Positions 1 through 64,000 of a stretch of 64,000 nucleotides of DNA are shown piece by piece (within the stretch, counting starts at the first letter, position 1; the number at the start of each line of letters is the position of its first letter). The translations under genes were made by a program, and so were the position numbers. Under the pieces are notes generated by a model. That model saw only the letters and a program-made list of their open reading frames with translations, did no database searches and was not told the DNA's origin. Source of the DNA: a virus (lineage: Duplodnaviria; Heunggongvirae; Uroviricota; Caudoviricetes). The stretch lies in the IMG/VR virus record IMGVR_UViG_3300018475_000004; one strand, given 5' to 3'.

Positions 1-673
1 CACGCCAACAAGTATCATCATTCTACAAATAAAATTTAGAATAACGTTTGAAATAATTTTTTGTATCTTCATTTAATGGTAAATAAAGATTCAGCGAAAG
101 ATTAGGAGTATCAACACTTATTCCATGCTTTTGAATATAATTGATTTTCGTTTCAACGGGACCTCTAACAGCCGCATAAGTTTTATGCTTACCGTTTTCA
201 TCTTCCCAAGCAATTTCATAACGGCATCTTCTTATATCTCCACGAAAATAAGCTAATTCAGTTAAATCTTGTAATTGTACAATCCAATAAGTTCCTGTAC
301 CAACCCACTCAAAAACCGTTCCAGGAGCAAAGTTATATTCATAGCCCACTGAAATAATTTTATCATCATAATCCATTTTCAACTTATTCGGATTGATAAG
401 TGCGCGGATCGGCGTCCGATCGCTCGCATCTACAGGAATAACTTTTGCACCTTGATAAGAATACCAAACCGCATGGTCTAAAGAACGACGTTTATCTTTA
501 ATCATTCGCTCTTGCTATAGATTACCGCCAGCTTGTCCCATACGAGCTGATTGATGAAGAACTCCATCAACCCCACTCTTCTTTGGATCAAACTTTCTTT
601 TATCATAAACTCCTAATCGGCCTTTCATCAATCTAAAAGGGATTTGACTACTTAAATCATAACCTGATGCCAT
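1..673 (-). CDS. Virion neck/head-closure-like protein, 3' end runs off window (code 15)
   Basis: ATG at 673 with AGGAG RBS; open to window edge if TAG at 515-517 and 23-25 is read as Gln (GGNL*QERMIKDKRRSLD; KFYL*NDDTCWR); position downstream of capsid genes. Confidence 0.6.
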
Positions 674-968
674 GGTTTAGCTCCTACAATAAACTAATGC
701 ATTCAAACACAGTTTTGCGATATAGCTCAAATTCTGTTTCCTAGGTCTTTAATCCCTCTAATTTACATAACATCTGTAAAAATTGCGGGCCTGTAAAAAT
801 TTCATTCAGTCCCGCAATCTCAATAGTTACTGTATCTAATTGTTTCAGCCAATCTTCTTCGTGTTCGCGCATTGGAATTAGCTTCCATAATTGGTTGGTT
901 AAGCGACGAACATTTACTTCAATATCATACACACGAAATTCAAAACCATACTTAGTAATCAAGAGCAC
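657..968 (-). CDS. Hypothetical head-operon protein (code 15)
   Basis: ORF 741-968 continues through TAG 741-743 and 684-686 to TGA 657-659. Confidence 0.65.
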
Positions 969-1530
969 TAGTCTCCATTAAACTGCCCCAGTTGGAGGCA
1001 TATTTACCATCGGCCGTAAATTTACGACGCTTATATAGTCTTTGCATATGGAAAGAATCTCTTCGACTCTCTTCTAACAAAGCTAATAACTTAGATAAAT
1101 GATTAGCTTGAGAAGTCATTTTAAAATCGCTTCCACTATATTTCATACGAGTATTTTCAATTGAAGTTACTTGACGCTGAACCCAACCTTGTTTCATTAA
1201 AAGCGCCAAGATATTAATTTCCTCAGCAGTAAGTTCAACATTAAAATGTGAATTATCTACTAGGACTTTAGGAGTTTCTAATAATTCTCCATCTAAATTA
1301 CCCCAGATAGTACCTAAAATAAATTCATCAGGGGTTACATCACTTTCCAGCTTTTCTGTCAAATTAAGAGTATAATCATAAAGATTTTGTCTAGGAAATT
1401 CAAAACCCGGAATTGCATTAAGCAAAAGATTTTGTAAATCTCTTAATGTATCTTCTGGAGTGAGCTCTAGATAGAGGTCATCGGTAACTTGTCCAAGAAA
1501 GCGATTATAGACAGACGAAAATAATGTCAT
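952..1530 (-). CDS. Putative head-tail adaptor/neck protein
   Basis: 192 aa ORF, TAA stop; position after major capsid; helical C-terminus SIENTRMKYSGSDF. Confidence 0.55.
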   Translation of the reverse strand: MTLFSSVYNRFLGQVTDDLYLELTPEDTLRDLQNLLLNAIPGFEFPRQNLYDYTLNLTEKLESDVTPDEFILGTIWGNLDGELLETPKVLVDNSHFNVELTAEEINILALLMKQGWVQRQVTSIENTRMKYSGSDFKMTSQANHLSKLLALLEESRRDSFHMQRLYKRRKFTADGKYASNWGSLMETSALDY

Positions 1531-1552
1531 ATAATTGCCTCCTTATATTTTA

Positions 1553-2137
1553 TTATTCAGTAGCTTTATCAGCTGCTGGCTCTGTCTTAATAATATTGTA
1601 CTTAGGAGTAGTGGTACGACGACCAGGAGCGACTTCCTCAGTCTTCACTCTACGCTCAGTCTGCTTTAGGATGGTATTTCCACCATTCTCGTCTTCCTTC
1701 TCAGCTTCTCTGTTCTTTAGAGCAGCATCGACATCAAGACCAGTCTTATCTTTCAAAGCCTTTCTCTTACCCAAATCCATTAGAGGAATTTCCAAGCTCA
1801 ACTTCTTGATCAAATCAATAACTCCAGCTGGAGCAAAATCAAGAGCATCTAAGAAAGCATCTAAAGAACCAGTTCTAATCAAAGCAGCAACATCTGCTTC
1901 GCTCATATGATACTCAGGCTCAGTACGAATATTCAAATTTCTTAGAGCAACTTCGTCTTGAATCTGAAGGAACTGGGAAAGAATAACCATACCACCAGGC
2001 TGATAAGTTAGCTTTTCCAATTCAACATCGCTAACTTTCTTTACTTCGCCGGGAGCAAAACTTCTGCGGATTCCGTCTTCTGGAATCTTATAGGTGACCC
2101 AACTAGCACCTCTGTTCTTTACATTAAAAATAGCCAT
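1553..2137 (-). CDS. Hypothetical virion-operon protein
   Basis: 194 aa ORF with AGGAG RBS directly after capsid gene. Confidence 0.7.
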   Translation of the reverse strand: MAIFNVKNRGASWVTYKIPEDGIRRSFAPGEVKKVSDVELEKLTYQPGGMVILSQFLQIQDEVALRNLNIRTEPEYHMSEADVAALIRTGSLDAFLDALDFAPAGVIDLIKKLSLEIPLMDLGKRKALKDKTGLDVDAALKNREAEKEDENGGNTILKQTERRVKTEEVAPGRRTTTPKYNIIKTEPAADKATE

Positions 2138-2162
2138 TGTATTATCTCCTTTTTCTCATAAT

Positions 2163-2201
2163 AAAAAATAGGGGGAAGTGGGGATATCCCCTCTTCCCCC
2201 T
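2163..2201 (-). terminator. Rho-independent terminator after major capsid gene
   Basis: GGGGGAAG-TGGGGA-TA-TCCCC-T-CTTCCCCC hairpin followed on minus strand by a T-tract. Confidence 0.7.
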
Positions 2202-2225
2202 CTAAACTAATTATTTTATATTAAA

Positions 2226-3365
2226 TTAAACCTTTGGGAACTCGTAGTTAGGATTGTAAGTGGACTCAGCATAAGCCTTAACTTCACTTACATAAGCAGT
2301 GCTATCCCAAACAGAGCCAGCAATATCCATCTGACCCAACAAGCTAGCATCAGCGTAAGCGCAGATGTTGTTAGCCAACATAGCTAGAACGCCGACCTTC
2401 TTATAGACGTGAATATCACGAGAACGGTCATAGTTATTGAACTCGTCAACAATGGTATTACCCTCGAAAGCAATCTTCACAGGCTTGGTGTCAGCACCAG
2501 CGGGGATGATGTAGCAGTAACCAGGATTGATTACCTTGCGCATATTGGTCTCATCCTCTAAGCCCTGGGGTAGAATAACAACCTTACGTCCCTTGTAAGT
2601 AGCCAAGTGACCAGTATCCCACAACTGCTGCTTCATGGACTCAGTGTATCTCCAACCCTCGGTAGGAACCATCTTTACGGCAAACTCGTAAGTGCAGTAA
2701 ATGGTAGGCTCACCGTAAGCAGAAGCGATAACCAACAAGCGATCGAATTCCTGCTCGTCGAAACCATTAACAACAGCGATATTAGCAGGAGGCAACTGAT
2801 TGATAGAAGCAGCTAGTGCATGACCAACTTCCTTCATGATCAACTCGTTCATGCCTTCCATGACGATATTAGTTACTTCAGCGAAGTCAACACGTCCATC
2901 CAAGAACTCTTCGAAGCCGATCTGAGCAGCTCCACCGATGGCGCTAGTGCGGACTTCGAAGCTCTCTTCTTCACTAGGACCTAGCTTGAAGACTTCGTAA
3001 ATACCTGCTAGACCAACGCGAGTTACGAACTGCTTAGCGCGCTGACGAACGTCTCTCTTACGACGGAAAATAGGCTTGTCGCCCTGAGCGAACTGCTTGG
3101 TCTCAGCAAACTGCATATAAGCCTGCTCAACCTTCTTAGGCAGAACCTCGTCCATAGTCTCTTCGATAACTGCGAAGATCAGGTGCTTGTTCTCACGATA
3201 CAAAGCGTAAGTACCAGCAATCTCATTGAATTCACGGCGTAGAGTCTCATTTAGAGTCTCATAGTTAAAACTTTCGCCATTGAAGCTGTAAGAAACAGGA
3301 GCAGAAGGGTCAGCTTTTGCTACAGTCTTTGCCAGCTGTACTAAATTTTTCTTATCTAAAGCCAT
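2226..3365 (-). CDS. Major capsid protein (probable HK97 fold)
   Basis: 379 aa, strongly biased codons, follows scaffold and decoration-like genes, followed by terminator; no TAG. Confidence 0.75.
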   Translation of the reverse strand: MALDKKNLVQLAKTVAKADPSAPVSYSFNGESFNYETLNETLRREFNEIAGTYALYRENKHLIFAVIEETMDEVLPKKVEQAYMQFAETKQFAQGDKPIFRRKRDVRQRAKQFVTRVGLAGIYEVFKLGPSEEESFEVRTSAIGGAAQIGFEEFLDGRVDFAEVTNIVMEGMNELIMKEVGHALAASINQLPPANIAVVNGFDEQEFDRLLVIASAYGEPTIYCTYEFAVKMVPTEGWRYTESMKQQLWDTGHLATYKGRKVVILPQGLEDETNMRKVINPGYCYIIPAGADTKPVKIAFEGNTIVDEFNNYDRSRDIHVYKKVGVLAMLANNICAYADASLLGQMDIAGSVWDSTAYVSEVKAYAESTYNPNYEFPKV

Positions 3366-3384
3366 TATACTTCTCTCCTTTCAA

Positions 3385-4203
3385 TTACTTAATTCTAATA
3401 ACCTTGACACCAGGCTGGTGGTCAGGCATAGTGTAAACCTTAGCAACCTGCCATACCATATCGCCAGAAGCATCAGCAACAGGCTCTAAGATACCATCGG
3501 CAGCACGAGGAGCCAATAGATCGAACTCCTTCAAAGAGCCGGGTTCAGCATGGATTAGGTTGGTAGTGTAGTGGTCACCAACATTAGTCTTGAATACACG
3601 AGGAACCATAGTAGTACCTGCGGGCATCATCTTCTCCTGGTAATCACGCAACTTCATGAACAATCTCTTACGAGCGTCTCCCTCGATTTCAGGATTGTTG
3701 ATGTCGTTCATCTCATAGTAGTCATGTACGCTAGAAATAACGCTGTAATCAGCAACTTCGCCAGTCTCAGGATTCTTGATTTCATCCAACTGCTCGAAAG
3801 CGCCGGTAGTAGGATTATAACGCTCTCTTACGCCGTTCATGAAACGGGTAGGACCGTACATCTCCTCAGGCTTGGTGTGATCCAATGGGCTATAAACACG
3901 AGCCTGATAATTGTCTTTTAACATTGCGAACTCGCAATCTAACTGATGCTCACGATACAACTTGATTTCGTTATAAACAAGCATCCACTCGCCTGCACCA
4001 GTAAAGTTTACAAGGCCAGCTGCATAGTCATACTTAACAAACTGTCCCTGCTCTAGAACCTTAATAGCAGGATCAGCAGGCAACTGAGCATAAATCTGAG
4101 CAGTTCTCTGAGCGCTTAGGTGGTTGGGTTCAACCTGACCGTAGCCGACTTCTACGAACTCTGCCTGAGACTTAATATGCTTCTTCAATAATTCTCTAAG
4201 CAT
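3385..4203 (-). CDS. Putative capsid decoration/structural protein
   Basis: 272 aa between scaffold and major capsid; VEPNHLSAQRTAQIYAQLP motif; biased codons. Confidence 0.55.
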   Translation of the reverse strand: MLRELLKKHIKSQAEFVEVGYGQVEPNHLSAQRTAQIYAQLPADPAIKVLEQGQFVKYDYAAGLVNFTGAGEWMLVYNEIKLYREHQLDCEFAMLKDNYQARVYSPLDHTKPEEMYGPTRFMNGVRERYNPTTGAFEQLDEIKNPETGEVADYSVISSVHDYYEMNDINNPEIEGDARKRLFMKLRDYQEKMMPAGTTMVPRVFKTNVGDHYTTNLIHAEPGSLKEFDLLAPRAADGILEPVADASGDMVWQVAKVYTMPDHQPGVKVIRIK

Positions 4204-4230
4204 TTCTATTTTCCTCCTTATTAGTTTTTA

Positions 4231-5757
4231 TTACATTTCACTCGCAACAGAACGCAAGGCTTTAATCCAAGCGGGAACAGTCTCGTCCGCAGGAACTCCA
4301 CCATCCAAATTATAGGTGGTTACGCCATTGTTCTTATCATCATCAAGGTTGAAACTGACCTTGTTGCGAACACAAATAATTGATAGCTTAGCTTCAATAT
4401 CATCCAGAGAATAAGTATCGATGTTCTCAATAACATCCTTCTTGTCATCATCAGACAGCATATAGAAACTGTCAATCATTTTCTCTTTTTCTGCCTTTTC
4501 AATGGACTTCTTAAATGCAGTCAACTCACCAATCTGAGCTTCTAGGTCAGCGATTTTTTCCTGAGCAGCATTATAATTAGTCTCCAAGTCAGAATATTTG
4601 GAGCTTAGCTCTACATATTCTTGAATTTCATCAAGATTGTATTTTTCTTTCTTGCCCTTTTTCTTTTTATCGTCGTCATCTTCGTCTTCGCATTCACACT
4701 CAGACTTAGGCTTGCCGCACTTAGGGCACTTTTCTTCCTCGCCTTCGCCATCTTTCTTTTCAGGCTCGTCATCATCTTCATCCTTCTTGGCGGCCTTCTT
4801 AGACTTGGCATATTCATCAACAGCGACAGGATCAAACTGAGGCTCTTCAGATGGAGTATACTCTTCCATCAAAACAGGTTCAGCAGCGAACTCAATTACG
4901 CCGTCTTCAGCGATGGAGAAATCTAAACGGTAATACTTATCATCGGCAGTAACAACAGCGAACTTCTGCTCACCATCTTCACATACGCTCTCAATAACGT
5001 AAGCATCTTCAACGCGACTATAAAGAGCGGTCCATAAAGCGTCACCGATTTCAACAGCATATCTAGTAAACACTTTTTCTCCTCCTTTATTCAAATATTC
5101 TTTCAATTCGTTCATCATAGAGAATAGTTGCTCTTTAAAGCCATCTTCAAAAGCGAATTGAATGGTAGGTGCAGTAATGTTGGCACCCTCGAAGCAGGGT
5201 TCATTACTTTCACCAAGAGTACAAAGTTTTGAAATAATTGCTTCATTGATAATAAAGAATTTGGGATCTCCATTACCATCTTTTGACCAATGAGCATCTA
5301 ATGTACCTTCATCCAATTCCATGGATTGATTATTTCCATGTGCCAGGATTCTGCGGCACTCTGGATATTGGCCGGTCCATAACCAGCCCTCAGTCATCAT
5401 ATACTCTCGCTCAGTCATTCCATCATCCAAGAACTTTTGGAACCAAACTTTCGCACTCAAATCAACGAAACCGTATGGGCGAGTAGTATCCTTGATCTCG
5501 AACTTTCCATTGGAAATATCAATGATACGATTGTGCTCCTCAAAGTCGCCCTTATCTTCATTATAAAAACCAACGATAGGGCATCCTGGCAATGAATTAG
5601 CCATTTGCTTTGCAACTTCTTTGGTGATGATACTACGGTTACGATTTGGTTCATCGCTTACGTAGCACACCTTAATCTGACATTTAGAAATCAAAGGATT
5701 GAGAGGAGTAATGTTGATAAACTCAACAGGTGTATCTAACTTAATACTTGTATGCAT
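4231..5757 (-). CDS. Prohead protease/scaffold protein
   Basis: 508 aa between portal and capsid; N-terminal protease-like region (QSMEL, PCFEGA), acidic/lysine-rich linker, C-terminal coiled coil. Confidence 0.65.
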   Translation of the reverse strand: MHTSIKLDTPVEFINITPLNPLISKCQIKVCYVSDEPNRNRSIITKEVAKQMANSLPGCPIVGFYNEDKGDFEEHNRIIDISNGKFEIKDTTRPYGFVDLSAKVWFQKFLDDGMTEREYMMTEGWLWTGQYPECRRILAHGNNQSMELDEGTLDAHWSKDGNGDPKFFIINEAIISKLCTLGESNEPCFEGANITAPTIQFAFEDGFKEQLFSMMNELKEYLNKGGEKVFTRYAVEIGDALWTALYSRVEDAYVIESVCEDGEQKFAVVTADDKYYRLDFSIAEDGVIEFAAEPVLMEEYTPSEEPQFDPVAVDEYAKSKKAAKKDEDDDEPEKKDGEGEEEKCPKCGKPKSECECEDEDDDDKKKKGKKEKYNLDEIQEYVELSSKYSDLETNYNAAQEKIADLEAQIGELTAFKKSIEKAEKEKMIDSFYMLSDDDKKDVIENIDTYSLDDIEAKLSIICVRNKVSFNLDDDKNNGVTTYNLDGGVPADETVPAWIKALRSVASEM

Positions 5758-5768
5758 CTTGCTCCTCC

Positions 5769-7367
5769 TTAGCTCATAGATTCTTTATTTTGGATAGTCT
5801 TATCGCTCTTTTGATTGTCTGGTTTCTCCGGTCGGCCCGCAGACTTCTCAGAAGACTATCCTCCTGATTTAGTTTGAGTTTTGTTAGTTTGAGTTTGATT
5901 AGAATTGCCCTTTAAGTCTTGCATATTCATAGTAGAAGACATCAGCGGAGGAATCATAACTTCACTCAAATGTAAAACTTCATTTTCAAAGTAAGCAGTA
6001 TTCAAGATAGCACTCTGAGAATGGCCTAAAGCAATTTGAGGCAACATCTTAGAATATCCTAACTGAACACATTCTTTATACATCTTAGACAACTCTTTGT
6101 AGTTATACTGAGTAGTCTCAAGCATATAGAATCTAAAATTGTATTTCTTTTTATTCGCACCAAAATTCTGTGTTAGTCTATCAAAGAAAACACCAAATTG
6201 TAGCAACAAGGTGCGGACCGCACCTTCATCATTTAGCACAGATAAATTCATTGCTAAATTACTATCAGAGTTAAATAAACTTTGCGGAACACCAAAAGCA
6301 TTATATACACTACGCTCAACTTTCATCAAGTCATCTTGAGTAGTAGTAGTATTCTTATCAGACATATCAATACTTTCAATATCAGCGAAAGTAGTCAATA
6401 CGTCAACACCAACCGCACGCTTCAACATCTAAACAGCATTATTATGAATATCTCTTGCTTCATCGACGTCAAAAATCAAATCACCATTTTTATCTAATGG
6501 GAGTTTCTGAACTACAATTTTCAATAACTTTTGCATTTGCTTTCTACGATCCAAATCCTGAGCCGCATCCAAATCCAAAATAAGAGGAATCGCATTGATA
6601 AATAATGGTAAATCGACACCGCCGAATCCACCATTACTAAAACTAAATTTCACGGTTTTCTCTGGGTCCAACAAATACCAACCACTATCTCTATCCCATG
6701 GACTTTCAGGAAGTAACTTACCACTCTTGTAAGCAGCATATCCCTTCTTGAACTCTTCTGGGAACAAATTCAATACTTTCATTCTGTATCCAGTATCTGG
6801 GAACATAACATCAAAAAACTTCATATTGAACTCAACAGTTGGTAAATTATTCAAACTAAAACGAGAACGGCAATAATTTACAGGCAACTCTTGAATAATA
6901 ATTCCTTTTGAGGTGGGAACGATATATCCATAATAAGCGCCATTCTTGATAACGCCAAGAGCCATATCACCGCAAACTTTTTTGACATATGAATTATCTA
7001 AGAAGTTCAAGACCTTATGGAAATCTCCAACAATCTTTTCTTCTTTGATACTTTCATCGTATACTTCTGGAACAACATACCAATCATAACGATACATAGT
7101 AGCGAAATAATTACATACTCTTTGATAGATACCGCTGGTCTTATAGAAGTAATTAGAAATCTCTCTTAACTTCTCAACATCATTATCCGCAAGCGCACGA
7201 TAAATAACGCCTTTATTGATGATGTTTCTAGTTTCCTTTTGAATTGAACCTAAATTCAAAACGGCATCTTCAAGTGTTTTAGTTCCAATTTTAATTTTAC
7301 CATAGGTAGTTCCACCCATGTCAAAACCTTTGGCACGAATTTCTTCTTGTCTAGTTAACTTATCCAA
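5769..7367 (-). CDS. Portal protein (code 15, 532 aa)
   Basis: ORFs 6429-7367 and 5856-6428 are in frame, separated by TAG 6429-6431; TAG 5856-5858 read through to AGRPEKPDNQKSDKTIQNKESMS-TAA; position terminase-portal-protease-capsid. Confidence 0.8.
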
Positions 7368-7381
7368 AACTCCACCTCCTT

Positions 7382-7738
7382 TTAATATCCTGCTAATTTC
7401 ATGATATAGTCATAAGAGATCAAGTTTTCATCTGTATATGGTATTTCAATTAAACGAAAATCATGTAAAGCACAAAAGCGTCGCTTTTGATTATCATTGT
7501 ATTGCTGTTGATAAAATCCTTTTTTACCACCGAACTTCGCACTTGGTTCATAGTGCTGTTTTCCTTGATATTCAATAATAAAATCAATTTTACCATCATC
7601 ATCAAAAACGACAAAATCAAATCTTAAAGGGCGACCATTGGGGCTCTTTAAGTCAGGGAAGATATATTCCATCTTAAAAGTAAGCTCAGCTTCTTTTAAG
7701 ATTTCTTCAATCTTAATCTCACCGCGAGATGCTCTCAT
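7382..7738 (-). CDS. Small endonuclease-like protein (Vsr/DUF559-like fold)
   Basis: SRGE..I..IL, LRFDF, IEYQGKQHY, LIEIPY motifs. Confidence 0.55.
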   Translation of the reverse strand: MRASRGEIKIEEILKEAELTFKMEYIFPDLKSPNGRPLRFDFVVFDDDGKIDFIIEYQGKQHYEPSAKFGGKKGFYQQQYNDNQKRRFCALHDFRLIEIPYTDENLISYDYIMKLAGY

Positions 7739-7749
7739 GTCAACCCTCC

Positions 7750-9489
7750 TTAATTATAAAACGCCCAATCAGCAGCGTTAAATCTCTTTTTCTTCTTCTT
7801 TTTATCTTCTTCTTGTTTTATATAATACAAACCATATTCAAACGCAGAAAACTTATCCTTCCTAATTCCACGATTTGCTTGTTTCAAAATGATATTTATG
7901 CCTTCATTTTCTTCACGCAAATTCATCATTTCCTCTTTCAATATGGAAGTTAGGGTAAATGGTTGAAGGTATTCTGCCCTTTCCTCAGGCTTCATTTTCT
8001 AACCTTTTGCGGTTCCCAGTAATTTTTCTCTTGCTGTTCTTTCATCAATCAAGAATTTTACCTTACCGGCCGCAAGTTGGCTTTGTGCGTTTGCGTGACA
8101 CTCTGTATTGATTGGCGCATTTGCCTTGATAATATACATAGCATCATATTCAGTATTAGCTGTTCTATACTTTTTATAATAACCTTCATCGTCGTTTTGA
8201 ACGCCAAAGTCAGGATAGAAGTCTCCATTTTCATCATTCTAAGATTTAATCATATAATCAATTAGACCCAAACCAACACCATTACCGTCGATTACGAGAG
8301 TTCTAGCTTTATACTTATAGAACAGTTTTTTCAGCTTAATTGCTTGATCTTCAAAGTGTTCATCAGCCATTGTATAAATATTTACCAAAGACTTGATAGC
8401 AGGGCCTTGCGCCTGCGGCGTCACCTTGAATACACAAACAACAGAATCACATCCCTTACGACCTACGTCGACTGATAGCACATAATAAGCGCCGGCCGCA
8501 GACCTTCCGGAATGTTCATATTCAGGTTGTAATAATTTTCTATTACGAGTAAAATGTTCTCCATTGAAGAATGCATCTTCAACAGTACCAGACCACTTAG
8601 ACTCATACTCACGCTCGAAAGAGGCTTCATTATAAGTACCTTCATTCTTCTGGTCGGTAATGAATGTTTTACTCTGTAATCCCATTGCCACTGGCGTTCT
8701 CCAAGTACCACCAAGCACAATACAGCGATCGGGCTGAGTGACCATACGAACCAAGAAACCAATCAATCTATCATATGGATAAGTTCCTTTATATCCAGCA
8801 GTTGTAATATAAATCTGAGATTTATTCAAAGGTTCTTTTTCATTAGTAGTACCATCTTTCGCACGACGAGAGATAGCCATAACAGGGATAATAACTTCGC
8901 GAAGGATTTGGTCATCAATACCAACACATTCCTCCATTACGCCGCCATGACGACGCTGACCACGCGTAGATTCACGGGCCGCAAGGTTATCCAGAACAGA
9001 ACCATTCTTAAATACATATCGGACTTTATCTTTACCAGTTAAAGTCTTACCTCGTCCCCAGTCAATTTCTCTTTCAAAGCTGGGAATCAATTTACAAATT
9101 TCTTCTACTTTACTTTGTAGAATAGAAGCACCCTGCTCCTTACCACCAGAAGTGACAAACAAGTGAGCATTGGGATATAAAATACAACGGCACATCAATG
9201 CCATAACAGTCAAGAAAGATTTAGAATATGCACGAGGAAAAACCGCATACACATACTAATATCTCATAACGCAACGAAGGAAAACTCTTTGATAGAAATA
9301 AAAACAGAATTCTCCATCTTTTACTTCGGTACTAGTTCCACGTACCATAAAGTCAACGAATAAATCAGGATATTCTCTCCAAAAGGCTATGTACTTTCGT
9401 ATTGTAGGCATAACAGCCTCAACACGTTCCGGAGAAAGACCAATCTTTCTCCGGGATGTTGATAAATCAAGTAAATCTTGTAAAGCCAT
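7750..9489 (-). CDS. Terminase large subunit (code 15, 579 aa)
   Basis: One frame through TAGs at 9256-9258, 8239-8241, 7999-8001; FPRAYSKSF Walker-A-like, VMEEC Walker-B, SVDVGRKG RNase-H-like nuclease and DKFSAFEYG motifs. Confidence 0.88.
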
Positions 9490-10688
9490 TACCGTCTACC
9501 TCGATTCAAGTAATCAGAGTCAGCTTCAGCTTCTTCATCTAAGAAGTCTTGGAAATCCACATAATCTTGATCTTTCAAGGTCTTTTCCAAATCCTCAAGA
9601 CTCAAATCAATATCATCGATAATTGTATCTTCAGTATTTTCAGCTTCAGCCTTATCTTCTTTCTCAATATCACGTAGAGCCTTTTCAACCATGATTGACA
9701 AATTGGTTTCTTCTTCAACCAGAGTTTTAGTATATCTCTGCATATCCGCAATTGTCATATCAACTCTATCTTTTGGAGATTCAATATAATATCTTTCAAT
9801 ATATCCTTGTTTTTCGCACATTTCAATTAGTTCGCCAATTGAATCAACGAAGTCACCACTTTCAGCTTTATTCTGTTGTGCGGTGAACTTACCAGACTTC
9901 ATCAAACTATCATAAACTTTGCTCATCTTTTGGAAGCCTTCAATATCGCCAATGTCGATTAATTGATTCGCCTTTAGAGATGTCTTACATACCAATTTTA
10001 GTGTATCGATGTGTCCGGCACCTTGAATATCATATGATGCCATCATTTCTTCATATAGCTGTTCTAATCGAACCCATTCTTCGGGTTTATAAGTTTTTCC
10101 CCATTTCAAACGCAAATAGGTTTTATCCTCTTCAGTCAAATCATCAACAAAGTCATCTTGACCACCATTTTGCTCTGAAAAATAATCTTCTTCACCAGAT
10201 GCCAAGAATGGATTAGGTTCTTCATACTTTGGTTGTTCGATGATGCCCTGCGGGACGGGGACAGTCGCCTGAGCGACAGCTTGAGCGATTTCAACTGCGT
10301 CATATCCTTGACGCTTCATCGTCTCTTCAATTTTCTTATTCGCAACTTCTTGAAGATGCTCGGTGTGTTCCCAGCGATAATCTCGGAATTGCTTCAATTT
10401 CATTTTTGATAGATATCTACCAATAATTGACAGACCAGTCAGTTTACTGCGGTCTTTACCATATGATGCCAATAATTTATTCCATTCTTCTGGAATATAT
10501 GGAACATCGCATTCTTGTAAAATCCATAAATAAGTATCCGGATTGAAATTGTCTACGTGCATTGTCATACATTTCTTACAAATGCGCAATTTACCATCAG
10601 GATATTTTTCTAAATTATTAGTACCGTAGAACTGGTCGGCCGCCATTGTTCTATTACATTTTTCACAGTAATAAGATTCTTGGGCCAT
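9489..10688 (-). CDS. Conserved packaging-region protein with N-terminal Zn finger (possible terminase small subunit)
   Basis: 399 aa, CxxC...CxxC, stop overlaps terminase start (TAATG). Confidence 0.5.
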   Translation of the reverse strand: MAQESYYCEKCNRTMAADQFYGTNNLEKYPDGKLRICKKCMTMHVDNFNPDTYLWILQECDVPYIPEEWNKLLASYGKDRSKLTGLSIIGRYLSKMKLKQFRDYRWEHTEHLQEVANKKIEETMKRQGYDAVEIAQAVAQATVPVPQGIIEQPKYEEPNPFLASGEEDYFSEQNGGQDDFVDDLTEEDKTYLRLKWGKTYKPEEWVRLEQLYEEMMASYDIQGAGHIDTLKLVCKTSLKANQLIDIGDIEGFQKMSKVYDSLMKSGKFTAQQNKAESGDFVDSIGELIEMCEKQGYIERYYIESPKDRVDMTIADMQRYTKTLVEEETNLSIMVEKALRDIEKEDKAEAENTEDTIIDDIDLSLEDLEKTLKDQDYVDFQDFLDEEAEADSDYLNRGRR

Positions 10689-10732
10689 ATATAAATTCCT
10701 CCTTTACAAAATATGAAAATAGCAGCGAGGAA

Positions 10733-11785
10733 TTACACGCTTTTGGCCTTCGCATTTCTACAGCATTTGCAAATGCTATAAAAACCATCTCGGCTTGTCT
10801 TATTTTTACTAAAGTATTTATTGTGAGCTAATTTGACTTGCCCGCAACGACTGCACTTTTTGTATTTGCCCTTCATTTCATTCATGAAGTACCAATTTAA
10901 GAGTCTATCTTCCGCCTCGGACGCAATGATCTTTGGAATTTTATTACGCCATAAACTTGAGATATATTCCAAACTATGCTTGATCCCAAACTCCATTTGG
11001 ATTTTTTCTTGAATATCAATATTTTGTAATCCATCAATTTTATACTCAACAATTCGTTCATACAATGGATAATTTTTCAAAGCAGCATCCGCAACTCTGT
11101 CAAAGTCATCCATCAAGTACCATAAATCTTTTTCAAACTCTCCCCAACTTTCTTGTTTACATAAGGAGTAGTTACAAAGAATTGCTGAGACTACTTTTGG
11201 ATTACATAAAGAAACACCCTCTGGAACAATATAGCCTTCGTCATCAAACCAGAAATCATCATCTAAAGGAATATCGTGTCTTGAACGAGTGATTTTAGTT
11301 GGTACAATTGGTTTACGATAAGCGTTCTTCAAAACATATTGATCTTTTCGCAATTCAATAATTGTACTCTTAATAATAAATGCTTCTCGCCCGGAGGCAC
11401 TCTTTAATTTTGTTTCCCACATTTTGATGGCGTCGCGCAATTGCTACATACCGGGTATTTCTTCTACATCTTGTTTAGTTATCATTACTTTTGGCTGGAA
11501 AATCGTATTCTTATTATTAGTTATCATATTATAAATGCCGTCTTCGCCATTCTCTAGCTGGGAAACAAGACCTTCATAAGAAGTTTCTCGCTTATTGACT
11601 GTAGCCATACGGTTATCAGTTAATAGTTTGCGCTCCTTTTTCTCTTGTTTCTCCATACAGAGAACTAGATAATCAGCTAAAGTTTCTAGATACGCCTCTG
11701 AGGGATTAGGGGTTTCAGCTAGAATTTTTTCAACCAATTCTCTTCTCTCTTCTGGAGATTCTAAAGTATAATCTAATTTCAACAT
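10733..11785 (-). CDS. Putative transcription regulator with helical domain and C-terminal Zn finger (code 15, 350 aa)
   Basis: ORFs 11444-11785 and 10733-11440 join through TAG 11444-11446 (EEIPGM*QLRDAIK); C-terminal CSRC...CKCC. Confidence 0.6.
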
Positions 11786-12125
11786 GATTATCTTACCTCC
11801 AGTCTCATTGATATTATTATACCAGAAAAATTTTTCATTGTCAAGTTTTTCCGGAAAAATTTTGACACTTTTTATTTATGAAAGAGAATATTTTTTGATA
11901 AACAGGTTTTGACCTCGGACAAGAAACTTGACAAAGAAAAAATTTTTTGATATAATAATTATAAGAAAATAATAAAAGGAGTGTAAGAGTGGAGATTACA
12001 ATAATCTTATGGATGTTTATAACGGTCGCCGCAACGGCTTTTTATTTTTGGACTTCAAGAGTGCCAAAAAATACCTACGATAATCTTAGTGTAACTTCTG
12101 AGTATACTCCGAAGGAAGGATATAT

Positions 12126-12350
12126 ATGGCACAAACGATAGTGATTACCATTTTATGGGCTGTTATGTCGCTCCTGGCAATGATTGAATATGCACCTTTG
12201 TGTAAAGATTTATCGGAAGGTGATAGATTGGCAGTAGGATTGATTTTCATTATTGGTGGCCCAATATTCGCGGCCGCAAATGTGCTTGAGGCACTTTTAG
12301 ATTGTTTTTTACCGGAAGGATGGAGCGACGATGGAGCTAAAGGATATTAA
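12126..12350 (+). CDS. Small membrane protein
   Basis: 74 aa, two hydrophobic segments. Confidence 0.55.
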   Translation: MAQTIVITILWAVMSLLAMIEYAPLCKDLSEGDRLAVGLIFIIGGPIFAAANVLEALLDCFLPEGWSDDGAKGY

Positions 12351-13110
12351 GAGTTATGTAAATGAACGCAAACAAGAGTTGAAGGAAAAAGTTTCTAAAA
12401 TGGAATTTCCTCCCACCCTAGCAATTGTCCAAGTTGGTGAGAATGAAGCATCAAATCGTTATATTAGAAATAAGATGAAAGATTGTGATGAAATCGGCAT
12501 CACCGCACACACTTATTTTTATCCCACAGAAACCACTGAATTTGAATTAGATGACCAATTAGAGCATATGGTTGAATTTTATGACGGCGTCATAGTGCAA
12601 CTACCACTCCCGCCCCATATCCGCGTCAAGGTCGCGCAGGCCGCAATCCCCAGAGAAAAAGATGTGGATGGATTTAGATGTGATAGTTTATTCCAACCCG
12701 CAACTCCTCTTGGAATTATGAATTATTTGGATTATTGTGGTTTCAATTTTGAAGGTAAAGAAGTCATGATTATCGGCAGAAGTGATATTGTCGGTAAGCC
12801 TCTCGCAAAAATGATGACTGATAGGGACGCAACGGTCACCTTGTGTCATAGTCATTCCAAATTGTCAAATCATTTGTATAGTAGTGATTTGATTGTAAGC
12901 GCCGTCGGCAAACCGGGATTTTTGAATTGTTATCCAATTCATGTTCCAGTTGTCGATGTGGGCATAAATTTTGTAGATGGAAAGCTAGTTGGAGATTGTT
13001 ACAATACCGAGGGGCGCAATGTAACTCCAGTCCCCGGAGGTGTTGGTTTATTGACACGATTGGCTCTCTTGGAAAATGTTGTGAAAGCTAAGGAGCTTAA
13101 GGATGGATAA
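12331..13110 (+). CDS. folD: Bifunctional methylenetetrahydrofolate dehydrogenase/cyclohydrolase
   Basis: VQLPLP, EKDVDGF, PATPLGI, IIGRSDIVGKP, TVTLCHS, VVDVGIN, TPVPGGVG motifs. Confidence 0.93.
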   Translation: MELKDIKSYVNERKQELKEKVSKMEFPPTLAIVQVGENEASNRYIRNKMKDCDEIGITAHTYFYPTETTEFELDDQLEHMVEFYDGVIVQLPLPPHIRVKVAQAAIPREKDVDGFRCDSLFQPATPLGIMNYLDYCGFNFEGKEVMIIGRSDIVGKPLAKMMTDRDATVTLCHSHSKLSNHLYSSDLIVSAVGKPGFLNCYPIHVPVVDVGINFVDGKLVGDCYNTEGRNVTPVPGGVGLLTRLALLENVVKAKELKDG

Positions 13111-13414
13111 GTGGGTAAGTATTTTATTAGAAGTGGAAGAAATGTGGGAAGGATCTCGTGAGCGTATGTCGGCCGCATGGTATCCAATGACCGAGGATTA
13201 CAGACGAGAACGAGATTTTTATAAGGCTCGCCGCATTTTAGATATGTATGGATATGATTACTTCCGGATGTTTGTGGAGCGCTGTCCGCACATTCTGGAT
13301 CTAATAGAACAATATGGTTACAGTCCGTGCGAAACAGGCGATGGAAACTGTAGCATGATGTGTATTTTCTATAAGAATGGAGGTTGTACCAATGCCACAA
13401 AGCGGATGGATTAA
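13103..13414 (+). CDS. Hypothetical protein
   Basis: 103 aa, coupled to folD, Cys-rich C-terminus. Confidence 0.6.
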   Translation: MDKWVSILLEVEEMWEGSRERMSAAWYPMTEDYRRERDFYKARRILDMYGYDYFRMFVERCPHILDLIEQYGYSPCETGDGNCSMMCIFYKNGGCTNATKRMD

Positions 13415-13631
13415 TGGTGTTCAGTTGATTCCTGAGAACATGAATTACAAGGTTGACGGTTCTGGTCGAATTATCATCCCGGCGCATTTGAGAAATAAGT
13501 TCCAAATTGAAATTGGCGATAGAGTAGAATATTTTACTGCTTTTATTGACAATAGCTGGTTTTTATGTGTAAGATTGGATAAAGAAGCAACTGAGGCTGA
13601 AAGGGAAAAGCAAAATGCAGAAAATTTATAA
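13392..13631 (+). CDS. AbrB/MraZ-type DNA-binding protein
   Basis: KVDGSGRIIIPAHLRNKFQIEIGDRVEY matches swapped-hairpin AbrB pattern; GGAGG RBS before ATG 13392. Confidence 0.8.
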   Translation: MPQSGWINGVQLIPENMNYKVDGSGRIIIPAHLRNKFQIEIGDRVEYFTAFIDNSWFLCVRLDKEATEAEREKQNAENL

Positions 13632-14118
13632 GTATAGACTGCCAAGAGATGGCGAAGTTGTGACTATCAATGACCATGTTATTGATTGGCTGCATGTAGG
13701 ACTCCAGGATAATTTACCAACGGTCTGGGGTGTTGTAGATTTGGATGGCAATAATCGCCACGCCAAGAGAAGTTGGGATATTGTGGCCTGGGGTACCGGT
13801 TGGGATTTACCGGACGAGGTTTGGATGGATTGCGACTACATTGGAACTTGCGAAGATAGATATGGATATGTTTGGCACTATTTTGCCAGAATGAATACTG
13901 TCTTTGAAGATCCAAGAGAAGAAGAGACGCTTGCGGCGGCCTCTGCCTACGCGATGCCAGGGGACTCCTTCAGTGTAACATTGGACGAGGAAGTATTGAG
14001 ACGAATCTTGGGAAACACAGAGGCTAATTGGAGCGTTATGAACGATACAATTACATATGTTACAAGCAATTGCGCCGACCCAACCAGTGCGACGGCAGTC
14101 ACATTTGCGCGCCAGTAA
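13615..14118 (+). CDS. Hypothetical phage protein
   Basis: 167 aa, overlaps upstream stop, TAA end. Confidence 0.65.
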   Translation: MQKIYKYRLPRDGEVVTINDHVIDWLHVGLQDNLPTVWGVVDLDGNNRHAKRSWDIVAWGTGWDLPDEVWMDCDYIGTCEDRYGYVWHYFARMNTVFEDPREEETLAAASAYAMPGDSFSVTLDEEVLRRILGNTEANWSVMNDTITYVTSNCADPTSATAVTFARQ

Positions 14119-14556
14119 AAATTTGAGGAGAATGGTAAAATACCGTTCTCCTTTTTTTTATCCCAGAATCGTATTCCGAAATTGAAAATTGATTTCAAGA
14201 TTGTATTGCCCAGCGCAAAAGTTTTGGCCTATCGAAAAAAAAGTTTTTCCCGAAATACACCCCCGGTTTTTCATCCGGCAGAAAATACAGAGTCTATTGT
14301 CCATGTCTCTAAACTCTCTGACACATGACAGATACCCACCCCCTACAAAGCACCCCCTAATTGCTCGGCTCGGCGACGTGCGCGCAGAGCCGATTTTGCG
14401 TTATCTTGAGAGGTTCGAGAAAATTTTGCCACATTCCAAAGAAAAAAAATAATAAAAAAATTTCCTAAAACCCCTTGACAAACTCTCACCCGTGTGTTAT
14501 AATAAAGCTACAAAAAACAGAGGAACACACCTCACAAAGTAAAGGAGATAATCACT

Positions 14557-14928
14557 ATGATGCACAACGTAAACGAACTGTACCACATCAACGGACAGAA
14601 GCTCTACACCAAGGACTACATCGAAGCCCACAACATCCCCAAGCGTAACATCTATGACATCCACAACGAAGGTGGTTGGTCCGAGGTCATGTACATCAAC
14701 AACAACAAAGGCATCATCAACATCTACACCGCACAGGGCAAGAAGGTTGGCTACCTCTACGGACAGTACACGTGGTTCGACACAGAGGCTGAGCGTGACG
14801 AGTACAGAGCACAGCGCAACACAGAGAGAGAAGAAGAGACTAAGCGCAACAAGATGCTCAAGGCTATCATGGAACACTACAAGAGCATGAGTACTGAAGA
14901 GCTTGCTAAGGTAATGGCTACTCTGTAA
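14557..14928 (+). CDS. Hypothetical early protein
   Basis: 123 aa, own promoter and AGGAG RBS, C-ending codon bias. Confidence 0.75.
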   Translation: MMHNVNELYHINGQKLYTKDYIEAHNIPKRNIYDIHNEGGWSEVMYINNNKGIINIYTAQGKKVGYLYGQYTWFDTEAERDEYRAQRNTEREEETKRNKMLKAIMEHYKSMSTEELAKVMATL

Positions 14929-15100
14929 GGAGTAGCCACCGACCACGACCCACAGGCTCCCTAACTGGCCCGTAGGGCTAGGCTGTAGAAAAAAAAGTGT
15001 GTAAAATAATAAAAAAAAGCTTGACAAATAACTCCTGTAATGTTATAATAAAGACACAAAGAGAGAGGGACACAACCCAAGAGTAAAGGAGATACACACT

Positions 15101-15268
15101 ATGAAGAACACCATGACCGTCGCTGAACTGATCGCTCTGCTGAACAAGGTAGAAGACAAGAACACCACCGTAGAGTTCCACAGCATCAGCAACAGAGCCT
15201 ACCAGGATACCATCGTAGATGTAAAGACTAGCAAGTACACCAAGCACACCACCATCACCATCAAGTAA
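15101..15268 (+). CDS. Small hypothetical early protein (MTVAELIALL)
   Basis: 55 aa, AAGGAG RBS, own promoter; below ORF-track cutoff. Confidence 0.7.
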   Translation: MKNTMTVAELIALLNKVEDKNTTVEFHSISNRAYQDTIVDVKTSKYTKHTTITIK

Positions 15269-15282
15269 AGGAGGCACACACA

Positions 15283-15501
15283 ATGAACAAGACAGCCATC
15301 AACAAGATGCTCGACATCATCACAGAGCGCAAGCCTAGCCTGCGCGAGACCTATCAGTACAACTACATCATGCGCATGATGGACAAGCCGAAGGGCACAC
15401 TTGCCTATGCAGAGAAGCTGTACGTCAAAGAGAACCTGCGGTCTCTGTGTGCTGTGGCAGGACTAAGCTATGAGAGACTAATCATGAAGGTCTGCAAATA
15501 A
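15283..15501 (+). CDS. Hypothetical early protein
   Basis: 72 aa, AGGAGG RBS, hairpin at stop. Confidence 0.7.
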   Translation: MNKTAINKMLDIITERKPSLRETYQYNYIMRMMDKPKGTLAYAEKLYVKENLRSLCAVAGLSYERLIMKVCK

Positions 15502-15659
15502 GCAGACCTTTACTTGTCTCCGCACACGACCGCCACCTGCCTAGACTTCGGCGAAATGCACAACTCAGCAAATAAAAAACGCAATTCTTTTGTGTATTTT
15601 GACGATTGACAAATCCCATAATTCATGATACAATACAGGTACAAACAACGAAGGAGATA

Positions 15660-15941
15660 ATGACAATGATTAGAAAAGTACTGTGCGTAGGAATGCTGGC
15701 TCTGGCTATGGTGTGCGGATGGATGCTCGTAGACTGTCTCTACAGTGATGCTAATGAAGTAAGTGCTACTGTGTGCGAAGTCAATGCAGAGGCTGTTGCT
15801 TTTGAGGATGCTTCTGGCGAGGTCTGGGTCTGGGAACTGGAAGAGGGAGAATCCTTCGAACTGGGGCAGCAGGTCTGGATTGAGTTTGATGACATGGGTA
15901 CAAATGACATTTACGACGATGAAATTATTAGAATTTTCTAA
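15660..15941 (+). CDS. Hypothetical protein with N-terminal signal/TM helix
   Basis: RBS GGAG before ATG 15660, hydrophobic N-terminus, acidic domain. Confidence 0.65.
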   Translation: MTMIRKVLCVGMLALAMVCGWMLVDCLYSDANEVSATVCEVNAEAVAFEDASGEVWVWELEEGESFELGQQVWIEFDDMGTNDIYDDEIIRIF

Positions 15942-16008
15942 AAAGGGGCTTGACAACAAGCCTCTTTTGTGTTATAATGAAGACAACAAAAGAGAGGAGC
16001 CAAGAGCC

Positions 16009-16188
16009 ATGAAGAAACTGTTCAAATACATCCGCTTCCGCATCTGCCGGAACATCTATTACGCAGACTGGTGTCCTGTGGACAATCGCAAGAATTACAA
16101 GCAAATGTTTGAAAACTTCCTTGCGGCCTTGGGTCTGACCCTCACAGGTCTGGTTGTTATGATTCTGTTCTGTCTGATGGGGTTTTGA
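16009..16188 (+). CDS. Small membrane protein
   Basis: 59 aa, RBS, C-terminal hydrophobic helix. Confidence 0.6.
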   Translation: MKKLFKYIRFRICRNIYYADWCPVDNRKNYKQMFENFLAALGLTLTGLVVMILFCLMGF

Positions 16189-16274
16189 AAAATAAATAAA
16201 AAACCCCTTGACAAATCCCGAAACTCATGTTATAATAAAGGTACAAAAAAGGAAAACAAAAGGAGATAAAAACA

Positions 16275-16589
16275 ATGGCTACTATGAGATTTGAAATGAC
16301 CTACCACGCTAAGGAAGAACGGATTGACAGACTCACCGCTTGCATCCAACATCTGGGATTCAATGAAATCATCAGAGAACAGACAAGCTACCGGCATGGC
16401 GAATACGCAACCAGAAAGCTGACTGATACCGGAATCATTTTGGTAGTCAAGGATGATACCCTCATCACCGGATACATGGGAACGATGGCTCAGGTTTCTT
16501 CCTTCTACTACAATGAAAAGATGCCTGTGGCATTGAAGAACAGAGTCCGCAAGAACAATGAAAAGTATGCGTTTCTGCTGAGAATGTAA
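16275..16589 (+). CDS. Hypothetical early protein
   Basis: 104 aa, promoter and RBS. Confidence 0.7.
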   Translation: MATMRFEMTYHAKEERIDRLTACIQHLGFNEIIREQTSYRHGEYATRKLTDTGIILVVKDDTLITGYMGTMAQVSSFYYNEKMPVALKNRVRKNNEKYAFLLRM

Positions 16590-16667
16590 GGGGAATGAAA
16601 AATTCCCCTTGACAATAAATAAAAAGTATGTTATAATATTTATAGAAAAACAAAGGAGTTGACAACA

Positions 16668-16814
16668 ATGGCAAAGAAGAAAAAGGAACTGGATCGCCGA
16701 GTATTCAAGAAAGAGGGCGAAGAACTTCAGCAGTGGCTGAACTTCCGCAAGAGAGGAAGCAAGGTAGAAAGTGGCAAGCGATACAATCGCCAGAAGTTCA
16801 AGAAAGGAGAATGA
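16668..16814 (+). CDS. Small basic peptide (weakly ArfA-like C-terminus)
   Basis: 48 aa MAKKKKELDRRVFKKEGEELQQWLNFRKRGSKVESGKRYNRQKFKKGE; promoter and RBS. Confidence 0.65.
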   Translation: MAKKKKELDRRVFKKEGEELQQWLNFRKRGSKVESGKRYNRQKFKKGE

Positions 16815-16818
16815 TACC

Positions 16819-17097
16819 ATGTTGAATCCAGTTAGATTCGCAGACCTCTGCGACAATGTCAAAAACATGAACAAAGAACAGTTGCGGGCACTCGCTCAGA
16901 TGTGCGAGGAACGCATTGACGAAAGACAGGAACGGTTTGAACAACTGTGTAATGGCTTCTACAATTATCTGGAAGACATTCAGAGGGAGTTTCCCAATGC
17001 TCATGTCTATCTCATTCATGGCAACGCACAGAAGTTTGATGTGATGGACTGCATCATCCCGCAAAATACTTACGAATGTTGTGAAATTGGGGATTGA
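16819..17097 (+). CDS. Hypothetical protein
   Basis: 92 aa, AAAGGAG RBS. Confidence 0.65.
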   Translation: MLNPVRFADLCDNVKNMNKEQLRALAQMCEERIDERQERFEQLCNGFYNYLEDIQREFPNAHVYLIHGNAQKFDVMDCIIPQNTYECCEIGD

Positions 17098-17144
17098 CAA
17101 ATCCCCAATTACATGGTATAATAAGTACAACAAAAGGAAAGGAA

Positions 17145-17327
17145 ATGATAATAATGGTTGAGAGATGTCCTAATTGCGGAAGCACCGCACAGTTCAAGGT
17201 AGTTTACGAGGGAGAAACTTCCCATCAGCTGTATCGCAAATTCAAATGTGGTTGCGGAGCCACCGCAGAAATCACATACAAGAAAACTGAAATGATTTTC
17301 CGGTCACCTTCTGGAACCAAGCTGTAA
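17145..17327 (+). CDS. Small zinc-ribbon protein
   Basis: CPNCG and CGCG motifs, own promoter. Confidence 0.65.
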   Translation: MIIMVERCPNCGSTAQFKVVYEGETSHQLYRKFKCGCGATAEITYKKTEMIFRSPSGTKL

Positions 17328-17541
17328 AGTGAGAAGAAATTCTCACTTTATTTTTCGGCGCGCCGCCCACGACCCAGCCGGCGCGTTATTTCCATTATAC
17401 CACAGCCCAGCCAATTTGTCAATAGGCAATTTGCACAAAAAACTTTTTTTGAAAAATCCCAAAATAATGCTTGACAAATCGTGATTTATAGTGTATACTA
17501 GGCTTATAAATCAAGGGGCAACCCGGAAAGAGGAACACAAA

Positions 17542-18102
17542 ATGAATGAGGTTATTTTTGAGGGTCTGGTAAAAGAATACAATCGCCGTAAGAACGCAGG
17601 CTTGTCCGCAGGACACATCCAGAAGGCATGGAAAGCAGTTCTGACCGCTTACAAGGCAAATCAGTATGAAGCATGGATGAAGCGGTTCACCGTCAAGGAA
17701 AAAGACAAGGTCGCTTTTAAGTGCGGAAGAGGTAGAACCAACCACACCAAGCATTACATTGATTGGAAGGTGCGGGAAGTGTTCGGCTCTGCTTGCTATC
17801 TGCTCCATGTGTACTTTGTGGAATCTGGTCTGCTGTACGCAAGCAAGATTGGTACAAGCGAACAACCGCAGGAAAGATTTCAGCAGGAAGTCGCCGAGTA
17901 TGAAAAGTTGGCAGGTGCAAAAGTTCGGCTTGAAGTTGTAATGTGCGAACCCTGCCACAACCTCTCCGCCACAATCGCCTGTGAAAGTCGGATGCGTGCT
18001 TATTTCATCGGCAAGTATGAAGAAGCCTATCAGCTGAATGACCGCTTTGTTGGTGTTCTGATTGACCCCAAGGAAGCAAAGAGAGTTGCCAAGCCCTACT
18101 AA
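17542..18102 (+). CDS. GIY-YIG-like nuclease-fold protein
   Basis: CYLL..LLYASKIGTS..ERF..E..MRAYF pattern loosely resembles GIY-YIG. Confidence 0.4.
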   Translation: MNEVIFEGLVKEYNRRKNAGLSAGHIQKAWKAVLTAYKANQYEAWMKRFTVKEKDKVAFKCGRGRTNHTKHYIDWKVREVFGSACYLLHVYFVESGLLYASKIGTSEQPQERFQQEVAEYEKLAGAKVRLEVVMCEPCHNLSATIACESRMRAYFIGKYEEAYQLNDRFVGVLIDPKEAKRVAKPY

Positions 18103-18157
18103 AAAAGGGCTTGACAAAATCTCCAAACTATGATACAATAATCAAGAGGTGAGATAA

Positions 18158-18358
18158 ATGGATAAAATTAAATGTAGATCCCTGACTCATGTGCGGTGCG
18201 GTCTGGTGTTCCCCGAACATGGTACAATGTGGAAAGTCGTGAACTACTCCACCGGAGATGATTTGTGGATCGTGGAATGTTGCTTTGACAAGTCTTTCAC
18301 ACACTACAAAAAAGATGAAGAAATCAGAAAAATTGTTGGAATACCTCTTGACAAATGA
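18158..18358 (+). CDS. Hypothetical protein
   Basis: 66 aa, promoter and GAGGTG RBS. Confidence 0.6.
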   Translation: MDKIKCRSLTHVRCGLVFPEHGTMWKVVNYSTGDDLWIVECCFDKSFTHYKKDEEIRKIVGIPLDK

Positions 18359-18408
18359 GGTATTCCGTGTTATAATTAAGGTACAAAAAAGGAAAGGAAC
18401 TGAATCAA

Positions 18409-18849
18409 ATGACTGTTACAATTAACTTCGACATGGACGGCACAATCGCTGACCTCTACGGTGTCAAGAACTGGCTCCCCTATCTGGAAGCTGAAGATAC
18501 CACTCCCTACGCAATCGCAAAACCTCTGCTGAACCTCTCCGCTCTGGCTCGCAAGCTGAACGCACTCCAGAAGCAAGGCTATCGGCTCTCCGTTATCTCC
18601 TGGACTTCCAAGAGCGGAAGCAAAGAGTACAACGCAAGAGTTACCGAAGTCAAAAAGGTCTGGCTTGCGGAACATCTGCCCTCCGTCCATTGGGATGAAA
18701 TCAACATCGTTCCCTATGGCACTCCTAAGGAAATGTTCTGCCGAACCCCTCTCGACATTCTGTTCGATGATGAGGAACGGAACAGAACTGGATGGACTGG
18801 CATCCCCCACGATGTACAGAACATCATGGAAATTCTCAGAGAAATCTGA
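18409..18849 (+). CDS. HAD-superfamily phosphatase (5'(3')-deoxyribonucleotidase-like)
   Basis: FDMDGTIAD motif I, ISWTS motif II, LFDDE motif IV. Confidence 0.75.
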   Translation: MTVTINFDMDGTIADLYGVKNWLPYLEAEDTTPYAIAKPLLNLSALARKLNALQKQGYRLSVISWTSKSGSKEYNARVTEVKKVWLAEHLPSVHWDEINIVPYGTPKEMFCRTPLDILFDDEERNRTGWTGIPHDVQNIMEILREI

Positions 18850-18924
18850 GAATTTCCTCTTGACAAATCCGAAAACCTATGATACAATAATTACAACAAA
18901 AGAGAACTGAAAGGAATTGATACT

Positions 18925-19296
18925 ATGAATAATCCTAATCTTGCCCATGTTGCTGTCGCTGAGTGTTCTACCCGTGAGAACCGAAAAAGATACAAGTACC
19001 TGTCCGACATTCTGAGCGCCTTATCTGGTTTCGGCGAGTGCGGTGCTACTGCCACACAGATTGCCGAGGTAGTCGGCAGAAAGAGATGGGAGTCTTACGG
19101 CTACCCGATGGAGAAGTACAACCCCGAGTATCATGCTCCCACTGTTCAGCTGATTTCTCAGAATGTGCGGAAGCTGGTCAAGGTCGGCGCAGTCCAGCGC
19201 ACTGAGTTCATCACCGGACGCACCCTCCGCATCCAGGTCGGTCGGAACGAGTGGAAGGACATTCCCGAAAAGATTGTCCTTTTCAATGTGATTTGA
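18925..19296 (+). CDS. Putative winged-helix protein
   Basis: 123 aa; ATATQIAE...ISQNVRKLVKVGAVQR pattern. Confidence 0.5.
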   Translation: MNNPNLAHVAVAECSTRENRKRYKYLSDILSALSGFGECGATATQIAEVVGRKRWESYGYPMEKYNPEYHAPTVQLISQNVRKLVKVGAVQRTEFITGRTLRIQVGRNEWKDIPEKIVLFNVI

Positions 19297-19757
19297 TTTT
19301 GGAATCCCTTTCCAGAAATGGAAAGGGATTTTTCGTCATTTTGCACAAAAGTTCGGCGGCGCGCCCACGGTCCAGGCGCGCCGAATTTGGCACAATAACC
19401 AACCTAGGCATTTATTTTCGGCGATTATTTGTGTATTTTAACGAGTTGACAAATCCCAAAATCTGTGGTACAATGACTGTGTCAAGAGGGGAACCTCGAC
19501 GGAGAAAATCGCCAAGAGAAAGCGGAAAGAGAGAAGTTGCGGACTGACATAGTCCTTGCCCGAGGGTACAAGGAATGAGCTGGGGCAACAATCTAAAACA
19601 GGTCTTTTGAGGCAAGAAGTATCGGAGATAATCAAAAAAGTCCGGAATTTTTTGAGAAAACCTCTTGACAAACCAAACAATCTATGCTATAATACAAATA
19701 CAAGGTGAGGGAAACGATGGTAAGCCCCACCAAATAAATGAAATGAGGTAAAATATT

Positions 19758-20207
19758 ATGGCACACAATTTCTCTTCTATGATGGCACTGGCTCCCAAGA
19801 CTCGTGAAACCTTCAAGGCTCTGCCTGTTGAGTTCACCAAGAAGCAGTTCAATGAGGTTCGTGACCGCTTCTCCGATGGTCGCTATCCCTATTCCGCTTC
19901 CGTCTGTCTGGAAACTGCCCGGGAGTATGGTCTGGTGCAGGTCGTCCGCACTGAGAAGACTACCTACCACAAGGAAGTCCGTGTGGTTATCAACCCCAAG
20001 ACCCACGAGAAGTTCACCGAAGACCAGTTGGATGAACTGTGGTGCAAGAAGCTGGCTCGTGAGTTCGGTCTGCGGTTCGATGGCCATCTGCCCTGCTACT
20101 CTGAACTGCGGAACTTCATGGACTACGCCGAGATGGAGTTTGAGGGTTTCCGCAATGTCTTCTCCGTCAACTGGGCGAAGCTGGAAAAAATGTGTCAGGG
20201 ATTCTAA
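19758..20207 (+). CDS. Hypothetical early protein
   Basis: 149 aa, promoter, GAGGT RBS. Confidence 0.7.
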   Translation: MAHNFSSMMALAPKTRETFKALPVEFTKKQFNEVRDRFSDGRYPYSASVCLETAREYGLVQVVRTEKTTYHKEVRVVINPKTHEKFTEDQLDELWCKKLAREFGLRFDGHLPCYSELRNFMDYAEMEFEGFRNVFSVNWAKLEKMCQGF

Positions 20208-20275
20208 AAAAATCCCTTGACAAACCGGCTATTTTGTGATACAATAAGTTCATCAAAGGAAAGGAATTGATACCA

Positions 20276-20947
20276 ATGAATAAGACAATTTTCTGTACTC
20301 TGGACACCGAGACTGTAGGCGGTGCTTCCACTCCCTCCGGAATGTACAATGTCGGCTGTACCATCCATGACAGAGAGGGTAACATCTTCGCAACCACCAA
20401 TCTTCTGGTGATGGAACACTATGAGGAAATCCGCAACGATGACTATGCCAAGAAGAACTTCCCCATCTATGCCAAGAGACTGGCAAGCGGTGAAATGTCT
20501 GCGGTGACTACCGAAGCCGAGGCAGTCAGCATTGTTTCCAATCTGTGCCACTTCTACGGCGTCAAGTACATCTGTGCTTACAATTCCGCTTTCGACCTTA
20601 CCAAAACTGCCTGCCGTGCGTTGGCTGAGGAGTTCGAGTTCATCGACCTTTGGTTGATGGCAACCCAGACCATCTGCCACCAGAAAGGCTATGCCAAGTT
20701 TTGCCGTGCAAATGGCTTCCAGTCCAGAAGCAAGAACACTTGTGCGACCACTGCGGAAGCCGTGTATGCGTTCATCACTAACGACCCCGACTTCATCGAG
20801 GAACACACGGCTCTGGCTGATGCCATGATTGAAATGCAGATTTTTGTCCGCTGTCTGCGGACACACAAGAAGTTCACCAAGAATGTGCATTGCTGGGATG
20901 CCAAGGGCAAGGAATACAACAAGTGTTTCCCCAAGTGGGCGGAGTAA
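20276..20947 (+). CDS. DEDDh 3'-5' exonuclease
   Basis: LDTET (ExoI), YNSAFDL (ExoII), HTALADA (ExoIII). Confidence 0.85.
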   Translation: MNKTIFCTLDTETVGGASTPSGMYNVGCTIHDREGNIFATTNLLVMEHYEEIRNDDYAKKNFPIYAKRLASGEMSAVTTEAEAVSIVSNLCHFYGVKYICAYNSAFDLTKTACRALAEEFEFIDLWLMATQTICHQKGYAKFCRANGFQSRSKNTCATTAEAVYAFITNDPDFIEEHTALADAMIEMQIFVRCLRTHKKFTKNVHCWDAKGKEYNKCFPKWAE

Positions 20948-21046
20948 TCCGCCCCATCCCCTAAAAAAAATTTTTCAAAAACCTCTTGACAAACCAACTA
21001 ATCCATGTTATAATGTTGGTACAACAAAGGAAAGGAACTGATACCT

Positions 21047-21475
21047 ATGAAGTATGTAATCTCTGTTTTTTACTCCGACGCTGAGGTCACTGTCAAGACT
21101 GACGACCCCGAAATCGCAATCCTGGAACTGCTGAGAGCTGACACGAACGGCAATCATGCCCATGTGTGCGACGGCTACACCGGCGAGGTTCTGGCTCTGG
21201 TGAACCACCCCGACCAGTTCGCCACGGACGAGTTCTCTCTGATGATTCTGGGGGTGCTGATGAAGCACCTCTGGGAACAGGACGAGGAACCCATCCCCGA
21301 ACCCGAACTCGAGGTCGAGCGAGAAATCATCCCCAACATTTTCGAGGTCATGTCCGCCCTGGCCGAACAGCAGAAAGCCGAACTCCTGCCCCCCGAGGAA
21401 CCCGAAGAGTGTATGTCAGCCGAGGACATGGTTTTGAAGGTGATTCAGGTTATGGGCGGAGGTCTGCCCAGCTGA
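21047..21475 (+). CDS. Hypothetical acidic protein
   Basis: 142 aa, promoter and RBS, followed by terminator 21481-21510. Confidence 0.7.
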   Translation: MKYVISVFYSDAEVTVKTDDPEIAILELLRADTNGNHAHVCDGYTGEVLALVNHPDQFATDEFSLMILGVLMKHLWEQDEEPIPEPELEVEREIIPNIFEVMSALAEQQKAELLPPEEPEECMSAEDMVLKVIQVMGGGLPS

Positions 21476-22246
21476 TACGAAAGCCACCCCATTTTTGGGG
21501 TGGCTTTTTCGGCGCGGCGCCCACGGTTGATGGGCGCCGAAATTTTATTATACCACACCGCCAGCCAATTTGTCAAGAGGAAAATTGCACAAATAATAAA
21601 TAATTATTTTTCCCGATTTTGTGTATTTTGCCAATTGCAATCTGGGGGCAGATGTGGTATAGTATTGGTGTCAAGGGGAGGGAACGCCTCGGGAGTTGGG
21701 AAACCCACGCTAGGCGTCGAACTGTTGGCAGAGGCTGTGTACGACCCAACCTTCCGGCACGCAACTTTCTTGAAGAAACTTCAAGAAACCCCTTGACAAA
21801 TCCCCCAAGTTGTGATACAATGTAAGAGAAGTCAAGAGGTTAGCCGTGGTCGGAGGCGGTAGGGCTTGCGGAGCAAGTGACCACAAGATGACCGAACAGA
21901 AGGAAATCTGAAAAAAAACCTCTTGACAAACTCCCCAAGATGTGTTATAATAAGGGTACAAAAGAGGGAAGCATGGCAGAAGTCGTTGAGACAAGACCCA
22001 CGAGAGTCGTGTCAGACCATGACGACAAAGTCCTCGACCGCACGGTCGCTCCGTTGTGCGGAATATAAATGTGAACCAATCCCGAGGCTGTATTAGGGAC
22101 TAGGTGGAGTGAAAGCCAAAAAAAAATTCAAAAAACCTCTTGACAACTGGCTCAAGATGTGATACAATAAGAATGTAAGGAGGAACACCTCTTACAGATA
22201 AATCAAATTTGGGTTGCGACCTACCGCAAGATTGGAGATCGATACT

Positions 22247-22624
22247 ATGGCTAACACTACTTCTTCTTCCGCTCGTCTGACCAAGGCTCAGAAGTTCGCC
22301 ATTCTGGCTGAACTGCCCGCCGTCAAGGCTGACCCCATGCTGTCCGAGTTCATCGCCCACGAAGTTGAGCTTCTGGCAAAGAAGAACTCCGCCGACAAGA
22401 AGCCCACTGCCCAGCAGGAGGCAAATGCCGTAATCAAGACCGCCGTTCTGGAGGTTCTGGCTGACGGCAAGAAGCGCACCGTGTCCGAACTGCTCAAGGA
22501 AGTGCCCGGTCTGCCCGACACCATGACCAATCAGCGCATGAGCGCACTCGTCCGTCAGATGGTCGATGCGGGTCAGGTTGTCCGCTCCGAGGACAAGCGC
22601 AAGGCGTTCTTCGCCATTGCGTAA
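22247..22624 (+). CDS. Winged-helix-like protein, paralog A1
   Basis: LTKAQKF...TVSELLK...TNQRMSALVRQMV..G.V.R; near-identical motifs in 25258-25650. Confidence 0.7.
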   Translation: MANTTSSSARLTKAQKFAILAELPAVKADPMLSEFIAHEVELLAKKNSADKKPTAQQEANAVIKTAVLEVLADGKKRTVSELLKEVPGLPDTMTNQRMSALVRQMVDAGQVVRSEDKRKAFFAIA

Positions 22625-22712
22625 CCCGATGGGGGAGGAAACTCCCCCAAAATTTCCCCTTGACAAATCCAGCAATCTGTGCTATACTTAGTACAGAAAG
22701 GAGATGACCCCG

Positions 22713-23060
22713 ATGGAAGAGAAAATCCAGAAGCTGATGAAGTCGCTGAACATCAGCCGTGAGGAAGCCATCGAACTGATGGACGAAGACAAGCGAATCG
22801 ACAGGGGCGAAAAGTTGTTTGAGCTTGACCCCGAACTGGAAGCGGGCGCAAAGAAAGCACGACAGGCAGACCGCAAGCAGACCACCACCAAAAGAGAGAA
22901 GAAAGCCAAGCCGGAAAAGGCAGAGCTGTGTTCCGCAATGATGGAAGGTCTGAATGGACTGGGAATCACCGAGTTCAATGTCACCAATGCCGAGCGTGAG
23001 TTCCTGTTCACCCACAACGGCACGAAGTACAAAGTCACCCTTGCGTGTCCCCGCTCCTGA
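22713..23060 (+). CDS. Hypothetical protein, paralog B1
   Basis: LMKSL.ISREEA...DK.IDRGE shared with 25750-26118. Confidence 0.7.
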   Translation: MEEKIQKLMKSLNISREEAIELMDEDKRIDRGEKLFELDPELEAGAKKARQADRKQTTTKREKKAKPEKAELCSAMMEGLNGLGITEFNVTNAEREFLFTHNGTKYKVTLACPRS

Positions 23061-23296
23061 GAAATCTGTCCGCCCAGCGCGGACAGATTTTTTGTGCATT
23101 TTGACGAAAAAATAATGCTTGACATTTTCAAAAGAATGTGGTATAATGGCCGGGCGCTGACGAGTGTGGCGCCCGGCATTTCGCTACTAACCCCCTATTT
23201 CAGCAATTTTTCTTGCAAAAATTATTTTTGCAAAACCCCTTGACAAATCCCGAAACCTATGCTATAATTAGGGTACAAATCAAGGAGGTAATCACC

Positions 23297-23509
23297 ATGG
23301 ATAAACTGAAACAGCACATCGATTGGCTTTTGGCTCAGTGCCAGAAGGACGGCAAAGAACTGTGGATTCATCAGGCGTTCGGAGCAGTTCAGTTCTACGC
23401 AATGATTGTGGAGGACAGAGAAGCTTACAACGAGATGGAGTTCATTTGGAACAATGTCTACAAGCCTGCCTTTGAGCGTTGTATCTGGGGACAGAAAATG
23501 TCCCTTTGA
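23297..23509 (+). CDS. Hypothetical protein
   Basis: 70 aa, AAGGAGGT RBS, promoter. Confidence 0.7.
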   Translation: MDKLKQHIDWLLAQCQKDGKELWIHQAFGAVQFYAMIVEDREAYNEMEFIWNNVYKPAFERCIWGQKMSL

Positions 23510-23581
23510 TACAAAATAACTCTTGACAAATTCGCAAACCTATGTTATAATAAAGAAAATTAAATGAGTGAGGTAAATGTT

Positions 23582-23890
23582 ATGTTAGAAATTTTCTTCT
23601 GGGTCTATGTCGCAAGCGCAATTCTGGCTTTCCTGTATCTGTTCGTGTTCGCCAGTCTGGCTATGATTCCCACTTTTAAGGAGTGCAAGGCCAAGGGCAT
23701 GGTCAGGGTCAAACAGCCTACGAACTGGGCAAAGACTTTCATCAGTCTCATCCAGTGCGCTTTGATGATTGGTCTGCCTGTTGTCAATACTTTCTTTGTC
23801 ACGATCTGGCTGTGCAACACTTCCAAGTGTATGGAAACTTGGGAGAGTATCGCATGGGAATGCTTCTGCTATCCCGATGAACTTCCGTAA
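23582..23890 (+). CDS. Membrane protein
   Basis: Two hydrophobic helices, promoter and RBS. Confidence 0.6.
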   Translation: MLEIFFWVYVASAILAFLYLFVFASLAMIPTFKECKAKGMVRVKQPTNWAKTFISLIQCALMIGLPVVNTFFVTIWLCNTSKCMETWESIAWECFCYPDELP

Positions 23891-23954
23891 AATTGGGGGT
23901 TGACAAAACCCCCAATTCATGCTATAATAAAGAAAAACAAATGAGGTGTGTAAA

Positions 23955-24290
23955 ATGTTGAATTTCTTATTAGGTATTCTTGCCGGATACATTATCCTGT
24001 CTTTCATTCACGAAGAACTGTGGGGCCAGAGATGGATGAACTTCATCCAGCTTCCCTATCTGCTCATCACTGGTATTCTGGAAATTATTCTGGAAATCCT
24101 GCTTTTCCCATTCGTTTTCTTCTGGAAACTCTTCCGCAATGTAAGCAAGCCTGTGAAATTGGAAGCAATTCAAAATCTCAAATTGATGGACGATTCCACA
24201 CATCTGTTCGGAAGTATTTATTTTTGCCACGACAAAAAGGCAAAAAGAATTGTCAATAAATTTTTCTTCTACCGAGTAGAAAAGGCTTGA
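23955..24290 (+). CDS. Membrane protein
   Basis: Two hydrophobic helices, promoter and RBS. Confidence 0.6.
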   Translation: MLNFLLGILAGYIILSFIHEELWGQRWMNFIQLPYLLITGILEIILEILLFPFVFFWKLFRNVSKPVKLEAIQNLKLMDDSTHLFGSIYFCHDKKAKRIVNKFFFYRVEKA

Positions 24291-24346
24291 CAAAAGCCTT
24301 TTCTCATGGTATAATGAGAATACAAAAAGGAAAGGAACTGAACACT

Positions 24347-24784
24347 ATGAAAAAGAAAATCTATCTGGCTTCGCCGTTCTTCAATGCTACTGAATTGGTA
24401 GTCTACAAGGAAACCATCTCTCGTCTGCGCTCCGCAGGTTATCCGGTTCATGTACCCCAGGAGCATGAAGTTCCCAACGCATGGGACTTGCCGAACTCTG
24501 ACTGGGCAAAGCGTGTCTTTGAAATGGACATTGAAGCCATCCATGACTGTGATGTGGTCATGGTTCTCAACTTCGGTATGTATTCCGACTCTGGTACGGC
24601 ATGGGAAGCCGGCTTCGGCATGGCAATCGGCAAAGAGGTTGTCCAGGTTCTGTGCGGTTATGAGAACGCAACCTATTCTCTGATGATGGTCAATGGCTGT
24701 CACAAGGTTGTCCATGTTGACAATGTGGAGAACTGGGAAGAAGTCAGCGCCGGAATCAATCTGGAAACGGTCATTCAAAAATGA
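24347..24784 (+). CDS. Nucleoside 2-deoxyribosyltransferase-family protein
   Basis: IYLASPFF, DIEAIHDCDVVM, DSGTAWEAGFG motifs. Confidence 0.88.
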   Translation: MKKKIYLASPFFNATELVVYKETISRLRSAGYPVHVPQEHEVPNAWDLPNSDWAKRVFEMDIEAIHDCDVVMVLNFGMYSDSGTAWEAGFGMAIGKEVVQVLCGYENATYSLMMVNGCHKVVHVDNVENWEEVSAGINLETVIQK

Positions 24785-25257
24785 GTGAGGGGCAACCCTC
24801 ACTTTTTTGTGCAAAATTACCAATTGACATTTCGGCGGCCCGGGCGCGAGTGTGCCCGGGCAGAATTTCCATTATACCATACCCCCAGCAATTTGTCAAG
24901 AGGAAAATGCGAAAAAAATGCACAAATTATTTCTCCCGATTTTGTATACTTTGCCTATTGCAATCCGCTTCTGGCTATGGTATAATACCCTTGTCAGTGA
25001 GGGACAGGCAACAACGCAGGACAGAGCGAGCCGAGCGAAAAAAAAAGTTGAAAAAACCTCTTGACAAACCGCCCAAGATGTGATACAATGAGGGTACAAA
25101 AAGAGAGGGGCAACCCTCCAAGGTCAAGAAAAAAAAAGAAAAAAAGTTCTTGACAAACCGAGCCGAATGTGCTATAATAAGAATGTAAAGAGGAACACCT
25201 CTTACAGAATAAATCATCGACAGGTTCAAGTCGCTAAAACCGAAAGGAATTGATACT

Positions 25258-25650
25258 ATGGCTAACACTACTTCTTCCGCTTCCGCATCCACCAAGCTGA
25301 CCAAGGCTCAGAAGTTCGCTATGATTGCGAACATCCCCGAAGTCGCCAACAACCCCATGCTGGCTGAGTTCATCGCCCACGAGCAGGAACTGCTGGCCAA
25401 GAAGAACTCCGCTGAGAAGAAGCCCACCGCTCAGCAGGAAGCCAACGCAACCATCAAGGCCGGTGTTCTGGCTGTGATGGAAGCCAATCCCAATCAGCTG
25501 TTCACCGTGTCCGAACTGCTGAAAAAGGTTCCCAACCTGCCTGACACCATGACCAACCAGAGAATGTCCGCTCTGGTTCGCCAGATGGTTGATGCAGGCC
25601 AGGTCAAGAGAACCGAGGACAAGAGAAAGGCTTTCTTCTCTCTGGTCTAA
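25258..25650 (+). CDS. Winged-helix-like protein, paralog A2
   Basis: High similarity to 22247-22624. Confidence 0.7.
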   Translation: MANTTSSASASTKLTKAQKFAMIANIPEVANNPMLAEFIAHEQELLAKKNSAEKKPTAQQEANATIKAGVLAVMEANPNQLFTVSELLKKVPNLPDTMTNQRMSALVRQMVDAGQVKRTEDKRKAFFSLV

Positions 25651-25749
25651 CCAGAGAGAGGGGAGAGGGGGAGAAATTCTCCCCCAAACTTTCCTCTTGA
25701 CAAATCCCCCCAAATGTGCTATACTAAGTAAGGAAAGGGGGCAACCACC

Positions 25750-26118
25750 ATGGATAGCCAAATCGAACGCATCATGCGTTCTCTCAAGTGTTCCAGAAGC
25801 GAAGCCGAAGCCATTCTTGCCGATGATAAATGCATCGACAGGGGAGAGCAAATGGACTTTGATTTGAGTCCAGAAGCACACAAACTGGCTATGAAAAACG
25901 CTAATGCGGACACAAAATCGCCAAAAACCACCAAATCCGCACGAAAACCCACCGAAAATCCGGAAAAAGAGGCTGTAATTGCGGAAATCGCCCACTTTTT
26001 AGCGGAAAAAGGCTACGTTTCAGTGGAAATCACCAACAAAACTCGTCAAATTAGCTTCAAAATTGGTGAAAATGCCTACGAATTGACTTTAATCGCAAAA
26101 AGAAAGGCAAAAAGTTAG
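25750..26118 (+). CDS. Hypothetical protein, paralog B2 (ends in TAG)
   Basis: Similar length and motifs to 22713-23060; TAG 26116-26118 followed directly by terminator hairpin. Confidence 0.7.
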   Translation: MDSQIERIMRSLKCSRSEAEAILADDKCIDRGEQMDFDLSPEAHKLAMKNANADTKSPKTTKSARKPTENPEKEAVIAEIAHFLAEKGYVSVEITNKTRQISFKIGENAYELTLIAKRKAKS

Positions 26119-26324
26119 AAAAACCGGGAAAAATCCCGGTTTTTCTTCGTTTTTGTGCAATTTGCACAAATTTCGGCCGGCCCTTTACGTGCGCGCGGGC
26201 CGGTTTTTCGGCAAAATAACCAACTCCAACAATTTTTGGGGCGCATTTTTTGTGCAATACTCCAACTTGATTTTCCCGGAATCGGTGGTATAATTGTATT
26301 ATAAATCAAGAGGAGGTAACCCCC

Positions 26325-26495
26325 ATGAATAAAAAGTGCATTACTGTTAGTGAACTGCTCCGCCAGCTTCAGACCATGGAAGAACTCGGTTTTGGTGATT
26401 CCAAGGTCATTTACATGGATGAACTGTCCATCACCTACAATGTAGAAGAAGGCGTTCACGACCACTACGGCAAAAATTTTGTGGTTCTGGGGTAA
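26325..26495 (+). CDS. Small hypothetical protein (TVSELLRQL)
   Basis: 56 aa, AGGAGGT RBS; N-terminus resembles 15101-15268. Confidence 0.65.
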   Translation: MNKKCITVSELLRQLQTMEELGFGDSKVIYMDELSITYNVEEGVHDHYGKNFVVLG

Positions 26496-26519
26496 CCCAG
26501 AACCATGGAGGGAAAAACA

Positions 26520-26696
26520 ATGGCTAGAATTGAAATTGGTAAGGGTATCCCCTATTCAGAGGTCAAGAAAATGGCCGGCGAACTGATGATACAAAATCCC
26601 CTTGTTAGTTCTGTGCGTGTGACAGTTGAAAAAGATACTTTGAAAATGTGTATTGAATACACAGAATTTTCTAAAAAAGTACTTGACAAACTCTAA
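26520..26696 (+). CDS. Small hypothetical protein
   Basis: 58 aa, GGAGG RBS. Confidence 0.55.
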   Translation: MARIEIGKGIPYSEVKKMAGELMIQNPLVSSVRVTVEKDTLKMCIEYTEFSKKVLDKL

Positions 26697-26743
26697 ATCC
26701 TATGCTATAATGAGTACATCAAATGAGAGAGGAATTGATACCC

Positions 26744-27337
26744 ATGAAGAACATCAAGCTTTTTGAGAGGGAACTGTCCCTCATCCTGGACGAGGATCTC
26801 CGCATGGCGGTCAAGGGATACCTGATCGACCGAGTTCCCGACTACTTCTGGACAGACGGTGCTTCCAGTTCTGGCAAGTATCACCCCAAGATGTCCCAGG
26901 GCGTTGGCGGTCTGGTTCGCCACACCAAGGCGGTTGTCATGTTCGCCGAAGAACTGCTCCGCATGAGTTCTTACGCATACATGAAGGAAGAATACAAGGA
27001 TTTCGTCATTGTCGCCTGTATCATTCACGATACTGTCAAGTATGGTCTGGATGGTTTCGACAAGGCCGAGTACAAGAATCACGCCAGAAATGCGGCGACT
27101 GCTTTCCGTGATTACTGTCTGGTCACTGGTTACGGCGAACCCCATTTTCTGCTTCTGAACGCTGTCTGCGCTCACATGGGTCAGTGGTCTACCGAGAAAG
27201 AGGACAGACCCTTTACCAATGTGGACAGATGTGTCCACATGGCGGACTACATGGCAAGCCGTCCTTTCATCGATATTCCTGCGATTGTCGAGGAATGGAA
27301 TGAGGTTGCCGGACTGGCAGACGAACTGCCTTTCTAA
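26744..27337 (+). CDS. HD-domain phosphohydrolase
   Basis: KYHP, GGLVRHTK, IIHDTVKYG, HMG, VHMADY motifs. Confidence 0.85.
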   Translation: MKNIKLFERELSLILDEDLRMAVKGYLIDRVPDYFWTDGASSSGKYHPKMSQGVGGLVRHTKAVVMFAEELLRMSSYAYMKEEYKDFVIVACIIHDTVKYGLDGFDKAEYKNHARNAATAFRDYCLVTGYGEPHFLLLNAVCAHMGQWSTEKEDRPFTNVDRCVHMADYMASRPFIDIPAIVEEWNEVAGLADELPF

Positions 27338-27414
27338 AAAAAAGTTGTCGGGGGGCTTGACAAATGCCCCCCGACATGGTATAATAAAGAAAATCAAACA
27401 AGGAGGAAAACAAA

Positions 27415-27603
27415 ATGGCTACCTGTGCTGATTCTAATTGCGGTTACTACTGGAAGGACGAGGACGAAGAATACCCCCGTTGCCACTATCCCGATGATGG
27501 CACTCCCGCCCCCTGTGAGTACGACGATGACTACGAACCCGAAGACATTGACGATGACTTCGGCTTCGACCCCTACGAAGGTTGCTACACCTATGATTGC
27601 TAA
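27415..27603 (+). CDS. Small acidic Cys-containing protein
   Basis: 62 aa, promoter and AGGAGG RBS. Confidence 0.65.
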   Translation: MATCADSNCGYYWKDEDEEYPRCHYPDDGTPAPCEYDDDYEPEDIDDDFGFDPYEGCYTYDC

Positions 27604-27616
27604 GGAGGTATGAAAA

Positions 27617-27787
27617 ATGGGTGAATGTCCTTACTGCGGTGCGTCCTTTGATGTGGACGAGTTCGACGATCTGGAAGACAACGGCGATTTTGTCACCGGC
27701 ACTTCCTACACAATCTGCCCCGAGTGCGGTGCAAGCCTCCATGTGACGGCGCACTTCCATTGGGATGGCTGTTTAGAAATCGACTGA
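27617..27787 (+). CDS. Small zinc-ribbon protein
   Basis: 56 aa, CPYCG and CPECG, AAGGAGGT RBS. Confidence 0.7.
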   Translation: MGECPYCGASFDVDEFDDLEDNGDFVTGTSYTICPECGASLHVTAHFHWDGCLEID

Positions 27788-28192
27788 GAAATCAGTCGAT
27801 TTTTTTTTGATTTAGGGGTTGACAAATACCTCGACTTGTGGTATAATAAGGGTGTGGTTCAACGGGCCCTGAACGGAGGTCAGGGCCCGATTTTCCGATC
27901 GGTATACCCCATATGGAATTTTTCTGCTACTTCTAGCGACTTCCGCATATGCCCCGTTCTCCCGAAATCTAGCACCCCACCCCGGAGGGCCGATCGGGAA
28001 TTCTCATATGGCGAAACATTGAATTGAAAGTCCCGATCGGTAAAAATGTTCTTTTTTTTTATTATAACATTTTTTTTATAAAAAATCCAATCTGCGTTCG
28101 GAGAACGCAGAAAGCGCCGATCGGATTTGATTTTTATAAAATTTTTTGATATAATATAAGTACAATAAATAAGAAATGTGAGGTATATACCA

Positions 28193-28660
28193 ATGGTTTA
28201 TGATAAGAACTATTTCCTGGACCAGTTGCGCAATGGTCAGGATATCAATGCAATTGGTCAGGCCATGGCAGATGCCATGAACGCCGCAATGTCTGACTTC
28301 TGTGCTGAGCAGGAGGCCGCCCGTAAGGCCGAGGCAGAGCGTGTCGCCAAGGTGGAGCTGGCCGCAAAGAAAAAGGATCTGGGTCTGAAGATGGTCGACC
28401 TGTTCCGTGATTACGCTGATCTGACTGGCAACACCGCCATGGATGAGATGGAAATCACTGACGATGACCTGGACACTCTGGTTGAGGCCCTGGATCAGAC
28501 TTTCGCCCTGATGGGCGCAATGAAGGAACTGAAGACCGCAATCGATGCTATCCCCGAGGATAAGCTGGTTGGTCTAAATCCTAAGAAGCGTTCCGCCACC
28601 ATTCACGCCAAGAGCGATGATGAAGCTCTAAAGGAATTTTTGGCTCAAATTATGAAGTAA
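28193..28660 (+). CDS. Hypothetical helical protein
   Basis: 155 aa, promoter and GAGGT RBS. Confidence 0.7.
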   Translation: MVYDKNYFLDQLRNGQDINAIGQAMADAMNAAMSDFCAEQEAARKAEAERVAKVELAAKKKDLGLKMVDLFRDYADLTGNTAMDEMEITDDDLDTLVEALDQTFALMGAMKELKTAIDAIPEDKLVGLNPKKRSATIHAKSDDEALKEFLAQIMK

Positions 28661-28992
28661 GATTCTCGTTGTGAAGAAATTCTCATAAGATGATTTCTGA
28701 CTAAGCTACAACTACCAAGAGAAGAGCTACGCTAAGATAATTTTAGAACCCACCCTCTGAAAATGAGGGTGGATTTTTTTATGCCCCAACGGTAACGGTG
28801 ACGAGGAAAAGCGATCGGATAGTCCAGGGGCCGATCGGCCAGAACAATCTCACAATTCTCTTCCAAAAGCAACAAAAAAAGGAGGACCGAAGTCCTCCTT
28901 AATCAAATATATCATCCAAGAGCACAATAAGCTCCCCCAAATCTTCTAACCACTCAACGATCGGAAATACTTTATTCCAGAAGCGAGTCCAC

Positions 28993-29448
28993 TTAGAGTC
29001 CGTAGTTGAATCCTGCGAGCAAATCTTCAATAGTCATTTCCCTCGCCTTCTTCAAGGTTCCCTCAACGTCAATCTCCAGTTTCACATCCGCAGTCGTAGT
29101 TCCAGAAGAAGCAGTAGTATGTACGGTCGGTACAGGCGCAAACTCCACTGTAGCTTTCTTCTCATTATAATAGAAGACTTCCTTGTCCTTCTCTGTGCGG
29201 ATGGGGAAATATTCTCGCTTAGTGTCCTCATGAACAGAGCCTTCCTTATCCAGATAACCAAATCTGAACCACATAGAACCGCTCTTCTTCACGAAAGCAT
29301 TGTCATCATCATAGACGACATAATAAGCACCATTGCCTTTTTGCGCCAGTCCCATTCTATCACAAGAAAAGACCGGCAAATCCTTCCACTTACCAAGTCT
29401 CTGACCAGACTTTGCGGCAGACATTAAATTATTATAGCTAAAAACCAT
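28993..29448 (-). CDS. Hypothetical protein
   Basis: 151 aa, TAA stop. Confidence 0.65.
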   Translation of the reverse strand: MVFSYNNLMSAAKSGQRLGKWKDLPVFSCDRMGLAQKGNGAYYVVYDDDNAFVKKSGSMWFRFGYLDKEGSVHEDTKREYFPIRTEKDKEVFYYNEKKATVEFAPVPTVHTTASSGTTTADVKLEIDVEGTLKKAREMTIEDLLAGFNYGL

Positions 29449-29758
29449 TTTACTTTTCCTTTCAATCGGATTTTCATTTCATTTTTTATTTTGTTCCTCG
29501 GTTTTCATTTCATTTTTTCAATTCATTTTTTGAATACCCCTACTTAGGGCTTTTTGAATTGAAGTTCTTGAATGACCCTCATGACATATTCTACTTTGCT
29601 TTCATCGGGTTTTCTAAAGATTCCCATCTCTTCCCCGATGCGCACGATAGTATTGTCATGAAGATAACCTTCATCTACAAGCATCATATAACCTTTTCCA
29701 CCTTTTCTTTTATACTATAATAATTATAACAATATTTTTTTATAAAATCAAATAAAGA

Positions 29759-29986
29759 TTATACGTACTCTCTAAAATAATCCAATAACTCCTCACACTG
29801 CCTATCTGACATTGGAATTTCTGGTTCATTTTTCTCATACGCATATGGAATATCTCCAATTGGTACTACATATAATACTGGATCCCCAGGTACCATAAAT
29901 ATCTTTACTTCTTCGGCTCCATATGGTAAATCATCAAATCTACCATAAGCAAATCTTACATTACCTTTCGGTCTTTGATATATCAT
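29759..29986 (-). CDS. Hypothetical protein
   Basis: 75 aa, GGAG RBS. Confidence 0.55.
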   Translation of the reverse strand: MIYQRPKGNVRFAYGRFDDLPYGAEEVKIFMVPGDPVLYVVPIGDIPYAYEKNEPEIPMSDRQCEELLDYFREYV

Positions 29987-30038
29987 TCTCCATTATCTCC
30001 TTTATGATGGGGATCCCCGGAGGGGTCCCCTAAAATTT

Positions 30039-30198
30039 TTGCAATTTATTGCAAAAATTAAGTTGCAAAATTGCAATTCAATTTGCAAAATTGTTGCATT
30101 TGTAAGTTATAAGTTAGATTTGTACAATGCAATGCAAAATGCAAACTTTGCACGAATATATTGTTACAATTTTTGCAACTTTGCAACAAATTTTGCAA
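30039..30198. repeat. AT-rich TTGCAA/TGCA palindromic repeat tract (putative origin or binding array)
   Basis: 8 exact TTGCAA and 13 TGCA cores in 160 bp. Confidence 0.75.
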
Positions 30199-30199
30199 A

Positions 30200-30589
30200 T
30201 CAAAATACAAATTCGTTTTCTCTTCTCTTTCTCCAACCATCACTGTGGTCAACAGAAGATTTAGATATATTCAAAATTGTTGCAATTTCAGTTGCAGTTT
30301 TTCCTTCTTGCGCCAACTCATAAATTTGTCTGTCATCAATTTTCTTCTTAGCCCCAGCAGTTTTTCCCATTGCAACTTTCTTTGCATATTGATCCTTACT
30401 ATAATCAATTCTATTTTTCAAAATATTCACAAAAGACTGCGCGATTGCGTCCTCAGGGTGCGCAGGGTCCAGTCCACAGCCATATCGAACGAACTCCGCA
30501 ATGATTCTATCCTGAGTCTCACAGGGTAATCCAGCAATACTATCTAACCATTCTTTGTGAACCACAAATGTTTCAATAGCGCTCATCAT
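30200..30589 (-). CDS. Replication-initiator-like protein (DUF6291-like N-terminus, C-terminal HTH)
   Basis: FVVHKEWLDSIAGLP...IIAEFVRYG N-terminus; GKTATEIATILNISKSSV HTH. Confidence 0.55.
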   Translation of the reverse strand: MMSAIETFVVHKEWLDSIAGLPCETQDRIIAEFVRYGCGLDPAHPEDAIAQSFVNILKNRIDYSKDQYAKKVAMGKTAGAKKKIDDRQIYELAQEGKTATEIATILNISKSSVDHSDGWRKRRENEFVF

Positions 30590-30768
30590 TACCCCTCCTT
30601 TACCAAGGAGTCAAACGCTTTCAGAAGTGCGGGAGTCTCTTGATACACCCAACAATTCAGATGCGGATTCTTGGGATTCTTCATTTCTGTTATATAAGAA
30701 AATCCTAATTGTTGTAAACCAATATGGATTCTTAAAGAGTATACAATTTTTACTTTTGAATTTGGCAT
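30589..30768 (-). CDS. Small DUF5659-like protein
   Basis: 59 aa, IVYSLR...LQQLGF...KNP...CWVYQETPALLKAF. Confidence 0.55.
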   Translation of the reverse strand: MPNSKVKIVYSLRIHIGLQQLGFSYITEMKNPKNPHLNCWVYQETPALLKAFDSLVKEG

Positions 30769-30783
30769 TTCACAAGCTCCTTT

Positions 30784-30921
30784 TTAGTTTCTAACTTTCT
30801 CGTCTAAAAATTCTTTTATTAGACGTCTTATAATCTATGACACAGATAGATCTTCATCTTCTGCATATTGCTGTAATAATTGCTTTTCAATATCATCAAG
30901 TCTTACAGTAATAACGGTCAT
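30784..30921 (-). CDS. Ribbon-helix-helix (CopG-like) regulator (code 15)
   Basis: MTVITVRLDDIEKQLLQQYAEDEDLSVS*IIRRLIKEFL with TAG 30835-30837 in the S-x-I-I-R helix; GGAGGT RBS. Confidence 0.75.
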
Positions 30922-31195
30922 ATAATCACCTCCGTATGATTATTGAAAATTAGGAAAGAAAAATTGTATTACGTTGTCCTACACTGTATTACAACGTATT
31001 ACATTTATATTCTAATTAATTGTATCTTAATTGATTTTGTAAAAATTTTATGATATAATATATATGTAAAGTAAAGGAAAAGATAGTAAAAGAAAAGGTA
31101 ATGCGCTCCGTCAGAAAAGTAAAATTCCGTGTACCGAGCGTAATACAAAATCTTACTGAGTAAGACTGAATAATACGCCAGGAGGTAAAAGAATT

Positions 31196-31465
31196 ATGGT
31201 AGGCTTCACCCCGTCTGTTATTGAAGATGAAGTATATAACATCTGCGAGCAGGTAGACCATCTTGTGTCTTCCAAAGAATATACCAAAGACGCCCTTCAT
31301 GTCGTTGAAGAATACTTTGAAAATTTGGAATATGAAGATCCTCTCTTCCAGTGGAATGAGATCGTTGATCCCTACCCCGATAATTCCGGCGCATCCGTAT
31401 CTTTCGCTTGGATCGAAAATCGTCACCTTCATCACATCTGTTTGAATTTCGCAGGAGGTTTCTAA
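31196..31465 (+). CDS. Hypothetical protein
   Basis: 89 aa, AGGAGGT RBS, first gene after promoter 31031. Confidence 0.65.
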   Translation: MVGFTPSVIEDEVYNICEQVDHLVSSKEYTKDALHVVEEYFENLEYEDPLFQWNEIVDPYPDNSGASVSFAWIENRHLHHICLNFAGGF

Positions 31466-31466
31466 T

Positions 31467-31718
31467 ATGAATCGTTATCGTAATTTCATTCGTATTGCGG
31501 GACGGGATTTCAACATGGACTTCATTGAATCCATTGAAATCTGTGAAGCTATCAATCCCGAGTATGCCGTCGTCAGTATCGAATACAAAGGCCAGAGCAT
31601 TACTTATCCTATCACCGGCACTGCTAAGGAAAACCAAGGGAAACTGGATGAAGCATACTGGGTTCTCCATCGTTCTCCTTCTTTACCCATCCTCAAAACC
31701 GGTATTCAGCGGAGGTAA
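31467..31718 (+). CDS. Hypothetical protein
   Basis: 83 aa, coupled. Confidence 0.65.
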   Translation: MNRYRNFIRIAGRDFNMDFIESIEICEAINPEYAVVSIEYKGQSITYPITGTAKENQGKLDEAYWVLHRSPSLPILKTGIQRR

Positions 31719-31723
31719 TCGTT

Positions 31724-32158
31724 ATGACTAAACAAGAACTGATCCTCGATTTCATCAAGCAGTTCCGAGACTTGGGCGCAGAAAATGCATTTTCCAATGG
31801 AATGTGCTTTCACTTCACAGTTATTCTGCGGCATCGCTTCGGATCGCTCCACTGCCCCATCATGTATGACCAGGTGGCCAATCACTTCGCAACTGAAATC
31901 GAAGGCCGCATTTACGATATTACCGGCGACATCACCGACAACCCCGAGTATCACTGGGAGCGTTGGAGTGATGTAAAGAAGCAAGATCCTGCTCTCGCCA
32001 AGATTATTCGTCGGGATTGTATCCTCAAAATCCCCGACGACCAGCGCAGTTGTGAACTCTGTGCTCATTGTTTCTACGATGAGATTCTGAATTGTTTCCT
32101 CTGCGACTATGACAACGAACCCGTAGACATCTACGGAGTATGCCGGAAGGAGGTATAA
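31724..32158 (+). CDS. Hypothetical phage protein
   Basis: 144 aa, FSNGMCFHF and IYDITG motifs, Cys-rich C-terminus. Confidence 0.65.
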   Translation: MTKQELILDFIKQFRDLGAENAFSNGMCFHFTVILRHRFGSLHCPIMYDQVANHFATEIEGRIYDITGDITDNPEYHWERWSDVKKQDPALAKIIRRDCILKIPDDQRSCELCAHCFYDEILNCFLCDYDNEPVDIYGVCRKEV

Positions 32159-32161
32159 CCA

Positions 32162-32365
32162 ATGATTGCAAGAGTAAATAAGAACTGGGGTATCAATGTC
32201 AAAAACATCAAAGACATTGGTCTTGATGGCGACAAGATCGTTATCACCTGGCTGGACGACAGCACCAACAAGTATCAGGCTGACGATGAAACTATGGCTT
32301 CCATTTATTTCAATCGCTTGATGGATTTGATGGAAGAGTCTATCAGAAAGAATGGTGTAAAGTAA
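32162..32365 (+). CDS. Hypothetical protein
   Basis: 67 aa, RBS. Confidence 0.6.
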   Translation: MIARVNKNWGINVKNIKDIGLDGDKIVITWLDDSTNKYQADDETMASIYFNRLMDLMEESIRKNGVK

Positions 32366-32586
32366 TGGGCAAGGCATACGCGATTCTCTATACAGTATAT
32401 TTCTACGAGACAGATGTTATAAAACACTATAATGGCTTCACTTTTGCAAATTCTATTGCTGAAGCCTGCCATGAAATTGAAGATGAATTTCCCGGGTCAG
32501 TGCGCATTGATATTCAAGCATTCGATTCCTACTTTGAGATCCCCGATGATAAGATGGAATTTTTCAAGGAGATGTTGACAGCATGA
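32365..32586 (+). CDS. Hypothetical protein
   Basis: 73 aa, TAATG coupling. Confidence 0.6.
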   Translation: MGKAYAILYTVYFYETDVIKHYNGFTFANSIAEACHEIEDEFPGSVRIDIQAFDSYFEIPDDKMEFFKEMLTA

Positions 32587-33056
32587 AAATTTGCGGCGAG
32601 TGCGCCTATAAGGCGCTTCAAGACGGGAAGTGTCCTGTCTTTGGACGAGAAATGCCGGTCGAAACACCGGGATGCCCCATCTTCTCAACCACGATAACTA
32701 AATGCGCTCTTTGCGGCAACATCATCATGAGCCAGCCAATCATTGATTACGATCAAGATGGCAATACTCATATCATTTGCCGCAACTGTCTCAGCGCAAC
32801 CCCATGCGAAACCTGCACCCGCGCAAATGTTTGCTACTTCCAGACCGATCATACCTGCCAAGAGCCACCATTCATCATGCATGAAGTGCGACAAGGCAAT
32901 ATGATTATGCAGACACAGATCATGAATCCGAAGCGAGTCATGGCAACCTGCGCCAAGTGCGAGTGCTTCAATGAAGATGGTCTGGATACAAATACATTCT
33001 GCCGCAAACAAGAAGGTTGCGGTTGTAAAAATCAAAAAACGAATTGGAGAGATTGA
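32583..33056 (+). CDS. Cys-rich metal-binding protein
   Basis: 157 aa with multiple CxxC pairs, ATGA coupling. Confidence 0.6.
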   Translation: MKICGECAYKALQDGKCPVFGREMPVETPGCPIFSTTITKCALCGNIIMSQPIIDYDQDGNTHIICRNCLSATPCETCTRANVCYFQTDHTCQEPPFIMHEVRQGNMIMQTQIMNPKRVMATCAKCECFNEDGLDTNTFCRKQEGCGCKNQKTNWRD

Positions 33057-33475
33057 ATATGATTCCTTTTTTTATTCTACTGGGCGCAATCGTAGTAATG
33101 ACTGTCGCAGCCATCTCTATTTGGCTTCATCCCACTAAGCTCGCTAAGGGTATCGTCAGTGGTGCATTGGTTGTCGCAATCATCTTTGCTATCTTCTGCA
33201 TCGCCCTGAACGCCGCGGCCAAGAGCGACCTGAATTATCTGACTGTTCGTTATGACGACCTGATGCTGTATTACAATACCGTTGTATATTCTGATAATGA
33301 ATATGTGCGATACGACTATTACGACAAGGTCAATACTTATAACGAAGCCTACGAAAAAGTGATTGCGGCCTCCGAAAGCAAGTGGAATGGTTGGTTCTAT
33401 CCTGCGGAGGATATTGCCAAGCTGAATACCATTGACTTCACTCTGCATGGAGATAACTTCTATGGAGAAGGATAA
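33044..33475 (+). CDS. Membrane-anchored hypothetical protein
   Basis: Two N-terminal TM helices then Tyr-rich helix. Confidence 0.6.
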   Translation: MERLNMIPFFILLGAIVVMTVAAISIWLHPTKLAKGIVSGALVVAIIFAIFCIALNAAAKSDLNYLTVRYDDLMLYYNTVVYSDNEYVRYDYYDKVNTYNEAYEKVIAASESKWNGWFYPAEDIAKLNTIDFTLHGDNFYGEG

Positions 33476-33806
33476 GGTTCTCGTTTATCGAGATGAGTTC
33501 ATGGAGCAGATGATCAAATGCATCGGCTCTGAAGAATGGAAAAAAGCGTTCAACGATAAGCCCAAGAGCGAACTAACTGCGGCGATGGCTGGCATTGGTT
33601 TTGCTGGTAATTATGCGGCGGTCCATACTATCGAGCGCATTGCCGCCCGCACTGTGCGCCCTTGCCAGTGGTGCGGTGAATGTCCCGTTTGGACCATCGC
33701 ATTTGAAGACGGTTCTGAATTAGACACATGGCCTAAGGTAGTCGTGGAATGTGTGCGGCGTGACTGCCCTGTAGTCGGAGAGGATGTAAGATATGCCCAA
33801 GTTTAA
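33462..33806 (+). CDS. Hypothetical protein
   Basis: 114 aa, CQWCGEC motif. Confidence 0.55.
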   Translation: MEKDKVLVYRDEFMEQMIKCIGSEEWKKAFNDKPKSELTAAMAGIGFAGNYAAVHTIERIAARTVRPCQWCGECPVWTIAFEDGSELDTWPKVVVECVRRDCPVVGEDVRYAQV

Positions 33807-34164
33807 GATTTATGCCGGTTTGTCCGGTGGTTTTGGCGGTGCTCACTATCATTGCACCGATGAGTTCATTGATCATGCTGACGCTGAGCAGTATGCTCGT
33901 GAACTGGCAATGGAAGAGTATGAATCCTATGGCGGCTATCATGGCCTTTATACCTGGGATTCCATGCGCCAGGAAATTGCTGATGAACTGTATGATGGCG
34001 ACATCGAACAGGTTGATCCCGAGGATGTTGATGATCGCATGACTGAAGAAGTCGAAGGTTGGATTACTTATAAGGTAATTCCCGTTCATGATGGTGTCCT
34101 CCTTGATGAAGAAGATGAAGATGGCATATATGATGATGACGACGCAGATTGCTTCTGCGATTGA
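33793..34164 (+). CDS. Acidic hypothetical phage protein
   Basis: 123 aa, YAGLSGGFGGA...YGGYHG motifs. Confidence 0.65.
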   Translation: MPKFKIYAGLSGGFGGAHYHCTDEFIDHADAEQYARELAMEEYESYGGYHGLYTWDSMRQEIADELYDGDIEQVDPEDVDDRMTEEVEGWITYKVIPVHDGVLLDEEDEDGIYDDDDADCFCD

Positions 34165-34212
34165 TTTCTTTTCTAAATAAATTATACAAAAATAAGAAAG
34201 GAAAATCAACTA

Positions 34213-34398
34213 ATGAAAGAATTCTTTGCCCGTCTGATTCTCAATTTCATCTTCATTCTAAGCATTGTAATAGCCTGCGTTTGCGGCATAGGCATTTTCA
34301 TTGCTCTGTTGGAATGTGCTTGGGATGTTATGATCCTGTGCATTATCCTTTGCCCTCTTGGTTGCGCGACCGCCATCACGATTGGATCAATCAAATAA
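34213..34398 (+). CDS. Small membrane protein
   Basis: 61 aa, two hydrophobic helices, terminator follows. Confidence 0.55.
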   Translation: MKEFFARLILNFIFILSIVIACVCGIGIFIALLECAWDVMILCIILCPLGCATAITIGSIK

Positions 34399-34505
34399 CA
34401 CAATTATCAAACCTCCTGGTTCACAGGAGGTTTTTTGATTTTTATAAAAAAATATGATATAATATTTATGTAAGATAAAGAGAGAGGAAAGGGCTGGTAA
34501 AAGTT

Positions 34506-34787
34506 ATGGCTAAGAGATGCTTCGGGTTTTACAATGAAGATGGTGAACGCGAAGTCACCATGGACCTGGATAAAGGTCAGCAAGAACTTCTGAGTTTCTT
34601 GCAGGACTGGGGTTTCCTGTTGGACAGTATCCATATTCAGGACCTGGGTGAAGTGCGCCAATATCCGCCCTATGCCAACTGTCCCGAGTGCGGCAAGACC
34701 TGTATCCTGCTGAGTGGCTTCGGCAATGAAGCTGAGTTCTGGTGTGATGATTGCGGCCTGGACTTTATCGTGGAGGTAGAGGAATGA
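34506..34787 (+). CDS. Zinc-ribbon protein
   Basis: CPECG and CDDCG motifs. Confidence 0.6.
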   Translation: MAKRCFGFYNEDGEREVTMDLDKGQQELLSFLQDWGFLLDSIHIQDLGEVRQYPPYANCPECGKTCILLSGFGNEAEFWCDDCGLDFIVEVEE

Positions 34788-35179
34788 GTTTTCATGGGCC
34801 TGTGATTATTGTGGGAATGGGAAAACCTCCCCTCTCTGAAGAAATGAAAGAAGCTATTGAAAAGGCAGTCCAAGCTATGTGGGCTCCTAAGAAGGAGGAA
34901 AAGAAAATGAAGTATTTCCGTTTACGTGCTTATACTCCTTACTGTGGTGAGGAGCTGACTGCGGTCGCCAAGGGTGAGAGCGAACATGAGGTTCTCGCTT
35001 CCGGCTTACCCGACGATCTGATGGCTGACTGCGCTGCCGAATGGTTCGACCCGGCTGACTATGAAACCTTCGGCTACGAAGACGAAGAAGAGTATGAAGA
35101 AATGTACTACCAGGAGTGCGGCTGTGAGATTGTAGAAATCTCTGAGGCCGAGTATCTGGAAGAGCTGGATCATCTGTAA
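34784..35179 (+). CDS. Acidic hypothetical protein
   Basis: ATGA coupling, AAYTPYCGE-like motif. Confidence 0.6.
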   Translation: MSFHGPVIIVGMGKPPLSEEMKEAIEKAVQAMWAPKKEEKKMKYFRLRAYTPYCGEELTAVAKGESEHEVLASGLPDDLMADCAAEWFDPADYETFGYEDEEEYEEMYYQECGCEIVEISEAEYLEELDHL

Positions 35180-35185
35180 GGAGGA

Positions 35186-35569
35186 GTGAATATGTTTTTT
35201 ATGACCAAGGCTCGTCATGAGCGAGAAATTGCCCAATATGTCTGTGATCTGGATGAAGCTGAACAGGACGTTTCTCATTACCGCCACAGCTGGCTGGAGT
35301 CCGATAAAAAGAATAAAGAACTCCAGAAGCAGCTGGATGATCAGAATATGATTCATCGAGAAAAAGAAGCTGCGGCTCTCCGCATTACCGCGGAAAGTAA
35401 TAAGTTCATGAACGCCGCGATCGAAGCCAAGAGCGAAAATGCTATCCTGCGTCAGATTGTGGAAGATCTGAGTGGCAGGCCTGCGGACGAGCTTATTGCA
35501 GCACATAAACGAGCAGTTCGTCTGCTGGAATATGGTGTGCGTGAAGAGCTAATCGGAAAGAAAGAATAA
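35186..35569 (+). CDS. Coiled-coil hypothetical protein
   Basis: 127 aa, heptad-rich. Confidence 0.6.
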   Translation: MNMFFMTKARHEREIAQYVCDLDEAEQDVSHYRHSWLESDKKNKELQKQLDDQNMIHREKEAAALRITAESNKFMNAAIEAKSENAILRQIVEDLSGRPADELIAAHKRAVRLLEYGVREELIGKKE

Positions 35570-35683
35570 TATCTGATTATCGTTATAATAAGAAGCCTCC
35601 TAGCGCAGAGAGGCTTTTTTGATTTTTATAAAAAAATATGATATAATATATATGTAAGGTTGAGAGAGAAATGAAACAAAGTT

Positions 35684-36850
35684 ATGGAGGAACACTCAAT
35701 GAAGGTAAAAGTAAATTTTAAGAAGCCTACTGTGATGCTGACCGCTGACAAGTATTCTTCCATGCTGAAAGAAATGGAAGATATGCGCCATGACCTGGCT
35801 CTGTATAGAGGCTGGCACGCTGAAGATCAGGGCAAGATTCTGGACCTGATTACCAAACGAGATCAGCAAGCAGCTCTGATTCAGGAGCTGAATGACCAGA
35901 TCGAGGCCAGTGAAACCACTCGCAAGGATGCAGAAGATGCTCTGGTAATCGCCAAGAAGAACGCAACTCTGCGTGAGATGGGCTGGGATATGCTCCACAA
36001 GCAGATTGAAGAGCTTCAGCGCGAAAACCGTGGTCTGCGGATGCAGGTTGACCGTGCGGAAAAGCGAGCTGAAGATGCTGCATATGAGCTGGATACTGCT
36101 AAGCAAACCATCGCCAATCTGCAGGAGTTCCGTGAAGACCTGGGTCAGGAAGTTGATGAAGCCAACCGCACCATTGCCGAGATGGCTACTGAAATCCAGG
36201 AGCTGAAGACTGATCGGAATATCACCATCGCTGAAAATGAGCGTCTGCGCGCTCGCATGGCTGAGAAGGATAAGACCAATGACATCGCCGTCCGCGCCAC
36301 TTCCGAACTGGCTGATATGGTGGTGAATGCTCGCAATGAACGAGACACTGCTCGAACCGAAGCCGAAGACCTGCATCTGGAACTGATGGAGCGTGACTGT
36401 CGAATCGACGAACTGGAAAAGCAGGTTGAGTGGCTGCGAAATAAGAATGAAGAGTGGGCTCAGGTGGCCAATGATCAGAAGAGCACCATCATCAATTACG
36501 AAGCCGTAATTCAGAGCCTGCAGGAAGAGGTAGAGCGTTGGAAGCGCATCGCTTCTGACAATGTCGACCTGGCAAAGCAGTTCCATCATGAAGCTCTGGC
36601 GGCTGAGGAAGAAGCCAAGAGAATGAAGAACTCTTACGATGCTCTATATGAGCAGTCTGCCAGCAACCATGCCAATGCCGAGTATTGGGAAGACCAGACT
36701 CGTCGACTGGAATCTGATGTCGATATCCTGCAGCGCCAGCTCAAGGCAAATGAAGAGGAATACAACAACCTGCGGAAGATGTATGTTGAACTGAGGGATG
36801 CTGCGGCCGTCGCAGCAAGCCATATTCGCAGCAATACGGTCGCTAATTGA
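35684..36850 (+). CDS. Long coiled-coil protein
   Basis: 388 aa almost entirely E/K/A/L/Q-rich helix, own promoter. Confidence 0.75.
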   Translation: MEEHSMKVKVNFKKPTVMLTADKYSSMLKEMEDMRHDLALYRGWHAEDQGKILDLITKRDQQAALIQELNDQIEASETTRKDAEDALVIAKKNATLREMGWDMLHKQIEELQRENRGLRMQVDRAEKRAEDAAYELDTAKQTIANLQEFREDLGQEVDEANRTIAEMATEIQELKTDRNITIAENERLRARMAEKDKTNDIAVRATSELADMVVNARNERDTARTEAEDLHLELMERDCRIDELEKQVEWLRNKNEEWAQVANDQKSTIINYEAVIQSLQEEVERWKRIASDNVDLAKQFHHEALAAEEEAKRMKNSYDALYEQSASNHANAEYWEDQTRRLESDVDILQRQLKANEEEYNNLRKMYVELRDAAAVAASHIRSNTVAN

Positions 36851-37094
36851 TTTTTCAAAAAAAATATGATATAATATATATGTAAGGTAAAGGAAGAAAA
36901 CCTTACAAGTAAGGAAAAACTTCAAAACCCGGCCTACTACACGCTGTAATGAGCTGTAGAGGGGTGAAAACCCTGGGGCATCGTCCCCGCGCTAAGGCAA
37001 CCGTAGCGCCACAGAAATTAGGGAGGTTAGCCGCGAGAATTCAAGAGGTGGTGCGTGAATCCACCTTGTACTCACTTTGAAAGGAATTGATACT

Positions 37095-37358
37095 ATGGAA
37101 TACGATTTTTCCGGTCTGACTTTTGAAGAGCTCCAGAAGATGGAAGCCGCAATCGTCAAAGAGCGTAATGCTCGTAAGGAGGCTCGCTACAATGAATTGG
37201 TTGCCACTCTGTGCAATGCATTCAATGAGCTGAAAAAGGAGTTTCCTACCGCCTGCCTGGATATTGATATCGAGTGCGGCGAGTGTGATTACAGTAACAC
37301 TCTGGATCTGATGGATTACTTCTGCAACGGACTGAAGCCCGCCGACTTTTATCGCTAA
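37095..37358 (+). CDS. Hypothetical protein
   Basis: 87 aa, AAAGGA RBS. Confidence 0.65.
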   Translation: MEYDFSGLTFEELQKMEAAIVKERNARKEARYNELVATLCNAFNELKKEFPTACLDIDIECGECDYSNTLDLMDYFCNGLKPADFYR

Positions 37359-37368
37359 GGAGGAAATT

Positions 37369-37680
37369 ATGGATAAGGTAATTCGTGTTCTGGCCCTGGA
37401 TGATGACAACCATGATTCTATGTTCGCCACTGAAGAGGGCGAGACCTTTGAGAATGCCCGCTTCCTTCTGGAAAAGCTGGGTAAGCCTCATACCGAGACT
37501 TACGATATCCGGGGTTTCTGCCTGATCGATTATGTCGGCCCCGCTGAAAAGCTGGACGATGCTCTGGTAGATTGGCTGTTTGGCTATGTCGGCGGTTTTG
37601 CTATCGCTCCAGAGGGATACACTTATGCAGAAGCCTTTGATCTTCTGTGGGAATCTAGTCAGACGAGGTGGCGTGTATGA
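37369..37680 (+). CDS. Hypothetical protein
   Basis: 103 aa, AAGGAGG RBS. Confidence 0.65.
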   Translation: MDKVIRVLALDDDNHDSMFATEEGETFENARFLLEKLGKPHTETYDIRGFCLIDYVGPAEKLDDALVDWLFGYVGGFAIAPEGYTYAEAFDLLWESSQTRWRV

Positions 37681-37958
37681 GTTGGACTTGCGGGGATAAC
37701 CCCTGTGTAAGAGATGATTGCCCGTATGATTTATGGGCACCCGATCATCGTAACAAAGTGACAAATGTCGCTTTTTCTGCGTATGCTTTTCATCAGCAAG
37801 AGATTGAAGATTATATCAATGCCCTGGCGGCATGCCCTGATCCTAATGATTACGAGGTTCAGCGTAGTCTCGCTCGGCAGATTTTTGGTTATTCTCTCGA
37901 TTGCTTGACTGATGCAGAGATAGAATATATTGAGAAAGAGGTCGCAAAGAGATGGTAA
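37668..37958 (+). CDS. Hypothetical protein
   Basis: 96 aa, overlapping coupling. Confidence 0.6.
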   Translation: MACMSWTCGDNPCVRDDCPYDLWAPDHRNKVTNVAFSAYAFHQQEIEDYINALAACPDPNDYEVQRSLARQIFGYSLDCLTDAEIEYIEKEVAKRW

Positions 37959-39133
37959 GGTCATATGAATTGACTTTTCACGAACTGCAGATCATCATGG
38001 GTGACTTCTCCAAGCTCGTCGATGAAAAAGTTCTGCAGAAGATGCCATATAATATGTGGCGACAAATGACACATCCCTCCGAGCCCGTCAAGGATGTTCT
38101 CGTTGAGTGGGACAATTGGGGTGTCGATATTATCCTAGGTAATACGGTTCATCACTTTGAGGCCGACGACAATAGTTTCGGACAATTTATGATGGATGAT
38201 TACTGTATGGACTGGGAAAGATACGAAGATGGATACTACTCCTCCTATTACCCTGCCCCCAACTGGCGCGACGAAGTAATAAGGGGCGCGTTTGAAGGAG
38301 ACATGAAAAAGGCTTTGAGTGAAGCCAAGGTCGGTATCATTGCTTCCGACCACACCGAGCCCACTGTGGAAATCATGGGCTTAAACACCAAGGCGGACAT
38401 TTCCGCCGTCAATCACATTGAAGAGCGTGTCGCCGCTCTGGAAAGTAAAATCAATACAAACGAAGAAGATAAAAAGGAGAATACTACTATGAAGGGTTTC
38501 AATTTTGATTTCGGTCCTGTCAATCCCGCTGTTGTGAGAATGTCCATGTATGGCCTGGCCATCAAGAATAAGACCGGCACTTTCGTGTCCTACGATGCCA
38601 AAAATGATGAGATCGTCGACGTTGACGTTCTGAACTTCGACGGCGCCAAGTACATCTGGAAGATGCCTGTCGCTATCAAGGACATCGCTATCGGCGATAC
38701 CATTGTCCACCAGAATGTTCCCATGTTCGTTGTGGGCATTTCCGAAGATAAGAAGGCTCTGTTTGCGGTCGACCCTGTGGTCGGTGAGCGCAAGGAGATC
38801 ATGCTGACCCGTTCCCCCTTCGGTTTCCACTTCGCCACCAAGGTTATCAACCTGCTGGGCGGTATGTTCAGCGGTGAGGCAACTGCCGAGAACCCCTTTG
38901 GTAATATGTGGATGTTGATGGCCCTGGGCGATGAGAACAACGACATGAAGGAGCTGCTGCCCTTCATGGTGATGGCTAACGGCGGCATGAATACCATGAA
39001 CCCCATGATGTTCTACTGTCTGATGGGCAAGGAGAACGTTGATCCCATGGCTCTGGCCATGATGATGGGCGCCTTCAATCCCGCACCCGCACATGAGTGC
39101 AACTGCGGTGGTAACTGCGGCAACCATAACTAA
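37952..39133 (+). CDS. Hypothetical phage protein (possible internal start at MKGFNFDFG)
   Basis: 393 aa; Met-rich C-terminus; internal AAGGAG RBS near 38475. Confidence 0.65.
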   Translation: MVRSYELTFHELQIIMGDFSKLVDEKVLQKMPYNMWRQMTHPSEPVKDVLVEWDNWGVDIILGNTVHHFEADDNSFGQFMMDDYCMDWERYEDGYYSSYYPAPNWRDEVIRGAFEGDMKKALSEAKVGIIASDHTEPTVEIMGLNTKADISAVNHIEERVAALESKINTNEEDKKENTTMKGFNFDFGPVNPAVVRMSMYGLAIKNKTGTFVSYDAKNDEIVDVDVLNFDGAKYIWKMPVAIKDIAIGDTIVHQNVPMFVVGISEDKKALFAVDPVVGERKEIMLTRSPFGFHFATKVINLLGGMFSGEATAENPFGNMWMLMALGDENNDMKELLPFMVMANGGMNTMNPMMFYCLMGKENVDPMALAMMMGAFNPAPAHECNCGGNCGNHN

Positions 39134-39233
39134 TCATAAGGCTCCTCTGCTTGGAGCAGAGGAGCTTACTTGATTTTTTATAAAATATTTTGTATAATAT
39201 ATATACAAGATATGAAAAAGAGGTAAAAAGCAA

Positions 39234-40829
39234 ATGAGTTTGTATGATAAGTTGCCAACTGTTGATGTTGACACGCTGTGGAAATACCTGGATCTTTATA
39301 GCGGAGGAAGCCCTCTCCCCCGTGAGGAAATGAACTATTTCCTTCGTTATTGGGATACTGCTAAACAGCCTTTCTACGAGGCTTTTGGTGAAAACTTTAT
39401 CATCAAAAAGGCTGTTTGTTTTGATAAGCCTTGTGAAGACATGGAAGAAGAGATGGAAGACACTCTGCGCTATGGCTGTCCTGTTGCTGCTCTCTTCCGA
39501 AATGAATTCAAGAATCGTATAAGGACAGTATTTCCTCCCTATACCGATGAATATTACAACATGAAGCGTTTCGTAGATGACTACGCGATGCTGGTAAAAA
39601 ATATTTATGACGGACCTGCTATTACCATTCCGGCAATTTTTACCGTGACTGGTCGCCCCTTGCAGGTCAACCAGAACTGTAAGGCCAGTAAGATGCTTGG
39701 TAAGATTGCCGAAGCTCTTAACTGCGCTGAGCACTATGAGGCTTTCCGACAGGCTCACTCCCAGGTTCTGAACCAGAAGCAGATTAGAGGTAATCTGTGT
39801 TTGAGTATTCATCCTCTGGACTTTTTGACCATGAGCGATAATGCTTCTAACTGGGGTTCCTGTATGAGCTGGATGGATGAGCCGGGCGATTATCGACTGG
39901 GAACCATCGAAATGATGAACTCTCCCTGCGTTGTTATCGCCTATGTGGAAGCTAAGGAACCTATGTCTTTGGAATATAACGGAGATACCTGGAACAACAA
40001 GCGTTGGCGCCAGTTGTATGTGGTTTCTCCGGAAATGATTCTTGGTAATCGCCAATATCCTTATAACAGCGACGTCCTCCAGGGAACTACTATCAAGTGG
40101 TTGCGGGAGCTGATGACTCCTTGTAAGCCTTATGGCCCCTACGCAGAAGAGACTTGCCAGATTGAGAATTTCAAGAATAATGTCTTTGGCGGTAACCGGG
40201 TTTATGTAAGTCTGAATATGGATTATATGTATAATGATATTTATAATCAGCGTTTGGCTTATGTGGCACCTGAGTATTTCGCCAAGAATGATCGGTTCTA
40301 TCTCAACGTGTCTGGACCCGCAATCTGCACTGGATGCGGAGAGGTTATTGAGCCAAAAGAAGTTGATCCTTGCGACGTGCGTTGCCGCCGTTGTAATGGT
40401 TACTTCTATTGCTCTCACTGCGGCGAATGGTCCGGTGGAGAGTGCTATACTGGCGGAGATGGAAGACTCTATTGTGAGTATTGCTACTACAATGAGTTGG
40501 AAAGATGTGAGTGCTGTGATGATCACACCAGTGAATCTGATATGCGCCACATCTACATCCAAATGCCAGGAGTAGAAACATTCGATAATTGGAGATACTA
40601 TATCTCCATCTGTAACTACTGCTATCAGCATGGTTGCTATAAGAAAGAATATGGCGAGGTTCTTCTCGTAAAGGACGAATACGGTATCGAGCGTCTTGCG
40701 TTTGACCTTCGCAATATTGACGAAGATGCTCTGGGTGTTGACCTGGATTATCGAACCGTAGATTTGTTGGTGGCAATCCGCAATGCTTCTACGGAAGAAG
40801 AGCGGGATGCTCTAATCGAAAAACTCTAA
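39234..40829 (+). CDS. Conserved phage protein with C-terminal CxxC repeats, paralog 1
   Basis: LCLSIHPLDFLTMSDN...W.SCM motif shared with 44450-45856. Confidence 0.7.
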   Translation: MSLYDKLPTVDVDTLWKYLDLYSGGSPLPREEMNYFLRYWDTAKQPFYEAFGENFIIKKAVCFDKPCEDMEEEMEDTLRYGCPVAALFRNEFKNRIRTVFPPYTDEYYNMKRFVDDYAMLVKNIYDGPAITIPAIFTVTGRPLQVNQNCKASKMLGKIAEALNCAEHYEAFRQAHSQVLNQKQIRGNLCLSIHPLDFLTMSDNASNWGSCMSWMDEPGDYRLGTIEMMNSPCVVIAYVEAKEPMSLEYNGDTWNNKRWRQLYVVSPEMILGNRQYPYNSDVLQGTTIKWLRELMTPCKPYGPYAEETCQIENFKNNVFGGNRVYVSLNMDYMYNDIYNQRLAYVAPEYFAKNDRFYLNVSGPAICTGCGEVIEPKEVDPCDVRCRRCNGYFYCSHCGEWSGGECYTGGDGRLYCEYCYYNELERCECCDDHTSESDMRHIYIQMPGVETFDNWRYYISICNYCYQHGCYKKEYGEVLLVKDEYGIERLAFDLRNIDEDALGVDLDYRTVDLLVAIRNASTEEERDALIEKL

Positions 40830-40919
40830 TTTGATTTTTCAAAAAAAATATTATATAATATATATGTAAGGTAAAGGAAATCCTTACACAAGAAATAAAA
40901 AAATTTTGAAAGGTATAAG

Positions 40920-41336
40920 GTGAAAACTATGGAAAAGATTACTAAGCGTGAGATGTATGAGGCTATCAAGGAGACTTTCGAGACCGGCTCCTGCAAGTTC
41001 GACGCCGCCACTGTTGTGGCTTTCTGTGAAAAGGAGATCGCTTCTCTGGACGCCAAGGCCGCTAAGGCTAAGGAGCGTGCCGCTGCCAAGAAGGCTGAGG
41101 CTGATGTTCTGATGGATCAGGTCGAGGCTGTTCTGACCGATGAGTTCCAGGTCATCGCTGATATCGCTGCCGCTGTTGCGGAAACCAATGCTGATGCCAC
41201 CGTTTCCAAGGTTCAGTATCGCTTGAACAAGCTGGTTGAAGCAGAGACCGCTGAAAAGACTCAGGTTACCATTCCTGCCAGCGCGGGCTCTAAGGCAAGA
41301 AAGGTTATGGCTTACCGATTGATTGCTCGAGACTAA
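40920..41336 (+). CDS. Winged-helix-like protein, distant paralog A3
   Basis: ITKREMYEAI...FCEKEIASL..KAAK...V..VLTDE...TVSKVQYRLNKLVEA architecture like 22247 and 25258. Confidence 0.55.
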   Translation: MKTMEKITKREMYEAIKETFETGSCKFDAATVVAFCEKEIASLDAKAAKAKERAAAKKAEADVLMDQVEAVLTDEFQVIADIAAAVAETNADATVSKVQYRLNKLVEAETAEKTQVTIPASAGSKARKVMAYRLIARD

Positions 41337-41430
41337 TCGCGGACAACTGTCAGTAAAGTCGCATAATTTTGGTCAAAGAGGGATAGATTTCTATCCCTCT
41401 TTTTCATATATATTAGAAGGAGTTGATTTT

Positions 41431-42183
41431 ATGTCAAAAATAATTGACGAACGTGGAAATATATATGAATTTTTAGAAGTTATAGACCGAGCCTAGAATG
41501 ATGCTTCTGGACGAGCCCAGTGGCTATGTAAATGTAAGTGCGGAAAAATGACTATAGTAAAAGGAGCGTCTTTACGGAATGGAAAAACTAAAAGTTGTGG
41601 ATGTTACCAAAAAATAAGAACTAGTGAAGCTTCTACAAAAAATTTAGTTGGACAAACCATTGGAAACTTTACTGTACTAGAGTCTATCATGGGAAGTAAA
41701 GGACAAGAAAGACATAAATGGCGTTGTCGCTGTAATTTATGCGGTAATGAAAATGCCATTATTCAGACTGACAATCTTCATCATCAAGAATCATGTGGGT
41801 GCTTAGTTGAATCAAAAGGTAGTCGAAAAATAAAAGAAATATTAGAGCAGAATAACATTCCTTTTATTCAAGAAAAGCGTTTTAGTGATTTAGTATTCGA
41901 GGATACTAAAAACCCTGCTAGATTTGATTTTTATGTAAATAATTCTTATATTATTGAATATGATGGTAGACAACATTTTATCCAAGGTAATGGAGTATAT
42001 GATAACAAAGAAAAGTTTATAAAAACGAGAGAACATGATCAAATAAAAAATCAATATTGTCATCAACATAGCATTCCAATTATTCGCATTCCTTATACTG
42101 AATTAGATAATATAACTTTGGAAATGCTTCAACCTAAAACATCAAAATATTTATTGCGCGAACCCGGTTCAGCAATCGGCTGA
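41431..42183 (+). CDS. Free-standing homing-type endonuclease (CxCxCG/SCGC repeats plus Vsr-like domain; code 15)
   Basis: ATG 41431 with RBS; TAG 41494-41496 in frame before WLCKCKCG; RFDF, IEYDGRQH, IIRIPY. Confidence 0.75.
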
Positions 42184-42212
42184 CCGGGGCGGCCGCATAT
42201 AAAGGAGGAAAT

Positions 42213-42503
42213 ATGAAAGGTGTAAATTTCGTCCGTGTCAGAGATAATGGTGATGCAACTACCACTTACAATATCTCTGTTACGTCTCCGATGATGCTAA
42301 CCGAGTTCTGTGACAGGGTTATCCAAGAGAATCCTAAGGAATGGGGTAGCGTATATGTAAACAATGAAAAGGTTATGAAGTATTCTCATGGCCGAGGAAC
42401 TGCAATGGGAGCTTTTTACAGATACTGCTGTAAGCCTCTAACTTCTGGATGGGCGAACGGCGGATGGGGCTCTATGGATTATCACATGAAGGTGGAGGAG
42501 TAA
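42213..42503 (+). CDS. Hypothetical protein
   Basis: 96 aa, AAGGAGG RBS. Confidence 0.65.
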   Translation: MKGVNFVRVRDNGDATTTYNISVTSPMMLTEFCDRVIQENPKEWGSVYVNNEKVMKYSHGRGTAMGAFYRYCCKPLTSGWANGGWGSMDYHMKVEE

Positions 42504-42656
42504 AATCCTCCACCATTTTTTCATTAGCCTGCTCCGGCCGGCCCTGGGCGCATGAACCGACAGCCCCAAACGAAAAGTCGACTTAGAAATTTTTTCCTCC
42601 AAAAGTTGAAAAAGAAGAAAAAAATTGATATAATTATTATAAAGGAGATGATATAA

Positions 42657-43460
42657 GTGAAATACTGTGTATCAGGTCGTCAGCCTTATTCTATTCTAAA
42701 GCAGGCTGATGAAGTGCGGGTCGCCTATCGTGACAGAGACCGCATTATGGATTTTGTTGAACAAATTCCAGATAAAAGAATTATTTTAGAAGTTGACAGT
42801 CAAATTGCCCCGATCGAGAAAAAGACCTGGGAGATGTATCAGGAGAAGTTCCCACAATTCTGTGTAGCTATCAGCAACTTACATATGGCAAAGGAAATGG
42901 ATGAAGCTGGCGTCAAATGGTTCTGGCCTTTCCCAATCACAACTTATTATGAGTTGCGTTGGATCATTGCGATGAACCCTTGTTACATTGTGCTTGGCGC
43001 ACCTTTGTGCTTTGAGTTGGCGCAGGTGAAGAAAATCACTAAGACTCCGATTCGTTTCACTCCTAACTTGGCTGTTCCCAGTTATCTGACCCATATGACC
43101 GATGCTCCGAACTTCTGCGGTCCTTGGATTCGTCCAGAAGATGTAAAGCATTATGAGGATTTCATTGAAGTGATGGAGTTCTACAATAAGGATGATAAGC
43201 TCAAGACTGAAGAAGTTCTTTTGGAAGTTTATCAGAAAGGTATTTGGCCTGGCAATTTGAATTTGTTGTTGAGCGAATTGAACTTCAATGTGGATAATCG
43301 TGCCATTGTTGAAGATCTTGGTCCTCGTCGTGTGAATTGCGGCCAGCGCTGCATGGAGACCGGCACTTGCCATTTGTGCGAAAGCGCACTACGGTTTGCC
43401 GATCAGTTGCGTAAAGTCCACGGTGAGCGCATCAAAGAGTCCGCAATTGACAATAAATAA
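42657..43460 (+). CDS. Putative peptidase U32-like (TIM-barrel) protein
   Basis: 267 aa; IVLGAPLCF, FIRPED-like GPWIRPED, C-terminal CGQRC...C..C; family call from recollection. Confidence 0.4.
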   Translation: MKYCVSGRQPYSILKQADEVRVAYRDRDRIMDFVEQIPDKRIILEVDSQIAPIEKKTWEMYQEKFPQFCVAISNLHMAKEMDEAGVKWFWPFPITTYYELRWIIAMNPCYIVLGAPLCFELAQVKKITKTPIRFTPNLAVPSYLTHMTDAPNFCGPWIRPEDVKHYEDFIEVMEFYNKDDKLKTEEVLLEVYQKGIWPGNLNLLLSELNFNVDNRAIVEDLGPRRVNCGQRCMETGTCHLCESALRFADQLRKVHGERIKESAIDNK

Positions 43461-43505
43461 AAAAAATGGTATAATATAATATAAAGAAAAGAAGGAGGAT
43501 ACTTT

Positions 43506-44492
43506 GTGCGAGTCCTAAGTAATCAAGATTATAGATTATTTGAACGCTTAGTATCGTTGACACAAAAAGGATTGCACCAGGCTATGGCACAATACCTAAA
43601 AGAGAAGTATGAGAAAGTAATCGTTACGAAAGATTATATCGTTGCTATTGGAGATATTCCAATTGCGCTGGTCGCTCATATGGATACTGTGTTCAAAAAT
43701 CCCGTAGCTGATTTATATTATGACCAGCGAAAAGGCGTTCTGTGGAGTCCACAGGGTCTTGGCGCCGATGACCGAGCTGGTATTTTTGCCATTTTGAAAA
43801 TTATCCAGAGTGGATTGCGGCCAGCCATTATTTTCACTACCGATGAAGAGAAAGGCGGTTTAGGAGCAACTGCATTGGGAAGCAGAGATTGCCCCATTCC
43901 CAATCTGAAATATATGATTCAGTTAGATCGTCATGGTACTAACGATTGTGTATTTTACGAGTGCTTCAATGAAGACTTCTATGACTACGTTGAAAGCTTC
44001 GGCTTCTGTGAAGCATATGGTTCATTCTCTGACATTAGCTTCTTGATGCCTCAGTGGAATATTTGTGGTGTCAATCTGTCTGTTGGTTATGAAGATGAGC
44101 ATAGTGAAGTAGAAACTCTTCATATTGCTCCATTATATGATACCATTGCGAAAGTCCAGAAGATGTTGTGTGAAACTGAGATTCCGGATTTTGAGTATGA
44201 TGAAATGGTATTCTCTTCTGCTAGTTGGTGGAGAAGTGCTGTAGTGTATGGTCAGCATTGCGGTAAATGTAAAAAGTTATACAGTGAATATGAATTATTC
44301 CCTGTAATCGGCATTGATAGAAAGACTAAGTTCTACTGTCCCGATTGCATCGTTGGTAATGTTGAATGGTGCGATTTGTGCGGCGAGGCATATGAGATTG
44401 AGGACCCCGCCAAAGATAAGAAAATTTGTAAGATTTGTGCGGAGGTAATATGCGAGAAATCGACAGAATCAAAGAACAGTTCTGCGAAGTAA
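43506..44492 (+). CDS. M20/M28-family zinc metallopeptidase with C-terminal Zn ribbons
   Basis: AHMDTV, GADDRAG, DEEKG, QLDRHG, SDI, EH motifs. Confidence 0.85.
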   Translation: MRVLSNQDYRLFERLVSLTQKGLHQAMAQYLKEKYEKVIVTKDYIVAIGDIPIALVAHMDTVFKNPVADLYYDQRKGVLWSPQGLGADDRAGIFAILKIIQSGLRPAIIFTTDEEKGGLGATALGSRDCPIPNLKYMIQLDRHGTNDCVFYECFNEDFYDYVESFGFCEAYGSFSDISFLMPQWNICGVNLSVGYEDEHSEVETLHIAPLYDTIAKVQKMLCETEIPDFEYDEMVFSSASWWRSAVVYGQHCGKCKKLYSEYELFPVIGIDRKTKFYCPDCIVGNVEWCDLCGEAYEIEDPAKDKKICKICAEVICEKSTESKNSSAK

Positions 44493-45856
44493 TTCGTTAT
44501 TCTCAATCAATTCCCGATCCCCAGGTGGATGCTCTATTCCACGACTGGGAGCTTGCCAAGGAAAAGTTTATTGAGAGATTCGGCGGTTTGATTTATGAAT
44601 GGCCGGAACCCATTGAATTTACTTTGGATGAAAAGGAAAAGAGATGTCGGGCAGCTGATTTTGCTACCCAGGTTTATGATACTTTCAATAATCCTGTTTT
44701 GGCTGAGTTTATTGATGAAAATCTGGATGGATTTTTTGAAAATAAAGTTGTAAATGTATGTGAAGGTAGTGACATTCCAAAGGGAATGAAGCTACTGAAG
44801 GCATTTAAGTATTTTGAACATAATCCCATAACCCTGAGAAATATTCAGGACGCAGCGAGCCAGCTTATCCAAGAGAATAAAATCAAGGGTAAGTTATGTT
44901 TTTCAGTTCATCCTTTGGATTTTCTGTCCAGTAGCGAGAACACATATAACTGGCGCAGTTGCCATGCCCTCGATGGAGAATATCGTGCTGGTAATCTGAG
45001 TTATATGACTGACCGCACTACCTTTATGGTTTATCTCAAAGGCATGGATGAAGCAGAACTTCCTAACTTTGGTTCTGTAAAGTGGAACTCTAAGAAGTGG
45101 CGTATGTTGATTCATGAGCATGAAGACAGCACTATCATGTTTGCGGGACGCCAGTATCCATTTAGCTCTAAAAGTGGAATTGATACCGTACTGAATATTT
45201 ATAATAATCTGATTCAACAAGAACATCCATTCGGCTATTATAAGTATTTCAACTGGAAAGATGACTATATCGACAGTTATGTCCCGCATGATGCTAATCC
45301 TGAGGACAATCCTCGGGCATTAAATTGTCAGTATGTAATCGTCAACGGATTCTTAGCTCCACTCCAAGAGGTAGTTGTAGAAGGCAGATATGCTCGTAAT
45401 TATAATGACATTCTTCGTTCTACTTGTTATCGCTATCCTTATTATGCGATTTTCAATAATACTTTGAGCCGAAGCGGTGTAAGAAAGTTGATTGAAAAGC
45501 CCATTGTAGTGGGCGGTTCTGTGCCTTGTCTACATTGCGGCAAAGACTGGGTAGATAATTCAGAAACAATGCGATGTGATAATTGCGAGTTGGCATATGG
45601 CGTAGAAGAGAATGAAAATTATACTCATTGCGCTTGTTGCGGTCGTCGTATGTATGTGGATGATGCATATGTGGCTGGAGATAATGAAGAATTGATCTGT
45701 CAACAGTGTTATGACACAGAGTGTTTCCGCTGCGAAGAGTGTGATTACATATATTACAACTCAGATAAGATTTACTGTGAAGAAACTGAAACATATTTAT
45801 GTCCTCATTGCTACGAAAATAGGAATGAAGGCGGAAGGAATAAAAAATATTTTTGA
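44450..45856 (+). CDS. Conserved phage protein with C-terminal CxxC repeats, paralog 2
   Basis: LCFSVHPLDFLSSSEN...W.SCH motif; GGAGGT RBS. Confidence 0.7.
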   Translation: MREIDRIKEQFCEVIRYSQSIPDPQVDALFHDWELAKEKFIERFGGLIYEWPEPIEFTLDEKEKRCRAADFATQVYDTFNNPVLAEFIDENLDGFFENKVVNVCEGSDIPKGMKLLKAFKYFEHNPITLRNIQDAASQLIQENKIKGKLCFSVHPLDFLSSSENTYNWRSCHALDGEYRAGNLSYMTDRTTFMVYLKGMDEAELPNFGSVKWNSKKWRMLIHEHEDSTIMFAGRQYPFSSKSGIDTVLNIYNNLIQQEHPFGYYKYFNWKDDYIDSYVPHDANPEDNPRALNCQYVIVNGFLAPLQEVVVEGRYARNYNDILRSTCYRYPYYAIFNNTLSRSGVRKLIEKPIVVGGSVPCLHCGKDWVDNSETMRCDNCELAYGVEENENYTHCACCGRRMYVDDAYVAGDNEELICQQCYDTECFRCEECDYIYYNSDKIYCEETETYLCPHCYENRNEGGRNKKYF

Positions 45857-45931
45857 TAAAAAGTTCTGGGTAAAAATTTTCAATCTTTTTATCTGAAAAA
45901 TCATAAAAGATAGAAGGAGAGTGATATTTTT

Positions 45932-46654
45932 ATGCCAAAAACTGGTGAAAATCTTGTTGGTAATACCTATCATAGACTTACTGTTTTATCAAAAAATATA
46001 GAAGCATCAAAACGACATAAACGACCATACTGGGATTGTAAATGTGAATGTGGTAATATAAAAACCATTGCTGGTTTAAGTCTCAAAAATGGAGCAACGA
46101 AAAGTTGTGGTTGCTTGAGAAATGAAAAAGTTTTTGAAGCATTAGCTAAAGATGAAAAAGGTAATGTTTACGGTAAACTTACTGTTCTTGAGATGGACTC
46201 AGAAAGGGATAATTTTGGTCGTATAAAATGGATTTGTAAATGTGAATGTGGTAATATAAAATCAATTAGTGGATCAGACTTACGAACTGGTAATACAACT
46301 AGCTGTGGATGTTTTTCTAGGATTTCAAAAGGTGAACAAAAAATTATTGATATTTTAGAAGAATATCATATTTCTTATATTAGAGAATATAAACCAGAAA
46401 ATTTAGGTCAAAAACGCTTTGATTTTGCCATTTTAGATAATAGTAATAAAATTATTCGTCTAGTTGAGTATGATGGTGAACAACATTATCATGAAAGTAA
46501 TTGGGAGCGTAGTAAATTGTCTCGTACTCAAGCATCAGATGCAGAAAAAAATAATTATGCTATTATAAATAATATTCCATTGGTTCGAATTCCATATTGG
46601 GAATATGATAATATGAATTATGAAATGATTTTTGGAGAAACATTTTTAGTGTAA
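45932..46654 (+). CDS. Free-standing homing-type endonuclease (CxCxCG/SCGC repeats plus Vsr-like domain)
   Basis: Two WxCKCECG...SCGC repeats; SKGE, RFDF, VEYDGEQH, LVRIPYW. Confidence 0.8.
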   Translation: MPKTGENLVGNTYHRLTVLSKNIEASKRHKRPYWDCKCECGNIKTIAGLSLKNGATKSCGCLRNEKVFEALAKDEKGNVYGKLTVLEMDSERDNFGRIKWICKCECGNIKSISGSDLRTGNTTSCGCFSRISKGEQKIIDILEEYHISYIREYKPENLGQKRFDFAILDNSNKIIRLVEYDGEQHYHESNWERSKLSRTQASDAEKNNYAIINNIPLVRIPYWEYDNMNYEMIFGETFLV

Positions 46655-46667
46655 AAGGAGAATTTAT

Positions 46668-46982
46668 ATGGCTCGTGGGCAAATTGCAAAAAATAATGTG
46701 GAACAAAAAATAAAAGAAGCGTTCGGTTCTGATTTCATTGGAACTTACGACAAAAAACTGTATGTGTGGGCGACAGAAAACGGTGAGCGAATTCAAATTG
46801 CACTGTCTTTGACCTGTCCTAAGGTTCCTGTGGCAATTTCTGATAATCCCACTACTGGAGATTTCAACTTTGAAGATGATGCTCCTAATGTAGTGGTTGC
46901 GGCCGGAGCATTCCAGCCAGCAGAAATTACTACTGAGGAAAGAGAGCGCGTCAATGATTTGATGCGGCGTCTCGGTCTGTGA
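46668..46982 (+). CDS. Conserved hypothetical phage protein
   Basis: 104 aa, AAGGAG RBS. Confidence 0.7.
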   Translation: MARGQIAKNNVEQKIKEAFGSDFIGTYDKKLYVWATENGERIQIALSLTCPKVPVAISDNPTTGDFNFEDDAPNVVVAAGAFQPAEITTEERERVNDLMRRLGL

Positions 46983-47345
46983 TACTTTGGGCGGAAACGC
47001 CCAATTTATCTCACAGACTTTTCAAAAATATTACTTCGCTAATTGTGACAAATTTGATTTTTTATAAAAAATTTGTTATAATATATATACAAGATAAGAG
47101 ATTATCTTATGAATCTAAAATATTTTAGAGAAAATCAAACTCGTAAATTGAGTTTTGGAGGTAGTGCCGATATCCCATTGCCTCCCAAATAAAATTGAAA
47201 AAGGGGGTTTTTCTCAATGAAGAAGATCCAGAAGATGATGAATGCTTGGTGGGCTCAACTCGTCAAGCAGGCTCAGATGGAAGCCGAGATTTACGCCATC
47301 TAATCTTGAAGACTCGGATAGTGCGGGGACGCCCGCACGAAATAC

Positions 47346-47420
47346 AGGGTGATCGTTCAACGGCTAGGACTACAGTCTCCAAAACTGTGTATCTAGGTTC
47401 GAATCCTAGTCGCCCTGCCA
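47346..47420 (+). tRNA. tRNA-Trp(CCA)
   Basis: Cloverleaf, ACAGT-CTCCAAA-ACTGT, G73, CCA. Confidence 0.9.
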
Positions 47421-47430
47421 CAAAATTAGA

Positions 47431-47494
47431 TAAAAAATCTTTCTTGATTTTTATAAAAAAATATGTTATAATATTTATGTAAGATAAAGAAAGA
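47431..47494 (+). repeat. 64-bp promoter block identical to 49951-50014
   Basis: TAAAAAATCTTTCTTGATTT...GTAAGATAAAGAAAGA exact at both sites. Confidence 0.9.
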
Positions 47495-47517
47495 CGATTG
47501 AGAAAGGAAATGATACT

Positions 47518-47889
47518 ATGAACAAGCCTCATTTTGATACTCCTACTCAGGTCATGTTCCATGACATTGATGAACCCGGCTCTTGGATTACCGGTATCGC
47601 TTTTGGCGACACTATCATCTGCGCCTGTTGCGGCGGTGTTTATGATATCGACGAGGTCTGCGAGCTGTCCGAGGGTTACGTGGACCAGGCTATCTATCCC
47701 TATGGCACCTGGGTTGATCTCTCCGAAGAAATCTTCGGTGGTGAGTTCCCCAAGGGTTTGGTCACTACTGGCGAGGGCGCTAATGAACGCATCGTAGAAG
47801 AGAGTTTCCTGGAATCTAAGGAATATGAGCAGCATTCCTTTATTTTGGAAGAAGAGGAAGAGACTCAGGCAAGAGCCTCTGAAATCTAA
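47518..47889 (+). CDS. Acidic hypothetical protein
   Basis: 123 aa, CACCG motif, own promoter. Confidence 0.65.
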   Translation: MNKPHFDTPTQVMFHDIDEPGSWITGIAFGDTIICACCGGVYDIDEVCELSEGYVDQAIYPYGTWVDLSEEIFGGEFPKGLVTTGEGANERIVEESFLESKEYEQHSFILEEEEETQARASEI

Positions 47890-48001
47890 GTCAAAAATTC
47901 TTTTTGACTTTCAAAAAAAAATATGTTATAATATATATGTAAGGTAAAGAAAGCGAAATGCACGGTTCACTTTCTTTCTCCATACACAACCTTTTCCATA
48001 A

Positions 48002-48184
48002 AAGACGGTAACAGCGATTCAAAGATTAGCTTGTGGTGCCGCAGGTCGTTGGTTCGAGTCCAACCACCCTTCCCTCACCTGGCAAGGTGGCGTAGGTGAC
48101 TACTAAGGGGAACTTCGGTTCCCTGATATGAAGGGTGTAGCTTAGATTGGTAGAGCAGCGTAAGATCGAAAAAACTCCGTCTTG
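48002..48184 (+). ncRNA. ACAGCAA cassette 1 carrying circularly permuted tRNA-His(GTG)
   Basis: AAGACGG/CCGTCTT stem; tRNA 3' part 48029-48072 precedes 5' part 48130-48160. Confidence 0.85.
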
Positions 48185-48418
48185 AAGCTAAGTAAATATA
48201 ACATATTTGATTTTCAAAAAAAAATATGTTATAATATATATGTAAGGTAAAGGAAATACAAAGAGTATCCCTTTGTGAAGTGCCCAGGCCGTCTATCAGC
48301 GAAGTCCTGGGGCGAGGAACATCGGCAGAAAAATGTATTTTGAGAACCTCTCACGGAATGGGAAGAATAGCTGATAGTATATCGACTCACTGTCATGTTC
48401 TCACCTTACAACACATAT

Positions 48419-48494
48419 GGACGGTTAGCTCAGTCGGTAGAGCAGTAGGCTGTTAACCTACCTGTCGGGGGTTCAAGTCCCTCACCGTTCGCCA
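48419..48494 (+). tRNA. tRNA-Asn(GTT)
   Basis: Cloverleaf with CCA. Confidence 0.92.
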
Positions 48495-48664
48495 AGAGGT
48501 CAAGTATTAAGACCTTTTCAAAAAATAATACTCGGGCCTGTGGTACTCCCTAAATATGGACCACCGAGGTTTCAGCCATGTAGTTTCTCGTAAATATAAG
48601 CCATGGCACTCTCAATTACGGCCCCAGAGTCGAGAGTATAATAAAACTCGTGGGGCACTCATTT

Positions 48665-48750
48665 GGGGATATGGCGGAATTGGTAGACGCGCCGGATTTA
48701 GGCTCCGGTCCCGCAAGGGGTGACGGGTTCGAGTCCCTCTATCCTCACCA
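48665..48750 (+). tRNA. tRNA-Leu(TAG)
   Basis: Type II cloverleaf, CCA. Confidence 0.92.
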
Positions 48751-48850
48751 CACGCTCGTGGAACCGAGCAGTTCTTTTAGATTATCGGCTACTAATTGAA
48801 AGTCTGGGTGGTTGGCAACTCCATCAGAACATAAATAAGTTGCGATATTT

Positions 48851-48927
48851 GGGCTCATAGCTCCAACTGGGAGAGCGCCTGCCTTGCAAGCAGGGGGTTA
48901 CCGGTTCGAATCCGGTTGGGTCCACCA
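48851..48927 (+). tRNA. tRNA-Ala(TGC)
   Basis: Cloverleaf, G3:U70, CCA. Confidence 0.92.
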
Positions 48928-48929
48928 TA

Positions 48930-48999
48930 GTTCCTTTAGTTTAAGTAGGGAGAATGGCTTGAGGGCAAGAGATGTGGGTTCGAGTCCCATAAGGAACAC
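48930..48999 (+). pseudogene. tRNA-like element with degenerate anticodon arm
   Basis: GTTCCTT/AAGGAAC acceptor, D and T arms present; anticodon stem collapsed; no CCA. Confidence 0.65.
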
Positions 49000-49013
49000 A
49001 TATGTAGATGAAA

Positions 49014-49084
49014 GTCCCATTAGTTTAATGGCAGAACGCACGAAGTAATAGGTGTGATACTGGTTCGAATCCAGTATGGGAAAT
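49014..49084 (+). pseudogene. tRNA-like element with 10-nt anticodon loop
   Basis: TCCCAT/ATGGGA acceptor, ACTGG-TTCGAAT-CCAGT T arm, CGCAC-GAAGTAATAG-GTGTG; no CCA. Confidence 0.6.
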
Positions 49085-49473
49085 CTCCGGTTTTTTTATA
49101 ACCAGTTATCCGGTGAGGGGTTATTATTATGATTATGGATAACGACAATAACTCTGTTATAAACTGGGCTTAAAGTTGTTTGGTCATTTACAAGTATTTT
49201 TCGCAGGGGTGTTGGCTTAGAAGTTTGGACTAAAACTAAAACTTCTGAACGAAACTGGGAGGTTATGTGTCAACCAGAAACACTTTCGCAGGTTGCCCGC
49301 CGAGAGAGGCAAACGGCCCACATCGGGTGCTAAGAATAGAGGGTAATTTATTTGTTATCGGCTTCAGCCAGAAATGGAAACCGGACCCGTGATGCTGCGG
49401 ATGGGGGTGCACACCCTGAAATGCGTTTTTCTTGAATGAGAGTTCGCGGAATTCGGATCAAAATCCGCCACAT

Positions 49474-49560
49474 GGGGATATGATGGAATCGGTAGACGTG
49501 TCAGACTCAAAATCTGATGGCCGAGAGGTCGTGTGGGTTCGAGTCCCACTATCCCCACCA
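49474..49560 (+). tRNA. tRNA-Leu(CAA)
   Basis: Type II cloverleaf, CCA. Confidence 0.92.
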
Positions 49561-49713
49561 GCACCGCAGATGTTTGAGTAGGTACCGTCACTGCGGGTAT
49601 AAGTTAAAGACCTAGTACTTACGGGGAAGCGCCATGGGCAGAGTACCGCTGACAACTCTACTGGCCGCAACGGGGTTGTGATTTTACTCGTTGCTTGAAA
49701 ATCACTTTTATAT

Positions 49714-49792
49714 GGGTTATGGGGCTGCTTGGGGTGGCCACCTGTCTGGCAGACAGGATATCAGATCGGTTCGAATCCGATATGATCCACCA
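49714..49792 (+). tRNA. tRNA-Ala(GGC)
   Basis: Cloverleaf, CCTGT-CTGGCAG-ACAGG, CCA. Confidence 0.85.
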
Positions 49793-50028
49793 TTGGCTCA
49801 CGGTGAGCCTGGTTCCTAGGTGGGATCGACAAGAATACACCAGGCGCGACAACGGTGCGAGTACAACAGTTGTAGGCTTCAATGCATGGTCTTCATTATG
49901 CGTCGGTACCTAAGATGCCGTCAATATTGGTTGCTAGCGCCAATTCTAACTAAAAAATCTTTCTTGATTTTTATAAAAAAATATGTTATAATATTTATGT
50001 AAGATAAAGAAAGAGAGGTAAATGAAAT

Positions 50029-50130
50029 ATGTTTGATGATTTCACTACTCAGATTCAATCTGATGAACTGGCAGAAATCCAGGGATGGAATGATGCTATG
50101 GAAGACCCTCGTTATCTTTATGAAGAATAA
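50029..50130 (+). CDS. 33-aa acidic peptide (MFDDFTTQIQSDE...)
   Basis: Own class II promoter, GAGGT RBS, TAA directly before tRNA-Glu. Confidence 0.55.
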   Translation: MFDDFTTQIQSDELAEIQGWNDAMEDPRYLYEE

Positions 50131-50131
50131 T

Positions 50132-50208
50132 GGTCCCATCGTCTAACCGGCATAGGACACCACCCTTTCAAGGTGGAAATCGGAGTTCGAGCCTCCGTGG
50201 GATCACCA
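50132..50208 (+). tRNA. tRNA-Glu(TTC)
   Basis: Cloverleaf with CCA. Confidence 0.9.
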
Positions 50209-50483
50209 GATGGTAAGCCACCAGGAGAAGGAAAACCAGAAAAAACTGGAAATACCGGGGCGAAACCTTTGCCTAAACTGGGCTAAGAAATACAGGTTGC
50301 GTGCGGCCGCAGCACGAGTAAGGGACGTAAAGCGGTGGTTTAAGAGTGTTACCTATAACCAACCGGGCGAGAAAAACAAATGAGCAGGCCCGTTAAAATG
50401 ATAGTCGCGAATATCATCTGCAATCCTGGGCTGGTCGAAAGACCCTGGTCCACCCAAAGGCGCTGGCAACCGGCGCCACATAT

Positions 50484-50559
50484 GGCCCCGTCCTCTAACG
50501 GTTTAGGAGGTCGGCCTCTCACGCCGATAATCCGGGTTCGAATCCCGGCGGGGTCACCA
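50484..50559 (+). tRNA. tRNA-Glu(CTC)
   Basis: Cloverleaf with CCA. Confidence 0.9.
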
Positions 50560-50708
50560 TGCGGCTTGGCCGCTTTATGTAAAAGCGTTAACATGGATTT
50601 GTAAGTTAAACTACCACCGGCTAGGGATACGCAGAGCAATACTGATGCCTTAGATATGTGGCTTAGTGGAAAACGCTATATAAGGAAGCAAAGTAAACTT
50701 ACTAATAT

Positions 50709-50784
50709 AGCTTCGTGGAGCAGTGGAGTGCTCGTCAGTCTGTCACACTGAAGATCGCGGGTTCGATCCCCGTCGAAGCTGCCA
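50709..50784 (+). tRNA. tRNA-Asp(GTC)
   Basis: Cloverleaf, G73, CCA. Confidence 0.9.
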
Positions 50785-50951
50785 TAAGGTATGTTCCCAG
50801 TACCTCGTAGCGGAAAACCTGGGCGTGGAAGAGGAGACGAAAGAATCGCTTTTTTAAGTAGCAAGTTTTGGTGGTGAAACTGCTTTGGGTGTTGATATGA
50901 CCCTAGGGCTTAAGAGCATATTAAAGGATAGCTGTCCAACATCATTTATTT

Positions 50952-51028
<77 letters not shown>

Positions 51029-51224
51029 TTGTAGAGGGATTGAGCTAACCCAGTCCGGACTATAAAAAACTGAAAGCCTTGTAAAAAATGCATGAGGTTT
51101 CAAGAACAGTTTCTCTACTTACCAGATGACTAGGCTCCTGGATTTTTGGAATTCAAGGGACTGCCCCCTTAGAATAGTTAGTCAGGCTTAAAACAGGAAA
51201 CGCAGGACTGTACCTAGTCAATAT

Positions 51225-51300
51225 CCCTCGATAGCTCAGCTGGTAGAGCACTCGGTTCATACCCGGGATGTCGCTGGTTCGAGTCCAGCTCGAGGGACCA
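51225..51300 (+). tRNA. tRNA(CAT), Met or Ile2
   Basis: Cloverleaf with CCA. Confidence 0.85.
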
Positions 51301-51471
51301 GAAGCGCCAGTCATACGCGTTGGTACTGGATAGCCAAAGAGAAGTTCTCAAAATGGGTTGCAAACTGTTGCGATAAAATATTCTCCGCTTTGCCACCCGC
51401 TACTTTGCGGTTCATTTCCTTTCATGTGCGGTCGTGGGGGCTCCGACCGGAAAAAACTCCCCCTTAGATAT

Positions 51472-51545
51472 TGCAGTGGTCGTCTAATGGTAGGACACTA
51501 GGCTCATAACCTGGATACGAGGTTCGAATCCTCCGGCTGCACCCA
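51472..51545 (+). tRNA. tRNA(CAT), Met-like, imperfect acceptor/T junction
   Basis: CTAGG-CTCATAA-CCTGG arm, TTCGAAT loop, ends CCA. Confidence 0.7.
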
Positions 51546-51546
51546 T

Positions 51547-51622
51547 TGCGGGGTAGAGAAATGGTAACTCACTAGCCTCATAAGCTAGAGATTGTCGGTT
51601 CGAGTCCGACCCCACGCAACCA
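51547..51622 (+). tRNA. tRNA(CAT), initiator-like acceptor with bulge
   Basis: TGCGGGG-TA-GAG start, CTAGC-CTCATAA-GCTAG, CCA. Confidence 0.75.
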
Positions 51623-51657
51623 GAATCATAATGATTCTCCTTTCGTTTGTGTTCATA

Positions 51658-51776
51658 AAGACACTCACAGCAAATAGCTTTGTAGCGAGATTAGCTCAGA
51701 TGGGTGAGCAATTGTCTGATAAACAATAGGTCGTTGGTTCGAGTCCAACATTTTGCAAAACAAACAATGTGTCTTG
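51658..51776 (+). ncRNA. ACAGCAA cassette 2 carrying whole tRNA-Ile(GAT) lacking CCA (51685-51757)
   Basis: AAGACAC/GTGTCTT stem encloses unpermuted cloverleaf. Confidence 0.85.
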
Positions 51777-51781
51777 TATAT

Positions 51782-51858
51782 GGGCCGGTAGCTCAGCAGG
51801 TAGTAGCAGTGGACTGAAAATCCACGTGTCGGCGGTTCAATCCCGCCCTGGCCCACCA
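51782..51858 (+). tRNA. tRNA-Phe(GAA)
   Basis: Cloverleaf with CCA. Confidence 0.9.
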
Positions 51859-52147
51859 ATAGTCGGATAGGAGACTATATAATCAAAACCCTATCGTCAA
51901 GACCGGCATCAGGAGATCCACATCATTGGTTTCCTTTCTGTGGTACTTTTGTCATTGTGTTTTTCATTTTATGCCTCCTCATAAAAAATATACAGCGCGA
52001 TGTGGCTGCCGGAAACGTATCCTTTTCTATATATCTCGAAATATATAGAAACAAAAACTACTATATAGCAGAGAGTTTTTACATCTAGGCTCGGGTGAGT
52101 TTGTTTTTTACTCTGCTATTTCTAATGAAAAATTTCGGAGGAATATA

Positions 52148-53170
52148 ATGCAAGATTTATCAATTATTATTCCTGTTTATAATAATCGAGCAGGCTTAAT
52201 TTCGACTCTGTTATCTATTGGTGAAATCGCATAGACTGTCCTTGATTGGGGCATTAAAGTTATCATAGTTGATGATTGTTCTACCGAAGTGAACTATGAT
52301 GACATTCCTCAATTATTTACTTCATTTGTAGATATAACTTTATTTCGATTATCTGAAAATTCAGGACCAGGTCAAGCAAGACAATATGGTTTAGACCATA
52401 GTGATACTGAATATGTTATGTTTTTGGATGCAGGAGATGTATTATCTTTTCCAACTCATTTTATTCAGCTAATGGATTTGGTTTTGCGTCATCCAGATAT
52501 TAAAGTATTTTCATGTGGTCGAGAAGGTATTTCTGATACTCGTCAAATAGGCTATGTTGGTCCAGCGCATAATAAAATTCATGGAAAAATTTATCGATTG
52601 GATTTTCTGAAAAATTATAATATTAGATTCATTTCTGATCATTATTATTCAGAAGATATTGGATTTAATTTAGCTTGTCGATTAGTTTGTGCAGAATTAG
52701 AGCGACGAAAAAATGAGACTCAATTATTTGAATTTCCTAAGCCGATTACAACTGAATTATTCGATGGAAATTCTATTACTCGTAAAAATAATGGTGAGTT
52801 TAAATATACCGAGAATTATGGTCTTGGGTATAATTTAGTTCATGCTCTTGAAATTGCTTTATCGAACGGTGTTCATCCTTCTATTATTGAAGTGTATGGA
52901 TATGAAAATTTAATCTGTCAATATATTTTCTTTTACGAAGCATATACCCATCAAAAAGGTCTTGAAAAAAGTTTAGAGGGATGCCGTTATTGGTATCGAA
53001 ATTTTAAGTATTGTATTCCTAAATTCAATGAGCAATTACTAACTAAAGTATATAATGATATGATGAAAAAATTATATGCAGAAGATGTAGAATATGCTTT
53101 CAATACAACTATTCCTAAATTATCTTTTTGGGATTTTATAAATCTTCTGGAAAAAGAAGATAAAGAGTAA
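52148..53170 (+). CDS. GT2-family glycosyltransferase (code 15, 340 aa)
   Basis: MQDLSIIIPVYNN...GEIA*TVLD...IIVDDCSTE joined through TAG 52232-52234; GPGQARQYG, FLDAGD, SEDIGF motifs. Confidence 0.9.
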
Positions 53171-53188
53171 GAGCAATCTTACTCATAT

Positions 53189-53278
53189 GGACGTGTGGGA
53201 GAGAGGCTTAATCCAGCTCCCTGCTAAGGAGCCGACCTCGTAAGGGGTCCGCTGGTTCGAATCCAGCCACGTCCGCCA
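53189..53278 (+). tRNA. tRNA-Ser(GCT)
   Basis: Type II cloverleaf, G73, CCA. Confidence 0.92.
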
Positions 53279-53452
53279 AGAGCAGAGAAGTACAATTTGC
53301 TTAGTGATGTATAGTGTAGGTAGGAAAGAGCACGCCAAAATGGAGGTCATATGCCAGAGTAGGTAACCCGGACGCCTAAGAAGCTCACCCGGTGCATCAC
53401 GCAGGCATCTAACGCCAAGGGCTTGCGGCCGCCAGTAAGTGTCGCATTATAT

Positions 53453-53540
53453 GGAGGAGTAAGCATAATTGGTACTGCCACGGTCTAGAAAACCGTTCGT
53501 CCGCAAGGGCGTGCAGGTTCGAGTCCTGTCTCCTCCGCCA
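53453..53540 (+). tRNA. tRNA-Ser(AGA)
   Basis: Type II cloverleaf, ACGGT-CTAGAAA-ACCGT, G73, CCA. Confidence 0.88.
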
Positions 53541-53697
53541 GCGTCTTTAGGGGCGGGATAGTGGCGTGAAAGTAAATGTGTCATGCAGGTTGTGCTGTTC
53601 CTCACTACATCTTGAATGTAGGAGTTGCATTGAAATTAAAACCCCTCTGTTATACTCCAGGCAGTTATTACGATTCTAGATTCTCGTAGGAGAATAT

Positions 53698-53774
53698 GCC
53701 CCGATAGCTCAGTTGGCCAGAGCATTTGATTAGTAATCAAAAGGTCGTCGGTTCGAATCCGACTCGGGGCTCCA
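53698..53774 (+). tRNA. tRNA-Thr(AGT)
   Basis: Cloverleaf, TTTGA-TTAGTAA-TCAAA, U73, CCA. Confidence 0.9.
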
Positions 53775-53909
53775 TATAGGTGCCTCGAAGTTTGCCCGAT
53801 AAAGGTTTGAGTCCAAAAGGTTGAGACCTAAAGTGCTCAACATAATAAAGGGGATTACAAGCATACCAGAAGCAGAGGTAAATGGAATTTGATAAACAGC
53901 CTATAATTT

Positions 53910-53986
53910 GCGCGCTTAGCTCAGCTGGTTAGAGCATCTGCCTTACAAGCAGGGGGTCACTGGTTCGAATCCAGTAGTGCGCACCA
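53910..53986 (+). tRNA. tRNA-Val(TAC)
   Basis: Cloverleaf with CCA. Confidence 0.92.
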
Positions 53987-54121
53987 CTCTCCGTAGTTGG
54001 TTCCATTTGCCAATATAGATAGAAAAGTTCTTTCGCCGTTGATACCCGCAAATATTGGGAGTAGGTTAGGAAAGTGAGGCACAAGCGCACTGGACCTGCG
54101 CTGGCTACGGAGATACCATAT

Positions 54122-54197
54122 GTGGGTGTAGCTCAGTTGGTAGAGTATCTGATTGCCATTCAGAAGGTCGCGGGTTCGAATCCCGTTACCCACTCCA
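54122..54197 (+). tRNA. tRNA-Gly(GCC)
   Basis: Cloverleaf, U73, CCA. Confidence 0.9.
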
Positions 54198-54355
54198 AAA
54201 GTCATATCGAGGGGTATGGTTGAAGCGGTGCAAGATGGATAGAGTTGGCCATAAACGCGGATAGTCCATGTAGCAGGGTAGATATGATAAAGAGGTACTC
54301 TCTGATGCGGAGAGCTAAGTAGGGAGAAGACCGCACTCATATGCCTCTTTGATAT

Positions 54356-54433
54356 GGTGGGTGTAGCTTAGTTGGTTAAAGCGCCAGATTGTGGCTCTGG
54401 AGATCGCCAGTTCGAGTCTGGTCACTCACCCCA
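54356..54433 (+). tRNA. tRNA-His(GTG)
   Basis: 8-bp acceptor with G-1:C73, CCA. Confidence 0.92.
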
Positions 54434-54512
54434 TAGACAGACACAGCAAATATATTTTTTACTAAAAACGCTTATTTTGGGTTTAAGAAATGTTAAAGTA
54501 ATTTCTGTCTAG
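54434..54512 (+). ncRNA. ACAGCAA cassette 3, cargo includes Pro(TGG)-like anticodon stem-loop
   Basis: TAGACAG/CTGTCTA stem; CTTAT-TTTGGGT-TTAAG. Confidence 0.75.
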
Positions 54513-54517
54513 TATAT

Positions 54518-54594
54518 GCGCCAGTGGCTCAGTAGGATAGCGCAACTGCCTTCTAAGCAGTAGGTCGGGGGTTCGAATCCCTCCTGGCGTACCA
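54518..54594 (+). tRNA. tRNA-Arg(TCT)
   Basis: Cloverleaf with CCA. Confidence 0.9.
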
Positions 54595-54702
54595 CTTAGG
54601 GAGTAGAGTAACGGTGCCCCTTACGAAGTCGAAGCTTGGCTAAGTTCAAGCGACCATGGCGCACACCGCGAATCCTAAATTGAAGAAAAGGAGAAATTCA
54701 AG

Positions 54703-54933
54703 ATGGTTACACCTGTAAAGTTTGAAACCAAGGAAGATTTATTCCGTTTCAGTGAGTTAGCAAGTAAGCAGGATTTCAATATTTTCATCGGTACTGATTA
54801 TGGTCAGTTAGATGCCAAGAGTCTTCTGGCTCTGTTCACCATTCTCGGCAAGGAAGTAAATGTTGTTGCCCCTGATCACGCAAGTGCTGACAAGTTTATG
54901 AAGTTCCTCGATGAGTATAACCGTGCGGTCTAA
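54703..54933 (+). CDS. HPr-like phosphocarrier-fold protein
   Basis: 76 aa, LDAKSLLALFTI matches HPr Ser46 region; lacks N-terminal active-site His. Confidence 0.55.
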   Translation: MVTPVKFETKEDLFRFSELASKQDFNIFIGTDYGQLDAKSLLALFTILGKEVNVVAPDHASADKFMKFLDEYNRAV

Positions 54934-54946
54934 TCCGCACAAATAT

Positions 54947-55023
54947 GCGGGTTTAGCTCAGTTGGATAGAGTACCTGGCTACGAACCAGTAGGTCGGGGG
55001 TTCGAGTCCCTCAACCCGTACCA
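54947..55023 (+). tRNA. tRNA-Arg(ACG)
   Basis: Cloverleaf with CCA. Confidence 0.92.
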
Positions 55024-55172
55024 ATAGAGTCCTCCAGAACTCTTGCGACAAATCGCTAATCTGGATATGGGGATGGGGCCCAAAAGGATCAGAATTAGGT
55101 GGGCTTTATGTTGCGGTTGAGGCGGCCCGCAACAGTTGATTTTCAAAAAAATTTTTGATATAATATATACAT

Positions 55173-55291
55173 AAGGCAGATACAGCAAATAACTTTTTTC
55201 AAGTTCTATAGTCTATTGGATATGACATTTTCCTTCCACGAAAAAGAGACGGGTTCAATTCCCGTTAGAATCAGAAAAATTACCTGCCTTG
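55173..55291 (+). ncRNA. ACAGCAA cassette 4 carrying degenerate whole tRNA-Gly(TCC)
   Basis: AAGGCAG/CTGCCTT stem; TTTTC-CTTCCAC-GAAAA arm, GGTTCAATTCC T loop, no CCA. Confidence 0.8.
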
Positions 55292-55296
55292 AATAT

Positions 55297-55373
55297 GCTC
55301 CAGTAGCTCAGATGGTTAGAGTACACGACTGATAATCGTGAGGTCACTGGTTCGATCCCAGTCTGGAGCACCA
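55297..55373 (+). tRNA. tRNA-Ile(GAT)
   Basis: Cloverleaf with CCA. Confidence 0.92.
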
Positions 55374-55374
55374 A

Positions 55375-55442
55375 GAGGAAGAAACTTCGGTTCAAATCCG
55401 AACATGGGCCCTGTAGTTTAGGTTGGTTTAGAACGCTTCCTC
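55375..55442 (+). ncRNA. Permuted tRNA-like element open at anticodon and closed at acceptor
   Basis: GAGGAAG, T arm TTCGG-TTCAAAT-CCGAA, CATGGG-CCCTG, TA, D arm, CTTCCTC. Confidence 0.7.
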
Positions 55443-55451
55443 CTTTTATAT

Positions 55452-55529
55452 CCGGGTGTAGCTCAGTTTGGCTAGAGCGCGTGATTTGGGATCACGAGGC
55501 CGAGAGTTCGAGTCTCTCCACTCGGACCA
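55452..55529 (+). tRNA. tRNA-Pro(TGG)
   Basis: Cloverleaf with CCA. Confidence 0.92.
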
Positions 55530-55618
55530 GCATAACGCAAACTATCTCATAACTGCACATACTAAAACTTCGGAGTTGTGCCCGACTGGCAGGGAGTAGT
55601 TTTCAGCCTGCCTTATTT

Positions 55619-55694
55619 CGAGATATGGCGCAGATGGTAGCGCGCTTCCTTGGGGTGGAAGAGGCCACAGGTTCGAGTCCTGTTATTTCGACCA
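55619..55694 (+). tRNA. tRNA-Pro(GGG)
   Basis: Cloverleaf with CCA. Confidence 0.9.
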
Positions 55695-55810
55695 GCCTTC
55701 TTTGGCAGTCAAATAAACTTAGTGAGCCGTCTGGTGCGAACAGACAAATTGGTCCAGGCGATAAAGTGGAGAGATAGGCCAATTCAAATAAACGCACTCT
55801 CAAATATTTA

Positions 55811-55947
55811 TAGACACACACAGCAAATTTATTCTATTAAGAATAATATCGGTTCGAGTCCGATACCAACCGCCCTTAGGTTAGTTTGAGAAATTGGTAA
55901 ACTCACTTGTCTGTAAAACAAGCAAATGTCTTAATTAATGTGTCTAG
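55811..55947 (+). ncRNA. ACAGCAA cassette 5 carrying circularly permuted tRNA-Tyr(GTA)
   Basis: TAGACAC/GTGTCTA stem; variable/T arm and ACCAACC precede GGTTAGT, D arm and CTTGT-CTGTAAA-ACAAG. Confidence 0.8.
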
Positions 55948-56015
55948 CATAAAAAATCTTCTTTGATTTTTTCAAAAAAATATGTTATAATATATACATA
56001 AGATAAAGAAAGGAA

Positions 56016-56330
56016 TTGAAGAAGATGCCAAGAATTATTTCAGCCGCAATCAAATTCAAGCCAAAAGGTCATGAATATTTTCAAATCATGTGCGGTCGCC
56101 AGCATTGTGACGTGCTGGAAATGATGTATCAGCTTCGCATTGATTATGAGCGATCCTCAATGGTTCAAGGCTTCTTGACTGATGAAGATCAATTCCTTGA
56201 TCGATATGACGCGGCTCGCGCAGCTTATTTCTCTGGCCAGCTTTCTCCTAACACGGAGCTTTGGCAGAAAATGGCTTCTGATGACCGTTTCCAGAACGCA
56301 CACGCTCTCTATTCGGAGGATTTATGGTAA
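56016..56330 (+). CDS. Conserved hypothetical phage protein
   Basis: IISAAIK...GRQH.D...QGFLTDEDQFLDRYDA...A...GQL...LYSEDLW; probable start ATG 56025. Confidence 0.7.
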   Translation: MKKMPRIISAAIKFKPKGHEYFQIMCGRQHCDVLEMMYQLRIDYERSSMVQGFLTDEDQFLDRYDAARAAYFSGQLSPNTELWQKMASDDRFQNAHALYSEDLW

Positions 56331-56482
56331 GTTGGATACGGTCTTTATTTTGTAAGCATGAATGGCAGTTTCATAAGACTGTCCGAATATGGTGGGACCC
56401 AGAAGCAAATGTCATTGATCAGCAATATGATGTTTATGTCTGTCCCAAGTGTTTGAAAGTAAAAAAAGTAAAGTTCATATAA
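56324..56482 (+). CDS. Small Cys/His protein (LFCKHEW...CPKC)
   Basis: 52 aa overlapping upstream stop, GGAGG RBS. Confidence 0.6.
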   Translation: MVSWIRSLFCKHEWQFHKTVRIWWDPEANVIDQQYDVYVCPKCLKVKKVKFI

Positions 56483-56487
56483 AATAA

Positions 56488-56597
56488 AAGGCACATACAG
56501 CAATTACACATTCTATGTGTTGTGGGTTCAAGTCCCATTTTTCTAGCCATTTTAGAAAATAGTACAATCGGTAGTACAATAGACTTCAAGTGCCTTG
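56488..56597 (+). ncRNA. ACAGCAA cassette 6 carrying circularly permuted tRNA with probable TCA anticodon
   Basis: AAGGCAC/GTGCCTT stem; TCTAT..T arm..TTTTCTA-G-CCA then TAGAAAA, D arm, ATAGA-CTTCAA. Confidence 0.8.
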
Positions 56598-56604
56598 TTT
56601 ATAT

Positions 56605-56680
56605 TGGGGATTGGCGTAATGGTAGCGCGCAGGACTTTGACTCCTGGTCTGTAGGGGTTCGACTCCCTTATCCCCAGCCA
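56605..56680 (+). tRNA. tRNA-Gln(TTG)
   Basis: U1-A72, G73, CCA. Confidence 0.9.
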
Positions 56681-56708
56681 TAAGCCTTTTTATATTCATT
56701 CAACATCT

Positions 56709-56772
56709 AAGACTCTAACAGCAATTTATTTTGGAACAACCTTTTAACTTGTCTACCAGAAACTGAGTCTTG
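56709..56772 (+). ncRNA. ACAGCAA cassette 7, cargo Lys(TTT)-like anticodon stem-loop
   Basis: AAGACTC/GAGTCTT stem; ACAAC-CTTTTAA-CTTGT. Confidence 0.8.
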
Positions 56773-56783
56773 AACATTTATAT

Positions 56784-56857
56784 TCCCGCTTAGTCTAATG
56801 GCAAAACGGCAGACTCTGACTCTGCATTTGGTGGTTCGAGTCCATCAGCGGGAGCCA
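56784..56857 (+). tRNA. tRNA-Gln(CTG)
   Basis: U1-A72, G73, CCA. Confidence 0.9.
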
Positions 56858-57198
56858 AACTCATAGTGGATAATGGCGTTACGTTCCTAATCGGCCGCTG
56901 CCCCAGAAATGCGAAAATGTGTCGAACCTATGAGTTGCCAAAAGTAGGAGTTCTTGGATGGGAACCAAGTATAAATCTCTGAAAAACCTCAAAGGTGGGC
57001 TTTGAAAGTAGCCATCCTATAATGAGTGGTGCGATGCGTACGGCGGACCTTTGGTGTAATAACACATGAGGCAGGTTTGCGGTCAACCTGGCCAAAAACC
57101 GAAATGTGTTCTGCGCGACCGGCCGAAGGGGCAACGGGAATAATGACCCTTCACCAAAAATTTGACTTTTCAAAAAAAATTTGTTATAATATAAATAT

Positions 57199-57277
57199 AA
57201 GGCTCAAACAGCAATTCTTATTCATAAAATTTGCGACTGCAACTCGCTCCAACTGTATGAGAAAAAAGTGAGCCTTG
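57199..57277 (+). ncRNA. ACAGCAA cassette 8, cargo Cys(GCA) anticodon stem-loop
   Basis: AAGGCTC/GAGCCTT stem; GCGA-CTGCAAC-TCGC on TCATA/TATGA stem. Confidence 0.82.
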
Positions 57278-57279
57278 AA

Positions 57280-57965
57280 GCACTCCTGACAGAAACCCTC
57301 CGGTGAATAACCCTGGTGAGTGCGATTTCGACTAATGACTGTCATGAACCTTGATAAGTTTGCAACTCGGTGAAGAACGAATACCATCGTGCCGAGATCC
57401 TCATCCTGCCTGTGGGTACCAGGAGTCCGAAAAGCAATCTTACCGACGATAGCCGGTAATAGGTAGATTCTCTTGTGGTGACATAAGAGAGCCGCCTCCA
57501 AAGGGAGGGCCTGGATGGAGAGGAGTGCAAAGATAACCGCAATCAAAAATACCGTCTTATCGCTTCCGCAATAGACGCCCCCGTGGGGAATAAGCCTTGT
57601 TAGGGATTAGCTGGTGACTGTTCCAGACCAAGGTACACCAATAAGGAAGTCTGCGTTGATGTCGGAGTAATCCGGCTATAAGGTAAGGTCAGGGTACGAG
57701 TAGCTCTATCGCAACGACGAGAAGAAAGATTGGGCTGTTTAGATAGTATGGTTTAATAGACTTAAACAATTCTGAATGGCGAGTGAAAGTTAGAGGCAAT
57801 CAGTCCTCTGCGGGATAGGGTAGGAAAGGCCGCCTCTGGTGTGTCAGAACTACTGGGGCAAGAAGCTTAGGGTCGCTCCCGAAGGCTCAGACTTGTCTCC
57901 CCGGTGATTGAATATGGTTGAAGGTTATAGGGAGTATGACGAAGGTCAGCAAACTTATCAGGTTT
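57280..57965 (+). ncRNA. Probable GOLLD RNA (boundaries approximate)
   Basis: About 690 nt ORF-free structured region between tRNAs; 3' blocks GTAGCTCTATCGCAA, GAATGGCGAGTGAAAGTT..AATCAGTC, GGGTCGCTCCC..GGCTCAGAC, GAATA..GAAGGT..AGTATG..AAGGTC resemble the GOLLD 3' core as I recall it. Confidence 0.68.
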
Positions 57966-57973
57966 ATAAATTT

Positions 57974-58127
57974 GGGAAACTGGCGGAATTGATAAACGCA
58001 CCGGAGCCGAAAGGCTTTTCATTTGAAAAAGGTGTTGGCAAAGACCTTATCCGCAATATGTTTCTATGATTACTGTAAATCCGGCGTCTGAAAAGACTTC
58101 TTGGTTTGAGTCCAAGGTTTCCCACCA
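57974..58127 (+). tRNA. tRNA-Tyr(GTA) interrupted by 67-nt insertion (58006-58072)
   Basis: GGGAAAC/GTTTCCC, A73, CCA, long variable arm; removal gives CCGGA-CTGTAAA-TCCGG. Confidence 0.8.
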
Positions 58128-58493
58128 GGGGCGAAAGAAATGTCGCCTAGCCCCCGTAAAGGCGACAATCAGCGAGTTCATTATTTTTCTCGCTCCACCA
58201 CCCTCCATGCCCAAGGAGATTGAACAAGGCTAAAGCGAAAGTCCTCGCGTGACGTGTTGAGCCTCCAGGTTGCTCGTGCCTGCACAGCGACTGTTTTCAC
58301 AATGCGTCGGGAAGTGTCTGAGCGATGTAGATTTTACCCGGGACAAGTCTACACCGGTAGGTCGTTCAAGTTGAGGTCAGACATATACTGAACAAGGCAT
58401 TTATATTTCGGCAGACACCGTGGCCGGCGTTAGATAATTTATATGATTTAGTTTTGAAATATAGTAGAAGCTAAAAGAAAAGGAGATTTTACT

Positions 58494-58901
58494 ATGTTAT
58501 TTGAAACAAATCGTGACAAAGGTCGCGCAGGTATGGCAATGGCAATTGCCTATTTTGGAGCCAATGGATACACTGTGAATGTTCCTCTAAATGATACTCA
58601 ATGGTATGATTTAGTCATTGAAAAAGATGGTGAATTTAAGACAGTCCAATGTAAAGCAACTGGAAGTTCTGATAATACTATTTCTTTGAGAAGTACTGGC
58701 GGAACCAAGGGCGGTACGTATGATAATGTTCTTAATCATCCAGTTGATTATTTATTCTGTTTAGATGGAAATATGAATATGTATGTCATTCCAGTAGCAG
58801 ATATGAAAGAATATGGCTGTAATAAACAAATTACTCTCCGCACTCAAAAATCTGCAAATGGATAGGGTTTTCAAACTTATCAATATCAGGTGTCTTTATA
58901 A
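58494..58901 (+). CDS. Small PD-(D/E)XK endonuclease (group-I-intron-associated / I-Ssp6803I-like; code 15)
   Basis: KGRAG..A.AYF...GY.V..PL.D...YDLVIE......VQCK; TAG 58863-58865 read through to TAA 58899-58901. Confidence 0.75.
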
Positions 58902-58911
58902 TTAAAGATAT

Positions 58912-59001
58912 GGGTCAGTAAAGCGTTAAGGCAGGCGCCCCGGTCTGTAAAACCGGTCCGTTAACACGGTCGAGTGAGTTCAATTCTCTCCTGGCCCACC
59001 A
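58912..59001 (+). tRNA. tRNA-Tyr(GTA)
   Basis: Type II cloverleaf, A73, CCA. Confidence 0.88.
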
Positions 59002-59771
59002 AGAGGTTCAAACCTCTAAAAAATGAATACCATTCGCTGCGAATATAGGCGGGGCATCCTTTCATTCCCAAAGTCCTCGTAGGGTAAAACGTGAGAACTG
59101 CTCCTATGGCTGAAGGTTCTCGGTGGTATTTGAACTAAATAAGGTTTCACTCCGCCTGGTGACTGTGGTGAAACGATATATCCCGACCCGTGCTGATACG
59201 TATCAGATATTTAGTTCGACGCCCCATATGCGTTAATATGGTAGGTTTTCTTTTGACTTTTACCTCAAGCACATAGTTTGATTTTTTCGCTAAAAAGTCA
59301 AAGAGCAGTTTAGTGTTAAAAAGAAAGTGAGACCTTTACTTATAGTCTACGGTCTGTAAGATAAAGTAATCTCCGCTAAGTTGCGCTTCCCCAGACGAAT
59401 AAATAAATCTGAGCGCCTCTATCGCGAAATGGATAGATGATATTGGGTAGCGATAATTGATTGCAGATTTGCCAACTGCCTTAATGTATAATGATATTAG
59501 AAATCTTGTAGGAACTGACATAGCACATGGACCCCAATTCCATGGTCAGGCAACGAAAAGCAAAAGGTGAATACAAGTGGAAAATCCATATTGAATGATG
59601 ATAAGAGCCGATGGTAAATTAGAAGCAGGTCGGTAGTATATGGCGACTCGTTGTAGTCAGCGCATATAAAGTAGGCTCAAGTTAGATTTCAATGTGGATT
59701 TTTTCTATCCTTTTTACTTTGAAAAGTTGATTTTCTAAAAAATTTTTTGTATAATATATACATAAGAAATA

Positions 59772-59838
59772 AAGGCTCACACAGCAACTAATTTTATGAT
59801 GCAGACTTAAAATCCGTTTATCAGAAAAGCGAGCCTTG
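59772..59838 (+). ncRNA. ACAGCAA cassette 9, cargo Leu(TAA)-like anticodon stem-loop
   Basis: AAGGCTC/GAGCCTT stem; GCAGA-CTTAAAA-TCCGT on TGAT/ATCA stem. Confidence 0.8.
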
Positions 59839-59842
59839 ATAT

Positions 59843-59918
59843 GCCAGTATAGCGTAATTGGCAGCGCAACTGACTTGTAATCAGTAGGTTGTCGGTTCGA
59901 GTCCGACTACTGGCTCCA
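59843..59918 (+). tRNA. tRNA-Thr(TGT)
   Basis: Cloverleaf, U73, CCA. Confidence 0.92.
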
Positions 59919-59946
59919 TAAGTTTTATATAGAAAGGATGATTCCA

Positions 59947-60726
59947 ATGCAGGGTGCTATATTTTCAGGTTATGATGCCCGAGATTACAAATTGGTTTAC
60001 ACCGCTTCTGGCGTAGAATTCCCCGCTGAATTTGAGCTGAAGATGCGTGGTATTAAGAATTAGGGTGCGGTCGGCAGCTGTGTCGCTCACTCTTTAGCTA
60101 GTATTATCGAATACTACAACTATACTCAAACTGGTGATCCCAGTGAAATGAGTGTAGGCTATATTTACGGAAACCGTAATACTTCTGACTATAAAGAGTC
60201 AGGTATGATTATGCGTGATGCTCTTGAAGTTGTTCGTAAATATGGCGACGTCAAATATGATTTATTCCCTTACAATCGTGAAGTCCCCGAAATGATTGAT
60301 CTTTATGAGCGTCAGGGTAAGAAATTATTCAAGCAAGGTTATCCCAACCGCATTAGTCAGTATGCTCGTGTTACCAGTTTCAATGCAGTAAAGGCTGCTT
60401 TGATGGCTGGCAATCCTGTTCTAATGGCTATGTGCTGGTTCGCTGATATGGAAGTTGATGATGAAGGTGTTCTACGCACTGAATTTAAAGGCTACGATGG
60501 CGGACATTGTATGTTCATCTATGGCTGGGATGAGCGTGGCTGGAAGGTCCAGAACTCTTGGGGTGAAGATTGGGGAAATCATGGATGTATGATTATTCCT
60601 TACGATATGCCCATCGAAGAAGTTTGGACTTTGACCGATAATGTAATTGAGAATACTAAGACTAAGAAACCCCATAAGTGTATCGCAAAAGTATGTAATG
60701 CTATTTCTAAAATTTTCAAAAAGTAA
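59947..60726 (+). CDS. C1 (papain-family) cysteine peptidase (code 15, 259 aa)
   Basis: IKN*GAVGSCVAHS (TAG 60061-60063 at oxyanion Gln), GGHCM, VQNSWG motifs. Confidence 0.92.
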
Positions 60727-60739
60727 TAAGAGGTAAATT

Positions 60740-61105
60740 ATGATTTTCGATGAGAACAAGTACAAGTGTTATGGTTATGACGAGAAGAATGAGGACGGTT
60801 CCATCCGTTGTCATTGTGTCGTCGCAATTTCTTCCTATGCTGGCAAGCCTGTAAAGGGTTACGCTAAGTGCCATCCTAATGACCAGTGGGACTGGGAAAA
60901 GGGTAAGGCTCTGGCTATCGCTCGCTGCGCCGAGAAGATCGCTGTGAAGCGCGCCAATCGTGCAAACGCAAAGCTGGCTGAGGCTCAGGATATTCTGGCA
61001 GACGCTATCGCTCATATGAACGATATGCTGAACTACTACATGGATTCCGGCGACGAAGTTATGCTAACCAACACCATGAAGAACGAGATTTTGGCTCATA
61101 TGTAA
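60740..61105 (+). CDS. Conserved hypothetical phage protein
   Basis: YAGKPVKGYAKCHPND.WD.EKGK.LA.ARC motif. Confidence 0.7.
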   Translation: MIFDENKYKCYGYDEKNEDGSIRCHCVVAISSYAGKPVKGYAKCHPNDQWDWEKGKALAIARCAEKIAVKRANRANAKLAEAQDILADAIAHMNDMLNYYMDSGDEVMLTNTMKNEILAHM

Positions 61106-61144
61106 TTATATAGAAGGGGCATTATGCCCCTTCAATAGAGTTAT

Positions 61145-61233
61145 GGACAGGTGGTAGAGTCTGGCTTATTACACCGGTCTTGAAAACCGGCGGGCGTAAT
61201 GCTCCGGGGGTTCGAATCCCTCCCTGTCCGCCA
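61145..61233 (+). tRNA. tRNA-Ser(TGA)
   Basis: Type II cloverleaf, G73, CCA. Confidence 0.9.
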
Positions 61234-61343
61234 TCATTTGTAGTTCAAGAAGAAGAATACCCCGTTCCGGAACTTTTTGGGGAGATCTCTTGCGCTACCC
61301 GCCAAGAGCAAATGAGCCTATAAAATTTAGAGAGGATGATTTT

Positions 61344-61667
61344 ATGATTGGTGTTTACAATCGTGATGTATCAATTCGTAAGGCTTTAAGAAAGCGTAGA
61401 ATCGATCAGCAACACAAGACAAGTTGGAATAATGGAGAACCTGTTACCTGGTATGACAACCTTCACCAGTATTCTAAAAATAAAATCCATTCATCTCATT
61501 ATACCTCCCGCACCCGCAACAAGGGTTCCAGGAGAATAAAGTATGGAAATTATGACCGCGCTATCCATTACAGTGCGGCCGATATGCGGAAGGTCCTTGC
61601 GATGGACGAAGATATGCGGGAGGCTGGCTATCACGCGCCTCGACACAAGCGTTGTCGTTTCGCATAA
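61344..61667 (+). CDS. Basic hypothetical protein
   Basis: 107 aa, R/K-rich, RBS GAGGA. Confidence 0.6.
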   Translation: MIGVYNRDVSIRKALRKRRIDQQHKTSWNNGEPVTWYDNLHQYSKNKIHSSHYTSRTRNKGSRRIKYGNYDRAIHYSAADMRKVLAMDEDMREAGYHAPRHKRCRFA

Positions 61668-61849
61668 TGGGACGCCGCAAGAAAAGACCTGAACTATCTT
61701 ATCACTTCTGGCTTGATACAGATGGATGCTGGTTCTGCAAGAAGAAAAATGCCTGCGGTGGATGTAAAGTATTGAAGCGCTACATCCATGAAAAAGAGAG
61801 AAGTCAGAGAAAAATTTCTCGTGACGAGAAGCGTTGGCTTGACTTTTGA
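61667..61849 (+). CDS. Small basic Cys-cluster protein
   Basis: 60 aa, CWFC..CGGC, TAATG coupling. Confidence 0.6.
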   Translation: MGRRKKRPELSYHFWLDTDGCWFCKKKNACGGCKVLKRYIHEKERSQRKISRDEKRWLDF

Positions 61850-61875
61850 AATTTTTTTTAGTATAATAAATACAT

Positions 61876-62012
61876 AAGGCACATACAGCAATACATTTTT
61901 CAAAATTTAAGGCTGTCAACCCGTAGGCTGCAGGTTCGAGTCCTGTCCCCGTCTCCACGGCGGGGTAGCTCAAGTGGTAGAGCAACGTAAAACGATTTTG
62001 TGATGTGTCTTG
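61876..62012 (+). ncRNA. ACAGCAA cassette 10 carrying circularly permuted tRNA-Asp(GTC)
   Basis: AAGGCAC/GTGTCTT stem; 3' part 61911-61957 ending CCA precedes 5' part 61959-61987. Confidence 0.88.
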
Positions 62013-62023
62013 ATTTATTATAC

Positions 62024-62098
62024 TGCGGTGTCGTTCAAAGGTCAGGACAGGGGTCTCTAAAACCTCGGATGTGAGTTCGATTCTCACCGCCGCTGCCA
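62024..62098 (+). tRNA. Amber suppressor tRNA (anticodon CTA), probably Gln
   Basis: GGGGT-CTCTAAA-ACCTC arm, U1:U72 mismatch, G2-C71, G73, CCA. Confidence 0.9.
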
Positions 62099-62166
62099 AA
62101 GAGATCGTAATTGATTTTTATAAAAAAAAATGATATAATATATACATAAGAGATAAGGAAATAAAA

Positions 62167-62261
62167 AAGGCTCTTACAGCAAGTCTTAAACTTGGATAAT
62201 AAAATTTTTTCTGTACAAAATTTTTAGTAGGTTCGAGTCCTACAAACTATCAAGAGCCTTG
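62167..62261 (+). ncRNA. ACAGCAA cassette 11, cargo D-armless tRNA-like element (GTA loop plus T arm)
   Basis: AAGGCTC/GAGCCTT stem; CTGTACA loop; GTAGG-TTCGAGT-CCTAC. Confidence 0.75.
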
Positions 62262-62268
62262 TCTAAAT

Positions 62269-62355
62269 CCCGGCGTGGTGGAATTGGTAGACACAAGGGA
62301 CTTAAAATCCCTCGGTGGCGACACCGTACCGGTTCGAGTCCGGTCGCCGGGACCA
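62269..62355 (+). tRNA. tRNA-Leu(TAA)
   Basis: Type II cloverleaf, CCA. Confidence 0.92.
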
Positions 62356-62434
62356 CGAATCTTAAATAGAAAGGACTGAGTCCAATGTGGAGGTTTACTG
62401 TCTTCTAACTTCAACAAAAGGAGGTTAGAAGTAA

Positions 62435-62734
62435 ATGAGTAGGTCCTACAAGCACACTCCCCGATCCGGGGATAAGAAGGACAAGTATTTCAAAAGATAT
62501 TCCAACCATAAAATCCGCCGTCTTCCCATCGACGAGCATTCCGCAAAGGGTAAGGCTTATAAAAAAGTTTTACACGATTATTTGATTTGCGACTATGAGA
62601 CAGTCGGCACTTCTTTTGAGCAATATTGGAAGCGTCTCGTCAAAAGATGGCATGAATGGGAATGGCGTTATGCGCCATATCCTGATCGCAATGAGGCATA
62701 TCAAGAATATTGTCGTTGGTACATTCGCAAATGA
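62435..62734 (+). CDS. Basic hypothetical phage protein (MSRSYKHTP)
   Basis: 99 aa, AAGGAGG RBS. Confidence 0.7.
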   Translation: MSRSYKHTPRSGDKKDKYFKRYSNHKIRRLPIDEHSAKGKAYKKVLHDYLICDYETVGTSFEQYWKRLVKRWHEWEWRYAPYPDRNEAYQEYCRWYIRK

Positions 62735-62854
62735 GTTGATTTTTCAAAAAAATTTTTGTATAATATAAATACAAGGAAAAAAGAAAATCTTCTCCCCTTT
62801 CTTTAAGTTCCTATCTTCTCGGGGGCATTCCTCGGAGTGCCCCACCTTTTCGAT

Positions 62855-62929
62855 GCGGGATTAGTACATCGGCTAGTGCGCCTGCCTTCCAAGCAGGATA
62901 GGAGGGTTCGATTCCCTTATCCCGCTCCA
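62855..62929 (+). tRNA. tRNA-Gly(TCC)
   Basis: Cloverleaf, U73, CCA. Confidence 0.9.
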
Positions 62930-63048
62930 TTCTTAACTATCCCAGATTGTTGAACTGGGCCGGCAGGATAAAAACTTACCACTCGATGCATCACTAAAGT
63001 CGAAATTGAGCGTAGTGGTTTCGACAAATAAGGTTAAGAAATTTCAAT

Positions 63049-63218
63049 GAGAGCCATACAGCAAACAACTTTGCATAATGCAAAATCGCTACATCTGGTA
63101 GCTCTATCGTATTTTATCAAATACAATTTTAATGATCAAGAAAGAAGAATGGTTTTTTACTAAAACTCTTTCGGTTCTCTCAAAGTAATTTTATTAAGTC
63201 TTGGTGGTGAGGCTCTCG
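63049..63218 (+). ncRNA. ACAGCAA cassette 12, about 150-nt multi-hairpin cargo
   Basis: GAGAGCC-AT-ACAGCAA ... GGCTCTC-G. Confidence 0.72.
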
Positions 63219-63279
63219 ACACTCATCATCGCCCAGAAACTGATATAAACGAACGAGAGAATCATATATTTATTTGTGT

Positions 63280-63374
63280 AGGCACATCCAGCAAATAATA
63301 ACAAGAAAAAGACATTTTACATTTTAGACGATCAAAATATAAAAAACCTTTTACATAGTTATTTTTAGTGCCTC
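63280..63374 (+). ncRNA. ACAGCAA cassette 13 (CCAGCAA variant), AU-rich cargo
   Basis: AGGCAC-AT-CCAGCAA ... GTGCCT; inner AATAAC/GTTATT stem. Confidence 0.65.
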
Positions 63375-63415
63375 GTGGGCGGAGGGCATCTACTCCGCCC
63401 AATTTTTCTTTATAT

Positions 63416-63492
63416 GCGCCGGTAGCTCAGTCGGTAGCAGCACCTGCCTTTTAAGCAGGGGGTCGTGGGTTCGAGCCCCGCCCGGCGCACCA
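63416..63492 (+). tRNA. tRNA-Lys(TTT)
   Basis: Cloverleaf with CCA. Confidence 0.9.
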
Positions 63493-64000
63493 ACCGGTTC
63501 TGCTTTTGCGCACGGGAGAAATTCCTCAGAACCGCCTTTTGGGACGAGTAAGGTTTTACAGTAGGGACTAAGTGGCAATCGGGTGTCTAGAAATTAGACC
63601 CGACCTAAGCCCTAAGATTAGCCTTTCTCGTTGTTTTTATCATATTTGATTTTTATAAAAAAATATGATATAATATTTATGTAAGATAAAGGAAGAAACA
63701 AATTACTGATTTCTTTACTGCTTACCGGCACTTAGCCATCCGACTGCCGTAAAATAGAGATGACCAAGCAATAAGTATTGCCGTTGTGAGTGAGGACGAC
63801 CGAGAAACTCACCAAGAGTAAACTTGACAATAAGAAAGCAAAGGGTAGCGCGATATTGTGCTAGAGTGCAGAAGGACAGTCCCGGCATAAAGCTAATGTT
63901 GGGTGACAGGCCGCTTGAGGTTGCACTGGAGAGGCGTCCGATTATGTGCTTATTGTAAAAATCCAAGAGGTTCAGCTGGCTTCTTGATTTATCCTTTTGG

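What the first reader, a model, noticed from the sequence alone, without database searches (positions are those of the whole stretch)
55811..55947. Circularly permuted tRNA-Tyr(GUA) split between anticodon arm and variable arm
Seen: hairpin ATTCT-ATTA-AGAAT (variable-arm-like), T arm ATCGG-TTCGAGT-CCGAT and ACCAACC come first; after a 7-nt linker come GGTTAGT, a D arm and CTTGT-CTGTAAA-ACAAG. The acceptor pairs 6 of 7. This third breakpoint type shows the cassette tolerates different permutation points. Inference: the frame, not the tRNA geometry, defines the ends, or the RNA acts unligated as a mimic.
Basis: partly seen in the sequence, partly recalled or inferred. Interest (0 to 1): 0.82.

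Follow-up and report, generated by a model that had tools for sequence, protein, structure and literature searches.

The report
tRNA-shaped cargo of a phage Y-like RNA
The "permuted tRNA-Tyr" is really there, but it is most likely a tRNA look-alike held in a small phage RNA that partners a Ro60-shaped protein, not a gene for a working tRNA; in related phages the same element keeps its fold and changes only its anticodon.

Summary
Observation confirmed. At 55811-55947 a 7-bp clamp helix (TAGACAC/GTGTCTA) plus ACAGCAA encloses, in order, a small hairpin, a T arm, an acceptor helix closed by a 7-nt loop, a D arm and an intact anticodon arm (loop CUGUAAA). ARAGORN calls tRNA-Tyr(GUA) once the two halves are swapped.

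The reading as a tRNA-Tyr gene is not supported.
- The order V-T-closed acceptor-D is that of YrlA-type bacterial and phage Y RNAs, here with an added anticodon arm.
- Ten relatives carry the same cassette at the same spot. 98% of pair cells are paired and 14 of 27 pairs show compensatory change.
- With further IMG/VR copies, the anticodon reads Tyr (only here), Phe, Ile, Cys, Leu, Ser or Trp.
- The "variable arm" is present in all of them. The closing loop rarely keeps CCA. Leader and trailer form no bulge-helix-bulge, and no splicing endonuclease or RNA ligase was found in this incomplete record.

The clamp-ACAGCAA handle occurs about 13 times in this tRNA array and in many large phages. It travels with a DUF2828 protein (28/35 against 0/15 records). 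This phage's copy folds like Ro60.

Earlier agents of this scan reported the handle family on other DNA. The full-cloverleaf cargo with a changeable anticodon is what this report adds.

The parts
55811..55817 (+). 5' strand of the clamp helix (TAGACAC)
   Evidence: It pairs with 55940-55946. All 7 pairs are paired in every ortholog, and 2 of them show compensatory change.
55820..55826 (+). Unpaired handle word ACAGCAA, 2 nt after the clamp
   Evidence: There are 11 exact copies on the + strand of the tRNA array, each with its own covarying clamp. Variants are CCAGCAA near 63290 and ACAGCGA near 48020. The word is invariant in the orthologs.
55831..55844 (+).
   Evidence: It is present in all orthologs whatever the anticodon. 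ATTCT/AGAAT changes to CTTCT/AGAAG or CTCT/AGAG. It sits where the V stem-loop of YrlA sits.
55848..55864 (+). T arm ATCGG-TTCGAGT-CCGAT
   Evidence: Found by the motif scan. All 5 pairs are 100% paired and 2 are compensatory.
55865..55885 (+). Closed acceptor helix: ACCAACC, loop GCCCTTA, GGTTAGT
   Evidence: All 7 pairs covary. The A5.C68 mismatch recurs in the window, L142, L125, L129, L148 and L150. In relatives the loop is 3-10 nt long, and only 2 kinds keep N-CCA.
55886..55905 (+). U8-U9, D arm GAG-AAATTGGTAAA-CTC, A26
   Evidence: The GG of the D loop and the TTC of the T loop are kept. The D stem changes GAG/CTC to GCG/CGC, a compensatory change.
55906..55922 (+). Anticodon arm CTTGT-CTGTAAA-ACAAG (GUA)
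   Evidence: The stem is 100% paired with 2 compensatory pairs. Loop positions 32, 33, 37 and 38 are invariant, while 34-36 vary: GTA, GAA, GAT, GCA, TAA, GGA, CCA.
55923..55939 (+). A/U-rich trailer between anticodon arm and clamp
   Evidence: It has no stable pairing with the leader (duplex energy no better than -1.0 kcal/mol). Many relatives carry GTCTTTTAGAT here.
55940..55947 (+). 3' strand of the clamp (GTGTCTA) plus the following G
   Evidence: Immediately after it lies a sigma-70-like promoter at 55961-56010.

Best explanation
The element is one small RNA of a multi-copy family in this phage's tRNA array. Each member has a constant handle: a 6-7-bp clamp helix joining its 5' and 3' ends, then 2 nt, then unpaired ACAGCAA. 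Each carries a variable cargo made of tRNA parts.

The cargo here is a complete tRNA cloverleaf wired as in YrlA-type Y RNAs: V hairpin, T arm, acceptor helix closed by a loop, then D arm. It also has an intact anticodon arm showing the tRNA-Tyr loop CUGUAAA.

I infer that it stays unligated and works as a tRNA mimic. In this reading the handle is bound by the phage's Ro60-shaped DUF2828/DUF7788 protein, as Y RNAs are bound by Ro60. The L-shaped cargo, with its anticodon, offers a tRNA-like surface to some tRNA-recognising factor: an anticodon nuclease, a modification enzyme or a repair enzyme.

Shown here: the fold and its covariation; the family and its genomic link to the protein; the Ro60-like fold of the protein; and the changing anticodon.

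Inferred, not shown: that the protein binds the handle, and what the mimic does.
For: 1. Structure. All five helices are kept by compensatory change in 11 orthologous sequences.

2. Topology. The order V-T-closed acceptor-D equals that of YrlA (Chen et al. 2014, PMC4201824). The Rfam YrlA model matches three sibling cassettes end to end: 48020-48188 at 43.7 bits, 61903-62010 at 40.8 bits and 56488-56599 at 31.7 bits, with E from 5e-7 to 2e-3. All are below the gathering score of 69.

3. Not a fixed tRNA. Orthologs at the syntenic place (after tRNA-Pro(GGG), before the promoter of a T4_Y16D-like ORF) and further IMG/VR copies read GAA, GAU, GCA, UAA, GGA or CCA on a homologous body with C32, U33, A37 and A38 fixed. 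The nearest relative, L142, differs in the loop by one base.

4. Family. About 13 cassettes lie in this window, with normal-order, permuted or hairpin-only cargo. 103 distinct frames were found in other viral contigs.

5. Partner.
- A 503-aa DUF2828+DUF7788 ORF lies 12.6 kb downstream on the same strand.
- DUF2828 is present in 28 of 35 handle-bearing records and in 0 of 15 records without the handle. Among records at least 90% complete the counts are 13 of 13 and 0 of 6.
- Cassettes abut the gene in Listeria virus P61, Mycobacterium phage Moostard (gene annotated 'Ro-like RNA binding protein') and Bacillus phage vB_BanS-Thrax1.
- The AlphaFold model (pLDDT 93, pTM 0.92) has 13 best PDB matches, and all of them are Ro60 or Rsr, including Thermus phage phiLo Ro60 (E from 9e-9 to 6e-6, TM up to 0.61).

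6. Expression in a relative of P61. Listeria phage CKA15 has three very highly transcribed unannotated regions within 2 kb upstream of its Rsr-like CKA15_055 (PMC12282133). That these regions are the three cassettes is my inference.
Against: - No experiment shows that DUF2828 binds the handle.
- The handle lacks the CGAA/GNCGAA motif that Ro60 proteins recognise in known bacterial and phage Y RNAs.
- Pfam TROVE does not match this genome.
- Rfam YrlA does not match this particular cassette at E up to 10.
- In this phage the protein gene is 12.6 kb from the cassette, not adjacent.
- Two kinds of ortholog keep N-CCA in the closing loop (L142 A-CCA, L125 G-CCA), which hints that the acceptor end may be opened in some.
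- The co-occurrence counts come from related phages and are not independent events.
- The G000 record is only 67% complete, so missing enzymes prove little.
Confidence: 0.7

Rival explanations
1. The RNA is a Y-like RNA that is opened at the acceptor loop. RNase P cuts 5' of G55879, the 3' side is trimmed and CCA is added, as reported for M. smegmatis YrlA. The result is a two-piece tRNA-like molecule held together by the clamp and the acceptor helix. It might even be aminoacylated or enter tRNA-specific pathways.
For: - The acceptor helix has 7 bp stacked on a canonical T arm. In YrlA a 7-bp acceptor stem is thought to be the determinant of RNase P cleavage.
- N-CCA is present in the closing loops of L142 and L125 and of the sibling cassettes at 56488 (G-CCA) and 61876 (T-CCA).
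- Most closing loops start with R-C.
Against: - Here the loop reads G-CCC-TTA. Three kinds of ortholog have a 3-nt loop, ACA. Only 2 of about 14 loop types keep CCA.
- The discriminator is G, whereas the phage's own tRNA-Tyr has A73.
- The anticodon changes without matching changes in the body.
- The RNA contigs show nothing either way.
Confidence: 0.15
2. It is a true circularly permuted tRNA-Tyr gene. The precursor is cut at the leader and trailer, the ends are ligated into a circle, and the linker is removed to give a working tRNA-Tyr, as in Cyanidioschyzon merolae.
For: The 3' half lies before the 5' half with a 7-nt linker. All cloverleaf elements and the usual tertiary-contact bases are present. 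ARAGORN accepts the re-permuted sequence.
Against: - Anticodon identity is not conserved among orthologs.
- The V hairpin is present with class I anticodons too.
- It has G73 and no CCA, and an A5.C68 mismatch is kept.
- No leader-trailer helix or bulge-helix-bulge exists.
- No tRNA splicing endonuclease, RtcB, Rnl2-type or T4 Rnl1-type ligase was found in the 138.8-kb record, which is incomplete.
- A normal tRNA-Tyr(GUA) with A73-CCA lies at 58912-59001.
- Sibling cassettes with the same handle hold only a hairpin, or lack an anticodon arm, and could never yield a tRNA.
Confidence: 0.04
3. The clamp-ACAGCAA frame is only a processing or stability signal for spacer RNAs of the tRNA operon, for example a block to exonucleases or an RNase site. 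The tRNA-like cargo would be leftover from tandem tRNA genes, with no role of its own and no tie to the Ro60-like protein.
For: - Most cassettes end about 15 nt before a normal tRNA.
- Tandem tRNAs with 0-2 nt spacers exist in this array, so permuted remnants could arise by deletion.
- N-CCA remnants occur in some closing loops.
Against: - Compensatory change in every helix of the cargo, including all 7 acceptor pairs, shows selection on the fold.
- The handle occurs next to DUF2828 genes in phages where it is not inside a tRNA operon, and it tracks that gene across records.
- This cassette is followed by a promoter, not a tRNA.
Confidence: 0.08

Closest known systems
YrlA-type Y RNAs of bacteria and mycobacteriophages bound by Ro60/Rsr (Chen et al. 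2014, PMC4201824; Rfam RF02553)
   Same: - The 5' and 3' ends pair into a stem.
- Inside lies a tRNA-like domain in the order V stem-loop, T arm, closed 'acceptor' stem-loop, D arm.
- The T-loop and D-loop bases needed for the tRNA elbow are kept.
- It is encoded in a genome with a Ro60-shaped protein.
- Sibling cassettes here are matched end to end by the Rfam model at E from 5e-7 to 2e-3.
   Different: - The protein-binding module is a short clamp plus ACAGCAA instead of the bulged stem with GNCGAA/CGAA.
- The partner is a DUF2828/DUF7788 protein that Pfam TROVE does not detect.
- This cassette has a full 5-bp anticodon arm with a canonical 7-nt loop, which YrlA lacks.
- It does not reach the Rfam threshold. 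There is no match at all for this cassette, and the siblings score 32-44 bits against a threshold of 69.
Circularly permuted tRNA genes of Cyanidioschyzon merolae and other algae and archaea (my recollection of Soma et al. 2007; reviewed in PMC4090602 and PMC3400036, which one search listed but I did not read)
   Same: The gene order is 3' half, short linker, 5' half. The re-permuted sequence is a good cloverleaf.
   Different: - There is no bulge-helix-bulge at the ends.
- No splicing endonuclease was found.
- The anticodon is not conserved among orthologs.
- It is embedded in a repeated handle that also carries cargo that cannot become a tRNA.
Thermus phage phiLo Ro60 with Yrl1/Yrl2 (PMC12135203; PDB 9KOP, 9L5Y)
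   Same: A phage-encoded Ro60-type ring protein with phage-encoded small RNAs that have a 5'-3' stem and an unpaired motif beside it. The model of this phage's DUF2828 protein matches 9KOP at E 9e-8.
   Different: The phiLo RNAs use CGAA, shown there by mutation to matter for binding, and have no tRNA-like cargo. Sequence identity of the proteins is about 14%.
D. radiodurans Yrn1
   Same: It is a Y RNA that can be drawn with a possible anticodon-like arm with a 5-bp stem.
   Different: Yrn1's loop has 6 nt. It has no V arm, its D arm is doubtful, and its T and D arms are oriented the other way round relative to the 5' end.
Class I RNAs of dictyostelid amoebae (Kjellin et al. 2021, PMC7919456; Rfam RF01414)
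   Same: A short (6-bp) stem joins the 5' and 3' ends, a conserved unpaired motif lies directly after the 5' strand, and the rest is variable. The paper's nearly invariant positions (T3, C6, C9, A10, A11 of the 11-nt motif) fit ...ACAGCAA. The motif's letters themselves I recall from memory only.
   Different: They are eukaryotic, 42-65 nt long, and no tRNA cargo is reported. The Rfam model gives no match in this array at E up to 5.

Membership tests
Circularly permuted tRNA gene (C. merolae type) | The 3' half lies upstream of the 5' half, with the acceptor strands joined by a short linker | tested here: met
   7-nt linker GCCCTTA. ARAGORN calls tRNA-Tyr after re-permutation.
Circularly permuted tRNA gene (C. 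merolae type) | Leader and trailer form a bulge-helix-bulge that a tRNA splicing endonuclease cuts | tested here: not met
   the best leader-trailer duplex is -1.0 kcal/mol here and -0.1 to +1.4 in the orthologs; no tRNA_int_endo in the record, which is 67% complete.
Circularly permuted tRNA gene (C. merolae type) | A ligated (circular, then linear) product exists | tested here: inconclusive
   metatranscriptome contigs show no joint from 55922 back to about 55830, but contigs cannot show absence. No RNA ligase family was found. The control for PF09511 did not ring anywhere.
Circularly permuted tRNA gene (C. merolae type) | A fixed amino-acid identity: anticodon and identity elements conserved in orthologs | tested here: not met
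   seven different anticodons on a homologous body. Here G73 and CCC, against A73-CCA in the phage's real tRNA-Tyr.
YrlA-type Y RNA (Rfam RF02553) | The 5' and 3' ends pair, and the tRNA-like domain is ordered V, T, closed acceptor, D | tested here: met
   This cassette has an extra anticodon arm after the D arm.
YrlA-type Y RNA (Rfam RF02553) | Ro60-binding module with the conserved GNCGAAN0-1G (CGAA) motif | tested here: not met
   The handle is clamp-NN-ACAGCAA. In the Rfam alignment of a sibling the stem part of the model does not fit.
YrlA-type Y RNA (Rfam RF02553) | Reaches the curated Rfam score | tested here: not met
   No match to this cassette at E up to 10. Siblings score 31.7-43.7 bits against a threshold of 69. 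Moostard's cassette scores 37.9 bits.
YrlA-type Y RNA (Rfam RF02553) | Encoded with a Ro60 (TROVE) protein | tested here: inconclusive
   Pfam TROVE is absent. A DUF2828/DUF7788 protein 12.6 kb downstream folds like Ro60.
Clamp-ACAGCAA 'Y-like' RNAs travelling with DUF2828 (family met repeatedly by this scan; I found no paper describing it) | A 6-7-bp clamp of free sequence, 2 nt, unpaired ACAGCAA, variable cargo, and the 3' clamp strand usually followed by G | tested here: met
   the clamp is 100% paired with compensatory changes, and ACAGCAA is invariant in the orthologs.
Clamp-ACAGCAA 'Y-like' RNAs travelling with DUF2828 (family met repeatedly by this scan; I found no paper describing it) | Co-occurrence with a DUF2828 gene | tested here: met
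   28/35 against 0/15 records (Fisher p = 8e-8; the records are related, so this is not a true probability). The RNAs and the gene are adjacent in P61, Moostard and Thrax1.
Clamp-ACAGCAA 'Y-like' RNAs travelling with DUF2828 (family met repeatedly by this scan; I found no paper describing it) | The protein binds the handle | not testable with these tools
   No RNA-protein prediction or binding data are available.
Dictyostelid Class I RNA (RF01414) | Matches the family model and occurs in Dictyostelia | tested here: not met
   No RF01414 match in 47000-64000 at E up to 5. Only the stem-plus-motif layout is alike.

The most novel reading that the evidence does not exclude
The anticodon arm is a programmable bait. 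The Ro60-like protein holds a full tRNA mimic whose anticodon is tuned, phage by phage, to a host factor that reads one anticodon loop, for example an anticodon nuclease of a defence system or a modification enzyme. The RNP would then decoy, sense or recruit repair for exactly the tRNA under attack. The rapid turnover of positions 34-36 on a fixed scaffold would be the trace of that arms race.
Probability: 0.15. Interest if true: 0.85.

Novelty: new variant of a known kind. Interest (0 to 1): 0.62.

Why it matters
Y RNAs with tRNA-like domains are known, but what the tRNA-like part is for is still open. This element is a version that includes a complete anticodon arm, and its anticodon alone changes between closely related phages while every helix is kept. 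That points to the anticodon as the working surface and gives a direct experimental handle: swap the anticodon and look for what binds or cuts it.

It also guards against a wrong annotation. These elements should not be counted as tRNA genes or as evidence for tRNA splicing in phages.

The handle-plus-DUF2828 pairing is present in hundreds of cultured phages, including those of Listeria, Bacillus, Mycobacterium, Staphylococcus, Enterococcus and the Felix O1 group. The biology can therefore be tested in ordinary laboratory systems.

Tried and rejected
1. BLAST of 55700-56400 and of 30000-46000 against cultured phages gave no match. No cultured phage with this exact cassette type is known to me.

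2. Doubling the cargo and running ARAGORN across the junction failed, because the untrimmed leader and trailer make the variable region too long. Trimming was needed.

3. A DNA search of the five nearest viral contigs matched only the handle. The orthologs were found instead through the neighbouring T4_Y16D-like ORF.

4. Metatranscriptome contigs from four RNA runs gave patchy cover, mostly from relatives.
- No joint links the end of the anticodon arm to the V hairpin.
- One 179-nt RNA contig covers sibling cassette 56482-56619.
- Contigs cannot show ends or absence, so this counts neither for nor against any reading.

5. A crude scan for anticodon-like hairpins in 116 cargos found no excess over their reverse complements (31 against 28). 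I make no general claim that cargos are enriched in anticodon loops.

6. Six of the seven anticodons end in A36, so they would read codons beginning with U. Starting from GAA by single steps this is not significant (my estimate p about 0.35). I record it only as an observation.

7. A sequence profile of DUF2828 against PDB sequences found nothing useful. Only the fold comparison found Ro60.

8. Searches for TROVE, RtcB, RNA_ligase, RNA_lig_T4_1 and tRNA_int_endo in the 138.8-kb record found none. The record is 67% complete.

9. No supplementary files of Chen et al. 2014 are held. I therefore could not check whether their mycobacteriophage YrlA RNAs are these ACAGCAA RNAs.

Full report
**Setting**

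The window is part of a 138.8-kb IMG/VR virus record, estimated 67% complete. From about 47.3 kb to the window's end it holds a tRNA array. ARAGORN finds 36 tRNAs, among them a normal tRNA-Tyr(GUA) at 58912-59001 and an amber suppressor. There is also a ROOL RNA at 57342-57967. Thirteen near-identical sigma-70-like promoters are spread through the array.

The sequence at 55811-55947 reads as follows:
- clamp strand TAGACAC, AC, then ACAGCAA, ATTT
- hairpin ATTCT-ATTA-AGAAT, AAT
- T arm ATCGG-TTCGAGT-CCGAT
- ACCAACC, loop GCCCTTA, GGTTAGT
- TT, then D arm GAG-AAATTGGTAAA-CTC, A
- anticodon arm CTTGT-CTGTAAA-ACAAG
- a 17-nt A/U-rich trailer
- clamp strand GTGTCTA, G

Neither ARAGORN nor Rfam sees a tRNA in the native order, even at E up to 10. 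With the two halves swapped, ARAGORN calls tRNA-Tyr(gta) for 438 of 900 ways of trimming the junction. The call is robust because the anticodon arm is intact.

The acceptor pairs 6 of 7, with an A5.C68 mismatch. U8, the GG of the D loop and the TTC of the T loop are in place. The re-permuted sequence is only 59% identical to the phage's real tRNA-Tyr, so it is not a recent copy of it.

**It is one copy of a repeated frame**

ACAGCAA occurs 11 times on the + strand between 51.6 and 63.1 kb. Each copy lies 2 nt after a 7-nt word whose complement lies 40-170 nt downstream, usually followed by G and then, about 15 nt later, by a normal tRNA. Variant words are CCAGCAA near 63290 and ACAGCGA near 48020. 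These bring the count to about 13, as another first-reader note on this window also lists.

The cargo differs from copy to copy:
- normal-order tRNA look-alikes without CCA (51685 Ile, 55202 Gly)
- modules of hairpin, T arm, loop-closed acceptor and D arm (56488, 61876, 48002)
- short hairpins (54434, 56709, 57199, 59772)

Three cassettes start 8 nt after a -10 box, that is at the likely transcription start. The clamp therefore marks the RNA's 5' end.

**The topology is that of YrlA**

Chen et al. (2014, PMC4201824) describe YrlA Y RNAs in this order: 5' stem strand, V stem-loop, T stem-loop, an 'acceptor' stem-loop between T and D, D stem-loop, 3' stem strand. That is exactly the order here.

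The Rfam YrlA model matches the three sibling cassettes over its full length, with E from 5e-7 to 2e-3 and scores of 31.7-43.7 bits against a gathering score of 69. The match comes through the T, acceptor and D parts, not the stem. The present cassette is not matched, presumably because it has an extra arm.

The 'variable arm' is the V stem-loop.

**Orthologs decide between tRNA gene and mimic**

Homologs of the 101-aa T4_Y16D-like ORF just downstream (56025-56330) led to ten relatives with the same cassette at the same place, after tRNA-Pro(GGG) and before that ORF's promoter. In the alignment of 11 sequences (A1) and on the structure I wrote:
- 98.2% of cells are paired, against 26-46% when partners are slid.
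- 14 of 27 pairs change on both sides.
- All 7 acceptor pairs covary.
- No shuffle out of 500 reaches the observed score.

The fold is therefore under selection, which rules out a decayed remnant.

The anticodon, however, is not kept. The loop is always C-U-NNN-A-A. NNN is GUA only in this window. It is GAA in L142, L139, L120, L132 and L133, GAU in L125, L129 and L136, GCA in L122, UAA in L130 and GGA in L143. The nearest relative, L142, has an identical T arm, D arm and anticodon stem and differs in the loop by one base.

Two pattern scans of IMG/VR, with the anticodon left free, added twelve more loci, among them one CCA (Trp), GAU, GAA and UAA.

Further points against a true tRNA:
- The V hairpin is present with all these anticodons.
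- The closing loop ranges from 3 nt (ACA) to 10 nt, and only two kinds read N-CCA.
- An A.C mismatch at 5:68 is conserved in one clade.
- A real tRNA could not change its anticodon this freely on a constant body without mistranslation.
- Leader and trailer do not pair.
- No splicing endonuclease or RNA ligase family was found, though the record is incomplete.

**The partner**

Notes from earlier agents of this scan gave the lead that such handles travel with DUF2828. I tested this here.
- The record encodes a 503-aa DUF2828+DUF7788 protein on the same strand, 12.6 kb downstream of the cassette. It lies past three more tRNAs, an EcoRI-like methylase gene and a GmrSD-HNH gene.
- I checked 50 viral records fetched through a loose handle pattern. 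DUF2828 is present in 28 of the 35 whose fetched locus holds a proper clamp-ACAGCAA frame, and in none of the 15 chance matches. Among records at least 90% complete the counts are 13 of 13 and 0 of 6. The records are related, so the p-values overstate independence.
- Homologs of the protein occur in 704 cultured phage records. Mycobacteriophage annotators call it 'Ro-like RNA binding protein'.
- In Listeria virus P61 three handle RNAs lie within 350 nt upstream of the gene. In Mycobacterium phage Moostard three lie just downstream, the middle one with a YrlA-type cargo. In Bacillus phage vB_BanS-Thrax1 six lie in the tRNA array ending just upstream.
- An AlphaFold model built on 74 diverse relatives is confident (pLDDT 93.1, pTM 0.92). 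Its 13 best PDB matches are all Ro60 proteins: Xenopus, human, Deinococcus Rsr and Thermus phage phiLo. After them come vWA-only matches.

For Listeria phage CKA15, a relative of P61, a paper reports three very highly transcribed unannotated regions within 2 kb upstream of an Rsr-like protein that is also found in virions (PMC12282133). That these regions are the three cassettes is my inference.

**What differs from known Y RNAs**

Known bacterial and phage Y RNAs carry GNCGAA/CGAA beside the stem. In phiLo, mutating CGAA weakens binding three- to four-fold. Here the word is ACAGCAA next to a short clamp. Pfam TROVE does not see the protein, and the RNAs stay below Rfam's YrlA threshold, including Moostard's. 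I found no paper on DUF2828 in phages.

The layout of a short stem plus a motif right after its 5' strand also recalls dictyostelid Class I RNAs. The Rfam model of that family finds nothing here.

**Mechanism, with its limits**

Shown:
- the fold and its covariation
- the family of cassettes
- the genomic link to a Ro60-shaped protein
- the mutable anticodon

Inferred:
- that the protein binds the handle
- that the RNA stays unligated
- that the tRNA-shaped cargo, and above all its anticodon loop, is presented to a tRNA-recognising factor

A sub-variant I cannot exclude (0.15) is opening of the acceptor loop by RNase P with CCA addition, as in M. smegmatis YrlA. The metatranscriptome contigs gave no usable evidence on ends or junctions.

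**Verdict**

'Permuted tRNA-Tyr gene' is not supported, while 'unligated mimic' is. The element is a new variant of a known kind: a Y RNA with a tRNA-like domain.

Earlier agents of this scan have reported the handle family on other DNA. What this report adds is the full-cloverleaf subtype, its orthologs and the anticodon turnover.

Noticed in passing
window 55374-55451: A second kind of tRNA-elbow element without ACAGCAA. The stem AGAGGAAG/CTTCCTC encloses a T arm (TTCGG-TTCAAAT-CCGAA), a short GC-rich hairpin and a D-arm-like GTTTAGGTTGGTTTAGAAC. Similar elements (GAGAG...T arm...D arm...CTCTC) lie at the same place in relatives L120 and L133.
   Followed up: partly
window 57199-57277 and 57342-57967: A handle cassette whose cargo includes a hairpin with loop CTGCAAC (a Cys-like anticodon loop) starts at a promoter. 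It lies 65 nt upstream of a full-length ROOL RNA (323 bits).
   Followed up: no
window 63543-63632: A partial match to OLE RNA (52.9 bits against a threshold of 50, model positions 436-595 only), right after tRNA-Lys. It is odd for a phage and may be a shared sub-structure rather than OLE.
   Followed up: no
window 50427-50462: A DUF3800-XI RNA motif match (47.6 bits, threshold 37.8) in the spacer before tRNA-Glu(CUC).
   Followed up: no
window 48930-48998 and 49014-49083: Two tRNA-like sequences that Rfam accepts (38.6 and 40.8 bits) but ARAGORN does not call. They are packed 2 and 15 nt after their upstream neighbours.
   Followed up: no
window 53987-54121, 54198-54356 and other 135-200-nt spacers: Many inter-tRNA spacers fold with long terminal stems (for example CTCTCCGTAG...CTACGGAGA). 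They look like further structured RNAs without the ACAGCAA handle.
   Followed up: no
orthologs of the cassette (window, L142, L125, L129, L148, L150): An A.C mismatch at acceptor position 5:68 is kept while the neighbouring pairs covary, which suggests a recognised feature. Six of the seven anticodons seen end in A36 and so would read codons beginning with U. This is not significant if they arose by single steps from GAA.
   Followed up: partly
G000:C1:4858-8881 (4.6-8.7 kb past the window's end): The DUF2828 gene is preceded by an EcoRI-like adenine methylase gene and a GmrSD-N/HNH endonuclease gene. tRNA-Lys(CUU), tRNA-Met and tRNA-Cys(GCA) lie between them and the window's end, so the genome does have a tRNA-Cys.
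   Followed up: partly
L145 (Listeria virus P61) 6843-8054: In P61 an annotated 'tRNA-splicing ligase' (RtcB-type by its name) lies 1.3 kb downstream of the DUF2828 gene and its three handle RNAs. A NADAR-domain gene follows it.
   Followed up: no

Follow-up and report, generated by a model that had tools for sequence, protein, structure and literature searches.

The window analysed here, a stretch of 64,000 nt from the virus record IMGVR_UViG_3300018475_000004 (a gut phage of the Caudoviricetes), carries a gene for a papain-family (C1, xylellain-like) cysteine peptidase inside an island of tRNA genes. Read with translation table 11, the segment 59947-60726 ends at codon 39, whereas reading TAG as glutamine gives one single frame of 259 aa. 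A ribosome-binding site (AAAGGA) is found 8 nt upstream of the start at 59947, and the N-terminus (MQGAIFS...) is kept in homologues. Coordinates of the gene, its key codons, and the neighbouring elements are given in Table 1.

Table 1. The peptidase gene, its key codons and its surroundings in the window.
Feature	Position	Strand	Remarks
Promoter-like site TTGATT-17-TATAAT	59727..59755	+	Ahead of small-RNA cassette, tRNA-Thr and peptidase; consensus match only
tRNA-Thr(UGU)	59843..59918	+	28 nt upstream of peptidase start
C1 (papain-family, xylellain-like) cysteine peptidase, CDS	59947..60726	+	259 aa with TAG = Gln; terminator TAA
TAG codon for Gln39, oxyanion-hole glutamine	60061..60063	+	Column invariant Gln in alignments A1, A2 and A4
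Catalytic Cys45, codon TGT	60079..60081	+	HMMER alignment
Met68, first in-frame ATG past the TAG	60148..60150	+	Downstream of Cys45
Catalytic His187, codon CAT	60505..60507	+	HMMER alignment
Gln202, codon CAG	60550-60552	+	Conserved glutamine used as control, directly before Asn203
Asn203 (orients catalytic His), codon AAC	60553..60555	+	HMMER alignment
Basic amphipathic C-terminal helix, residues 244-258	60676..60720	+	AF2 model; conserved
121-aa ORF	60740..61105	+	No predicted membrane helix; conserved in all syntenic relatives
Promoter-like site TTGACT-17-TATAAT	61839..61867	+	Ahead of suppressor tRNA unit; 11 of 12 matches; consensus match only
Amber suppressor tRNA(CUA)	62024..62098	+	U1 unpaired with U72, discriminator G73; 1.3 kb downstream of peptidase

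The 259-aa product matched the Pfam family Peptidase_C1 (PF00112) with an E-value of 4.7e-16 and 60 bits, i.e. above the curated cut-off of 20.7 bits, and the PHROG family phrog_16701, 'peptidase' (E = 4e-23). Alignments made by HMMER with xylellain (3OIS), the best match by sequence, and with cathepsin K placed Cys45, His187, and Asn203 on the catalytic residues of these enzymes, and all three were invariant across 49 homologues. In the same alignments, residue 39 is the Gln of the Q-x5-C motif, which is the oxyanion-hole Gln19 in papain numbering. A first-pass annotation, made from the sequence without database searches, had claimed that this glutamine, six residues ahead of the catalytic Cys, is encoded by TAG and is highly conserved. 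Both statements were confirmed: the residue exists only when TAG is translated as Gln, and its column holds Gln without exception in three alignments (A1, A2, and A4) that were made without selecting on column 39.

A structural model computed with AF2 from 49 homologues reached a pLDDT of 92 and a pTM of 0.89. Its best Foldseek match was xylellain (3OIS; TM 0.73, E = 5.5e-17), followed by papain and cathepsins, and the protein as modelled has the papain fold. It resembles xylellain and other C1A peptidases in its Gln-Cys-His-Asn set and in the short N-terminal segment that precedes the mature domain; this segment contains a D-x-R-D-type motif, which bacterial relatives have too. Unlike xylellain, it is phage-encoded, has neither a long propeptide nor a signal peptide, and ends in a basic amphipathic helix. 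Conserved positions of the C-terminal region are K241, P242, A247, K248, and N251, and at two loci (L017 and L018) the helix is retained behind a coiled-coil spacer. The gene is predicted to code for a working C1A xylellain-like cysteine peptidase.

Synthesis of the complete enzyme depends on the TAG at codon 39. Translation with table 11 stops there and gives the 38-aa stub that the first-pass annotation had proposed, and this standard-code product lacks any catalytic residue. Re-initiation cannot yield active enzyme, because Met68 lies downstream of Cys45. Code-11 gene callers record exactly such a remnant on 23 contigs, i.e. a 192-aa fragment starting from Met68; since this fragment is devoid of the catalytic Cys45, the peptidase family is under-called by these pipelines in recoded phages. 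The full-length protein needs read-through and the code-11 fragment has no Cys45, in agreement with the earlier proposal that the protease is present only once suppression is on. Read-through dependence of the enzyme can therefore be regarded as established.

The peptidase shares its dependence on recoding with other genes of the phage. In total, 114 in-frame TAGs across 26 genes were counted in the 138.8-kb, 67%-complete record, based on crude ORF calls that took TAG as sense by construction. Most of these TAGs are located in a minus-strand block of virion genes, and more occur from the tRNA island onward. Within the early plus-strand block (13377-47889), the called genes are TAG-free except for one ORF at the block's far end (46632-46982) with a TAG at codon 6. 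The genes for terminase, portal, a phage sigma factor, GT2, and the peptidase are intact only when TAG is read as Gln. This distribution agrees with the gate model of Borges et al. (10.1101/2021.08.26.457843), in which early genes fit the standard code and late or lysis genes bear TAG.

The window contains 36 tRNA genes, including tRNA(CUA). The phage's own two tRNA-Gln genes share U1 and G73 with this suppressor. Five loci are syntenic with the region 59.6-63.6 kb of the window (L065, L057, L162, L066, and L112), and the suppressors of syntenic relatives have U1, a pyrimidine at position 72, and G73 in common. In L057, L063, L065, L066, L112, L162, and L178, a tRNA(CUA) gene lies no more than about 2 kb away from the peptidase. 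The peptidase is placed inside a tRNA island in about 19 of 70 loci, irrespective of recoding, and L001 shows the same pairing of tRNA-Thr and peptidase. Judged by consensus matches to sigma-70-like sites, transcription of both the peptidase gene and the suppressor seems to start from host-type promoters within a single island.

Judged by its column, which is invariant in alignments that were not selected on it, residue 39 must be Gln. The codon had also been put forward as the best single-site evidence for Gln; we regard it as good evidence, since its column is invariant and most other TAG columns are variable (E/K/D/Q). TAG meets Gln elsewhere too, namely at Gln202 in L077 and at Gln2 of the window protein in L072/L112. 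A pseudogene, or a TAG read as Glu, Pyl, Trp, or Tyr, is highly improbable. Such a reading could draw on the E/K-rich composition of most other TAG columns, on the ARAGORN label 'Pyl' (which is attached to any CUA tRNA), and on the formation of Gln-tRNA via a Glu-tRNA intermediate in many Bacillota. Against it stand the invariant column, the U1 and G73 shared by the suppressor and the phage tRNA-Gln genes, and the mode of evolution of the gene: dN/dS was 0.03-0.17 in comparison to relatives (0.03-0.04 for close relatives, with dS up to 0.93), which indicates purifying selection, and the identical protein was found on several metagenome contigs, including contigs of 203-206 kb. Because many Bacillota make Gln-tRNA by way of Glu-tRNA, it is useful that column 39 provides an unusually clean witness for TAG as Gln, and not Glu, in a phage of Clostridia.

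For the function of the enzyme, the company of its relatives is informative. In Alicyclobacillus phage MMB025, a homologous C1 domain makes up the N-terminal region of a 753-aa protein annotated as an endolysin, which also carries an Rv2525c-type glycoside-hydrolase-like domain and PG_binding_1; in this it resembles the modular phage endolysins with a cysteine-peptidase domain of the CHAP or NlpC/P60 type. In Thermoanaerobacterium phage THSA-485A, the peptidase gene comes immediately after the gene for a GH25+PG_binding endolysin and is itself followed by one whose product has a single membrane helix. In L002-L008, the sister clade of the window's clade, the gene after the peptidase encodes a conserved protein of 134 aa that has two membrane helices. 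Overall, a membrane protein was found downstream in 11 of the 36 loci with a readable downstream gene.

The first-pass annotation had considered the enzyme possibly lysis-related. The fusions and neighbours of its relatives strengthen this suggestion, but the window itself does not add a membrane-protein neighbour: unlike modular endolysins, the window peptidase has no cell-wall-binding domain, the neighbouring ORFs are without membrane helices, and the neighbour throughout the window's clade is the conserved soluble 121-aa protein. No match to Amidase_2, Amidase_3, or GH25 was obtained in the 67%-complete record, an absence that is weak evidence. On these sequence comparisons, the family appears to be a papain-type lysis enzyme, and the window enzyme is, by the company of its distant relatives and with 67% of the record at hand, probably lysis-associated. 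A limited literature search found no paper on a true C1 (papain-family) endolysin or lysis-cassette peptidase. Canonical endolysins are harmless in the cytoplasm, which makes the need for a gate on such an enzyme weaker.

Codon usage at column 39 was surveyed at the DNA level with the pattern K-N-[CAA/CAG/TAA/TAG]-x3-G-S-C-V-A-H, which is blind to the type of codon. The survey covered IMG/VR, a metagenome collection, and GTDB genomes, and homologues of Lak megaphages were added, giving 73 distinct genes (at least 30% identity, plus Lak). Column 39 was encoded by CAA in 36, by CAG in 26, and by TAG in 11 of these genes. The TAG-bearing genes were those of the window, L114, L088, L057, L162, L066, L178, L036, L124, L063, and megaphage Lak-A1. 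They belong to at least five separate clades, i.e. (i) the window's clade, (ii) L178, (iii) L063, (iv) L036/L124, and (v) Lak-A1. On a tree from a quick IQ-TREE run, the nine full-length TAG rows require 7 changes, of which at least 6 are forced by well-supported branches. The first-pass annotation had suggested such a survey; in recoded homologues, CAA and CAG turned out not to be as frequent at this column as elsewhere, and TAG was commoner there than at Gln codons further down the gene.

Several recoded relatives do without TAG at this column. The gene of L065, which is 93% identical, has CAG there and no TAG at all, with a suppressor tRNA nearby. In L072/L112 the column is CAA and codon 2 is TAG, and L063 has both TAGs. 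Further recoded relatives without TAG at the column are L116, L042/L099, L077, Lak-B5, and probably L108; the genes of L042/L099 and L077 contain five TAGs each, none of them at column 39. A completely TAG-free peptidase in a recoded phage was found for L065 with certainty and for L108 probably, in a tally that is incomplete. The nearest IMG/VR homologues (58-66% identical) all have CAA or CAG at the column and are TAG-free. They were considered as related code-15 phages and rejected as such, being distant, with a terminase that is 27-28% identical or absent and shows no internal stops. The relevant related code-15 phages are L065, L057, L162, L066, and L112, which are syntenic and have the suppressor nearby. 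Full-length database proteins were discarded as evidence for CAA/CAG, since the window protein is itself among the entries of the collection, Gln39 included, so that some sources must use code 15 for translation.

Taken by itself, the window gene says little about the placement of its TAG. It contains a single TAG among 7 Gln codons, so that column 39 would be hit with a 1-in-7 chance, a weak coincidence. Across the family, the recurrence of TAG at the column exceeds chance. For 14 recoded lineages with 33 TAGs, a small sample, TAG labels were shuffled among each gene's own Gln codons. TAG was observed at column 39 in 8 of the 14 lineages versus 4.0 expected (p = 0.011). With the cut-off at codon 39, which was picked after seeing the data, 17 TAGs were observed at this codon or earlier versus 9.1 expected (p = 8e-5), nine before it versus 5.1 (p = 0.015), and 12 lineages had any early TAG versus 7.0 (p = 7e-4). 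A rank test, which needs no cut-off, gave a median position of codon 39 for TAG versus 123 for CAA/CAG (p = 4e-4), and was still significant after removal of column 39 (p = 0.005). On a conservative, rough count of events, column 39 alone was not significant. Between lineages, dS reached values from about 0.9 to above 1, at which the synonymous states of one lineage can be taken as almost independent of those of the others. That TAGs cluster within codons 1-39 across the family is thus established.

The enrichment seems to be positional rather than catalytic, with TAG accumulating upstream of Cys45, over codons 1-39. Of the Gln codons, TAG made up 57% at column 39, 50% in the stretch preceding it, and 19% further downstream (Fisher p = 5e-4). 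The TAGs upstream of the column all lie within the coding region, behind plausible starts; they occupy codon 2 in L063 and L072/L112 and codon 5 in Lak, and those of L036, L042/L077, L066, and L178 precede the column by about 11-16 codons. In 54 unrecoded homologues, 17% of the Gln codons are at column 39 and 11% lie upstream of it. Relative to this background, TAG was enriched about 1.5-fold at the column and about 2.6-fold in the preceding codons.

The idea of the first-pass annotation that the catalytic role of the residue matters is not supported by these figures. A gate specific to the catalytic residue would have TAG favoured at the oxyanion Gln, e.g. so that active enzyme would arise by genuine insertion of Gln but not by near-cognate misreading. 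Column 39 does top the alignment with its 11 TAGs in at least five clades, and the next column has 3. However, the TAG share at the column equals that of the neighbouring non-catalytic Gln codons, the enrichment over background is lower there than before it, and six recoded lineages have CAA/CAG at the column, among them L042 and L077 with five TAGs each elsewhere in the gene. Two other conserved glutamines are seldom encoded by TAG in these lineages (Gln202 in 1 of 10, Gln61 in 0 of 6). Any TAG before Cys45 would gate equally well, and we consider this reading very unlikely.

The same counts bear on neutral drift. CAG to TAG is a silent transition in a code-15 phage, by which one of the seven Gln codons happened to be hit, and the recurrence could merely result from the column staying Gln. 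Such drift is in line with the 1-in-7 chance within the window gene, with the CAG in L065, a suppressor-bearing phage with a 93% identical gene, and with the CAA or CAG of the IMG/VR relatives. Judged from the codon table, AT pressure would also make CAA and TAG both end states of an invariant Gln. Under drift, however, other conserved columns should behave alike, and Gln202 and Gln61 do not. Likewise, upstream Gln codons that are not conserved are rich in TAG too, and the rank test is significant without column 39. The share of CAG among Gln codons is flat along the gene in the unrecoded homologues (0.38, 0.41, and 0.34), so precursor codon supply does not account for the pattern and was rejected as a separate explanation. 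On balance, drift alone is an unlikely account.

Two further candidate explanations were discarded. A mutational hotspot of the Dcm type (CCAGG) does not apply, as each column-39 TAG follows AAT or GAT. Regarding read-through context, TAG in this genome favours a purine at +4 (A 46% and G 28%, together 74%), and this preference suits Gln202 and Gln61, where the next base is A, at least as well as Gln39, where it is G.

The main rival to a regulatory explanation is an effect of cost or ramp only. In this case, a leaky, slow TAG would be tolerated near the 5′ end of any gene, since an early failure of read-through wastes less, and Gln39 would be TAG because it falls in the tolerated zone; no timing function would be involved. 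The positional pattern described above speaks for this account as it does for a checkpoint. The account may also find an echo in the genome as a whole: across all TAG-bearing genes there may be a weaker 5′ excess of TAG, on which we do not rely, with an odds ratio of 1.8 in the first 80 codons (p = 0.025, crude gene calls) and a TAG share of 31-33% at codons 20-80 versus about 18% later (crude start calls). Moreover, a strong promoter-like site lies ahead of the suppressor itself, within the same island, so that the tRNA may be present whenever the peptidase mRNA is. However, the peptidase family shows a stronger excess (odds ratio 4.9) than the genome does overall (1.4-1.8; 17/32 versus 10/38, p = 0.03), and crude start-codon calls could inflate the genome-wide figure. 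In addition, lineages that lose the TAG at codon 39 tend to hold another very early TAG. We therefore regard cost or ramp only as the less probable account, although it is a serious one.

The explanation we favour, with moderate confidence, is that the TAG is an ordinary code-15 Gln codon acting as an early, suppressor-dependent checkpoint in a large phage of Clostridia. The phage tRNA(CUA) encoded downstream would read the TAG at codon 39 as Gln. Ribosomes arriving at the TAG without enough charged suppressor would release the 38-aa peptide. As this peptide is inactive, synthesis of the enzyme would be tied to the abundance of the suppressor. Early clustering of TAG would be selected as a cheap and clean checkpoint of the kind modelled by Borges et al., with no truncated enzyme being made, and none before the switch of code. 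That the TAG falls on the catalytic Gln would follow from Gln39 being the sole glutamine always available in the 5′ zone, and its catalytic identity would be incidental. Since the suppressor has a near-consensus promoter-like site of its own in the same island, the gate may amount to only a short delay. Tentatively, and with clearly less confidence than for the peptidase itself, the pattern could be extended to the proposition that code-15 phages positively select TAG into the first few dozen codons, before the catalytic residues, of lysis-type enzymes.

The TAG at the catalytic Gln is one more instance of known code-15 recoding. Recoding of TAG to Gln, suppressor tRNAs, and a preference for late and lysis genes have been described (10.1101/2021.08.26.457843; PMC10607447; PMC9523058; PMC7886860), with proteomic proof of the TAG-to-Gln recoding in crAss-like phages (PMC9523058) and code-15 gut phages of the phAss-1 group as a further case (PMC10607447). 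To infer the meaning of TAG from conserved Gln columns is standard practice (PMC10607447). The phage studied here is similar to the code-15 gut phages: its late and virion genes contain in-frame TAGs, its early block is nearly free of them, it encodes a tRNA(CUA), and it shows a Bacillota host signal. As in those phages, a probably lysis-linked gene bears TAG, and neither a release factor nor GlnRS was found by search of the 67%-complete record, an absence of weak evidential value.

In the Jade phages, the code-change module adjoins the lysis cassette (Borges et al., 10.1101/2021.08.26.457843). By comparison, eight loci here have the suppressor tRNA at a distance of about 2 kb from the peptidase gene, and unlike in the cases of Borges et al. 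the TAG-bearing gene is located within the tRNA island, upstream of the suppressor. The words 'peptidase', 'protease', 'catalytic', and 'N-terminal' are absent from that preprint, and the one mention of 'position' does not concern where in a gene a TAG lies (10.1101/2021.08.26.457843). In a limited literature search, we found no description of 5′ clustering of TAG in one family across at least five clades, nor of its recurrence at the oxyanion Gln.

Two other systems offer partial parallels. In Streptomyces, the bldA tRNA-Leu(UAA) and rare TTA codons gate genes such as adpA (PMC10732093). As in our case, the translation of specific genes waits on one specialised tRNA. The likeness is one of analogy only: TTA is a rare sense codon at which failure stalls the ribosome instead of ending translation, and bldA belongs to a developmental system of the host and not to a phage code switch. 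The arrangement also resembles amber mutants suppressed by supE, where CAG has become TAG at a Gln codon and a Gln-charged tRNA(CUA) restores the wild-type protein. Unlike such laboratory mutants, the TAG here is natural, fixed, and part of a gene under strong purifying selection.

If selection for early TAGs is real, regulation would generally act through where in a gene the recoded stops lie, and not just through which genes carry them; such a layer has not yet been described. The linkage of peptidase and suppressor tRNA would then be part of one module, in which the suppressor times each checkpoint. Should the early TAG bias hold genome-wide and across phages, recoding as a timer would become testable at codon resolution.

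The amber suppressor tRNAs, tRNA(CUA), that accompany the papain-family (C1) peptidase gene are of more than one type. At the homologous peptidase locus L063 the tRNA has a G1-C72 pair and A73, whereas that of the window's clade has an unpaired U1 and G73; the suppressors therefore differ in origin, yet read TAG at the same invariant column, that of the oxyanion Gln. In eight recoded loci, tRNA(CUA) lies at most about 2 kb from the peptidase gene, and at L063 it is immediately upstream. The tRNA islands of many phages, both recoded and unrecoded, house the peptidase gene.

Four to five TAGs per peptidase gene were found in the Lak megaphage homologues, Lak-A1 and Lak-B5. Two of these TAGs are common to both genes, one being codon 5 and the other aligning with Gly43 of the window protein; the oxyanion Gln is encoded by TAG in Lak-A1 and by CAA in Lak-B5. 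Another homologous peptidase, L019, is interrupted immediately ahead of its catalytic Cys by an intein that bears a LAGLIDADG homing-endonuclease domain (...KNQGSVNS / intein / CVGHS...). This intein is a conditional element of a second kind, located at the same active-site loop as the TAG.

In two homologues (L017 and L018, IMG/VR), a coiled-coil spacer of ~90 residues splits the peptidase domain from the C-terminal tail. The tail behind it is of the conserved basic amphipathic type (KKP...AK..N...), and this arrangement suggests that it serves as a targeting element in its own right.

Locations of the features discussed
Feature	Location	Strand	Remarks
tRNA(CUA)	L063:1463-1538	-	
Peptidase with spacer	L017:3980-5062		
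Peptidase with intein	L019:2634-4628		IMGVR_UViG_3300031555_002381
tRNA island with C1 peptidase	window 47.3-63.5 kb		also L027, L031, L035, L049, L051, L106, L110, L122, L153, L169
GT2 glycosyltransferase	window 51926-53170	+	in tRNA island; TAG codons 41, 103
PD-(D/E)XK endonuclease	window 58494-58901	+	in tRNA island; TAG codon 124
Sigma factor	window 10733-11785	-	phrog_5767, E 1.7e-51; TAG codon 114
One-base difference	window 22179		window sequence vs genome record

Over the whole 138.8-kb phage record, TAG outnumbered CAG within heavily recoded late genes (e.g. 122 CAA, 17 CAG, and 36 TAG in a gene of 3129 aa), and the base following in-frame TAG was a purine in 74% and A in 46%. As the phage sigma-factor gene has an in-frame TAG as well, late transcription itself may depend on the suppressor tRNA.

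Follow-up and report, generated by a model that had tools for sequence, protein, structure and literature searches.

The element at positions 61876-62012 of the window, i.e., the whole 64,000-nucleotide stretch of phage DNA that was analyzed, was found to encode a small RNA fold in which a complete tRNA-Asp body, written back to front, is carried on a paired handle. The fold is conserved in related phages, the handle is shared with other RNAs of the same locus, and the RNA family is linked to a gene whose protein product is predicted to fold like Ro60. Our best explanation, to which we give a probability of about 0.7, is that this is a Y-RNA-type phage RNA that bears the tRNA body as a cargo on its handle, probably docks on a DUF2828 protein, and is probably opened by RNase P.

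The tRNA body is laid out in two parts. Nucleotides 61911-61957 correspond to tRNA positions 30-76, including CCA, and a single C linker (61958) separates them from positions 1-29 (61959-61987). This order and the split between positions 29 and 30 had both been proposed in a preliminary description of this DNA, and both were borne out. When the parts were rejoined in the 5' to 3' order, a 76-nt perfect cloverleaf was obtained, with the complete anticodon stem that had been predicted, and ARAGORN called it as tRNA-Asp(gtc); no tRNA was called by the same program in the native order of the element. All the features that follow lie on the plus strand. The handle opens with the 5' strand of an outer stem, AAGGCACAT (61876-61884), which forms 9 bp with 62003-62011 and is paired in 95.8% of the cells of six orthologs. 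Behind it lies the unpaired conserved word ACAGCAA (61885-61891), common to the 11 copies of the handle signature that is described below, and then the 5' strand of an inner helix, P2 (CAAAATT, 61901-61907), which pairs over 7 bp with GATTTTG at 61994-62000 and is kept in the orthologs. Pairing between leader and trailer had been noticed before, and it proved longer than was noted at the time. The tRNA body begins with the anticodon hairpin and C41-T43 at 61911-61924, identified from the sequence and by ARAGORN, in which G30 G31 and C39 C40 enclose the loop CTGTCAA with GTC at 61915-61917. The variable loop AGGCT and the T arm GCAGG-TTCGAGT-CCTGT occupy 61925-61946, where two T-stem pairs covary. 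The acceptor stem is a closed hairpin (61947-61965) that runs from the 3' strand CCCCGTC through U73, CCA, and the linker C to the 5' strand GGCGGGG. The body is completed at 61966-61987 by U8 A9, the D arm GCTC-AAGTGGTA-GAGC, A26, and A27 C28 G29, the last three of which pair with 61922-61924; this segment matches the YrlA consensus UAGCUCA..GGUAGAGC. The handle closes with its 3' strand ATGTGTCTT and a conserved G (62003-62012), which were defined by the alignment and by the signature. The leader UAA and the trailer UAAAAC meet at one three-way junction beside helix P2. Single-sequence folding of 61877-62013 recovered the handle, the T arm, the acceptor, and the D arm, with a z-score of -1.39 that is not significant alone. 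The window copy has U73 and A38, both atypical for Asp; U73 had been singled out as such before, rightly, and the two ordinary tRNA-Asp genes of this phage both carry G73 and C38.

The framed element was also found directly upstream of tRNA-CUA in five related gut phages, in the syntenic slot (L022:2271-2406; L024:2992-3179; L033:5018-5208; L030:7445-7586; L023:4588-4718). In all five orthologs, the 3' part precedes the 5' part and the break falls after position 29, and each of the five rejoined sequences was recognized as a tRNA by ARAGORN, three as Asp(GUC), one as Gly(GCC), and one as Gly(UCC). In the alignment of the six sequences, the proposed structure was paired in 97.1% of the cells, versus 41-49% when the 3' partners were slid by 1-3 columns. 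Compensatory changes on both sides were observed in 12 of the 35 pairs and were found on either side of the 29|30 split, and none of 500 shuffles reached the observed covariation score. Pair 31:39 is G-C in three sequences and C-G in the other three, and pair 27:43, across the split from it, is U-A or G-C. In the acceptor stem, five of the seven pairs covary, with G2.U71 kept in the four Asp copies, and helix P2 shows U.G to C-G and U-A to A-U changes in the orthologs. The tertiary pair 15:48 is A15:U48 in the window and G15:C48 in four orthologs, so that it is A:U or G:C in five of the six. RNAalifold independently predicted the same helices, with the exception of the AU-rich leader/trailer helix P2. 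The complementarity of the two halves, whose loss in homologs the preliminary description had named as the finding that would speak against it, was thus kept with covariation across six sequences. Since pairing is conserved and compensatory changes occur across six phages, the fold of the element is under selection, and the covariation rules out a chance resemblance to a tRNA. Recent copying from a tRNA gene of the phage was also ruled out, as the best identity of the rejoined cargos to any ordinary tRNA in their own locus was 0.61-0.75.

The acceptor ends differ among these RNAs. NCCA is encoded in five of the six orthologs and in about 9 of the 15 closed-acceptor cargos in the loci examined; CCA is missing, and the closing loop is short, in the L022 ortholog and in a variant contig of run X17. 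The loop that joins the acceptor strands has 5 nt in the window copy and 6 nt, without CCA, in L022, and in L024, L033, and the window paralog at 48004 it is made of CCA and a conserved 55-nt run. A hammerhead reading of the word CUGAUAU in this insert was rejected because the insert forms three consecutive tetraloop hairpins and not a three-helix core. The L033 cargo has the full Asp identity set (G73, GUC, C38), and the L030 cargo has the full Gly identity set (G1-C72, C2-G71, G3-C70, U73, GCC). Exact and near-exact pattern scans of viral contigs, with the acceptor junction and with the stretch from the anticodon to the trailer, gave no match, and a metagenome scan with the 17-mer GGCTGTCAACCCGTAGG returned 31 loci, all of them chance matches in unrelated sequence. 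In four RNA-labelled runs, of which assembled contigs only were searched, the element is covered in its native order by two contigs from relatives; no contig has an ACG|GG joint or an end at G1, although contigs give no information on RNA ends, strand, or rare forms.

The handle recurs well beyond this element. Its frame consists of a stem AAGRC.., about 2 nt, ACAGCAA, the cargo, the complementary strand, and U(U/A)G. A strict signature (G-R-S-N-N, 1-4 nt, ACAGCRA, 15-234 nt, the complementary five bases, and TTG or TAG) found 11 copies on the plus strand of the window, between 48.0 and 62.3 kb; neither the opposite strand nor the rest of the 138.8-kb record contained any. Across 19 loci from related phages it found 54 copies, always on a single strand. 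The stem varies from copy to copy and its distal strand follows, as in GGCAC/GTGCC, GACTC/GAGTC, GGCTC/GAGCC, and GACGG/CCGTC. The cargo on the plus strand of the window ranges from short hairpins (54436, 56711, 57201, and 59774), with anticodon-type hairpins among the cargo of the family, through a T arm accompanied by an anticodon-like hairpin (62169) and whole tRNAs in the normal order without CCA (51660 and 55175), in which the handle closes the acceptor end, to back-to-front tRNA bodies with breaks at different places (48004, 55813, 56490, and the present element). Because the cargo varies inside a recurring handle, the handle frame is the constant part of these RNAs, and the tRNA pieces are interchangeable cargo. 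The other back-to-front cargos of the window have GUG and GUA anticodon loops, which together with GUC make up a GUN set. GUN tRNAs are substrates of queuosine insertion and of colicin-E5-type nucleases, and the set is a lead towards a queuosine-inserting enzyme or anticodon nucleases.

A candidate protein partner is encoded on the same strand as the window, 4.6 kb past the window's end and 6.5 kb downstream from the element (G000:C1:4858-6369). This protein, P0001, has 503 amino acids and carries DUF2828 and DUF7788. Its AlphaFold model (pLDDT 67.5, moderate confidence) shows a helical repeat region and then an alpha/beta domain, and when the model was compared with the PDB by Foldseek, the 13 best matches were all Ro60/TROVE structures. 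The top match was the Ro60 of Thermus phage phiLo (E 2e-6, TM about 0.5), followed by Xenopus, human, and Deinococcus Ro60, and then by vWA domains. The likeness to Ro60 was found by the fold search only: no useful hit came from searching PDB chains with the P0001 sequence, and the Pfam TROVE model had no match in P0001, in the 138.8-kb record, which is 67% complete, or in five relatives. The MVP_shoulder profile likewise had no match in that 67%-complete record. The DUF2828 gene has thousands of relatives, and upstream regions were taken from contigs carrying some of them. To describe the linkage, 15 related IMG/VR records reached via an unrelated 99-aa gene were compared; DUF2828 was present in all 10 records with handle RNAs at the locus, usually within the same 10 kb, and in none of the five without them (Fisher p 3e-4, with kinship among the records ignored). 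As the records without handles are the more distant relatives, this linkage is not independent evidence of co-evolution. From gene linkage alone, we infer that the handle is probably a docking site for a phage Ro60-like DUF2828/DUF7788 ring protein.

The surroundings of the element suggest how the RNA would be made. The last 17 kb of the window are a phage tRNA array with 36 tRNAs, as called by ARAGORN, and a ROOL RNA. A sigma-70-type promoter (TTGACT, 17 nt, TATAAT; 11 of 12 consensus matches) is predicted on the plus strand at 61839-61867, and similar promoters stand ahead of the next units at 62111 and 62736. The tRNA with the anticodon CUA, an amber suppressor, lies on the plus strand at 62024-62098, 11 nt after the handle; the position just ahead of the suppressor had been pointed out earlier, and the same slot is occupied in the five orthologs. 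The promoter at 61839-61867 probably drives the element and also the suppressor tRNA behind it, and the sequence suggests that the two are co-transcribed. Around the element, a BLAST search of 61800-62400 against GenBank phages matched a tRNA-Leu only, and a search for related loci with the 125-aa ORF upstream of the element found no relative.

In the mechanism that we propose, the RNA would arise at this promoter as the leading part of the transcript that carries the suppressor tRNA, and an RNase P cut at the 5' end of the suppressor tRNA would release it and set its 3' end. The paired ends would then form the handle, with its 9-bp stem and ACAGCAA, and dock on the Ro60-like ring, while P2 would join the handle to the complete tRNA-Asp body, whose acceptor strands would be linked by the loop U73-CCA-C. 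Tethered to the ring, the body would probably serve as an effector or decoy module, a tRNA-Asp look-alike for some tRNA-binding factor. A further cut by RNase P before G1 (G61959) is probable because the 7-bp acceptor and NCCA are kept, and it would leave two RNA pieces joined through the handle, P2, and the stems of the tRNA body, like the YrlA RNA of M. smegmatis. Such opening would not be essential in all relatives, since L022 and the variant contig of run X17 lack CCA. The closing loop of 5 nt may be a poor substrate for RNase P. The exit of the handle from the body, between positions 29 and 30, is what makes the gene read as a permuted tRNA. The preliminary description had also suggested a deliberately nicked mimic, and this came close: the idea of a mimic agrees with the YrlA-type architecture (10.1101/312249), and the supposed nick at 29|30 is instead the point where the handle exits.

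In a bolder reading, an RNase P-opened, two-piece tRNA-Asp with a CCA end, clamped by its handle on the ring, could be charged or could bait host enzymes that read tRNA identity, such as anticodon nucleases or the queuosine-inserting enzyme of GUN anticodons. This is suggested by the complete Asp and Gly identity sets that the orthologs keep, and we hold it to be unlikely. If it were true, the change of cargo identity at one slot would record an arms race over particular tRNAs.

The place of the element raises a different explanation, that it is a cis-acting leader controlling the maturation or timing of the amber-suppressor tRNA, its tRNA-like fold competing for RNase P or other processing factors, with no need for a Ro60-like partner. 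A phage that switched its genetic code would plausibly regulate such a suppressor. The order of a handle RNA, 10-12 nt, and tRNA(CUA) is kept in all six phages (the window, L022, L023, L024, L030, and L033), the promoter is shared, and no terminator-like site is predicted on the plus strand between the back-to-front element and the tRNA(CUA) at 62024. However, other handle RNAs likewise precede ordinary tRNAs (Phe, Arg, Ile, Gln, Thr, and Leu) and the ROOL RNA, so the arrangement of a handle RNA before a tRNA is generic, and a cis-acting leader leaves the ACAGCAA handle and the linkage to DUF2828 unexplained. We judge a cis-acting leader to be unlikely.

A true permuted tRNA gene, as suggested by the layout, would require that the handle and P2 be excised at G29/G30, that the circle be ligated, and that RNase P and a 3' nuclease then produce a working tRNA-Asp. 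In its favor, the rejoined sequence is a flawless tRNA with an encoded CCA, the position of the split is constant among the orthologs and the anticodon stem, in both of its halves, is kept with covariation, the cargos of L033 and L030 have complete identity sets for Asp and Gly, and the same possibility was raised for YrlA by the authors of 10.1101/312249. Against it, the split lies at a three-way junction and not at a bulge-helix-bulge (BHB): the leader and trailer do not contain two 3-nt bulges separated by a 4-bp helix. Moreover, profiles for tRNA_int_endo, RtcB, RNA_ligase, and the T4 Rnl1 family (RNA_lig_T4_1) had no match in the 138.8-kb record, a phage record only and 67% complete; the control for T4 Rnl1 was itself without a match, and two of the controls for the profile negatives (TROVE, RtcB, MVP_shoulder, tRNA_int_endo, RNA_ligase, and RNA_lig_T4_1) matched nowhere. 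The flanks are a conserved handle that is also found on RNAs without tRNA cargo, two ordinary genes for tRNA-Asp are available to the phage in any case, the copy in the window carries U73 and A38, the L022 ortholog lacks CCA, and the identity of the cargo at the same slot changes between Asp and Gly. The phage route for maturing a permuted tRNA that the preliminary description had put forward is therefore unsupported, given the lack of a BHB, the lack of an endonuclease or ligase in the 67%-complete record, and the shared handle in the flanks, and we consider such a gene highly improbable. Finally, a functionless remnant of two tandem tRNA-Asp genes, the 3' end of one followed by the 5' end of the next, has a precedent in the spacer-free tRNA-Met genes of the array (51472-51545 and 51546-51618, which abut), but it was refuted by the covariation: in six phages, the stems of the acceptor, the T arm, and the anticodon carry compensatory changes, which shows selection on the fold. 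In addition, the two parts complement each other exactly (30-76 and 1-29), and both are enclosed by the conserved handle.

Y RNAs whose tRNA-like domain looks permuted have been a known class since 2014, and what is new here is the handle, the DUF2828 Ro60-like candidate partner, and the near-complete tRNA cargo; none of these three was found in Rfam or in the searchable literature. The phage RNA is a far more complete tRNA than any published YrlA, with its anticodon hairpin, 7-bp acceptor, and encoded CCA, and it belongs to a large family with swappable tRNA-derived cargo, encoded near a protein of predicted Ro60 fold that standard domain models miss. With one protein and a dozen RNAs, this is a tractable system in which to ask for the purpose of tRNA mimicry in Ro/Y particles, probably a conflict between phage and bacteria over tRNAs, and it is thus relevant to research on Ro60 and Y RNAs and on phage-host conflicts over tRNA. 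It also carries a warning for annotation: apparent permuted tRNA genes in phage tRNA arrays are, on our reading, Y-like RNAs and not evidence of archaeal-type tRNA splicing in bacteria.

Among known systems, the dictyostelid Class I RNAs (RF01414; PMC7919456) resemble the phage RNAs in their short end-joining stem, a conserved 11-nt word beside its 5' strand, and an otherwise variable sequence, and the invariants of that word (T3, C6, C9, A10, and A11) would fit a word ending in ACAGCAA. However, they are eukaryotic, 42-65 nt long, and without tRNA cargo, and no match to RF01414 with E up to 5 was listed in 47000-64000. Permuted tRNA genes of Cyanidioschyzon merolae, other algae, and Thermofilum pendens, as cited in 10.1101/312249 (Soma 2007; Maruyama 2010; Chan 2011), are cut at a BHB by the splicing endonuclease and pass through a circle to give working tRNAs. 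As far as they are presented in that source, they share with the phage element a 3' half that comes first, a short acceptor linker, a paired leader and trailer, and a perfect rejoined cloverleaf, whereas the phage element has no BHB motif and its flanks are a conserved, protein-type handle. Thermus phage phiLo is closer in its protein, as it encodes a Ro60-fold ring with the partner RNAs Yrl1 and Yrl2 upstream of the gene (PMC12135203; PDB 9KOP, 9L5Y), but those RNAs have a CGAA motif and a simple stem-bulge-stem form and are not described as tRNA mimics (PMC12135203).

The nearest relatives are the YrlA RNAs, tRNA-mimicking partners of bacterial and phage Ro60 (Rsr) whose ends form a protein-binding stem and whose acceptor is loop-closed (PMC4201824); they occur in Salmonella, Mycobacterium smegmatis, and mycobacteriophages. 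Their likeness to circularly permuted tRNAs whose acceptor is closed has already been pointed out, and no function or binding partner has been assigned to the tRNA-like domain of bacterial Y RNAs (10.1101/312249). The YrlA of M. smegmatis, whose acceptor stem has 7 bp, is cleaved by RNase P and acquires CCA in vivo, and the YrlA genes of that study lie within 4 kb of a Ro60 ortholog on the same strand (PMC4201824). With permissive thresholds, the Rfam model RF02553 (YrlA) matched over its full length the element at 61903-62010 with 40.8 bits (E 4e-6), the paralogs at 48020-48188 and 56488-56599 with 43.7 and 31.7 bits, and the L022 and L030 orthologs with 35.0 and 31.2 bits, all below the gathering score of 69. 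In the alignment of the element, the model covered the T arm, the loop-closed acceptor stem, UA, and the D arm GCUCA..GGUAGAGC, and its outer helix was aligned with non-standard pairs. The likeness thus comprises the paired ends, the T arm, the D arm, the loop-closed acceptor, and tRNA tertiary pairs, including the covarying 15:48. The gene for the protein of predicted Ro60 fold lies on the strand of the element at 6.5 kb, and that protein is not a Pfam TROVE member. There are also differences. The YrlA motif GNCGAAN0-1G is absent near the 5' end of the element, where the sequence reads AAGGCACAT ACAGCAA; the candidate partner carries DUF2828/DUF7788 and is missed by Pfam TROVE; the Rfam score stays at 40.8 against a threshold of 69; and many phage paralogs bear other cargo. 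The phage RNA, moreover, has a 7-bp acceptor of tRNA length with an encoded NCCA, and it keeps a full anticodon hairpin with a real anticodon, whereas the published YrlA RNAs have no anticodon loop. Because that hairpin is kept, the handle leaves the anticodon stem as a third arm, and the two meet in a three-way junction at positions 29/30.

The back-to-front tRNA-Asp(GUC), whose 3' part precedes its 5' part, was not the only cargo framed by a handle RNA, i.e., an outer stem followed by the unpaired ACAGCAA, a variable cargo, the complementary strand and UUG. The cargo of the handle RNA at window 55813-55947 was likewise a back-to-front tRNA. Its GUA (Tyr) anticodon arm was complete, the acceptor paired at six of seven positions, and the break was located at the variable arm, not in the anticodon stem. 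The exit point from the tRNA body can differ between handle RNAs, and the handle tolerates such variation. Whole tRNAs of normal topology were also framed by handles, an Ile GAU at 51660-51776 and a degenerate Gly UCC at 55175-55291; both lacked the CCA that was encoded in the free tRNAs and in most back-to-front cargos. The handle RNA at 62169-62261, with tRNA-Leu(UAA) immediately 3', combined a perfectly paired T arm (GTAGG-TTCGAGT-CCTAC) with an AU-rich hairpin whose loop reads CTGTACA; it had no D arm and was kept in two related phages (L022 and L024).

We found the same back-to-front element as that at 61876-62012 in a relative's contig from run X17, aligned to window 61834-62086. Here, C61917T changed the anticodon from GUC to GUU, the acceptor-stem changes were compensatory, and the closing loop that joins the acceptor strands had no CCA. 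In some cargos, this closed acceptor loop held a conserved insert of 55-59 nt, with (C)CA on one side and position 1 on the other. The carriers were the His-like paralog of the window (RNA at 48004-48184) and the Asp orthologs of two relatives (insert at L024:3070-3125 and L033:5100-5155). The insert folded as three successive hairpins with the loops GGCA, GUGA and UUCG, the third stem showed covariation (A-U vs G-C), and no match was found in Rfam.

The tRNA array contained other structured RNAs. A full-length ROOL RNA (323 bits) was detected at window 57342-57967 with a handle RNA immediately 5' of it, and ROOL was likewise found in L030 and L033. The sequence at window 63543-63632 matched the OLE RNA model over the model's 3' part (positions 436-595) with 53 bits against a threshold of 50, and this match recurred in a relative (L022:4607-4694); it may be a shared sub-motif rather than OLE proper. 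A DUF3800-XI RNA motif scored over the threshold (47.6 bits) at 50427-50462, with tRNA-Glu(CUC) just 3'.

The DUF2828 gene, whose Ro60-like product is a candidate partner of the handle RNAs, was directly preceded upstream by a minus-strand gene for a 369-aa GmrSD_N and HNH nuclease (G000:C1:6492-7601), and this pair also adjoined in L022, L024, L025 and L026. Three relatives encoded homologs of the major vault protein (MVP_shoulder; L024:16060-18534, L030:13009-15537 and L033:20758-21548), which lay downstream of the Ro60-like gene at a distance of 1.5-9 kb; none was found in the window's own 138.8-kb record. In L022, a diversity-generating retroelement adjoins the Ro60-like gene (12102-13151 and 15625-15999); it comprises an RVT_1 reverse transcriptase, an RT-18 RNA motif and a target protein of the Mtd_N type.

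Follow-up and report, generated by a model that had tools for sequence, protein, structure and literature searches.

Background

The closest described systems to the locus analyzed here are the phages that use genetic code 15, notably phAss-1 ('Phassvirus') (PMC10607447) and the clades of recoded gut phages described by Borges et al. (bioRxiv 10.1101/2021.08.26.457843). The phAss-1 genome contains TAG in 41 ORFs and three tRNA-SUP-CTA genes; Gln was assigned to the codon, the phage encodes no aminoacyl-tRNA synthetase (aaRS) and its host is presumed to belong to the Clostridia (PMC10607447). That gut phages recode stop codons is established, and the papers that describe their suppressor tRNAs raise the question of how these are charged when the phage has no synthetase.

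The elements that could guide such charging are documented for bacteria. The Gln identity set comprises G73, U1-A72, G2-C71, G3-C70, G10, U34, U35, G36, A37 and U38, and the Trp set comprises G73, A1-U72, G2-C71 to G5-C68, A9, C34, C35 and A36 (PMC9976931). An amber tRNA-Trp is charged with Gln, U35 being the key anticodon contact of GlnRS, and altered pairs 1-72 and 3-70 convert an amber tRNA-Ser to a Gln acceptor (PMC9976931).

We analyzed an amber suppressor tRNA gene in a stretch of 64,000 nucleotides (the window) taken from the IMG/VR virus record IMGVR_UViG_3300018475_000004. The explanation that best accounts for our results, to which we assign a probability of roughly 0.7, is that the gene encodes the Gln-inserting amber suppressor of a code 15 phage and that the tRNA is charged by the GlnRS of the host. 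Phage amber suppressors of code 15 are already known; what seems to be undescribed is a first acceptor position, 1:72, that is always unpaired and is combined with G2:C71 and G73.

Results and discussion

The phage and its recoded genes

The IMG/VR record is 138.8 kb long and is estimated to be ~67% complete, and the whole phage would measure about 200 kb. ARAGORN identified 36 tRNA genes in the window, and the record has 39. The CUA tRNA at 62024-62098 is the only one in this ~67% complete record, and a scan across all 138.8 kb for a second CUA anticodon stem-loop returned no candidate. Searches of the same 138.8 kb found no aaRS gene, no GluRS/GlnRS catalytic domain, no class-I release factor and no TROVE/Ro gene. 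The missing third of the record could hold a second suppressor, which kin phages have, or an aaRS.

The structural module is made up of minus-strand genes at 1-11.8 kb. In this region we found the portal protein (5769..7367, minus strand; phrog_2739 portal, 2.9e-83) with two in-frame TAG codons in its translation, the large terminase (7750..9489, minus strand; PHROG terminase, full-length homologues) with three, and a sigma-like protein (10733..11785, minus strand) with one. When TAG is read through, the codon is present in 57 of the 114 ORFs of at least 150 aa. Homologous terminases of 45-46% identity are those of Enterococcus phages VRE9_4 and H1, Geobacillus virus E3 and phAss-1, the last of which is placed in the GenBank group 'Caudoviricetes code 15 clade', and the neighboring genes in close kin carry the YonG, YonD, YonB, YomW, YomV and YomU domains of SPbeta-type virion genes. 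The phage is a TAG-recoded SPbeta-like gut phage and a relative of the published phAss-1, and the result supports the code 15 annotation of this roughly 200-kb phage group. Terminase, portal, the peptidase described below and about half of the long ORFs would be translated by means of the suppressor where the host reads TAG as stop.

The strong TTGACA/TATAAT-type promoters of the tRNA array fit a Bacillota host. Contigs of kin phages were binned with very different metagenome-assembled genomes (MAGs), namely those of Acutalibacteraceae, Bacteroidales, Mollicutes, Treponema, Bacilli and Lachnospiraceae, and comparison of the window's tRNAs with two candidate host MAGs gave mean identities of 0.66 and 0.63, a difference that does not discriminate between them.

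Residue inserted at TAG

The database proteins of all close terminases already had TAG translated as Q, which makes their use circular, and a codon alignment of the DNA with 19 kin loci (terminase identity 49-89%) was used instead. The alignment contains 128 sites at which at least one kin phage has TAG and the window has a sense codon. The window encodes Q at 63 of these sites (CAA at 48, CAG at 15), E at 13, K at 10 and W at three, and Q accounts for 3.6% of all aligned sites as background. When only kin of at least 80% identity are considered, Q stands at 19 of the 28 informative TAG sites and K at one. A BLOSUM62-based likelihood ranks Q first, ahead of the next residue by 20 nats in close kin and by 76 nats in all kin, and places W behind Q by 55 and 259 nats, respectively. 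Three standard-code phages supply residues opposite the TAG codons of the window at 18 sites only; here W is excluded (-31.6) and K is ahead of Q by 1.4 nats, which does not separate the two.

The last result bears on the possibility that LysRS misreads the tRNA, U35 being a lysine determinant as well, so that TAG would partly mean Lys. Besides drawing level with Q in these distant homologues, K ranks second or third among the residues found opposite TAG, and mislysylated amber suppressors are on record (PMC1483225). Against this, K lies 26 to 80 nats behind Q in the likelihood comparison and is nearly absent opposite TAG in the close kin; the alternation of TAG with CAA and CAG is what synonymous change looks like, Q is usually replaced by K and E, and a catalytic-site TAG requires Gln. 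We regard a contribution of Lys as very improbable.

That catalytic-site codon lies in a papain-family (C1) peptidase gene (59938..60726, plus strand; Pfam Peptidase_C1, 4.9e-16), a putative client of the suppressor. The one TAG of the gene, at 60061-60063, is residue 42 (...GIKN-X-GAVGSC...), six residues before the catalytic Cys, and in the HMMER alignments X42 faces the Gln of cathepsin K ('vknQgqcgsc') and that of 3ois. As aligned, this TAG is the codon for the invariant oxyanion-hole Gln of the papain family, and the gene offers a clean internal control in which a catalytic-site Gln is written as TAG. The peptidase gene sits ~2 kb upstream of the suppressor. No CUA tRNA was found within 4 kb of the peptidase homologues at any of eight loci (55-64% identity), and there is no synteny.

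The proposal of the sequence-only reading that this is an amber suppressor inserting Gln is backed by the CAA/CAG alternation, the likelihood ranking and the oxyanion-hole TAG of the peptidase. Judged from these alignments, Gln is very probably the residue inserted at TAG.

The suppressor gene and its cloverleaf

The suppressor tRNA(CUA) gene occupies 62024..62098 on the plus strand (75 nt) and is identified by ARAGORN, by the Rfam tRNA model and by 25 homologues with covarying stems. The anticodon CTA, which reads UAG, is at 62057..62059 within the loop CT-CTA-AA, and ARAGORN places it at position 34. The Rfam model scores 51.5 bits on 62024-62098 (gathering score 29) and flags 1:72 as the sole non-standard pair. 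In the ARAGORN drawing the acceptor stem has U1 opposite U72, followed by G2:C71, C3:G70, G4:C69, G5:C68, U6-G67 and G7:C66; positions 8-9 are U8 and C9; the D stem is GUUC/GGAC with an 8-nt D loop that contains GG; the anticodon stem has five pairs and the loop CU-CUA-AA; and the variable loop has four bases, the T loop is UUCGAUU, the discriminator is G73 and CCA is encoded in the gene. The D arm reads TC-GTTC-AAAGGTCA-GGAC. The tRNA also carries G10, A37, A38, U31:A39 and U11:A24, and nucleotide 47 is absent. The anticodon position, the U1/U72 mismatch, G2-C71 and G73 had all been read from the letters beforehand and are present in the ARAGORN and Rfam results, and the D arm (TC-GTTC...GAC) and the loop CT-CTA-AA match the sequence as they had been described.

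ARAGORN labels the gene as tRNA-Pyl, a label that comes from the anticodon alone. A tRNA-Pyl needs an anticodon stem of six pairs, a three-base variable loop, a short D loop that lacks GG and one base between the acceptor and D stems. The five-pair anticodon stem, the two bases at 8-9, the 8-nt D loop with GG and the TTCGATT T loop rule out this identity, as does the alignment of TAG with Gln and not with Lys-like positions.

The minimum-free-energy fold of the suppressor does not stand out (z = -0.24), which is normal for a tRNA, and the case for the cloverleaf therefore rests on covariation. Homologues were collected with a pattern consisting of the D arm and the CUA loop from IMG/VR and JGI/ENA metagenomes, which gave 75 copies and 37 distinct sequences; because this pattern sets the D arm and the loop, the constancy of G10, U35, A37 and A38 among them carries no evidence. 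Twelve of the 37 distinct sequences form an environmental group that has no encoded CCA, and in 11 of the 12 the first pair is U1:A72 or A1:U72; a member of this group, L175, has U1 opposite U72. The group of the window consists of 25 distinct sequences in which CCA is encoded. Across these 25, all 20 stem pairs other than 1:72 are kept, with the exception of 31:39, which is kept in 24 (U:A in 18, A:U in six and A-C in one). Double changes occur at 3:70, 4:69, 5:68, 6:67, 7:66, 27:43, 28:42, 29:41 and 49:65-52:62; the pair 3:70 is G:C in 15, C:G in eight and A:U in two, 4:69 and 5:68 swap jointly between G:C and C:G, and 6:67 takes five pair types. The pair 30:40 changes only to G-U, 53:61 is invariant and 11:24 is U:A in every sequence. 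By this covariation the cloverleaf is a real tRNA gene under selection and no chance match.

An unpaired first position as a family trait

Position 1:72 is paired in none of the 25 CCA-encoding homologues (U-C in 23, U-U in two), and all of them have G:C at 2:71 and G at 73, the last two being independent of the search pattern. Two suppressors that fall outside the pattern extend the observation: a kin contig with a terminase 88% identical to that of the window repeats the design, here with the pairs A3:U70 and U6:A67, and the phAss-1 suppressor (UGGGGAG...CUCCCCC-G-CCA) has U1 opposite C72 and a different D arm. As background we used 84 distinct viral CUA tRNAs of the class with a five-base variable loop from an IMG/VR sample; they mostly have G1:C72 and A73, and a clean 1:72 mismatch is present in one of them. 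Since the position is unpaired in 25 of 25 family members versus one of 84 other viral CUA tRNAs, these comparisons indicate that the unpaired first position is selected and specific to the suppressor family. U1 is also found in further viral CUA tRNAs whose D stem has GGAC, where it pairs with A72 in L037, L039, L045 and L046 and stands opposite U72 in L042, and U1 with G73 is for this reason a wider theme. The argument of the sequence-only reading that a weak 1:72 pair favors Gln identity is strengthened by the conservation of the mismatch throughout the family.

A 1x72 mismatch is the hallmark of the bacterial initiator tRNA. The mismatch of the suppressor could thus mark an initiator-like tRNA that starts translation at UAG, and its acceptor stem (xGCGG...CCGCx), as read from the sequence, presumably resembles that of E. 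coli tRNA-fMet. The rest of the molecule is of another kind. The three G:C pairs at 29-31:39-41 are absent, with 31:39 never G:C in the 25 homologues; 11:24 is of the elongator type U:A in all of them and not purine11:pyrimidine24; the discriminator is G and not A; most homologues have G3:C70, unlike the initiator; and the TAG codons lie inside genes at Gln positions. Of the readings that we weighed, initiation at UAG appears the least credible. The suppressor would instead act as an elongator tRNA whose CUA anticodon pairs with UAG and which inserts Gln.

Charging of the suppressor

The elements of the Gln set that are present in the suppressor are G73, G2:C71, G10, U35 and A37. Those absent are G3:C70 (C3:G70 in the suppressor), U38 (A38) and G36, the last of which is missing because the amber anticodon imposes A36. 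As for the U1-A72 pair of the set, the suppressor has U1 and position 72 is occupied by U in the window and by either C or U in the homologues, so that the pair is absent and not merely weak.

In its complex with tRNA, GlnRS breaks the first acceptor pair so that the 3' end can fold into its active site, and E. coli genetics indicates that an absent first pair should favor GlnRS, though it is not a native element. Against an elongator with an open first pair stands the effect of a 1:72 mismatch in the E. coli initiator tRNA, where it disfavors EF-Tu binding. Because GlnRS must break the first pair and a tRNA without that pair should be favored, we propose direct charging: the host GlnRS would read U35, G10, G2:C71, G73 and A37 as it does in tRNA-Gln, the permanently unpaired U1-Y72 would spare the enzyme the breaking of the pair, and the open acceptor end would compensate for the lost G36 determinant. 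A36-A37-A38 on U31:A39 would give the loop context of UNN-reading tRNAs, including a probable modification of A37. We consider direct charging by the host GlnRS to be reasonably probable, and the unpaired first pair probably helps the Gln-charging enzyme of the host to accept the suppressor. A stronger version of the proposal, that U1-Y72 together with G2:C71 and G73 is a natural adaptation that makes an amber tRNA a first-rate substrate of the host GlnRS and offsets the loss of G36, is put forward tentatively.

A GlnRS-type C-terminal domain and no GatB was found in a Lachnospiraceae MAG and in the MAGs with which the two closest kin contigs are binned, binning being weak evidence of the host. 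GatB and no GlnRS domain was found in two MAGs that hold more distant kin contigs. Among 61 sampled genomes of one candidate host order, the GlnRS-type domain is present in 39 and absent in 22.

The genomes that lack the domain, and the two MAGs with GatB alone, are compatible with the main rival to direct charging, in which a non-discriminating host GluRS would load Glu on the suppressor and GatCAB would amidate it on the tRNA to give Gln, as happens in bacteria that lack GlnRS. U11:A24 and the missing nucleotide 47 of the suppressor resemble tRNA-Glu in the identity table of PMC9976931, and the retention of U1 could matter to amidotransferases, which inspect the first pair (PMC9976931). The same enzymes and GluRS2 are, however, reported to need U1-A72, and position 72 is never A in the 25 homologues; the main element of the B. 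subtilis GluRS is a modified U34, where the suppressor has C34 (PMC9976931); and it is the MAGs of the closest kin that have GlnRS and no GatB. Since the suppressor has neither U1-A72 nor the modified U34, this indirect route is disfavored and we hold it to be unlikely, and direct charging by GlnRS is the route that we prefer.

Ancestry

The window contains three sense tRNAs of interest for comparison, tRNA-Trp(CCA) (47346..47420, plus strand), a possible paralogue of the suppressor, and the tRNA-Gln genes (UUG) at 56605-56680 and (CUG) at 56784-56857, both on the plus strand; all three were identified by ARAGORN. In a structure-registered comparison with the anticodon masked, the suppressor is identical to tRNA-Trp at 42 of 69 positions (61%) and to the two tRNA-Gln at 36 of 71 and 35 of 69 (51%). 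The suppressor and this tRNA-Trp have in common TC-GTTC-AA.GG..A-GGAC and the four-base variable loop, and the D arm is shared by three phage tRNA-Trp genes, the one at 47346 and two more. The claim of the sequence-only reading that the suppressor is more Trp-like than Gln-like stands inside the window; it does not stand against a wider set, in which 215 tRNAs of phages and of two Clostridia MAGs were compared in structural register and the nearest outsiders are two phage tRNA-Gln (0.67 and 0.65) followed by three tRNA-Trp (0.64, 0.64 and 0.61).

In a maximum-likelihood tree of 53 tRNAs (Trp, Gln, Glu, CUA and outgroup), the suppressor family (support 88/96) shares an unsupported polytomy with the Glu clade and two tRNA-Trp. 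This alignment has too few columns and neither Trp nor Gln forms a clade, and for that reason a test of the ancestry with the AU method would have no meaning. Two observations point towards a Gln ancestry: the first eleven bases of most homologues, TGGGGTGTCGT, are those of the tRNA-Gln(UUG) of an Acutalibacteraceae MAG, and an Alicyclobacillus-phage tRNA-Gln has the near-identical D arm TC-GTCT-AAAGGTA-GGAC, which differs at two stem positions and one loop base. The tRNA-Trp at 47346 is unlike the tRNA-Trp of closer kin phages and could equally derive from the suppressor lineage. A descent of the suppressor from tRNA-Trp is possible on these comparisons. The Trp-like anticodon arm may be convergent, A37, A38 and U31:A39 being an expected need of any tRNA with A36.

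If the suppressor were a derivative of tRNA-Trp that is still charged wholly or in part by TrpRS, TAG would mean Trp or a mixture of Trp and Gln, as in E. coli Su7. Such charging could draw on G73, G2:C71, G4:C69, G5:C68, C34 and A36, which the suppressor has in common with the bacterial Trp set, and the likeness of its D arm and variable loop to the phage's own tRNA-Trp, with the same D arm in the further phage tRNA-Trp genes, is what such a derivative would show. The remaining elements of the Trp set are all missing, with U35 in place of C35, U1 in place of A1-U72 and C9 in place of A9. The codons also argue against Trp, with Trp aligned at only three of the 128 TAG sites and rejected by 55 to 259 nats and with the peptidase TAG at an invariant Gln. 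We judge charging by TrpRS to be more doubtful still than mischarging with Lys, and Gln supplied by GlnRS is the reading retained here.

Transcription and flanking elements

A consensus scan identified a putative sigma-70-like promoter, TTGACT-17-TATAAT (11/12), at 61839..61867 on the plus strand, and no terminator-like site was found on the plus strand between it and the end of the suppressor at 62098. Between the two lies a tRNA-like element (61903..62010, plus strand) in which the order of T arm, acceptor and D arm is permuted and which ends 13 nt upstream of the suppressor. What had been called a permuted Asp cassette from the sequence is a match of this element to the tRNA-like module of Rfam YrlA, and the match is below threshold (40.8 bits, E 9e-8; gathering score 69). 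The scan found the next sigma-70-like promoter, TTGATT-17-TATAAT with TG, at 62111..62139 on the plus strand, beginning 13 nt after the suppressor, and this site putatively marks the start of the following unit.

The suppressor would be transcribed as part of a tRNA/ncRNA array, with the site at 61839-61867 as its probable promoter. It is plausible that this candidate promoter is shared by the tRNA-like element and the suppressor, and the element is probably on the suppressor's transcript. Maturation would be performed by the host RNase P, and CCA addition would be unneeded. The arrangement varies in kin phages, where a protein gene or other tRNAs precede the suppressor. Metatranscriptome contigs cover the tRNA at a word depth of 5-8, and contigs of this type cannot reveal transcription, ends or co-transcription.

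Comparison with known systems

The suppressor family is a testable answer to the question of charging without a phage synthetase, as it keeps the acceptor and D-stem elements of Gln and removes the first base pair. If the open end is indeed an adaptation to the host GlnRS, phage evolution has repeatedly fixed a trick known from the mischarging suppressor mutants of E. coli genetics, and tRNAs of the family could serve as unusually efficient, host-independent Gln amber suppressors. The phAss-1 paper (PMC10607447) contains none of the words mismatch, acceptor, Trp and glutaminyl, and on that basis the conserved 1:72 mismatch and the mixed Gln and Trp features of the family seem to be previously unremarked.

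Like the code 15 phages in general, the phage described here encodes a CUA tRNA inside a large tRNA array and has in-frame TAG codons in terminase, portal and other late genes. As in phAss-1 in particular, no phage aaRS was found in its ~67% complete record, and charging by a host enzyme is assumed; its terminase is 46% identical to that of phAss-1; and its suppressor follows the same design, with U1 opposite Y72 (C72 in phAss-1, U72 here), G2:C71, G73 and CCA, next to a tRNA-Leu(UAA). It differs from phAss-1 in the number of suppressors, one in the ~67% complete record of the window versus three in phAss-1 and two in closer kin, and in full size, about 200 kb versus 136 kb.

The suppressor resembles E. 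coli Su7, which is charged mainly with Gln, in having CUA in a CU-CUA-AA loop, G73 and G2:C71 and in inserting Gln, which in Su7 occurs because GlnRS reads U35 (PMC9976931). Su7 retains A1:U72, whereas in the suppressor family C or U faces U1. For Su7 an origin from tRNA-Trp is documented, whereas the suppressor lies equally near to Gln and to Trp tRNAs. Su7 arose as a laboratory mutant, whereas the gene described here is natural and conserved across many phages. With bacterial tRNA-Gln and supE it shares U1, G2:C71, G10, G73, U35, A37 and a four-nucleotide variable loop. It departs from them in having C or U instead of A at position 72, which leaves the first pair absent and not weak, in A38 with U31:A39 versus the usual C/U38 with A31:U39, and, in the copy of the window, in C3:G70. 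A further parallel is with the laboratory mischarging amber suppressors, such as tRNA-Ser with changed 1-72 and 3-70 pairs and tRNA-fMet with CUA, in which a disrupted or changed first pair and an amber anticodon yield a good GlnRS substrate (PMC9976931). Those tRNAs are engineered or selected E. coli mutants, whereas in the phage family natural selection appears to have fixed the same solution.

Suppressor tRNA relatives and 5' flank

The amber suppressor tRNA(CUA) gene at 62024-62098 (+) was compared with other CUA tRNAs of related phages and with the tRNA-Trp(CCA) gene at 47346-47420 (+). In several kin phages the first CUA tRNA is adjoined by a second (L002, 8313-8409; L004, 2265-2361; L052, 1283-1358; and L195, the published phAss-1, 1389-1479). 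One type among these second tRNAs combines a tRNA-Gln-like acceptor, UGGGG...CCCCA-G, with an extra arm of 20-odd nt, and another has G1-U72; no second CUA tRNA gene of this kind was found in the window's record. The phage tRNA-Trp(CCA) is unlike its counterparts in closer kin phages and in two Clostridia MAGs. Because it has the same D arm and 4-nt variable loop as the suppressor, it may be paralogous to the suppressor lineage.

Comparison of the suppressor 5' flank (62012-62023) with the corresponding 12 nt of 22 homologues showed that the five bases preceding the 5' end are almost always N-A-T-A-Y (GATAT, TATAC etc.), with a pyrimidine at position -1 in 19/22 flanks; this sequence may be a processing context. 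A separate motif, ACAGCAA, recurs closely 3' of promoter-like sites and of tRNAs, at 61878-61900 and 62170-62185 in the window and downstream of tRNAs in the kin sequences L001 and L002.

Region of raised G+C

About 28 kb of the window (~12000-40000) has a raised G+C content of 0.43-0.49, and its ORFs of 100-500 aa lie opposite one another on the two strands, as do the open frames 39234-40829 (+) and 39075-40631 (-). Reassignment of any single stop codon failed to yield clean long genes here, eight tested ORFs had no Pfam match, and the matching region of the kin loci holds small called genes only. The window differs from the genome sequence of the record by one base, at position 22179.

Other matches to structured RNAs

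A full-length ROOL RNA (57342-57967, +; Rfam RF03087, 323 bits) sits within the tRNA array. A partial match to OLE RNA at 63543-63632 (+) covers positions 436-595 of 616 with 52.9 bits (gathering score 50). Word depth in the bin 63493-63600 was 58703, 68527 and 8785 in contigs of three metatranscriptome runs and 21 in an unlabelled run (adjacent bins ~50), depths that could come from a very abundant RNA or from a conserved piece common to other organisms. A match to DUF3800-XI RNA lies at 50427-50462 (+) and scores 47.6 bits against a gathering score of 37.8. Rfam also matches tRNAs at two further places where ARAGORN makes no call, 48930-48998 and 49014-49083 (both +; 38.6 and 40.8 bits).

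Upstream of the suppressor, the element that the sequence-only reading had taken for a permuted tRNA-Asp (61903-62010, +) matches the Rfam YrlA (Y RNA-like) model. No TROVE/Ro gene was found in the 138.8-kb record. The YrlA model is covered end to end (40.8 bits, E 9e-8, below the gathering score of 69); agreement is poor in the Ro-binding stem and good in the T arm, acceptor and D arm.
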